Assembly: GCA_964549305.1 (NCBI GenBank)
Contig: CAZJVM010000051.1
Location: 1 to 17,442, forward strand
Source of the DNA: an uncultured bacterium
GTDB taxonomy: Bacteria > Schekmanbacteria > GWA2-38-11 > J061
DNA: 17,442 bases
Reading direction: 5' to 3'
Part shown: piece after piece, positions 1-17,442 of the stretch
Numbering within the stretch: the first letter of the stretch is position 1
Layout: every line of letters begins with the position of its first letter
Made by a program: the position numbers and the translations under genes
Notes under the pieces: generated by a model
Databases searched by the model: none
What the model saw: only the letters and a program-made list of their open reading frames with translations
Told to the model about the DNA's origin: nothing

Positions 1-1
1 T

Positions 2-76
2 CGGGGCGTAGCGCAGTCTGGTTAGCGCACCTGCCTTGGGAGCAGGGGGCCGGAGGTTCAAATCCTCTCGCCCCGA
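2..76 (+). tRNA. tRNA-Pro (anticodon UGG), CCA not encoded
   Basis: Acceptor stem CGGGGCG (2-8) pairs with CGCCCCG (69-75), discriminator A76. The D-arm reads GCGCAGTCTGGTTAGCGC. Anticodon stem CCTGC (30-34)/GCAGG (42-46) encloses loop CT-TGG-GA, and the T-loop is GGTTCAAATCC. TTTT follows instead of CCA. Confidence 0.97.
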
Positions 77-222
77 TTTTCCTTTTTTTAATTGCCTTTT
101 ATTCGATATCTTCCGTGAAAAATCGGCTGAGATTTCACCTCACCCGGAGGAGTAAATTAAACTAACATTGAAAGATTCACTATTTTAACTTAGTTTCAAA
201 TAAAACCCGAAAGATGCTTTTT

Positions 223-3054
223 TTACTGCGGCAGATTCAGCTTCGTGGCAGGGTCGCCGAAATAGATTATGTCATTGATGTTATCCTCTGATATTTTTCC
301 GTAGGAATTCTTCTTCGCTTCATTAAAGACTATACCGGCAACCTTTTCCCCTTTGCCGTCAAAAAGAGTCTTGAAAACCTCTTCGCCGTATATCTTTGAT
401 TGATAGTTGAATCCCGCACCGGAAGGCCCGATAAAGGAAACCGCACCGTTATCTTTCTCTCTTATCATATTTTCCGCAAGGCACTCCTTTTCAGGCGAGG
501 CGAAAAAACCGTTGAAGCAGTCAAGGGCAAGAACCAATGGCAGTTTGCCCGAGTTTGAAAGAGATGAAATATCAGCTTTTGAGAATAATGACCCGCTACT
601 CCCGCTTGCAGAATCTTTTTCAAGCACAGCTGCCCATTCACCCAAAGAACCGTGTCCCATATAATTAATCATAAAAACTCCGTCGTTCATTGCACTAATC
701 AAGTCTGCATTTGCCGTATCAACATCAGTCTTCTTAGTGCCTGAATTGTAATAATCATCAAGATGATATTTTGAAACCGTATATGTAATCGTCGGAAGAA
801 GGAATGCTATATCATCGGATGTGCTCGCAAAATCACCTGCGCCGGGGTCATTCTTGTCTGCGGCAAAAATCACATTCTCATTCCAGTTTCCCGGAGACGG
901 TGATGTTTCGTAACTCATAATTTTGTTAATCGCATTGTCAATTTCTGCTGAGGTCCTTGCTGGAATACGCCCTATTGCCATATCGGGCAAATCATCAATT
1001 CCGTCAACTGTCACATACCAGTTATCGCTTGGAGTTGGACCAAGTGTTGAAGTATGAACAAGTTTTACCGGGATATAATTCTTTACGCCTTTTTCTTTAT
1101 AATCCATATAATCATAATTCGCATCACCGATTAGCAGAACATAAAAAGGCTTTGGATTCCAGTTTTCGTAGGCATATTTCAGAAAATCCCGGATTGCCTG
1201 CGGATCAAACAAACCGTCGCTGAATTCATCATAAACATCCTGCACATCTGCAACCTTAACGGTCATACCCTGGCTTTTCCGGTAATTTGCAAGCGCTTTT
1301 GCGGATTTTATAAAATCCTTATGGCTGATGATAATATAATCAGCGCCTTTCCCTGCTGATGTAAGTTTTGAATATTTATCAGTTGAAATATTCAGGGGTT
1401 TTTTAAATTTTTTCTTTGTAAGGGCAAGATATGTCTTACTTGACGATATTGTATCAGCAAAAGTAATGTTATACTTCCCGGCAGATATATTCTGTTTTTT
1501 AATCTTTATGATTTGCGGTGAAACCGGCTCTGTTATATCAAAAACATAAACTGATTTTTTCGTAAATTCTCCAACACTCATTTTCCGCGCTCCGCTTTCA
1601 GCACATTCGAATTCCAGAATGTCGTTGCTGGCGGTAAATGTTTTATTGACTACAATATCAAACCAATTTAGGTGAGCGGCATCATAGACTGCTCCCTGGT
1701 CTGCAATCTCTTTGATTGTAAGAGTATTTGAAAGAGGGTCAAGAATATCCGCGCTGAAAGTTGTCGTAATAATTTTTTCATTTTCACCATCCCATAGAAA
1801 ATCATCAACAAGATTGTTATTCACATAGATTTTTGTATGATGGTCGGTATCTGTGCCGGAAAACGTCGTCACTCCAAGAAGCGCGACAGTCATTGTAACG
1901 GCATCACTGCTTCCCTCATAAAGTCCGTCAAGTGAGAAATTCACAGTTTTTGTTCCGTCACTGCTTGAAGTTCCAATAAAGAACCCACCCCACATCCAGT
2001 GGTCCTTTCCTTCTTCATGAGGCACAGTCTGCACCCAATCATTATTTTTCTCAAAGTGTACAGTTTCAATGAATGAAGAAGGGCCCGTTAGGGAATCATC
2101 ATATTTTTTTCCATTATAAACTGACATTCTTTTCCCTGCCGCACCTCCCCACACAAGCCAGAAAACATTGGTATCGGAATATTCGCTCTTGTTCTGCTCA
2201 GCGTAAAAGATGATGCTGTTGAACTTCTTGAAATATTTTTTCTTCTTTCCTCGTATTGATACAGCAGATTCACTGCCTTTGTTATAAATCTTGATTGTCG
2301 AGGTTTTTATTTTCGATGGTTTGAGCCCCGCCTTCTTGATGTCATTGTAGGTGATTTTATATATACCCTCTTCACCTGTTGTAACCTTTAAAGTTTTCTT
2401 TGCTTTTCTGTAATTTGCTTTCAGATGAATTTCTTCTTTCTTCTTTGCCGTTTTTCTGAAAGATGCGCCTTCTAAAGGAGATGAAGTAATTCTCACTCTT
2501 GCGCTGATTTTTGAGTAAAACTTTACTTCTCCGGTAACGGGATTGAATTGGAGAGGATAAAAAACAACCTGCGTAAAGTTCTTACCTCTCATTATTCCGG
2601 ATTCTCCTTTTTCAAAAAGAACCTTGGGGAAAAATGAGTTATCGGCGTAGACTTCCTTATTCTCCGAATAACTCTCTCTTGCGGCGAGTTTGCCACCTTT
2701 TATGGTCATTTCTTTTGACGGAGAAGGGAGAAGGTTATATCCTGAAAGAGTCTGTAATTCGCTGTTTACAATTTCGATTCCTGAAATATCTTCTGATGAA
2801 ACATTTAAAAGGGCAACTGCAACAGGAACCATAGGAAAACCCGGTTTATTCAGGAACCCCGCATCATCAAGAGAAATTTTATCGTAAACTCTGCGCTCTG
2901 CTTTGATTTTTTCATTTTTGAAAGAAGAATAATTTATATCAATCTTTACGATATTATCTTCCCTTAAAATCGAAACATTCTCCCGTGCCTGCAGAACGGA
3001 AGAGCAAAATACAAATACTGAAACAGAGACGATAATTCTGAAAAATATCTTCAT
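223..3054 (-). CDS. Secreted C25-family (gingipain/PorU-like) cysteine peptidase with N-terminal C25 propeptide-like domain
   Basis: The signal peptide MKIFFRII...VLQA starts at ATG 3054 after AGGAAG; the ORF track starts at TTG 3081. Propeptide-like motifs are PGFPMVP and MRG...FYPLQFNPVTG. C25 motifs are ADYIII, YRKSQG, VQDVYDEF, YVLLIGDA, PSDNWY, DLPDMAIGRIP, catalytic His in YMGHGS, catalytic Cys in LDCFNG and terminal YFGDPA. Confidence 0.92.
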   Translation of the reverse strand: MKIFFRIIVSVSVFVFCSSVLQARENVSILREDNIVKIDINYSSFKNEKIKAERRVYDKISLDDAGFLNKPGFPMVPVAVALLNVSSEDISGIEIVNSELQTLSGYNLLPSPSKEMTIKGGKLAARESYSENKEVYADNSFFPKVLFEKGESGIMRGKNFTQVVFYPLQFNPVTGEVKFYSKISARVRITSSPLEGASFRKTAKKKEEIHLKANYRKAKKTLKVTTGEEGIYKITYNDIKKAGLKPSKIKTSTIKIYNKGSESAVSIRGKKKKYFKKFNSIIFYAEQNKSEYSDTNVFWLVWGGAAGKRMSVYNGKKYDDSLTGPSSFIETVHFEKNNDWVQTVPHEEGKDHWMWGGFFIGTSSSDGTKTVNFSLDGLYEGSSDAVTMTVALLGVTTFSGTDTDHHTKIYVNNNLVDDFLWDGENEKIITTTFSADILDPLSNTLTIKEIADQGAVYDAAHLNWFDIVVNKTFTASNDILEFECAESGARKMSVGEFTKKSVYVFDITEPVSPQIIKIKKQNISAGKYNITFADTISSSKTYLALTKKKFKKPLNISTDKYSKLTSAGKGADYIIISHKDFIKSAKALANYRKSQGMTVKVADVQDVYDEFSDGLFDPQAIRDFLKYAYENWNPKPFYVLLIGDANYDYMDYKEKGVKNYIPVKLVHTSTLGPTPSDNWYVTVDGIDDLPDMAIGRIPARTSAEIDNAINKIMSYETSPSPGNWNENVIFAADKNDPGAGDFASTSDDIAFLLPTITYTVSKYHLDDYYNSGTKKTDVDTANADLISAMNDGVFMINYMGHGSLGEWAAVLEKDSASGSSGSLFSKADISSLSNSGKLPLVLALDCFNGFFASPEKECLAENMIREKDNGAVSFIGPSGAGFNYQSKIYGEEVFKTLFDGKGEKVAGIVFNEAKKNSYGKISEDNINDIIYFGDPATKLNLPQ

Positions 3055-3083
3055 CTTCCTGTCGTTTATCTCCATATACAAAG

Positions 3084-3107
3084 AAGACAGGCGTTTATGC
3101 CTGCCTT
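3084..3107 (-). terminator. Possible intrinsic terminator/attenuator hairpin between the PEP-CTERM and C25 genes
   Basis: The minus strand reads AAGGCAGGC-ATAAAC-GCCTGTCTT (9-bp stem with one G-U), followed by CTTTGT, an imperfect U-tract. Confidence 0.4.
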
Positions 3108-3203
3108 TACTTTTATTTATAAAAAATAAGAACCTAAATCAATAGACGATGATACAAAAGATAATCTTTCAAAAAAAATTACCGGAAATTGAATGCCGAA
3201 ATT

Positions 3204-3887
3204 TCAGGACTTCTTAAAATAGATAAGTCCGATAAGTCCCATACCAAGAAAAAGTGCCGTTGACGGCTCGGGGACAGGGATTGACGGATTAATCTTCAAC
3301 TCCCAGTTATCAATGCCCGCATCTACTGTGTAACCGGGTCCAAGCGTGCTGTTACCCCTATAAAATCCAAAAGAAATAATACTGCCGTTTTCTGAAAAAT
3401 CAGGATGATCATTTACATCAAAAATAGTGTAAAAATCCTGCGCCCCGAGAGAAAGAAGTGACTGATGAGTCCATACGGATTGATTTGATAAAAGTCCCCA
3501 CGTATAATAATACTTTCCATTCTGAAAAAGAGCAGGACTTGTTGCCTCTCCCTGTCCTTGTCCTTCAAGCATAATGGAATCTTCCGAGTAATCTATTGTT
3601 CCTATTGCACCGTCGGTTGAAGGGTCATAATCCGCACCGCTTCGTAGATAAAATCCTGCAATAAAAGAATGCGAATAAGGGTTTACAGTATTTATAATTC
3701 TTCTAAATTCACCGGGATTGCCTCCGGAAAGTGATTGTGATTCACTTATTGAACCGCCTGCATTAATCGTTTGAATTGTCAATGACCAGTCTGTATCATT
3801 GAATGTACCATCAGAAAAAACAAGAGCAGAAGCCGAACCTGTTATGCCAAATAATAATATAAAAATTACCAATATCCGATTTTTCAT
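3204..3887 (-). CDS. PEP-CTERM sorting domain-containing secreted protein
   Basis: Sec signal peptide MKNRILVIFILLFGITGSASA. The C-terminus VPEPSTALFLGMGLIGLIYFKKS has the PEP motif, a TM helix and a basic tail. The body is beta-rich and Gly/Ser/Asp-rich. Confidence 0.95.
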   Translation of the reverse strand: MKNRILVIFILLFGITGSASALVFSDGTFNDTDWSLTIQTINAGGSISESQSLSGGNPGEFRRIINTVNPYSHSFIAGFYLRSGADYDPSTDGAIGTIDYSEDSIMLEGQGQGEATSPALFQNGKYYYTWGLLSNQSVWTHQSLLSLGAQDFYTIFDVNDHPDFSENGSIISFGFYRGNSTLGPGYTVDAGIDNWELKINPSIPVPEPSTALFLGMGLIGLIYFKKS

Positions 3888-3988
3888 TTTATCTTACCTT
3901 ATAAAACGATGAATCAACTGCTTACTTTTACTAAGCAGACTAGTTGACTTTCCGGCAGAATCTTTATCCGGAAAAGCTTACTGAAAAA

Positions 3989-4144
3989 TTAACTACCCTG
4001 ATTAAAACACTGGGGAATCAGGCATTGGCTCTGATTGGGACCTGCGCCAAGGTCGTTCTTACATGTACCGAGTACTGCCTCTTCGGAAATGAGTTTTACT
4101 CGCTTAATTGCCGGTTTTTCATACTTTCTTTTTTCTTTTTTCAT
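3989..4144 (-). CDS. Putative RiPP precursor peptide, 51 aa (MKKEKRKYEKPAIKRVKLISEEAVLGTCKNDLGAGPNQSQCLIPQCFNQGS)
   Basis: Hand translation from ATG 4144 to TAA 3989; absent from the ORF track, whose shortest entry is 60 aa. RBS AAGGGG lies 7 nt upstream and the ORF is co-oriented with its neighbours. It has a YxxPxI leader motif and a core with Cys28, Cys41 and Cys46. Confidence 0.85.
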   Translation of the reverse strand: MKKEKRKYEKPAIKRVKLISEEAVLGTCKNDLGAGPNQSQCLIPQCFNQGS

Positions 4145-4192
4145 AATTTAACCCCTTAAAGCTAAAATACTTTATTGTACATCTTTTCCAAT

Positions 4193-6190
4193 TTACTTTT
4201 TTTTGCGTTTCTTTTTAAATAACTTTTTAGATATCTTAACCTTATCTGCATCGTGAATGGTACTGTTTCCTGAAGTGTCAACATCTTCAAGCTTATAGTA
4301 ATAAGTGTTTCCTGTTTTTACTTTTCTGTCGGGATATTTGTATTTTGCGCCTGAAACAGCATTCTTCTTTGCCTTTATAAATTTGCTTATCCTTATGAAC
4401 TCTCCATTTTCCGATTCGCTTCTCAATATATAAAAACCGAAATTATCGACCTCAGTTGCAGTCTTCCACTTAACAATAACTTTACTGCGTTTCTGTTTTA
4501 CTATAAATTTCGAAAGCTCGATATAAGTGGGGTCAGTCAAATTAAGACGTCCCGAACCGTAAATATTGTCTTTTCCTGTATTTCCCATATCGATGGCAGT
4601 TGCTTCGAGAAATGCCTGCACGAGGTCTGCCGTATATGAAGGGAACCGGTCAAAAACAAGTGCCGCCGCGCCTGCAACAGTAGGAGACGCGGCTGAAGTT
4701 CCAAACCAATGTCCGTATGTAAAGCTGTCAACATTATCGGTGCCCATTATATCCGGTTTTGTCCTCGGTACCGCGCCGCTCCAGTTTGTCGTAGGTCCCT
4801 GCGAGCTGAAGGACTCCTGAGGTCCCGTTGTCCACTTAGTGCTGTCAATTGCGCCTACGGTAAGAACTCCCGCGGCATCCGCGGGCTGCATTAAACTGCT
4901 CGAGAGAGTTCTGTGCTCCAGAGTCTGTCTGAAAGTAAAAAGCTTCATATCGCTGTTTCTCGTAGTGGCAAAATTATAGATTCCTATCTTGTAATTTCCT
5001 CCCGAAGTGGGAGTATAGCTCAATCCTTCAACAGGAGGTGTGCCCGGCGCGCCTCCCTGCCAGGCTTCCGATGATGCAACCTGAGTGGTGCCGTCGGAGG
5101 CAAAGAGGAAAAGGTCATAATCCTGGTCCGATGCGGGGTTGTTCGAGTCAGGACCCCAGTCATCCCAGCTTAAAAAGATGCTTGCAGTCTGTCCTCCGGA
5201 AATGAAAATATCATTCAGTTCGTCTATTGGAGAAGTCGTAAACTCATGCCAGCCGTCAGCGTCTGTGGATGTAAAAACTCCCTGATAATGTTTACCGCCT
5301 TCGTTTCCCGCGGCATTCACCCAAAGAACTCCGTTTGCGCGCGCGCCGTTCGCTATATCGCAAATTGGACCCGTGCCATTGTATGGGCCTGTGTTAACCC
5401 AGCCTACGGAATGGTTTATTACATTGACGCCATAAGTTATTACGGCATCGTTTACGGCATTTGCCAAATCTATTTCATCGGCGATTTTCAAAAGATAGAG
5501 TTGCGCGTCAGGAGCCATATCGTTTACAGACTCGGAAACGGCAGTTCCGTGGACTGTGCCGGTTTCAAGCCCTGCTCCCGTATAATCCTTAGTAACAACA
5601 CCTGCCGGCAGGTCTCCGTTTGTAATCGTCGCGGTGAGATTGTTAAACCCCAGGTCAATTACGGCAACTTTTGTCCCCGCGCCTGTATGGCTCGATGTAT
5701 GCCACACATCTGCGCCCGTCAAGGCGACTCCCTCGCTTGTTACAATCTCGTGCGGCGTAAACGGAAGCCGTATATTGAGCACCCCCGGCAATGCCACTGC
5801 AATTGCCGCAAGAGAGGAAACAGGGGCATAACCCCTTATTAAGTTGTTATACTTTTTGCCTACGGTTACTCCAAATGTCGCAAGCTGTGATGCAATCGAT
5901 GTGTTTGCGGAATCAGTTACAAATACAACTCTGGCATTCCCGTTGACAAAATCTATTCCGTTTTGCTGGGCAAAACCTTCCGCGGCAGACATACCACCTA
6001 TCTGCTTCTTATTAATCAGATTGTTTAACACGCCGGCTATTTTCGGATGACCTTTTTTTCCTGTAATGTCGTTTATATCATCACCGGCAAGTACAACGGG
6101 AAGCATTAAAAAAGATGTGATGAAAAAACAGAGAAAAAAAGTTGCGGCACAAACAAATATCTTTCTCGAAAAGGATTTTTCAGTTTTCAT
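4193..6190 (-). CDS. Secreted S8 (subtilisin-like) serine peptidase with C-terminal Ig-like domain and Lys-rich tail
   Basis: Catalytic Asp in VAVIDLGF, His in HGTAVSE, oxyanion Asn in NAAGNEG, Ser in FGTSAASPTVAGAAAL, plus KPDIMG and YGSGRL. Signal peptide ends ...PVVLA. The start is probably ATG 6190 with GGAG RBS; the ORF track uses GTG 6205. Confidence 0.95.
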   Translation of the reverse strand: MKTEKSFSRKIFVCAATFFLCFFITSFLMLPVVLAGDDINDITGKKGHPKIAGVLNNLINKKQIGGMSAAEGFAQQNGIDFVNGNARVVFVTDSANTSIASQLATFGVTVGKKYNNLIRGYAPVSSLAAIAVALPGVLNIRLPFTPHEIVTSEGVALTGADVWHTSSHTGAGTKVAVIDLGFNNLTATITNGDLPAGVVTKDYTGAGLETGTVHGTAVSESVNDMAPDAQLYLLKIADEIDLANAVNDAVITYGVNVINHSVGWVNTGPYNGTGPICDIANGARANGVLWVNAAGNEGGKHYQGVFTSTDADGWHEFTTSPIDELNDIFISGGQTASIFLSWDDWGPDSNNPASDQDYDLFLFASDGTTQVASSEAWQGGAPGTPPVEGLSYTPTSGGNYKIGIYNFATTRNSDMKLFTFRQTLEHRTLSSSLMQPADAAGVLTVGAIDSTKWTTGPQESFSSQGPTTNWSGAVPRTKPDIMGTDNVDSFTYGHWFGTSAASPTVAGAAALVFDRFPSYTADLVQAFLEATAIDMGNTGKDNIYGSGRLNLTDPTYIELSKFIVKQKRSKVIVKWKTATEVDNFGFYILRSESENGEFIRISKFIKAKKNAVSGAKYKYPDRKVKTGNTYYYKLEDVDTSGNSTIHDADKVKISKKLFKKKRKKK

Positions 6191-6305
6191 TTGAACTCCG
6201 TTCACTTTTCTAGTTAAGAATTAATTCACTCCATTCAATTTTTATAAATTCAACCCCAAAATGAATGAATGTAAAAATACATTTTCTTCCGCTTTACATT
6301 TTGTA

Positions 6306-6322
6306 AGCAAAAACTATGCTAA
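6306..6322 (-). promoter_or_regulatory. Sigma54-like -24/-12 promoter (non-canonical AG instead of GG)
   Basis: Minus strand TTAGCATAGTTTTTGCT versus consensus TTGGCAC-N5-TTGCW. Spacing is correct but the normally invariant GG is AG. Upstream IHF and enhancer-like sites support the call. Confidence 0.5.
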
Positions 6323-6349
6323 CTTTTGAGATTTTGTAAAAAAAATTTT

Positions 6350-6362
6350 TAACTAATTGATT
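6350..6362 (-). promoter_or_regulatory. IHF-binding site
   Basis: Minus strand AATCAATTAGTTA is a perfect match to WATCAANNNNTTR, lying between the putative sigma54 promoter and the enhancer boxes. Confidence 0.6.
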
Positions 6363-6428
6363 TTATTAATTATTTTGTTTGATTTTTTTGTAGGAGAGGA
6401 GAAAAGAATTTAAAAAAAAGAAGAAATC

Positions 6429-6445
6429 TGTCTATTTTTCCGACA
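6429..6445. promoter_or_regulatory. Putative enhancer-binding-protein site 1 (TGT-N11-ACA)
   Basis: TGTCTATTTTTCCGACA is an imperfect palindrome that shares the CCGACA half-site with box 2. Confidence 0.55.
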
Positions 6446-6463
6446 CTTATTTTTACTTTTTTT

Positions 6464-6476
6464 TAAGTTATTGATT
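6464..6476 (-). promoter_or_regulatory. IHF-binding site
   Basis: Minus strand AATCAATAACTTA is a perfect match to WATCAANNNNTTR, located between the two enhancer boxes. Confidence 0.55.
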
Positions 6477-6491
6477 TGTTTATGTTTTTTA

Positions 6492-6508
6492 TGTTCAAAA
6501 AACCGACA
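6492..6508. promoter_or_regulatory. Putative enhancer-binding-protein site 2 (TGT-N11-ACA)
   Basis: TGTTCAAAAAACCGACA lies 63 bp (6 helical turns) from box 1. Confidence 0.5.
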
Positions 6509-6557
6509 TTTTTAAAAGCTCTTTGTCATACAAAAGAATATTTATTCAACAAAGACA

Positions 6558-6570
6558 TAACTAATTGTTT
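6558..6570 (-). promoter_or_regulatory. Possible third IHF site
   Basis: Minus strand AAACAATTAGTTA has one mismatch to the consensus and is 12/13 identical to the site at 6350-6362. Confidence 0.35.
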
Positions 6571-6631
6571 TTTAATAGTATATGAGATGATTTTAACTGG
6601 AAAAAGTGTAGGATGATGCAAGTTTTTATTA

Positions 6632-7456
6632 TTAAACTTGAACTCCAAATGTACCTTTCAGTCCGAAAGCGGAAACAATTGACAGTACAAAAAAGACAAT
6701 AAGCCAGTGGATTTCAACACCCCAAAAAGTGAGTTTCATCTCGGGATAATCAACTCTGATTTCCAAAACTTTTGATTCGGAAGGAAACGGGCTTTCCGCG
6801 GGAGTGAGAAGCAACTGCTCTAAATTAACTTTGTCGCGTGTCGCCCCCACTCTGCCAAGCGTTTTACCTGCTGATAATATTTTCGTATATGCTGTGCCGT
6901 TAACATTGAAAGTCAATTCATAATTGCCGCTCTTCTCTACAAGCACTCTCCAGTCGATTTCATTTTCATCTTCGATTGTAAGAGTTGGGGCATCGAGTTT
7001 GACTCCCTGAGGCAGTTTCATTTCGATATTTGCATCAGCAACCGAAACTCCCTTGTCGAGTTTCAGGCATACAACTGCCTTTTCACCCTCGTTCAGGGGT
7101 CTGTAGGCGTATCTGCTGTCAAGCTGTACGAGAATGAAAATAACCGGAACAATCATTACAAGCATCGGGGTAACCGAATAGCGCATATAGGTAAGGTTCG
7201 TCCTCAATATCTTCTTCTGCGATTTAAGCATCTGCTGAAGATCATGATTGAAGAGACGTACCTCGAGAAGGTATCCCTTTATCTTTTCCTTCGCGCTCTT
7301 TATACCGTCCTGGTTGGATGTGTAGCGAAATATTATAAGCATAGCAACACCTGTTACGAGAGACACGACAGATATACCCCACGCAGGCGCCATATTCTTG
7401 AAAGGCGCAAAGATAAGGTCAAAAATTGTGTTCAAAATATTTACCAGTGAAATCAT
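6632..7456 (-). CDS. Membrane protein resembling the DUF106/EMC3/TMCO1 (Oxa1-superfamily) family, with an inserted soluble beta-domain
   Basis: Architecture: amphipathic N-helix (LNTIFDLIFAPF), TM1 (WGISVVSLVTGVAMLIIF), charged helical hairpin (NQDGIKSAKEKIK...QKKILRTNL), TM2 with PMLVMIVP, an insert of roughly 130 aa, and TM3 (HWLIVFFVLSIVSAFGL). Confidence 0.65.
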   Translation of the reverse strand: MISLVNILNTIFDLIFAPFKNMAPAWGISVVSLVTGVAMLIIFRYTSNQDGIKSAKEKIKGYLLEVRLFNHDLQQMLKSQKKILRTNLTYMRYSVTPMLVMIVPVIFILVQLDSRYAYRPLNEGEKAVVCLKLDKGVSVADANIEMKLPQGVKLDAPTLTIEDENEIDWRVLVEKSGNYELTFNVNGTAYTKILSAGKTLGRVGATRDKVNLEQLLLTPAESPFPSESKVLEIRVDYPEMKLTFWGVEIHWLIVFFVLSIVSAFGLKGTFGVQV

Positions 7457-7489
7457 TTATCTTCTCAATTCCTTACTCTATGGCGTTAT

Positions 7490-7690
7490 TTAAGAAATAT
7501 ATCCCAAACCCTGAAGTTTTTTCTTTATATCTTCTTCCGAGTCAGAGTCAGACTCCTCAAGTTTTGCGATTTCCTTCTCAATTGTATGGGTAATAAATTC
7601 TTCCGCTGAAGAATAACCTGCAATATCCGCGTATTTTTTCACTTTTGCCAACAAATCCTTATCAAGCTTAATTTTCGATCCGCCAAACAT
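7490..7690 (-). CDS. Small RHH-like protein with C-terminal LxxLGY motif
   Basis: Strong RBS GGAGG. KIKLDKDLLAKVKKYADIAGYSSAEEFITHTIEKE fits a strand-helix-helix pattern. The tail is EEDIKKKLQGLGYIS. Confidence 0.8.
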   Translation of the reverse strand: MFGGSKIKLDKDLLAKVKKYADIAGYSSAEEFITHTIEKEIAKLEESDSDSEEDIKKKLQGLGYIS

Positions 7691-7715
7691 TTTTCATCCT
7701 CCCTGCGATAACAGG

Positions 7716-9695
7716 TTAAAAAATATTGCTTCCAACCATTTCTTTTTTCTTTTCAAATCCGAATTCCGCCAGAAGTGTAGGCGCAATGTCATAAAGAGCC
7801 GGATTTTCTTTCACAATTTTTTTATTGGAAAGGATAATACCCGGCACTTCTTCAGGTGCCATACAGTGGTCTCCGCTCCATTCTTCCATATTATTCGTAA
7901 CCAATTCCTTTGGAAACTTGCCGAGACTCGCTTCCCACGATATCCTGTATTCGCGTGCAAAGCCTAAAAGAATATCAGGAGCATCTTTAACATAAGGGCC
8001 TGAATAGATATCCTCTCTCCTGTAAACCTTTTTAAATACTTTTTTCCCCGTTTTTGCGTCAACAACATTTTCAAGTTTCTCAACAAGCTCATTAACAAGC
8101 TTATCACGCTCTGCGCCGGGTGATACTATGCCGTTTGCCTCTCTGCCGGCAAGGTTGATGTAAAGCCCGTTTAATCCGAGCACATAGGCCTTTGTCCTGC
8201 TCCAGTCTACATTTGCAAACAACTCTTCCTCTCCCTGTTTAGAAGGGTCGATAAGAGTTACATATCCGTTATTCAAAAGCCACGTGTTGATGTTATATGA
8301 ATAATAGAATGGAGCAAAACCGTGGTCGGACATTACGATAAGCGTTGTGTCATCATCAAGTCTTTCTAAAGTATAAGCAAGCACTTCATCCATCTCCTCA
8401 TAGACCTTCTCGAGGACATCGCCGTATTTGTCAAAGGATTCCTGATTGAAAGCGGGATGGTTTTTGTCGTGCTGGCGCCAAAACATATGGGCATTCTGGT
8501 CAGTGCTGGAAAAATAATAGAAAAGAACTCCGCTTTTAAATTGGGAAAGAAGATATCTGTATCCCCTCACTTCCTCTTCGTGGACAAGAGTAATCTGCTT
8601 GATGAATTCACCGTCATCAAATATTCCGCTTGTAAGCGCCTTGGTGTCTTCAGGCATTCCCTGCGTGTAGAAATATCCCACATTGTCGAAAAGCTCTTTT
8701 GAAAAATCGTCAGGCGTGGAAATAGGAAGCGCCGGGTCCTCGGGATTTATGTTTATCGGTGTTATATAAAGTTTAAAATCAGGATGAGCTTCCTTGAGAT
8801 AGATACGGCATATCCCTGAAACTCCCTGTATATAGGGAATAAGGTCAAAATCAATCCGAATCCATTTACTCCATTCACCTTCCTTTAGAAAAATCTCCTC
8901 ATCGGGAAGGACTATCTTCGCCACAGGATTTTCAGGATCTATATGGACAGTAAAATCAACTGTGCTGTCAGGCACGTCTTTTTTGAAAGTGTTTTTCGGA
9001 CCGTATATTTTTGCTTTGACTGTGTTTCTCTTGACATATACTTCGTAAAATTTTCCGCCTGATATTTCGCCGTTTTCCATTTCAGGTTCAACATTGGAAT
9101 AATATGAAAAAGTGCCGTATGTACCGAGCATATCAGGAGTTCCCATTCCGGAAAGTGTTTTGGCTTCGCTTTCAACAGGAGGAAAATTCGATGGAATCAT
9201 ATAGACTGTACAAGGAACGCCCTTTTTCTGAAGAATTTCCCAAAATGAATCTCCGTGCCTTAAAAGCTCGACCTTACCCGACTCAAGAGGAATTACCCAG
9301 TCGCCTATGGTAAAAGTCTTTCCTCCTCCCGTGGTGCGCGATGTGGAAAGATATGGAAAAAGAGTTTTAGGGTCACGATGGACAAAATCGAAAATGCCGT
9401 GTCCTCCGGGATTCATTCCCGTAATGAAATTCGACCACGCGACGGGAGACTGCGGGGGGTTTGATGTCTGCAAATTCTTGAATGTACCTTCCGATGCAAG
9501 CTTTACAAAAGTAGGCATTCTTCCCTCATCCATCATTTTACCGAGAATTTGAGGGTCCATGCCGTCAAATCCCAGTATGAGCACTTTTTTCTTTGTAGCA
9601 ACTGCCTGCTTATCTGAACAACCCGGAGTAAAAACAACAGATGTCATTAGCACGGCAAATACTAATAAGCTCAATATTTTTCCTGTCTTATTCAA
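7716..9695 (-). CDS. AlkP-superfamily (NPP/COG3379-like) protein #4, probable lipoprotein
   Basis: Motifs LGFDG, PPQSPVAW (putative Ser nucleophile), HGIFDF, TDQNAH, SDHG and WSGDH. The N-terminal hydrophobic signal ends in TPG-C26, an atypical lipobox. TTG start. Confidence 0.9.
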   Translation of the reverse strand: MNKTGKILSLLVFAVLMTSVVFTPGCSDKQAVATKKKVLILGFDGMDPQILGKMMDEGRMPTFVKLASEGTFKNLQTSNPPQSPVAWSNFITGMNPGGHGIFDFVHRDPKTLFPYLSTSRTTGGGKTFTIGDWVIPLESGKVELLRHGDSFWEILQKKGVPCTVYMIPSNFPPVESEAKTLSGMGTPDMLGTYGTFSYYSNVEPEMENGEISGGKFYEVYVKRNTVKAKIYGPKNTFKKDVPDSTVDFTVHIDPENPVAKIVLPDEEIFLKEGEWSKWIRIDFDLIPYIQGVSGICRIYLKEAHPDFKLYITPININPEDPALPISTPDDFSKELFDNVGYFYTQGMPEDTKALTSGIFDDGEFIKQITLVHEEEVRGYRYLLSQFKSGVLFYYFSSTDQNAHMFWRQHDKNHPAFNQESFDKYGDVLEKVYEEMDEVLAYTLERLDDDTTLIVMSDHGFAPFYYSYNINTWLLNNGYVTLIDPSKQGEEELFANVDWSRTKAYVLGLNGLYINLAGREANGIVSPGAERDKLVNELVEKLENVVDAKTGKKVFKKVYRREDIYSGPYVKDAPDILLGFAREYRISWEASLGKFPKELVTNNMEEWSGDHCMAPEEVPGIILSNKKIVKENPALYDIAPTLLAEFGFEKKKEMVGSNIF

Positions 9696-9719
9696 ACTTT
9701 GTCTGCCTCTTTTACAATT

Positions 9720-11855
9720 TTAAAAATTATTAATCAGCGGTTTGCCCTGCATATATGCCGGTATGTCTATTCCGTAAAGCTTAAGCACCGTAGGACCTAT
9801 GTCCATTATGGAAGGCGCTTCGGCGTCAACCTTTTTATTGCTGAAAAGAATTCCCGGCGCGCATCTCGGGTCAATGCAGTGGTCTCCGCTCCAACTCTTC
9901 GTGTTGTCCTCTATAACCTTGTCCGTGCATTTACCCACTGCCGCTTCCCACGATGTCCTGTAACCTACATTGAATCCGATGAAAAGGTCAGGTCCGTTTC
10001 CGGCATAAGGCCCGCTGAAAAGCTCCGCATTGTCAAAAAGTTTGTTAATCGCAATCTCATCACATTCTTCATCTTTAAAATGATCAAGTTTCTCTGACAA
10101 TTCTTTTTTGAGATTTTCATATTCTTCCCCCGGTTCCACAATCCCCTGTCCTTCTCTTCCCTTGAGGTTTATATACACTCCACCAAGGCCAAATGTGTAT
10201 GCCTTTGTCTTTGACCAGTCAACATCCTGAAACCATTCTCCGCCTGTTCCTGAATTCTTGAAATGCATATAGCCATTTTCATAAAACCATGTATTTAAAT
10301 TCACACATCTTCTGAAAGATTTAAACCCGTGGTCTGAGATTACCATCAATACATCCTTCTCACCCACCTTTTCAATTGTCTTTCCCACAAGTTCATCCAT
10401 CTTCCTGTACATATCTTCGATGGAGTTTTTGTGTTTCTCCGTATCCTTGTCCCTGTTTGCGGGATGTTTATCATCTATATAGCGGAAAAACATATGCTGT
10501 ATTCTGTCTGAGGTATCAAAAACGCAGGCAACCATTCCCTTTTGAGTCTTATCGATGGCATTGAAAAACATATCTTCTCTCTCTTCCTGATGCTTGTATG
10601 CCTGTCCCAGGAATGCCTCTTCGTCAATCACCCTTTCATTAAGCGCCCATGTATCCTCGGCAAGTCCCAGTGTCGCGTAACGTCCCTGCATCTTAGAAAG
10701 ATATACCGAATAGAAAAGCGGATGAGAGATAGGCATTGCCGGGTTATCGGGGTCGATATTTATCGGTGTTATGTAAAAATTAAATTCCGGTGAAACAGAC
10801 CTAAGAAGAAAACGGCATATGCCCTGCACCTTTATTCCGAGACCTGCACTGAATACAACGGGTGTCCATCCCGTATATTCGCCCTTTTTAAGCTTGATTG
10901 TTTCATCGGGAAGTTTCAGGGTTGCTTCATTGTCATTGATTATTTCAACAGTAAAAGGAATCCTCATTTCCCCGCCTTCCTTAAGGAGAGAATTTTCAGG
11001 ACCCTTGATATGACTCTTGACGATATTTCCGTTCTTTTCCACCAGAACGCGGACACCGCCTGTATGCTTGCCCACTGAATTCTTGTCGGTTGTGTAGAAG
11101 GTAAAGGACCCCTGCGTTCCCTTCAGGTCAGGCACGCACATTCCGGAAATAGAAACGCCGTTGAATTTCTCCGGCGGAAAGGTAATGGGCACCCGAAGCG
11201 CCGAGCTGAATAAATGGTTATCTCCCAATATTTTCCAGAATGGCTGGCTTTTCCTTAAAAGCGTAATCTCCGGTTTTCCTATGGGAACGTTGTATTTCCC
11301 GAGCTTAATAGTCCTTTTCGCGTTACCAATGTGTACAGAAGAAATATCGGGCAGATATGTCCTTACATCCCTTTTTAAAAAATCAAAAATATTATGCCTT
11401 GACGGGTCAACTCCCGTAATGAAAGATGACCAGGCAACGGGCGACATTGCCGGATATGTTGTTCTCAGAGGCGAAAATGAACCTTCTTCTTTCAACTTTG
11501 AAAAATTGGGGAGTTTCCCCTCGTTCATATATTTTGTGGCAAGAGCGGGGTCAAGTCCGTCAAGTCCCAGCACAATCACTTTCTCCGTATCTGTTTTTAC
11601 TCCGCTTCTTTTCTTTATGAATGTCCTTATGATAAACCTCACAGGCCAGGCAAGAATAGAAAGGAACGCGAGAAGAAAAGTTACGAAGAGGACGAAAAAG
11701 CTTGAAATAAAAGCAAATCCCGCACCGGGTCCTATATAGGCATCTGCATTTGACGCAAATGAAAAAATTAGAATGCCGAACACAGCAACTCTGAAAAAGG
11801 AGTCCGAAGCAAATCTATATTTCAAACTTTTTTTAATCTGCAAAATTATTTTCAC
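9720..11855 (-). CDS. AlkP-superfamily (NPP/COG3379-like) protein #3, membrane-anchored
   Basis: Motifs LGLDG, PAMSPVAW, HNIFDF, SDRIQH, SDHG and WSGDH. The N-terminus is signal-like, ends in ADA, and is followed by YIGPGAG, a TM helix and a basic stretch. GTG start is uncertain. Confidence 0.9.
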   Translation of the reverse strand: MKIILQIKKSLKYRFASDSFFRVAVFGILIFSFASNADAYIGPGAGFAFISSFFVLFVTFLLAFLSILAWPVRFIIRTFIKKRSGVKTDTEKVIVLGLDGLDPALATKYMNEGKLPNFSKLKEEGSFSPLRTTYPAMSPVAWSSFITGVDPSRHNIFDFLKRDVRTYLPDISSVHIGNAKRTIKLGKYNVPIGKPEITLLRKSQPFWKILGDNHLFSSALRVPITFPPEKFNGVSISGMCVPDLKGTQGSFTFYTTDKNSVGKHTGGVRVLVEKNGNIVKSHIKGPENSLLKEGGEMRIPFTVEIINDNEATLKLPDETIKLKKGEYTGWTPVVFSAGLGIKVQGICRFLLRSVSPEFNFYITPINIDPDNPAMPISHPLFYSVYLSKMQGRYATLGLAEDTWALNERVIDEEAFLGQAYKHQEEREDMFFNAIDKTQKGMVACVFDTSDRIQHMFFRYIDDKHPANRDKDTEKHKNSIEDMYRKMDELVGKTIEKVGEKDVLMVISDHGFKSFRRCVNLNTWFYENGYMHFKNSGTGGEWFQDVDWSKTKAYTFGLGGVYINLKGREGQGIVEPGEEYENLKKELSEKLDHFKDEECDEIAINKLFDNAELFSGPYAGNGPDLFIGFNVGYRTSWEAAVGKCTDKVIEDNTKSWSGDHCIDPRCAPGILFSNKKVDAEAPSIMDIGPTVLKLYGIDIPAYMQGKPLINNF

Positions 11856-11861
11856 TAACCG

Positions 11862-13169
11862 TTAATATGTTTTTAAAATAATATCGGAAACATCGGTGAT
11901 ATGCATATCGTCCTTCTCTTTGCCGAATGACCAGAAAAAAGCGTCATCCCAGGTATGCATTCCGCATAAAACGGTACGGCCGAAAAGCTCCTTCTTCTTG
12001 ACCGACCCCTTGAGGTCAAATCCCCGATTGGAAAGAACTACCATATCAGGAGCATTGTCAAAACAGGAACCGCTGTAAATATCCTCTTTAAAAAAAACCT
12101 TATCTACAACCTTCTTGCCGTTATATTCCAAAGTCTCCAGTTTTCCCTTTATCTGTGAGCGAATCGCATCGCCTTCACCCTTGTCAACGGTACCGCGAGG
12201 GTATTTATCTCTGTAGTTAATGTAAATTCTGCCGGGGTCAAGAATAAATGCCTTCGTATCATCGGAAATATCCGCGACCGTATCAGGTGAATCTTTTTTA
12301 TAACTTATGATGCCTTCCTTTTCAAGGAAATTGTTCAGATAAACCTCCTGCTCTATTCCCGTGAATCCGTGGTCTGAAAGGAGTATGAACTGATTTCCGC
12401 TTTCACCGTCTCCCGCAATATCGAGAAACCGTCCGTACACATCTTTAACAAAGCTGTCAACAGCATTATAGTAATCGAGGAATGCCTGATGATATTTATG
12501 ATTAGTATCCACAAGCGCATCCCACAAAAAATGCTGAAGGCGGTCGGTACTTGTCACTATAAGCTCGAAATAATCCCAGTCCTGAGTTTTCCAGAAAAGG
12601 TCAAGTGCCTTTTTTCTTCCCTCGAGCGTGGAGTAAAGTTCCTTAATAAGAAAATCGTGGTCTTCACGCGCTTTCATTGTATCCACATCTATTTTGTATC
12701 CCAGTCCTTCAAGCTGTGAAATTACGGCAAGGGGATAAACTGCTTTCTTGATGTTAATCGCGACAAAACCCGAAACCATAACTCCGTTCATCGGTCTTGC
12801 GGGATATGTTGACGGCTGATTTACCACAACACTTCTTTTGCCGTCTGCTTTGAGCTTATCCCATATTGTGGGCGCCTTCAGGTCGGAATACTGCGGAAAA
12901 ACCATATCATAAGTGCCGGGATTTAAATCCATAAAGCCGAAAATGCCATGCTCCGCGGGATTTACTCCCGTCATAAAAGAGGACCAGCTTACCGATGAAA
13001 TCTCGGGAAGCGTCACCTTCATCTGCTGAAGATTCCCCTCACCTCTAAGCTTTGACATAAAGGGCATAACCCCTTCATCGGCAAATTGTTGAATGAGTGA
13101 GTAAGGCGAACCGTCAAGCCCTATTACGCAGCACCTTTTCTTCTTCTTTTTCTTAAAAAAGAAAGCCAA
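11862..13169 (-). CDS. AlkP-superfamily (NPP/COG3379-like) protein #2, no signal peptide
   Basis: Motifs IGLDG, PEISSVSW, HGIFGF, TDRLQH, SDHG and GMH. TTG start with GGGAGG RBS. Confidence 0.9.
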   Translation of the reverse strand: MAFFFKKKKKKRCCVIGLDGSPYSLIQQFADEGVMPFMSKLRGEGNLQQMKVTLPEISSVSWSSFMTGVNPAEHGIFGFMDLNPGTYDMVFPQYSDLKAPTIWDKLKADGKRSVVVNQPSTYPARPMNGVMVSGFVAINIKKAVYPLAVISQLEGLGYKIDVDTMKAREDHDFLIKELYSTLEGRKKALDLFWKTQDWDYFELIVTSTDRLQHFLWDALVDTNHKYHQAFLDYYNAVDSFVKDVYGRFLDIAGDGESGNQFILLSDHGFTGIEQEVYLNNFLEKEGIISYKKDSPDTVADISDDTKAFILDPGRIYINYRDKYPRGTVDKGEGDAIRSQIKGKLETLEYNGKKVVDKVFFKEDIYSGSCFDNAPDMVVLSNRGFDLKGSVKKKELFGRTVLCGMHTWDDAFFWSFGKEKDDMHITDVSDIILKTY

Positions 13170-13185
13170 CGAAAAATCCTCCCTT

Positions 13186-13785
13186 TTAAATGTAACCGAG
13201 GTCTTTTAGTCTCTGCTTTACTTCATCTTCCTCGTCGTCTGAATACTCCGATTCCCCTGTTTCAGGAATGAGCTTCATTAATTCGAGAGTCCTGATAATT
13301 TTCTTAACGCTTTCTTCTTCTGATTCCTTTGAAGTGTCAACTACAACTTCGGCATTTTCCGGCTCTTCATAGGGGTCATCGACACCGGTGAAGTTTTTTA
13401 TTTCGCCTTTAATCGCTTTCGCATAAAGCCCTTTCACATCTCTTTCGGTCAATGTTTCAAGAGGGCATTTGCAGTAAATTTCAACATAGTCCTTGATCAT
13501 CTGGCGGTTTTCGTCTCTTACTGCCGTGTAGGGAGAAATTGCCGCGGCAATCGCAACGACGCCGTTTCTTGTGAGAAGGTTGCACACAAAACCGATGCGC
13601 CGGATGTTGATGTCCCTGTCTTCCTTTGAAAATCCAAGTCCCTTGCTGAGGTTTGTCCTTACGATATCGGCATCTAATACTTCAACCTTCGCTCCCCTCT
13701 CAAGGAGAATAGCTTCAACTTCTCTTGCAAGCGTGGTTTTTCCCGAACCCGAAAGCCCCGTAAACCAAAGTGTAAATCCTTTCAT
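13186..13785 (-). CDS. cysC: Adenylyl-sulfate (APS) kinase with C-terminal LxxLGY extension
   Basis: WFTGLSGSGKTT P-loop, LGFSKEDRDINIRRIG, ISPY and RDVKGLYAKA...FTGVDDPYEEP. Confidence 0.97.
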   Translation of the reverse strand: MKGFTLWFTGLSGSGKTTLAREVEAILLERGAKVEVLDADIVRTNLSKGLGFSKEDRDINIRRIGFVCNLLTRNGVVAIAAAISPYTAVRDENRQMIKDYVEIYCKCPLETLTERDVKGLYAKAIKGEIKNFTGVDDPYEEPENAEVVVDTSKESEEESVKKIIRTLELMKLIPETGESEYSDDEEDEVKQRLKDLGYI

Positions 13786-13814
13786 TATTTTTCCTCCGAT
13801 TTTTCAGATTTTTT

Positions 13815-15191
13815 TTAAATAATTGGCTTGCCTATCATATTTTCAGGGATATCTATCCCATAAAATTTCAAAATGGAAGGTGCAATGTCATAAATCGAAA
13901 CATCCCTTTCCTTTTCAGTCCATTCCCTGCCCGGTATTTTCCACACGAAAATTCCTTCCTGCGCGTGGTTTGCGTCATCGGGACCCGTGTCGTTTTCATA
14001 GATGTGAATACAGCCCGTGCCAACTGAGCCCGCCGAGCGCCAGTCAAGGTTTCCCGGATAAAGAATCAGGTCGGGCGCTATGTTGTTGCATTCTTTATAA
14101 ACATCCTCAGGCCTGAAAACACGGTTATTAATCGACTTACCGTTTTCATCAGTCATCGCTTCAAGTTTTGCAATAAGCTGAGTCCTGAAAGATTCATATT
14201 CCTCGGAAGGAATAACTCCCTGCGGTTCGCGTCCCTTTACATTGAAGAATATTCTCGAATAGTAACCGCCTTCACCCCAGCAGCTTGTCTTCTCCCAGTC
14301 AATCATATCCATTTTAAGCTTCGTCTGTTTTGCGGGCTTTTCCTTGAGAGTGAGAAACCCTTCCCGCTGAAACCACTCATTGATGCAGATAGCGCCGTGC
14401 ATTGTCTTTGCGCCGTGGTCGGAAACGAGAATAACCGATGTATCTTCGCCTATTACTTTCAGCGTTTCGCCTATTTCCCTGTCAATTTCTTTGTAATAAT
14501 CCTTTATGGCGTTTTCATACTTGTTTCCCGGCTCGTAAAGACGGTGTTCCTTGTCAAAGTATCTCCAGAATCCGTGATGAATCCTGTCGATTCCCATCTC
14601 GACCATCATGGCAAAATCAAAATCCTTTTGCACAAAATGCCTGAATGCCTTGAAACGGCTTTCCGTCATTTCATATATTGCCTTTAAAAGTTTATCCTTG
14701 TCGTCAGTTCTGAAATCATCGACATCTATTATGTAATTGCCGCCTGCCGCGCTGTCCACTTCCGCCTTTACCTCATCGGGCCACGTATATTGGGCATCCT
14801 TGTTGGGAGTGAGGAAGCTTGCCACAAGCATACCGTTGAGGGGCTTGGGAGGGTAAGTCTGAGGCACTCCGAAAACAAGCGAACTCATACGGTTTCTTGA
14901 AAGATAATTCCAAAGTGTCTTTGCCTTGACATAATTCGCGTTTGCAAAATAGAGGTCATCGTATCCGTAGGACTTTCTGTTTCTGAAACCGTAAAACCCC
15001 AGCATTCCCGGATCCTGCGATGTCATCATTGCAGTCCAGGCGGGCACTGTAATGGGCGGAATTGTGGAAACCATCTTTCCGTGCATTCCTTCGTCCACAA
15101 TCGACTTGATATTGGGAAGCTCATCGAGCCAGTCGCCGAAAACCAACTGAGGCGTTGCACAGTCAAGGCCAATAATAACTAATTTTGCCAT
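13815..15191 (-). CDS. AlkP-superfamily (NPP/COG3379-like) protein #1, cytoplasmic
   Basis: Motifs IGLDCA, STIPPITVPAW (putative Thr nucleophile), LGFYGFRNR, IDRIHH, SDHG and DTGPDDANH. No signal peptide; GAGG RBS. Confidence 0.9.
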   Translation of the reverse strand: MAKLVIIGLDCATPQLVFGDWLDELPNIKSIVDEGMHGKMVSTIPPITVPAWTAMMTSQDPGMLGFYGFRNRKSYGYDDLYFANANYVKAKTLWNYLSRNRMSSLVFGVPQTYPPKPLNGMLVASFLTPNKDAQYTWPDEVKAEVDSAAGGNYIIDVDDFRTDDKDKLLKAIYEMTESRFKAFRHFVQKDFDFAMMVEMGIDRIHHGFWRYFDKEHRLYEPGNKYENAIKDYYKEIDREIGETLKVIGEDTSVILVSDHGAKTMHGAICINEWFQREGFLTLKEKPAKQTKLKMDMIDWEKTSCWGEGGYYSRIFFNVKGREPQGVIPSEEYESFRTQLIAKLEAMTDENGKSINNRVFRPEDVYKECNNIAPDLILYPGNLDWRSAGSVGTGCIHIYENDTGPDDANHAQEGIFVWKIPGREWTEKERDVSIYDIAPSILKFYGIDIPENMIGKPII

Positions 15192-15209
15192 AATTAACCT
15201 CTCTCCCTA

Positions 15210-16352
15210 TTAAGAATTTTTCATACTTTTAACAAGAACTTCTGCAACCTCAGGTCTTGTAAATTCTGCCGGCGGTTTTTCTCCTGCTCTTAACATTTCT
15301 CTCACCTTTGTGCCACTCAAGAAAACGTGGTCTTCATTGGAATGAGGGCAGGTTTTCGTGGATGCCATGTTGCCGCACTTTGTGCAGAAAAAGGCATGTT
15401 CAAAGAAGAGAGGCGTAATGTCAATCTCCTCAGGGCTGAAATCATTGAAAATCAGCTGAGCGTCATAAGTGCCGTAGTAGTTGCCTACGCCTGCGTGGTC
15501 ACGACCGACTATAAAATGCGTGCATCCGTAATTTTTCCTCACAATGGCGTGAAATATCGCCTCGGAAGGTCCTGCATAGCGCATTGCCGCGGGAAATACC
15601 GAAATTGCCACCCTGTCATCGGGATAATAGTTTTTGAGCAGGGTTTCGTAACATTCCCAGCGCACTTCTCCGGAAATATCATCACCTTTCGTTGCACCCA
15701 TAAGAGGATGAATGAGCAGGGCATCAACTATTTCCAGAGCGCATTTCTGAAGATATTCGTGAGCCCTGTGAATTGGATTTCTTGTCTGAAATGCCGTTAT
15801 AGTCTTCCATCCTTTTTCCTCGAAAAGCTTTCTCGTCTGCGCGGGCTCGAGGCGAAATTCGTGAAAATCAGCGTGATTCGGCTTTTCAAGCAAGGTTATC
15901 TTTCCGCCTATATATGAGTCGCCGATTGAATCGAGATAGGCAACACCGGGATGCGCCTTATCGGTTGTCCTTAAAACGGCCTGCGCCTCCTTCTCCTTGT
16001 CAAAAGAAAACTTGTCCTCAACTTCCATTATGGCAAGGGGTTTTCCGTTTTCGCAAAGAGCAACTTCCGTGCCGGTTTGTATATCGTCTCCGTCCTTTGC
16101 CGAAAGCACCACGGGGATTGTCCAAACAGGCCCCGTTGACAGATGCCTGTCACTGATTATGGAATTGTAATCCTTTGATGTCATAAAGCCTTCAAGAGGG
16201 CTCAATGCGCCTGTGGCAATCATTTCGAGGTCGCTTGTTTCCCTTTCGTTAAGGGCAATCTTTTTCAGTCCCTGCGCCTTCTCTTTCAAATTGTCCACAT
16301 TGCTGTTATCGGCAACCCTGTTAATCAGCGTGCCGCCATGAGGTTTAATCAT
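15210..16352 (-). CDS. sat: Sulfate adenylyltransferase (ATP sulfurylase, Sat type)
   Basis: PHGGTL, SPLEGFM, AFQTRNPIHRAHE, MRYAGP, RKNYGCTHFIVGRDHAGVG, Zn-site CTKC...CPH and SGTKVR. Confidence 0.98.
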   Translation of the reverse strand: MIKPHGGTLINRVADNSNVDNLKEKAQGLKKIALNERETSDLEMIATGALSPLEGFMTSKDYNSIISDRHLSTGPVWTIPVVLSAKDGDDIQTGTEVALCENGKPLAIMEVEDKFSFDKEKEAQAVLRTTDKAHPGVAYLDSIGDSYIGGKITLLEKPNHADFHEFRLEPAQTRKLFEEKGWKTITAFQTRNPIHRAHEYLQKCALEIVDALLIHPLMGATKGDDISGEVRWECYETLLKNYYPDDRVAISVFPAAMRYAGPSEAIFHAIVRKNYGCTHFIVGRDHAGVGNYYGTYDAQLIFNDFSPEEIDITPLFFEHAFFCTKCGNMASTKTCPHSNEDHVFLSGTKVREMLRAGEKPPAEFTRPEVAEVLVKSMKNS

Positions 16353-16380
16353 TCTATCTTCTCCCAGGTTTAAAAATGGT

Positions 16381-16593
16381 TTATAGGTAACCGAGATTTT
16401 TAAGTTTTCTCTTTATCTTTTTCAACTCGTCAGGTTGAAGCGCGTCATCTTCGGTGCTTATTCCGGCATCGCTGACCATATCCCTGAGGACATAAACGAT
16501 GAAATCTGTTGGGGAATTAAAACCGGAGTCCGCAATCAACTGCCGAATTTTGCTATAAAGCACGCGCGGAATTTTAATAGTAACTTTATCCAT
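16381..16593 (-). CDS. CopG/ribbon-helix-helix family protein with C-terminal LxxLGY motif
   Basis: VTIKIPRVLYSKIRQLIADSGFNSPTDFIVYVLRD is an RHH pattern, and the tail is ELKKIKRKLKNLGYL. The start is probably ATG 16593; the ORF track uses GTG 16605. Confidence 0.85.
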   Translation of the reverse strand: MDKVTIKIPRVLYSKIRQLIADSGFNSPTDFIVYVLRDMVSDAGISTEDDALQPDELKKIKRKLKNLGYL

Positions 16594-16602
16594 AAAAATA
16601 TA

Positions 16603-16640
16603 CACTCTTATAGGAGTTTTATAGCACTCTTATAAGAGTG
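16603..16640. promoter_or_regulatory. Tandem palindromic operator (2 x 16 bp, 22-bp period)
   Basis: A perfect palindrome CACTCTTATAAGAGTG at 16625-16640 and a 14/16 copy CACTCTTATAGGAGTT at 16603-16618. Confidence 0.75.
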
Positions 16641-16657
16641 TAAAAGGCATTTGTCAA
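16629..16657 (-). promoter_or_regulatory. Sigma70-type promoter of the sat/cysC/AlkP operon
   Basis: -35 TTGACA (16657-16652), 17-nt spacer, -10 TATAAG (16634-16629). Confidence 0.7.
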
Positions 16658-16717
16658 GGGAACTTTGAACTTTATTTACATTGAATCAAGTTTGTATATA
16701 GAAAAACAAATAGGTTT

Positions 16718-17362
16718 TCAACTATATTTTTTCCCGTCAACCTGTGCGGAAATCAGAATATCCTTGCTGTCAACAGTGTAAGGTTCACCGTCCTTAGGTG
16801 AGTATATATTCACTTTCGCGCCGATTTTTATAATTCCCACTCCCTTTGCCATCCATTGGGTAAAAACTACATTCACAACCAAATCAGAAAACACGTCGTC
16901 TCTAATGAGCGTAAGTTTAGGACACTCTTTAAAAATGCCTGCAGGAGTTTCAACATCCTCAATCGTTTCAAATCGGGTAATATCGTAAAACTCGCCTTCA
17001 TCCTGAATTTCACCGTCGTATTTGTGCCGGAAAAGATGAGTCGCGTTATAGTGAATATCTCCCGGAGACATCTTTGCGGGAATTATTGTTGTGGGAGGAG
17101 TGTAAATCAGATAATTGGGCGACATTCCTATGTGATGCTTGAAATCACGTACACCGTAAACAGGATCAATCAGCGTGCAGAAATACTCCTCGGGATTGTC
17201 TTCCTGCACTTTCCTGGGCACTTCCACTCCTAAAAATGTTTCACTTCCATCAATGACATAGGTGACTTCAGACTCATCCTCTCCGGATTTATGCCTGTAT
17301 GTCCACCTATTGCCCTGGTTATGGGAATAGTATGAGGATATGTCGTAAACTTTTCCGCTCAT
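16718..17362 (-). CDS. Hypothetical beta-rich protein (DUF3108-like TPAGxF...WxAxGVG motifs)
   Basis: AGGAGG RBS 6 nt before the ATG. Motifs GNRWTY, EDVETPAGIFKECPK and QWMAKGVGIIK. No signal peptide. Confidence 0.75.
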   Translation of the reverse strand: MSGKVYDISSYYSHNQGNRWTYRHKSGEDESEVTYVIDGSETFLGVEVPRKVQEDNPEEYFCTLIDPVYGVRDFKHHIGMSPNYLIYTPPTTIIPAKMSPGDIHYNATHLFRHKYDGEIQDEGEFYDITRFETIEDVETPAGIFKECPKLTLIRDDVFSDLVVNVVFTQWMAKGVGIIKIGAKVNIYSPKDGEPYTVDSKDILISAQVDGKKYS

Positions 17363-17442
17363 TATCTGCCTCCTGAAAATGATTTTTTAAAAACAGATGT
17401 TTCTTTATTTCCGGTGTATTGTCAACCTTAGGACAAAACTAA

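Follow-up and report, generated by a model that had tools for sequence, protein, structure and literature searches.

The window, that is, the whole 17,442-nucleotide stretch of DNA that was analysed, carries on its minus strand, between positions 16593 and 6632, nine co-oriented genes with intergenic spacings of 6-33 nt (Table 1). The ORF listing and the Pfam and NCBIfam scans bear out the packed set of genes named in a first-pass annotation of this DNA: in order, they encode an RHH protein, Sat, AlkP1, CysC, AlkP2, AlkP3, AlkP4, a small RHH-like protein and a DUF106/Ylp1-type membrane protein. The remaining genes of the window encode a C25 peptidase, a PEP-CTERM protein, an S8 peptidase and a DUF3108-like protein. 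Annotation of all window genes revealed no cysH, sulfite reductase or P-loop sulfotransferase gene, and the domain assignments thereby uphold the earlier statement that the first and last of these are missing from the window. The window likewise lacks DHH and PHP genes, and none of the nine operon proteins has a Pfam match to a P-loop sulfotransferase.

Table 1. Genes of the operon and the region upstream of it, with the basis of each assignment
Feature	Coordinates	Strand	Basis or remark
Putative RHH (CopG/Arc/MetJ-type) protein, 70 aa	16381..16593	-	ATG start; alternative GTG at 16605
Sat, ATP sulfurylase, 380 aa	15210..16352	-	PF01747 and PUA_2, NF003166
AlkP1, NPP-type, predicted cytosolic, 458 aa, predicted Thr48 nucleophile	13815..15191	-	PF01663, alignment
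CysC, APS kinase, 199 aa	13186..13785	-	PF01583, NF002059
AlkP2, PF01663 paralogue, predicted cytosolic, 435 aa, predicted Ser nucleophile	11862..13169	-	Pfam scan, alignment
AlkP3, PF01663 paralogue, 711 aa	9720..11855	-	Pfam scan, alignment
AlkP4, PF01663 paralogue, 659 aa	7716..9695	-	Pfam scan, alignment
Second RHH-like small protein, 66 aa, LGY tail	7490..7690	-	hhalign to RHH
DUF106/Ylp1-type (Oxa1/YidC superfamily) membrane protein, 274 aa	6632..7456	-	Profile vs PDB, model
Promoter-like site and two operator-like palindromes, upstream of RHH gene	16601..16657	-	Sequence reading, repeat search

Upstream of the RHH gene, the hexamers TTGACA (16657-16652) and TATAAG (16634-16629) are separated by a 17-nt spacer, and this promoter-like site is overlapped by tandem palindromes: a perfect one of 16 bp with an ACTC-N6-GAGT core at 16640-16625, and an imperfect copy at 16618-16603, with a centre-to-centre distance of 22 bp. 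Elements resembling ACTC-N6-GAGT were found by eye upstream of most of 18 orthologous RHH genes, although a palindrome finder flagged only some of them. The RHH protein has weak, sub-threshold matches to RHH_8 (E 0.092) and to the NikR RHH (E 0.077), and its homologues, labelled CopG or Arc/MetJ by their sources, share an invariant VTxKIP beta-strand and an invariant L-G-Y-L tail. The RHH gene is the first of its cluster in 19 loci. We infer that the two palindromes constitute the operator of the RHH protein, which is probably an autorepressor of the operon.

The assignments of the sulfate-activating enzymes are clear. Sat matches PF01747 (E 4.5e-101) and PUA_2 (E 1.5e-50) in the Pfam scan, and its score of 564.6 bits against NF003166, whose cut-off is 387, places it among the Sat-type ATP sulfurylases; its translation contains HRAH and GRDHAG, and we take HxxH and GRD to be the defining motifs of this family. 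CysC matches PF01583 (E 1.1e-60) and, with 261.7 bits against NF002059 (cut-off 244), belongs to the APS kinases. A profile search of the genome, which is 100% complete by marker genes, found sat and cysC in the operon only. Elsewhere, on contig C30, lies a gene for a CysH-type phosphoadenylyl-sulfate reductase (NF002537, 201 vs 154 bits) that adjoins a DASS anion symporter gene, and four small NIR_SIR proteins are also encoded, so an ordinary sink for PAPS or APS exists in this genome. Since its sat and cysC are the only genomic copies, the operon would also feed ordinary sulfur assimilation via the distal CysH. Searches of the whole genome with PF00685, PF13469 and PF03567 found no sulfotransferase, but the last model was silent in every control genome too, which makes that blank a weak one. 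The first-pass annotation had proposed a new sulfation pathway on the grounds that no PAPS consumer was known. This still describes the window, and PF00685 and PF13469 sulfotransferases throughout the genome, but not the genome as a whole, given the reductase on C30. The same annotation had held that a separate sulfotransferase or reductase using PAPS, or a lack of conserved linkage to sat and cysC, would speak against its proposal; the reductase was found, and the linkage, as described below, is conserved.

All four AlkP proteins match PF01663 (E 5.4e-44, 6.7e-38, 7.7e-30 and 3.2e-36 for AlkP1 to AlkP4). In a 20-row alignment of the four proteins and orthologues, D10, D202, H206, D258, H259 and H409 (AlkP1 numbering) are invariant, and the nucleophile position is occupied by Thr in AlkP1 (TVPAW) and by Ser in AlkP2 (SSVSW), AlkP3 (SPVAW) and AlkP4 (SPVAW). 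The alignment thus agrees with the earlier reading that the metal ligands are kept and that Ser or Thr stands in place of CxPxR in all four, which are accordingly predicted to have intact two-metal sites with a Thr/Ser nucleophile. The CxPxR formylglycine motif is present in none of them, as the Thr/Ser lacks the P-x-R context. In the Pfam Sulfatase family (PF00884, cut-off 25), AlkP1 and AlkP4 score 15.8 and 15.7 bits, and AlkP2 and AlkP3 have no listed match. Without C/S-x-P-x-R and with no score above the cut-off, the four do not fit the formylglycine sulfatases. Instead, PF01663 membership, the six metal ligands and the Thr/Ser, together with an NPP-like fold that was checked for AlkP1, place the proteins in the NPP/type I phosphodiesterase clade.

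Within the module, AlkP1 is the best-conserved AlkP, with 67-84% identity across several candidate phyla among the homologues listed, which is as high as for Sat and CysC. Its AlphaFold model (pLDDT 80.8, pTM 0.83) includes a highly conserved loop of low confidence at residues 60-90. The closest PDB folds found by Foldseek are ENPP6, the Xanthomonas NPP and PhnA. AlkP1 shares with the NPPs (Xanthomonas NPP 2gsn and ENPP1/3/5/6) and PhnA the fold (E 2e-15 to 1e-12), the six-ligand two-metal site and the Thr nucleophile, but at 12-15% identity only, and it is predicted to be cytosolic, whereas NPPs are secreted. A narrow AlkP1 profile had no match among PDB sequences at E 0.001 or below. Neither AlkP1 nor AlkP2, which follows CysC in 16 loci, has a transmembrane segment, so both are predicted to be soluble and cytosolic. 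AlkP3 has an insert of about 200 aa that AlkP4 also carries, and its N-terminus consists of a signal-like segment, a conserved A-Y-[IV]-G-P-G-A-G-F-A motif, one transmembrane helix and then a basic stretch; by the positive-inside rule, read by eye, its catalytic domain is predicted to sit at the membrane on the cytoplasmic side. AlkP4 begins with a signal or lipoprotein-like segment, its orthologues with a basic residue and then a hydrophobic segment, and it is predicted to be extracytoplasmic. As PAPS is cytosolic, AlkP4 would not be able to use it directly.

The last two genes of the operon form a pair. The 66-aa protein and the RHH protein are paralogues (hhalign probability 97.3%, E 1.6e-11), and the gene for the former always lies immediately upstream of the membrane-protein gene. 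The family profile of the 274-aa membrane protein matches the archaeal DUF106 protein MJ0480 (PDB 5c8j) over residues 9-121 with an E-value of 5.6e-12, and many of its homologues are labelled 'DUF106 family' by JGI; the protein itself scores below the cut-off of Pfam PF01956 (13.2 vs 27.1 bits, E 0.077). In its model (pLDDT 86.3), the core comprises TM1, a cytosolic helical hairpin, TM2 and TM3, and an Ig-like beta-sandwich of about 130 aa is inserted between TM2 and TM3. The top VIA-align match of this model is 7tut chain 8, presumably TMCO1 (Z 11.7 over 136 residues, with the next row 3.3 Z units lower); the Z for B. halodurans YidC is 7.8. Foldseek matched the beta-sandwich alone. Profile homology and the modelled three-TM core with its hairpin thus assign the protein to the DUF106/Ylp1/EMC3-TMCO1 group and identify it, on this evidence, as a true DUF106 relative. 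It resembles MJ0480/Ylp1 and TMCO1/EMC3 in these respects, but differs from them in being bacterial, in having the Ig-like domain and in always being paired with a tail-bearing RHH-like protein within this operon.

Among 80 metagenome loci, 25 have an AlkP1 that is at least 58% identical, and Sat and/or CysC flank it in 22 of these. Where there was enough flanking DNA (n=15), Sat or CysC was present in every case and both were present in 12, with median gaps of 49 and 44 nt. The full nine-gene order, whole or as two sub-operons, is found at the loci L001, L010/L011, L025, L027 and L050, and since gene order recurs in unrelated contigs, the clustering is not due to chance. AlkP1 occurs in 22 of 151 sampled genomes, almost every one of which represents a different family; 21 of the 22 have CysC and 20 have Sat. 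Four of the 22 are from one phylum, so these counts are not fully independent. Broken down by genotype, AlkP1 is found in 20 of 47 genomes with both Sat and CysC, 0 of 9 with Sat only, 1 of 13 with CysC only and 1 of 82 with neither, and coordinate listings show CysC no more than 2 kb away from it in 15 of 21 genomes, and Sat in 14 of 20. Conserved linkage of the AlkP genes with sat and cysC, which had been proposed as a check, is therefore strongly confirmed. In some variant clusters, a PHP-family gene, presumably encoding a pAp phosphatase, directly follows AlkP1 (L033 and L041) or is found one short ORF later (L039 and L045). A pAp phosphatase clears pAp, the product of PAPS consumption.

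A related arrangement is found in archaea. Jin et al. (2021, PMC8268124) describe in Pyrococcus yayanosii a copG-sat-pApase(DHH)-type I phosphodiesterase/NPP-cysC cluster (pych_17520-17560). Judged by gene order, its core is the same, with CopG/RHH first, followed by ATP sulfurylase, NPP-type phosphodiesterase and APS kinase; four of its five gene types thus recur in the same order in the window, where the DHH pApase is missing. The archaeal cluster has one AlkP gene, while the operon described here adds three AlkP paralogues, the second RHH-like protein and the DUF106-type protein. The authors detect neither a sulfotransferase nor an enzyme that takes sulfite to sulfide in P. yayanosii, and only the DHH pApase was tested and characterized. 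The PHP genes of the bacterial variants and this archaeal pApase suggest that something within the module, or close to it, consumes PAPS and yields pAp. By gene content and order, we regard the operon as the complete bacterial form, with nine genes, of a widespread, putative sulfate-activation module.

A further feature links several of the proteins. At its C-terminus, CysC is extended by about 27 aa, which comprise an acidic linker and then an LGY tail; this extension lies outside the APS kinase family models and has no counterpart beyond the kinase domain among the solved APS kinases listed (3 alignments). The LGY tail is common to the RHH protein, CysC and the second RHH-like protein: it is present in 31 of 37 linked CysC proteins, in all 19 RHH proteins that head a cluster and in all 7 small RHH-like orthologues, and absent from the Sat (0/34), AlkP2 (0/17), AlkP3 (0/9), AlkP4 (0/9) and DUF106 (0/6) proteins. 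Tailed CysC was found in 15 of 21 AlkP1-positive genomes compared with 2 of 39 AlkP1-negative genomes (Fisher p 1e-7). From co-occurrence alone, we suggest that the tail may be a docking peptide that ties PAPS synthesis and the regulator to the AlkP machinery.

These patterns bear on what AlkP1 does. It could remove a by-product, hydrolysing the PPi released by Sat and so pulling the unfavourable sulfurylase reaction, with AlkP2-4 being unrelated, co-regulated envelope phosphoesterases. The genome lacks a PF00719 soluble pyrophosphatase and has a membrane H+-PPase only, which leaves room for such a role, as do the adjacency of AlkP1 to Sat noted above and the fusion of the two in a single 863-aa frame at two loci (L030 and L038). 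PPi degradation by PYCH_17550 is also speculated upon in PMC8268124. However, AlkP1 tracks CysC rather than Sat alone (p 0.02 for the genotypes with both versus Sat only), two loci (L007 and L050) retain RHH-AlkP1-CysC without Sat, and the tail that tracks AlkP1 is borne by CysC, not by Sat. PPi removal would also leave unexplained three more conserved paralogues on both sides of the membrane, and the AlkP1-like genes in sat-less glycan clusters described below. We therefore consider it unlikely.

A role in nucleotide housekeeping would fit the strict tie to CysC-containing genomes, which suits any activity directed at PAPS or pAp. The AlkPs would then be ordinary NPP-type phosphodiesterases that act as a safety valve for APS and PAPS or hydrolyse pAp as a CysQ analogue, controlling toxic pools without sulfate transfer. 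The NPP-like fold and active site, with metal ligands and Thr kept and ENPP6, the Xanthomonas NPP and ENPP1/3 as top PDB matches, agree with this, and mammalian NPPs hydrolyse PAPS. But pAp would already be served by the PHP-family genes in the same clusters, and outside the operon this genome encodes a PHP homologue (contig C119) and a member of the Inositol_P family. Hydrolysing APS or PAPS straight after synthesis would be a costly futile cycle, and four paralogues, one of them predicted to be periplasmic, are hard to justify for pool control. Furthermore, the archaeal cluster has its own DHH pApase (PMC8268124). Such housekeeping thus seems to us quite improbable.

The AlkP fold is also known from group transferases of the envelope. 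LtaS, EptA, OpgB and the GPI ethanolamine-phosphate transferases form a Thr/Ser adduct through which a group is passed on to an acceptor in the envelope, and they include membrane paralogues, which is the logic proposed here. Their donors are lipid head groups, their N-terminal domains are multi-TM and they work on the extracytoplasmic side, whereas AlkP1 and AlkP2 are predicted to be soluble and cytosolic, and the N-termini of AlkP3 and AlkP4 contain one or two hydrophobic segments. With PF01663 rather than PF00884 and no multi-TM N-terminal domain, AlkP1-4 are not enzymes of the LtaS/EptA/OpgB type. Elsewhere, the genome encodes about 16 tail-bearing PF00884 paralogues of the Thr type, whose N-termini carry signal peptides or are multi-TM; some of their genes are clustered with GT2, CDP-alcohol transferase and deacetylase genes. 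Tail-bearing paralogues outside the operon do fit that pattern.

Distant AlkP1 relatives (50-57% identity) without sat or cysC are located in glycan clusters with genes for GHMP kinase, a tail-bearing AlkP paralogue, a hexapeptide transferase, GT4, GT2, a Wzx-type flippase and OEP/HlyD. These, together with the PF00884 paralogues, could suggest that the AlkPs are transferases or hydrolases of phospho-groups for an envelope polymer and have no chemical link to sulfate; their co-expression would then reflect sulfation of the same polymer by a different enzyme, or co-regulation of the sulfur supply. The eukaryotic GPI ethanolamine-phosphate transferases, too, belong to PF01663, and canonical sulfotransferases are present in 10 of the 22 AlkP1 genomes. 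On the other hand, the Sat-AlkP1 fusions argue for a direct metabolic link, and AlkP1 lies between sat and cysC at gaps of tens of nucleotides, is conserved as highly as their products and is tracked by the tail on CysC. Minimal clusters without glycan genes also exist (L014, and that of PMC8268124). We regard a purely phospho-group role as very unlikely.

Sulfuryl transfer is, in our inference, the best candidate role of the AlkP proteins. In seven of the 22 AlkP1 genomes, CysC is accompanied by neither CysH (NF002537) nor PF13469/PF00685, and this supports it, as do the cluster variants with a pAp phosphatase (PMC8268124). Such 'orphan' PAPS producers are, however, not significantly enriched with AlkP1 (7/21 vs 6/39, p 0.19), and the co-occurrence with canonical sulfotransferases shows no replacement pattern, so AlkP1 does not substitute for them. 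As in canonical PAPS sulfation loci (cysC with sat or cysDN, and Sulfotransfer_1/2/3), PAPS genes are found here among putative envelope-directed enzymes, with an enzyme gene beside sat/cysC; unlike in those loci, no P-loop sulfotransferase was detected in the operon or genome, and the AlkP fold is unrelated to the sulfotransferase fold. To our knowledge, NPP-type enzymes attack phosphorus and not sulfur, which counts against sulfuryl transfer, and we know of no group transferase of the AlkP/sulfatase fold that transfers a sulfuryl group.

A possible sequence of events can nevertheless be proposed. Under the control of a CopG-like RHH repressor that would act at the two promoter palindromes, as sequence and conservation suggest, Sat and CysC would, by family membership, make APS and PAPS. 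A share of the activated sulfate would go to the distal CysH for assimilation, and the four NPP-type AlkPs may act on some product of Sat and CysC. Most likely, the cytosolic AlkP1, our candidate PAPS-handling enzyme, would take PAPS at its two-metal/Thr48 site, forming a covalent intermediate, and would hand the sulfuryl group to an acceptor with release of pAp. AlkP2 in the cytosol, AlkP3 at the cytoplasmic membrane face, AlkP4 in the periplasm and the DUF106/Ylp1-like protein may then process the intermediate or relay it to an envelope glycan or lipid.

The best reading, to which we give slightly less than an even chance, is that of a PAPS-using envelope module in which AlkP1 handles PAPS. 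In its favour are the recurring gene order, the Sat-AlkP1 fusions, the co-occurrence of AlkP1 with CysC and Sat, the CysC tail that tracks AlkP1, the metal ligands and Thr/Ser kept by all four AlkPs, and the distant AlkP1 relatives in glycan clusters. A more specific version is possible but doubtful: AlkP1 would represent a new structural class of PAPS-dependent sulfotransferase, with the AlkP/NPP fold and the sulfate carried on the active-site Thr; AlkP2-4 and the DUF106/Ylp1-like protein would relay the sulfate from the cytosol through the inner membrane to a glycan or lipid of the envelope, with a lipid-linked carrier as one example of a vehicle; and the LGY tails would assemble the APS kinase, the repressor and the AlkPs in one complex. 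If this is true, PAPS would be channelled within the LGY-tail complex, and expression of the operon would sense the state of that complex. The operon is probably a sign that activated sulfate is put to some undescribed use at the cell envelope.

The nine genes of the operon lie on the minus strand with intergenic gaps of 6-33 nt in the ORF listing (see table). A 20-row alignment shows that six metal ligands are invariant in the four alkaline-phosphatase-superfamily proteins (AlkP1 to AlkP4) and their orthologues. AlkP1 has Thr as its nucleophile, AlkP2-4 have Ser, and the formylglycine motif is absent from all of them. The other genes of the window encode a C25 peptidase, a PEP-CTERM protein, an S8 peptidase and a DUF3108-like protein. 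The gene coordinates, the family cut-offs, the AlkP alignment and the content of the rest of the window thus bear out the first-pass annotation, whose description of the nine-gene array and its AlkP features was correct in every particular checked (ORFs, Pfam/NCBIfam matches and the 20-row alignment). G+C content ranges from about 32 to 51% in 1-kb windows; it reaches 0.508 in one segment inside the S8 peptidase gene, compared with 0.32-0.47 in the remaining segments. A narrow AlkP1 profile found no match among PDB sequences at E <= 0.001, and a fold search was used instead.

Features of the operon and of related loci. Positions without a prefix are in the window; C numbers are contigs of the window's own genome and L numbers are metagenome loci. 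The last column counts proteins that carry the C-terminal LGY tail across loci.
Feature	Position	Strand	Assignment	LGY tail
RHH	16593-16381	minus	CopG/Arc/MetJ-like, from weak profile matches and homologue names	19/19
Sat (ATP sulfurylase)	16352-15210	minus	NCBIfam 564.6 bits (cut-off 387)	0/34
AlkP1	15191-13815	minus	above Pfam PF01663 cut-off	3/81 (L033, L041, L063)
CysC (APS kinase)	13785-13186	minus	NCBIfam 261.7 bits (cut-off 244)	31/37
AlkP2	13169-11862	minus	above Pfam PF01663 cut-off	0/17
AlkP3	11855-9720	minus	above Pfam PF01663 cut-off	0/9
AlkP4	9695-7716	minus	above Pfam PF01663 cut-off	0/9
66-aa protein	7690-7490	minus	RHH paralogue (hhalign)	7/7
274-aa membrane protein	7456-6632	minus	DUF106 relative (profile and model)	0/6
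Promoter-like site	within 16601-16657		5' of RHH gene
Segment of highest G+C	5001-6000		inside S8 peptidase gene
Sat-AlkP1 single frame	L030:4999-7587		863 aa
Sat-AlkP1 single frame	L038:1107-3695		863 aa
CysH-type reductase	C30, 10397-13174 region		NF002537 201 bits (cut-off 154)
ASST-like protein	C1:82563-83954 (L087:8561-9955)	minus	464 aa; PF14269 E 2.5e-26, PF05935 E 2.4e-18
DUF2061 membrane protein	C1:75741-76043 (L087:1742-2044)		100 aa	present
DUF2061 homologue	L018:5583-5876		47% identical	present
Long paralogues (examples)	C1:85650-100476, C3:33671-37056, C26:632-2683, C26:19040-20401		weak PF01663 matches	present

As a measure of how widely this arrangement is shared, we mapped the nine window proteins by tblastn onto 80 metagenome loci obtained from an alignment-based contig scan; a contig scan with the single AlkP1 protein retrieved only one locus, L001. 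AlkP1 homologues are 67-84% identical across proteins that their sources assign to Schekmanbacteria, Eisenbacteria, Poribacteria, Hydrogenedentota, Abyssubacteria and Planctomycetota, a conservation equal to that of Sat and CysC. The first-pass annotation had named conservation of the AlkP genes with sat and cysC across genomes as a check, and the linkage is indeed conserved: where AlkP1 is at least 58% identical, Sat and/or CysC adjoin it in 22 of 25 loci, and where such loci have enough flank, one of the two is present in 15/15 and both in 12/15. At 50-57% identity, Sat and/or CysC are found in 23/55 loci (13/34 given enough flank). The whole nine-gene set recurs in L001, L010/L011, L025, L027 and L050, and in two loci Sat and AlkP1 form a single open frame. 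A PHP-domain protein (PF02811, E 1.1e-11) can follow AlkP1, in the order Sat-AlkP1-PHP (L033, L041) or AlkP1-small ORF-PHP (L039, L045). Because such clusters also contain dedicated enzymes of the PHP or DHH type, we set aside the idea that AlkP1 is itself the pAp phosphatase. That the AlkP enzymes perform nucleotide housekeeping seems quite improbable to us.

Distant AlkP1 relatives without sat or cysC lie in glycan clusters, with genes for a GHMP kinase, a second AlkP paralogue, a hexapeptide transferase, GT4 and GT2 glycosyltransferases, a Wzx-type flippase and OEP/HlyD proteins. In L047, L061, L071, L072, L079 and similar loci, we observed a conserved string of genes for an AlkP1-like protein, GHMP kinase, a 570-aa AlkP paralogue that ends in RL-x-ALGY-x-E, hexapeptide transferase, GT4, Wzx-type flippase and OEP. 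These clusters, with two AlkP enzymes each, mostly have neither sat nor cysC in the locus, although L047 has both; from their appearance we would guess that they are of soil Acidobacteria type.

The same association is seen at the level of whole genomes. In a sample of 151 genomes, one from each of about 150 families, AlkP1 (E <= 1e-80) occurs in 22, CysC in 60, Sat in 56, the PF13469 and PF00685 sulfotransferases in 37 and 28, respectively, and CysH (NF002537 over its cut-off) in 42. CysC is present in 21 of the 22 AlkP1 genomes and Sat in 20, and the sole AlkP1 genome with neither is 85% complete. AlkP1 is found in 20/47 genomes with both Sat and CysC but in 0/9 with Sat only (p 0.02), in 1/13 with CysC only and in 1/82 with neither. 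Thus, AlkP1 accompanies PAPS synthesis, not sulfate adenylylation alone. Four of the 22 AlkP1 genomes belong to the window's own phylum, so the 22 are not fully independent. A role for AlkP1 as a replacement for canonical sulfotransferases is rejected, since both are present in 10/22 AlkP1 genomes; CysH is likewise present in 10/22. Genomes with CysC but neither CysH nor a sulfotransferase make up 7/21 of those with AlkP1 and 6/39 of those without, which is not a significant difference (p 0.19). Together with the shared phylum of four AlkP1 genomes, these counts tell against the argument of the first-pass annotation.

The genome from which the window derives (2.94 Mb, 169 contigs, 100% complete by marker genes) has one copy each of sat and cysC, both in the operon. 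According to the first-pass annotation, the operon makes PAPS for which there is no known consumer, but at the genome level this does not hold, as a CysH-type reductase is encoded on another contig. Its gene adjoins those for a DASS anion symporter and a universal stress protein, likely forming a sulfate uptake and reduction unit apart from sat and cysC. Four NIR_SIR proteins are also encoded in the genome. Since the only sat and cysC copies are in the operon, and the CysH-type reductase and NIR_SIR proteins are elsewhere, the operon is also an assimilatory sulfate-activation operon. A separate sulfotransferase or reductase had been named as a PAPS sink that would speak against the proposal; the reductase was found, whereas no PF00685 or PF13469 sulfotransferase was found in a search of the whole genome. 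The reductase shows CC...CxxC cysteines, which we take to be the mark of the Fe-S, APS-preferring type, and if it uses APS, the PAPS made by CysC would still be without a known sink. Possible pAp phosphatases in this genome are the products of an Inositol_P-family gene and of a PHP homologue. A membrane H+-PPase is present and no PF00719 soluble pyrophosphatase was found in this genome, which keeps alive the explanation that AlkP1 removes pyrophosphate, although we consider it unlikely.

The only sulfotransferase-type gene that we saw in this genome encodes an arylsulfotransferase (ASST)-like protein. ASSTs are not known to depend on PAPS. Two genes away lies the gene of a PF00884 lipoprotein with the LGY tail, and the region also encodes GT2, CDP-alcohol transferase, ThiF and more tail-bearing paralogues.

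The tail in question is common to RHH, CysC and the 66-aa protein, in each of which an acidic linker leads to a terminal [IV]-K-x-[KR]-L-[KR]-x-L-G-Y-[IL]. Of the three loci in which AlkP1 carries it, two have no CysC in the locus and the third, L063, is a 1.6-kb contig. We compared cysC of the window's genome and of all 59 other CysC genomes in the sample, and found the extension in 15/21 AlkP1-positive and 2/39 AlkP1-negative genomes (Fisher p 1e-7). (A third regex match among the latter, in genome G065, is a normal kinase-domain end and was not counted.) Of the 12,054 ORFs in the window's genome, 19 that look real have the motif at their end, compared with 1-4 in scrambled controls. Beyond the three of the operon, these are a DUF2061 membrane protein, whose tail-bearing homologue in L018 is encoded between the AlkP2 and DUF106 genes of the cluster, and 15 long paralogues that end in K/R-x-L-G-Y-[ILVM]. 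All 15 have signal peptides or multi-TM N-termini; the two scanned against Pfam belong to the PF00884 Sulfatase family, and in the short paralogues Thr stands at the position of the formylglycine Cys. Similar tail-bearing PF00884 genes are present in AlkP1 loci L040, L048, L073, L080 and L083, and PF00884 genes without the tail in L059 (with the CxPxR formylglycine motif) and L015. Taken together, the locus counts, the CysC genome comparison and the paralogues mark the tail, on sequence grounds, as a hallmark of the sulfate/AlkP system, and we read it as a putative docking peptide. A complex prediction of AlkP1, Sat and the CysC tail (residues 165-199), run without controls, gave ipSAE values of 0.27 and 0.12 relative to a mark of 0.32, which weigh neither way on binding. 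Two further ideas are unsupported: that the tail tyrosine carries sulfate, for which the sole hint is the ASST-like gene beside tail-bearing PF00884 genes, and that the DUF106-like protein is a universal tail receptor, as it is absent from minimal clusters that still have tails.

The N-termini of the AlkP enzymes differ. In AlkP1 and AlkP2 the N-terminus is not hydrophobic. AlkP3 begins with a signal-like segment, followed by an A-Y-[IV]-G-P-G-A-G-F-A motif, which is highly conserved in its orthologues, one TM helix and a basic run; the signal-like segment, single helix and basic residues predict a catalytic domain on the cytoplasmic face. In AlkP4 and its orthologues, a basic residue and then a hydrophobic segment directly precede the first catalytic strand, an arrangement suggestive of export. 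From these predicted topologies, the module appears to have similar enzymes on either side of the inner membrane, beside an Oxa1-superfamily membrane protein. The latter, the 274-aa protein, is a true DUF106 relative as judged by profile and model: its family profile matches the archaeal YidC-like MJ0480 (PDB 5c8j) with E 5.6e-12, and its model (pLDDT 86.3) finds its best alignment, at Z 11.7, in chain 8 of 7tut, a multipass-translocon entry, and also aligns with B. halodurans YidC at Z 7.8. The model has an Ig-like sandwich between TM2 and TM3, and Foldseek matches are confined to this domain.

With regard to regulation, profile matches of RHH are weak (E 0.092; NikR E 0.077), and its more than 7,800 homologues carry CopG/Arc/MetJ-like names in their sources. 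The 66-aa protein is its paralogue with an hhalign probability of 97.3% (E 1.6e-11). Upstream of the RHH gene, a perfect 16-bp palindrome overlaps the -10 region of a promoter-like site (TTGACA-17 nt-TATAAG), and an imperfect second copy lies 22 bp away. ACTC-N6-GAGT-like elements, read by eye, precede most of 18 orthologous RHH genes (in loci within L001-L066), and these loci have very different G+C backgrounds. The palindromes over the promoter-like site and the related upstream elements suggest that RHH is most likely the autorepressor of the operon. A consensus scan for promoters and terminators was uninformative: it gave 27 promoter-like sites, compared with 19.2 +/- 5.1 after shuffling, and 12 terminator-like ones, compared with 10.8 +/- 3.6.

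The gene set is thus real and conserved, and is very probably tied in function to PAPS synthesis. In the literature searched on sat, cysC, AlkP, COG3379 and PAPS sulfotransferases, we found neither an AlkP-fold sulfotransferase nor a nine-gene bacterial operon described, and a single relevant paper, on Pyrococcus. For Pyrococcus yayanosii and other archaea, that paper depicts a core made up of copG, sat, genes for a DHH pAp phosphatase and a type I phosphodiesterase/NPP, and cysC. Its authors offer PPi degradation as a speculative role for the phosphodiesterase, report no identifiable sulfotransferase or sulfite-reducing enzyme in that organism, and study only the pApase (PMC8268124). Sam10, although billed as 'unprecedented', has a canonical sulfotransferase fold.

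The dependence on CysC, the CysC tail, the fusion of Sat to AlkP1, the companion pAp phosphatases and the relatives in glycan clusters together underlie our preferred reading, in which AlkP1 would initiate a PAPS-dependent transfer of a group to the envelope. We hold this reading tentatively, at somewhat below even odds; a phospho-transfer by the AlkP enzymes that is independent of sulfur strikes us as very improbable. To our knowledge, all characterised PAPS-dependent sulfotransferases share one P-loop-like fold, and we know of many bacteria and archaea, including Pyrococcus, that make PAPS without a recognisable enzyme to spend it. AlkP1 is a very conserved AlkP-fold protein whose gene, in many phyla, sits between those of the enzymes that make PAPS or is fused to them, and is the obvious candidate for this missing step. 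If AlkP1 transfers sulfate, it would constitute a new class of enzymes, provide uncultured phyla with a new way of making sulfated envelope polymers, and supply a new sulfation biocatalyst. If its role is instead pyrophosphate removal or nucleotide trimming, sulfate activation would have a third conserved component that is absent from textbooks.

Follow-up and report, generated by a model that had tools for sequence, protein, structure and literature searches.

A shared C-terminal tail on APS kinase, ribbon-helix-helix-like proteins, and alkaline-phosphatase superfamily enzymes as a possible docking peptide

Related systems and the Sat-CysC-AlkP locus

The HbYX tails of proteasome activators have a strictly penultimate Tyr and a free carboxylate that is read by a gated receptor pocket. 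The cargo peptides of encapsulins and bacterial microcompartments, like the EEVD tails read by TPR co-chaperones, are portable terminal addresses. NikR, Mnt, and CopG are ribbon-helix-helix (RHH) repressors whose C-terminal part has an effector or oligomerisation role. Here we analysed a 17,442-nt stretch of DNA (the window), in which one minus-strand sulfate-activation operon encodes three carriers of a common C-terminal tail on unrelated proteins: the APS kinase CysC and the RHH-like proteins RHH1 and RHH2.

As with HbYX, this is a short C-terminal Tyr motif on unrelated proteins that would enter a pocket of one receptor family. An HbYX-type motif was nevertheless rejected, since Gly precedes the Tyr and 1–4 residues follow it; the motif can also be internal, and the predicted receptor is an enzyme of the AlkP fold rather than a proteasome. 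Encapsulation peptides and EEVD tails likewise combine a portable terminal peptide with a flexible linker and give unrelated proteins a common binding address, but the surroundings of the operon contain no conserved genes for a shell, a TPR receptor, or a compartment. The tail carriers also lie on both sides of the membrane, in the cytoplasm (CysC, RHH1, and RHH2) and outside it (sulfatase-like enzymes with signal peptides or lipoprotein anchors). Pseudosubstrate and autoinhibitory tails and small hydrolase subunits are similar in that a flexible tail lies in the catalytic cleft, a placement that is predicted here, in cis in some members and in trans on a dedicated small protein in others. RHH1 and RHH2 align with the N-terminal RHH of NikR at a profile E-value of only 0.075, and RHH1 is encoded first in its operon behind phased repeats; unlike in NikR, Mnt, and CopG, the C-terminal part is a 12-residue tail common to enzymes rather than a ligand-binding domain, and RHH2 is predicted to place its helix-B surface on an enzyme. 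In fused PAPS synthases (Sat-CysC) two activities of the PAPS pathway are physically coupled, and related loci contain such fusions of 572–676 aa. In the window CysC is separate, and its added tail tracks AlkP1/AlkP2, not Sat.

We know of no small inhibitor or regulatory partner for the alkaline-phosphatase superfamily, and none was found in the portions of the literature available to our search. Nor did those portions describe a portable AlkP docking peptide, which appears to be new.

The tail and its carriers

The tail appears to consist of a flexible, mostly acidic linker leading into a brief amphipathic helix, [IV]-K-x-[KR]-L-x-x-L, that ends in a Gly-Tyr-[ILV] cap. Among the 4,019 genome ORFs of at least 100 aa (1,085,268 residues), the motif L[KRQ]xLGY[ILMV] occurs 17 times, with 16 copies no more than two residues from the C-terminus; the expectation from composition is 0.75 copies anywhere and 0.008 at C-termini. 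When small ORFs are included, 19 of 16,984 ORFs of at least 40 aa have a terminal motif, and there is a single internal copy. The shared C-terminal tail is genuine and far above chance.

As had been claimed at the outset, CysC, RHH1, and RHH2 each carry the motif behind an acidic stretch, and all three minus-strand ORFs bear this out. CysC (13186..13785, 199 aa) ends in VKQRLKDLGYI. It matches PF01583 (E 1.1e-60) and, over residues 2–172, PRK00889 (261.7 bits; cut-off 244), and its P-loop reads GLSGSGKT, as in an APS kinase. The APS-kinase profiles stop at about residue 172, which agrees with the claim that canonical CysC has no tail: the last 27 residues, an acidic linker plus the tail (about 13189–13269), are an extension. 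RHH1 (16381..16593; 70 aa from the ATG at 16593, with an ORF start at 16605 or 16593) is an RHH-like regulator in which an acidic linker leads to the tail at about 16384–16419, and ends in KIKRKLKNLGYL. RHH2 (7490..7690, 66 aa) has the same order of RHH-like core, acidic linker, and tail (residues 55–66, about 7493–7528), and ends in IKKKLQGLGYIS. The tail is retained in 120 of the 120 best homologues of RHH2 and in as many of RHH1, and in 133 of the 150 best representatives of a joint RHH1/RHH2 profile. Two residues follow the Tyr in all 120 RHH2 sequences, one or two in RHH1, and one to four in the sulfatase-like proteins.

Outside the window, 16 ORFs carry the tail: 14 match PF00884 (Sulfatase) and SGSH_C, one matches PF01663, and one is a DUF2061 protein; the 15 sulfatase-like or AlkP proteins are exported. 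This is in line with the statement that many sulfatase/AlkP-family proteins carry the tail in cis. Among the 120 best homologues of one such sulfatase-like protein, 90 have the strict terminal motif and 110 have a GY within six residues of the end. An AlphaFold2 model of one cis-tail enzyme gives a pLDDT of ~75 for the tail helix and ~53 for the linker, and neither demonstrates nor rules out docking. The cis-tail PF00884 proteins were also considered as formylglycine-dependent sulfatases and rejected, as C/S-x-P-x-R is absent and an invariant Thr (T79, in W-T-x-P-S) is found there in 22 aligned sequences. Further tail donors adjoin the same operon as periplasmic lipoproteins of ~160 aa (9 + 3 loci). 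Tandem RHH proteins with a tail also exist (P0395, P0500, and P0507), so the tail may have other partners too.

The four AlkP enzymes of the operon end without the motif, as stated at the outset (MIGKPII, IILKTY, MQGKPLINNF, and MVGSNIF for AlkP1–4). All match PF01663 above the 23-bit gathering cut-off, with E-values of 5.4e-44, 6.7e-38, 7.7e-30, and 3.2e-36. AlkP1 (13815..15191), which occurs in type A loci only, has no signal peptide and is cytosolic, as is AlkP2 (11862..13169); the ATP sulfurylase Sat (15210..16352; PF01747, E 4.5e-101, plus PUA_2) precedes AlkP1. AlkP3 (9720..11855) begins with a hairpin composed of a signal-like segment, an invariant A-Y-[IV]-G-P-G-A-G, a second TM segment, and a basic cluster; its catalytic domain presumably faces the cytoplasm. 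Its paralogue AlkP4 (7716..9695, 38.7% identity) has a lipoprotein-type signal peptide and is presumably periplasmic. In the window, the tail would thus be provided in trans to tail-less cytoplasmic AlkPs, while the exported sulfatase-like enzymes would have it in cis.

RHH2 and its predicted receptor AlkP3

AlkP3, AlkP4, RHH2, and the membrane protein Mem274 (6632..7456, minus strand) form a four-gene module that is kept across several phyla. We compared 80 loci, drawn from Acidobacteriota, Gemmatimonadota, Planctomycetota, Krumholzibacteriota, and others: RHH2 is followed immediately by Mem274 (75/76) and preceded immediately by an AlkP gene (74/75), and a second AlkP is found further upstream (65/66); none of the AlkP3/4 orthologues examined in these loci ends in GY. 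RHH2 has 2,642 homologues, the best at 74–94% identity, and is ~80% identical across phyla. In 151 sampled Acidobacteriota genomes, full-length AlkP3 is accompanied by RHH2 in 44 of 44 cases, 37 with matches at E ≤ 1e-10 and seven with matches at 3e-10 to 3e-7 that directly adjoin AlkP4. The remaining 107 genomes contain no RHH2 match at 1e-10. The expectation that cis and trans tails would be anti-correlated was not supported: distant AlkP3/4-like paralogues taken from genomes without RHH2 have no cis tail (18 of 18), and the periplasmic AlkP4 has no cis tail either.

We next consider the predicted complex, which was obtained with one predictor and custom alignments for three chains (AlkP3 72–711, Mem274, and RHH2). 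RHH2 and AlkP3 gave an ipSAE of 0.63 in three of three runs, with at least 92% of contacts in common and a partner pLDDT of 76, while the best of three controls gave 0.01. Of 80 solved complexes, 58 attained the ipSAE mark, as did 2 of 110 mismatched pairs, a calibration that applies only roughly to a three-chain set-up with custom alignments. When AlkP3 was replaced the score fell to 0.00; every reported contact involves AlkP3, and none was reported between Mem274 and RHH2. The original prediction had expected multimer models to place the tails on the AlkPs, and this was found for the single pair modelled, RHH2 on AlkP3.

The predicted interface of RHH2 comprises residues 24–28, 31–32, 35, and the whole tail, 55–66, and includes seven of the eight invariant non-Met columns of RHH1/RHH2. 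On AlkP3, the contacts include H454 of the invariant D450-x3-H454 motif and neighbours of H154 and H659. The nucleophile S138 and D99, D508, H509, and H659 are not among the confident contacts. Across 38 orthologues D99, P139, D450, H454, D508, H509, D658, and H659 are invariant and S138 is nearly so; by the NPP pattern, the Asp and His residues would be metal ligands. In alignments S138 falls opposite the Thr in PSFT of phosphonoacetate hydrolase and opposite the Cys of a sulfatase, and a single-sequence search found no solved relative of AlkP3. The 12 AlkP3 residues facing the RHH core are AlkP3-specific: 17% agree with the AlkP4 consensus, compared with 43% elsewhere. The remaining 32 interface residues are the best-conserved part (0.90 versus 0.72), though cleft residues are conserved for catalysis anyway, and this counts little for placing the tail.

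The model thus predicts that RHH2, including its whole tail, binds AlkP3 on the side of the catalytic cleft. RHH2 would rest its invariant A-G-Y-S-S loop and second helix on the AlkP3-specific patch and the tail would run along the conserved cleft, making RHH2 a dedicated small subunit of a membrane-anchored, cytoplasm-facing AlkP3. Of the proposal that the tail docks on or completes the AlkP active site, docking is partly supported in silico (ipSAE and the 44 of 44 genomes), while completion is not supported, given the 18 partnerless paralogues.

CysC, RHH1, and alternative roles of the tail

CysC carries the tail in 15 of 15 loci that encode the cytosolic AlkP1/AlkP2; where these enzymes are missing, it has no tail or a decayed one (20 of 20 loci), and in one such lineage the decay falls exactly at G-Y. 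On a CysC tree, this correlation amounts to one supported (at most three) independent changes, for which a sign test is powerless. AlkP1 and AlkP2 lack a ~200-residue insert that provides much of the predicted AlkP3 interface, so the docking result for AlkP3 is not transferable by homology to the CysC tail.

The promoter and operator of the operon can be read in the sequence at 16603..16657 (minus strand), with a −35 TTGACA (16657–16652), a 17-nt spacer, and a −10 TATAAG (16634–16629). A perfect 16-bp palindrome overlaps the −10 box (16640–16625), and a near-copy lies 22 bp downstream (16618–16603); we regard both as putative operator sites for RHH1 at its own promoter. The half-site T[TAC][GA]GAGT is found four times in this promoter. 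Upstream of RHH1 in 73 related loci it averages 1.85 copies per 150 nt, compared with 0.02 in control segments; spacings peak at 11, 7, 18, and 22 nt, and at least two half-sites are present in 40 of 73 loci versus 0 of 58 controls. One exact 8-mer recurs in 46 of 76 RHH1 upstream regions. RHH1, which has 1,387 homologues and shares homology with RHH2 along its entire length, is on these sequence grounds the probable regulator of the operon, acting through phased repeats. Neither RHH1 nor RHH2 matches a Pfam or NCBIfam family at E ≤ 0.01; some sources label their homologues CopG/Arc/MetJ. Of the idea that RHH dimers scaffold or sense the enzymes, sensing is plausible because RHH1 has conserved operators.

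We favour, at about even odds, a reading in which the common tail serves as a portable docking peptide for the substrate-cleft side of AlkP-superfamily catalytic domains, a view that in silico and comparative-genomic evidence partly supports. For the individual tails we infer partners and consequences: the CysC tail would tether APS kinase to AlkP1/AlkP2 and might permit PAPS channelling; RHH1 would be a DNA-binding autoregulator whose tail couples it to one AlkP by partner switching; and the RHH2 tail would gate or plug AlkP3, or an RHH2 dimer would pair two enzymes.

Other roles for the tail were weighed against the same data. It could be a self-association helix that joins RHH dimers on the phased operators, CysC, or the sulfatase-like subunits, with no AlkP receptor, much as a C-terminal helix links Mnt dimers into higher oligomers. 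The tandem operators, with their phasing of 11 and 22 bp, demand cooperative binding, the tail is a predicted helix on a flexible linker, and self-association would account for carriers on both sides of the membrane. We still consider it unlikely, as the helix has only ~10–12 residues, the RHH2 tail is confidently placed on AlkP3 with no score once AlkP3 is replaced, and the CysC tail is lost or decayed without AlkP1/2, yet a need for CysC oligomerisation would persist. Somewhat less probable again is a common non-AlkP reader, such as a TPR- or PDZ-type receptor, a chaperone, or a tail-specific protease recognising a C-terminal degron. A single receptor could not reach carriers in both the cytoplasm and the outside, the 1–4 residues after the Tyr and the internal motif copy argue against recognition of a free carboxylate, and no candidate receptor is conserved in 80 + 80 loci; this is despite a tail that is C-terminal, behind a flexible linker, and common to unrelated families, and despite small periplasmic donors that are weakly TPR-like. 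A membrane-targeting amphipathic helix that brings soluble proteins to the membrane site of AlkP3, AlkP4, and Mem274 seems more doubtful still. The helix does have a hydrophobic stripe at i, i+4, and i+7 flanked by Lys/Arg, and lipid binding is feasible on either membrane face. However, L-G-Y is invariant across families and phyla while the membrane-targeting sequences of MinD and FtsA are typically loose, the hydrophobic face is narrow, and the linker before it is acidic (median net charge −7 in RHH2); most carriers are already anchored by TM segments or lipid, and a specific docking on AlkP3 is predicted.

The least probable alternative is that the tail Tyr is used chemically, being sulfated, phosphorylated, or nucleotidylated by the AlkP site or by a neighbouring sulfotransferase of other genomes and then passing the group on. 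The Tyr is invariant, the tail is predicted in the catalytic cleft in contact with a residue of a metal-binding motif, and the operon makes PAPS; in about 30 loci of other genomes, a Sulfotransfer_3 gene is also found upstream of AlkP3 in divergent orientation. On the other side, S138, D99, D508, H509, and H659 lie outside the confident contacts, this MAG, although 100% complete, yielded no homologue of that sulfotransferase, and the residues beside the Tyr are basic, not acidic. Phe replaces Tyr in three CysC tails, all from loci without AlkP1/2 and probably decaying copies. A broader variant of the docking reading, only marginally less remote than such chemistry, would have the Tyr presented to the AlkP metal centre, either gating it like a pseudosubstrate or covalently accepting or carrying a group (sulfo- or phospho-Tyr), with RHH2, CysC, RHH1, and the periplasmic tail lipoproteins as exchangeable "cartridges" of a PAPS-fed AlkP relay. 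If this were true, the cartridges would load or block a relay that runs from AlkP1/2 to AlkP3, Mem274, and AlkP4 across the inner membrane, or report its state, and RHH1 would couple transcription to it.

Mem274 has no Pfam match, and its AlphaFold2 model (pLDDT 92.6) shows an Oxa1/TMCO1-like helical core with an Ig-like insert. The best VIA-align match is 7tut chain 8 (Z 11.6, rmsd 3.6, 136 residues aligned), and YidC (3wo7_A) aligns at Z 8.1 (rmsd 7.2, 150 residues); for helical proteins, Z below ~13 can reflect a mere common arrangement, and this applies to these Oxa1-superfamily matches. The Atlas also points weakly to PF01956 (score 0.85, 17% of members).

The operon and its C-terminal tail

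The operon lies on the minus strand and begins with the small ribbon-helix-helix-like protein RHH1 (start at 16605 or 16593, end at 16381). It continues with the ATP sulfurylase Sat (16352..15210), AlkP1 (15191..13815), the APS kinase CysC (13785..13186), AlkP2 (13169..11862), AlkP3 (11855..9720), AlkP4 (9695..7716), the second ribbon-helix-helix-like protein RHH2 (7690..7490), and the 274-aa membrane protein Mem274 (7456..6632). All coordinates come from the ORF list; CysC was assigned by APS-kinase profiles and AlkP1 to AlkP4 by PF01663 (alkaline-phosphatase superfamily). RHH1 ends in KLKNLGYL, CysC in RLKDLGYI, and RHH2 in KLQGLGYIS, with an acidic stretch before each. The original prediction placed this tail on these three proteins and on none of the four AlkP proteins, which was borne out by ORF translations and the PF01663 search. 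In CysC, profile coverage stops at about residue 172 of 199, so the tail is an added extension. PADLOC matched none of the 7 operon proteins, and a defence-system reading of the operon was dropped on these grounds.

The tail motif occurs beyond chance in the 2.94-Mb genome. Among ORFs of at least 100 aa, L[KRQ]xLGY[ILMV] has 17 copies, 16 of them at the extreme C-terminus, compared with composition-based expectations of 0.75 anywhere and 0.008 at C-termini. With small ORFs counted too, it ends 19 of 16,984 ORFs and has one internal copy. The 16 carriers outside the window comprise 14 PF00884 Sulfatase+SGSH_C proteins, one PF01663 protein, and one DUF2061 membrane protein, and the claim that the tail occurs in cis on sulfatase/AlkP proteins, as part of the enzyme itself, was thus correct. 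Among the best 120 homologues of one cis-tail protein, the strict motif is terminal in 90, and GY lies within the last six residues in 110. In an AlphaFold2 model of one cis-tail enzyme, pLDDT is only ~75 for the tail helix (residues 436-455) and ~53 for the linker before it; pLDDT and secondary structure speak neither for nor against docking in cis.

The position of the formylglycine Cys/Ser of true sulfatases is an invariant Thr in the "sulfatase" carriers (W-T-x-P-S), which are probably transferases or hydrolases rather than sulfatases. Fifteen such tail-bearing paralogues lie at 85650-100476 of contig C1 of the window's genome and at 10 further places (L002-L016), and five of them cluster in an apparent polysaccharide locus, as judged from the ORF list alone, with its genes unannotated. 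The DUF2061 carrier is a 100-aa membrane protein (C1, 75741-76043; L001) with the same acidic linker and a tail ending KLKELGYIDD; it is the sole non-enzyme tail carrier outside the window in this genome.

The AlkP3-AlkP4-RHH2-Mem274 module and a predicted RHH2-AlkP3 complex

Using RHH2 as query, we retrieved 80 genomic loci, in which the core order AlkP3-AlkP4-RHH2-Mem274 is fixed. Mem274 is immediately downstream of RHH2 in 75/76 loci with enough sequence, an AlkP gene is immediately upstream in 74/75, and a second AlkP gene lies farther upstream in 65/66. No AlkP3 or AlkP4 orthologue in the 80 loci has a GY ending. In about 30 of these loci a divergent Sulfotransfer_3 gene lies upstream of AlkP3; the window's genome has no homologue of this sulfotransferase. 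Acidobacteriota, Gemmatimonadota, Planctomycetota, and several candidate phyla all conserve the module, which shows recurrent links to PAPS synthesis and to a sulfotransferase.

Of 151 sampled Acidobacteriota genomes, 37 encode RHH2 (E<=1e-10) and 44 a full-length AlkP3 with its N-terminal hairpin, split in three of the 44. AlkP3 is present in all 37 RHH2-positive genomes, and the remaining 7 AlkP3-positive genomes have a divergent RHH2 (3e-10 to 3e-7) immediately beside AlkP4. These counts take in an unpublished genome positive for both (G057), and the sample takes in G032 and G154; without the three, 43/43 AlkP3 genomes have RHH2, and 36 of 148 genomes are RHH2-positive. Among five genomes of the window's small phylum, the AlkP3/AlkP4 pair occurs in the four that are at least 97% complete and was seen only as a contig-end fragment in the fifth (70% complete).

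The N-terminus of AlkP3 orthologues consists of a signal-peptide-like segment followed directly by an invariant A-Y-[IV]-G-P-G-A-G, a second hydrophobic (TM) segment, and an Arg/Lys cluster. Based on this hairpin and cluster, the catalytic domain of AlkP3 is probably cytoplasmic. AlkP4 is likely periplasmic, since its orthologues have signal peptides or lipoboxes, and AlkP1 and AlkP2, which have neither, are likely cytosolic. The membrane hairpin of AlkP3 (11620-11855, minus strand) is very conserved.

RHH2 and RHH1 have 2,642 and 1,387 homologues, respectively, and the tail is kept in the best 120 of each (120/120 and 120/120). The best 120 RHH2 homologues are ~64 aa long, share 74-94% identity, and belong to Acidobacteriota, Gemmatimonadota, Schekmanbacteria, and other groups; one RHH1 homologue with 90% identity carries the label Candidatus Schekmanbacteria. 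The two proteins are homologous end to end, with G25, S28, F32, I33, L59, L62, G63, and Y64 invariant in both, and a joint profile finds the GY ending in 133 of the 150 best representatives. Neither Pfam and NCBIfam nor PADLOC has a model for RHH1, RHH2, or Mem274. The RHH domain of NikR matches the RHH2 profile weakly (E 0.075), and a PDB match to ribosomal uL13 (4v91_O, ending LAALGYMS, E 0.03) was judged a chance resemblance.

We predicted a complex from AlkP3 residues 72-711, Mem274, and RHH2, each supplied as an alignment. The RHH2-AlkP3 ipSAE was 0.63 in 3/3 runs, with at least 92% of contacts common to the runs and a partner pLDDT of 76. Three controls reached 0.01 at best (unrelated partners 0.01 and 0.00, AlkP3 replaced 0.00). 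The score mark used is reached by 58/80 solved complexes and 2/110 mismatched pairs and is approximate for own alignments and three chains. PDB searches found no solved complex resembling RHH2-AlkP3, so the prediction does not reproduce one that was already solved. The original prediction that the tails interact with AlkP enzymes is supported in part, in silico, by the placement of the RHH2 tail on AlkP3. Confident contacts were predicted with AlkP3 only; their lack between RHH2 and Mem274 is not evidence against such a contact.

In the model, RHH2 contacts AlkP3 through residues 22, 24-28, 31-32, 35, 47, 49-50, 52, and the whole tail (55-66). The contacts on AlkP3 include H454 of an invariant D450-x3-H454 motif, R153 beside H154, and W655 and C660 flanking D658-H659; by the NPP/AlkP pattern, we take the D450-x3-H454, H154, and D658-H659 motifs to be the metal site. 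Contacts also fall in a large insert (residues 242-250 and 398-406). The putative nucleophile S138, picked out by aligning AlkP3 with phosphonoacetate hydrolase and with a sulfatase, is not in the list of confident contacts. A single-sequence PDB search with AlkP3 returned nothing at E<=0.001, and a profile search matched it only in part, around the N-terminal and C-terminal motifs.

The 12 AlkP3 residues predicted to touch the RHH core are AlkP3-specific, with 17% identical to the AlkP4 consensus compared with 43% for the rest. Conservation within AlkP3 is highest at the remaining 32 interface residues (0.90 versus 0.72), which are largely shared with AlkP4 (59%), as fits a catalytic cleft. 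On the other side, 7/8 invariant non-Met columns of RHH1/RHH2 lie inside the predicted interface, and both patterns agree with the modelled complex. Since the model leaves the N-terminal strand and the first helix of RHH2 without contacts, an RHH dimer could possibly span two AlkP3 molecules.

Mem274 was modelled at pLDDT 92.6 as four long helices and a C-terminal TM segment, with an Ig-like beta-sandwich insert at about residues 120-250. In structure comparison, its helical part matches chain 8 of multipass-translocon entry 7tut best, presumably TMCO1 (Z 11.6, rmsd 3.6, 136 aligned), followed by YidC 3wo7_A (Z 8.1); Foldseek matched the Ig-like insert alone. For bacteria, it would be unusual to encode a TMCO1/EMC3-like insertase next to an enzyme anchored by an N-out hairpin.

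CysC, RHH1, and the role of the tail

Using RHH1 as query, we retrieved 80 metagenome loci, which fall into two operon types. Type A, that of the window, is RHH1-Sat-AlkP1-CysC-AlkP2-AlkP3-AlkP4. Type B is RHH1-Sat-[305-aa cytosolic PF00884 protein]-CysC-AlkP3-AlkP4-RHH2-Mem274. In type B loci (L177:2377-3294, L190, L181, L166, and L150), the protein between Sat and CysC, of 305-323 aa, stands in place of AlkP1/AlkP2; it has W-T-A-P-S-H and lacks the tail.

Complete CysC proteins have the acidic linker and LGY tail in 15/15 loci with AlkP1/2 and in 0/20 loci without. Among the latter 20, 16 stop at the canonical C-terminus, in three the tail has decayed, reading L[DNK]F[IV] instead of LGY[IL], and one, on a 3-kb contig, ends RGYL. 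The CysC tail is also present in all six genomic loci with separate CysC and AlkP2. In a tree of 34 CysC cores, which excluded incomplete rows and rows without the P-loop anchor pattern, the tail and AlkP1/2 traits are perfectly congruent, with 3 changes on the best tree and 1 on well-supported branches. The link therefore counts as between one and three evolutionary events rather than 35 separate observations, and an independent-pairs test on the same rows was without power, as the 34 rows gave 1 supported pair. The decay of precisely G-Y in the lineage that lost AlkP1/2 is as a dedicated contact of the CysC tail with AlkP1/2 would predict. Most of the insert behind the predicted AlkP3 interface is missing from AlkP1 and AlkP2, so that a tail site on them, if any, must differ in detail. 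The canonical last CysC helix in this clade (L072, L081, L026) is already tail-like (LELMGYIPP), and fused Sat-CysC proteins (L029, L038, L041, L045, L069) end in LEKLGYIGA. The CysC tail may have arisen by duplication of this helix, or the likeness may reflect a common helix-capping pattern.

RHH1 is always the first gene in both operon types. In its promoter in the window (TTGACA, 17 nt, TATAAG; 16603-16657, minus strand), a perfect 16-bp palindrome covers the -10 box, and a second, nearly identical palindrome follows 22 bp downstream. One exact 8-mer of the half-site occurs in 46/76 upstream regions of related loci, and the degenerate half-site T[TAC][GA]GAGT occurs 1.85 times per 150 nt upstream of RHH1 versus 0.02 in controls. 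At least two half-sites were found in 40/73 loci versus 0/58 controls, with spacing peaks at 11, 7, 18, and 22 nt. From its position, the palindromes, and this enrichment, RHH1 is very probably a DNA-binding autoregulator. Its tail and RHH2-like surface (G-[FY]-[NS]-S...F-I) suggest that an AlkP enzyme and DNA may compete for it. The half-site arrays (also L132-L211) are tandem or palindromic with a phasing of 11 and 22 bp, overlap the -10 box, and span many uncultured lineages.

We give a probability of about 0.5 to the tail being a portable docking peptide for AlkP catalytic domains, including the RHH2-AlkP3, CysC-AlkP1/2, and RHH1-enzyme couplings. RHH2 would then be a dedicated partner of the cytoplasm-facing AlkP3, whose cleft its tail would occupy lengthwise so as to gate or plug the enzyme or to bring two copies together. 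Through its tail, CysC would be held at AlkP1/2, and RHH1 would link transcription with an enzyme. A role in completing the active site, as originally proposed, or the fold is not supported: 18/18 AlkP3/4-like paralogues with signal peptides, from RHH2-less genomes, end directly after the fold, and the tail is unnecessary for either. The expected anti-correlation of cis and trans tails (trans meaning supplied by a partner protein) also failed to appear, with the tail in 0/18 of these distant paralogues.

That the tail is a self-association helix seems unlikely, and that it is read by a third-party receptor, or as a degron, a little less likely still. We consider it improbable that the tail targets proteins to the membrane; in all 16 carriers outside the window, the N-terminus already holds a TM segment, a signal peptide, or a lipobox. 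A tail Tyr acting as covalent carrier, the original alternative, or as substrate is the most doubtful reading and could coexist with docking.

In its logic the tail resembles HbYX tails, encapsulin and microcompartment targeting peptides, EEVD tails, and pseudosubstrate tails. Compared with HbYX on one feature, the strictly penultimate Tyr, the tail differs. Literature searches, at the level of titles and abstract openings, gave no account of the tail motif, of the module, or of AlkP-superfamily enzymes regulated by a tail in the cleft. On computational evidence, what appears new is a putative terminal docking peptide, a known principle, on an uncharacterised and widely conserved module. If docking is true, the tail would mark partners of the alkaline-phosphatase superfamily with a short address that is easy to recognise, in cis on thousands of uncharacterised "sulfatase-like" enzymes and in trans on small adaptors, an APS kinase, and a transcription factor, and a bacterial operon regulator would be wired to occupancy of an enzyme's cleft. 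Hypothetical or "CopG" proteins of 64-72 aa in the two RHH families could then be assigned enzyme partners, and the tail peptide and its Y/G mutants would give a direct experimental handle on the module.

Further tail donors and neighbouring genes

Lipoproteins of ~160 aa (156-251 aa as called), weakly TPR-like and with LGY tails, adjoin the operon. They are divergent upstream of RHH1 in 9 type B loci (L166, L177, L179, L181, L182, L189, L194, L202, L207) and upstream of AlkP3 in 3 Planctomycetota loci (L060, L084, L095); large tail-bearing sulfatase-like lipoproteins adjoin the module in 10 loci. Both small and large forms are candidate partners of periplasmic AlkP4, for which the small ones are possible periplasmic counterparts of RHH2.

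Three database proteins (P0395, P0500, and P0507) carry either a second RHH-like unit or an additional N-terminal domain, and behind each RHH unit an acidic linker leads to RL[RK]xLGYL[D]. Their sequences show that the RHH-plus-tail unit is in use outside this operon, and the tail may have other partners. P0404 and P0384, with AlkP4 and RHH2 in one frame, were not taken as fusions, as their junctions, which lie on high-GC contigs, resemble frameshifts or over-extended gene calls.

The contig starts with a tRNA-Pro(TGG) at 1-77. Downstream of the operon (223-6205, minus strand) are a 952-aa ORF, a PEP-CTERM-type protein (3204-3887), and a 670-aa ORF whose C-terminal domain was seen again on contigs C132 and C8; a 51-aa Cys-containing ORF (3989-4144) sits between the latter two.
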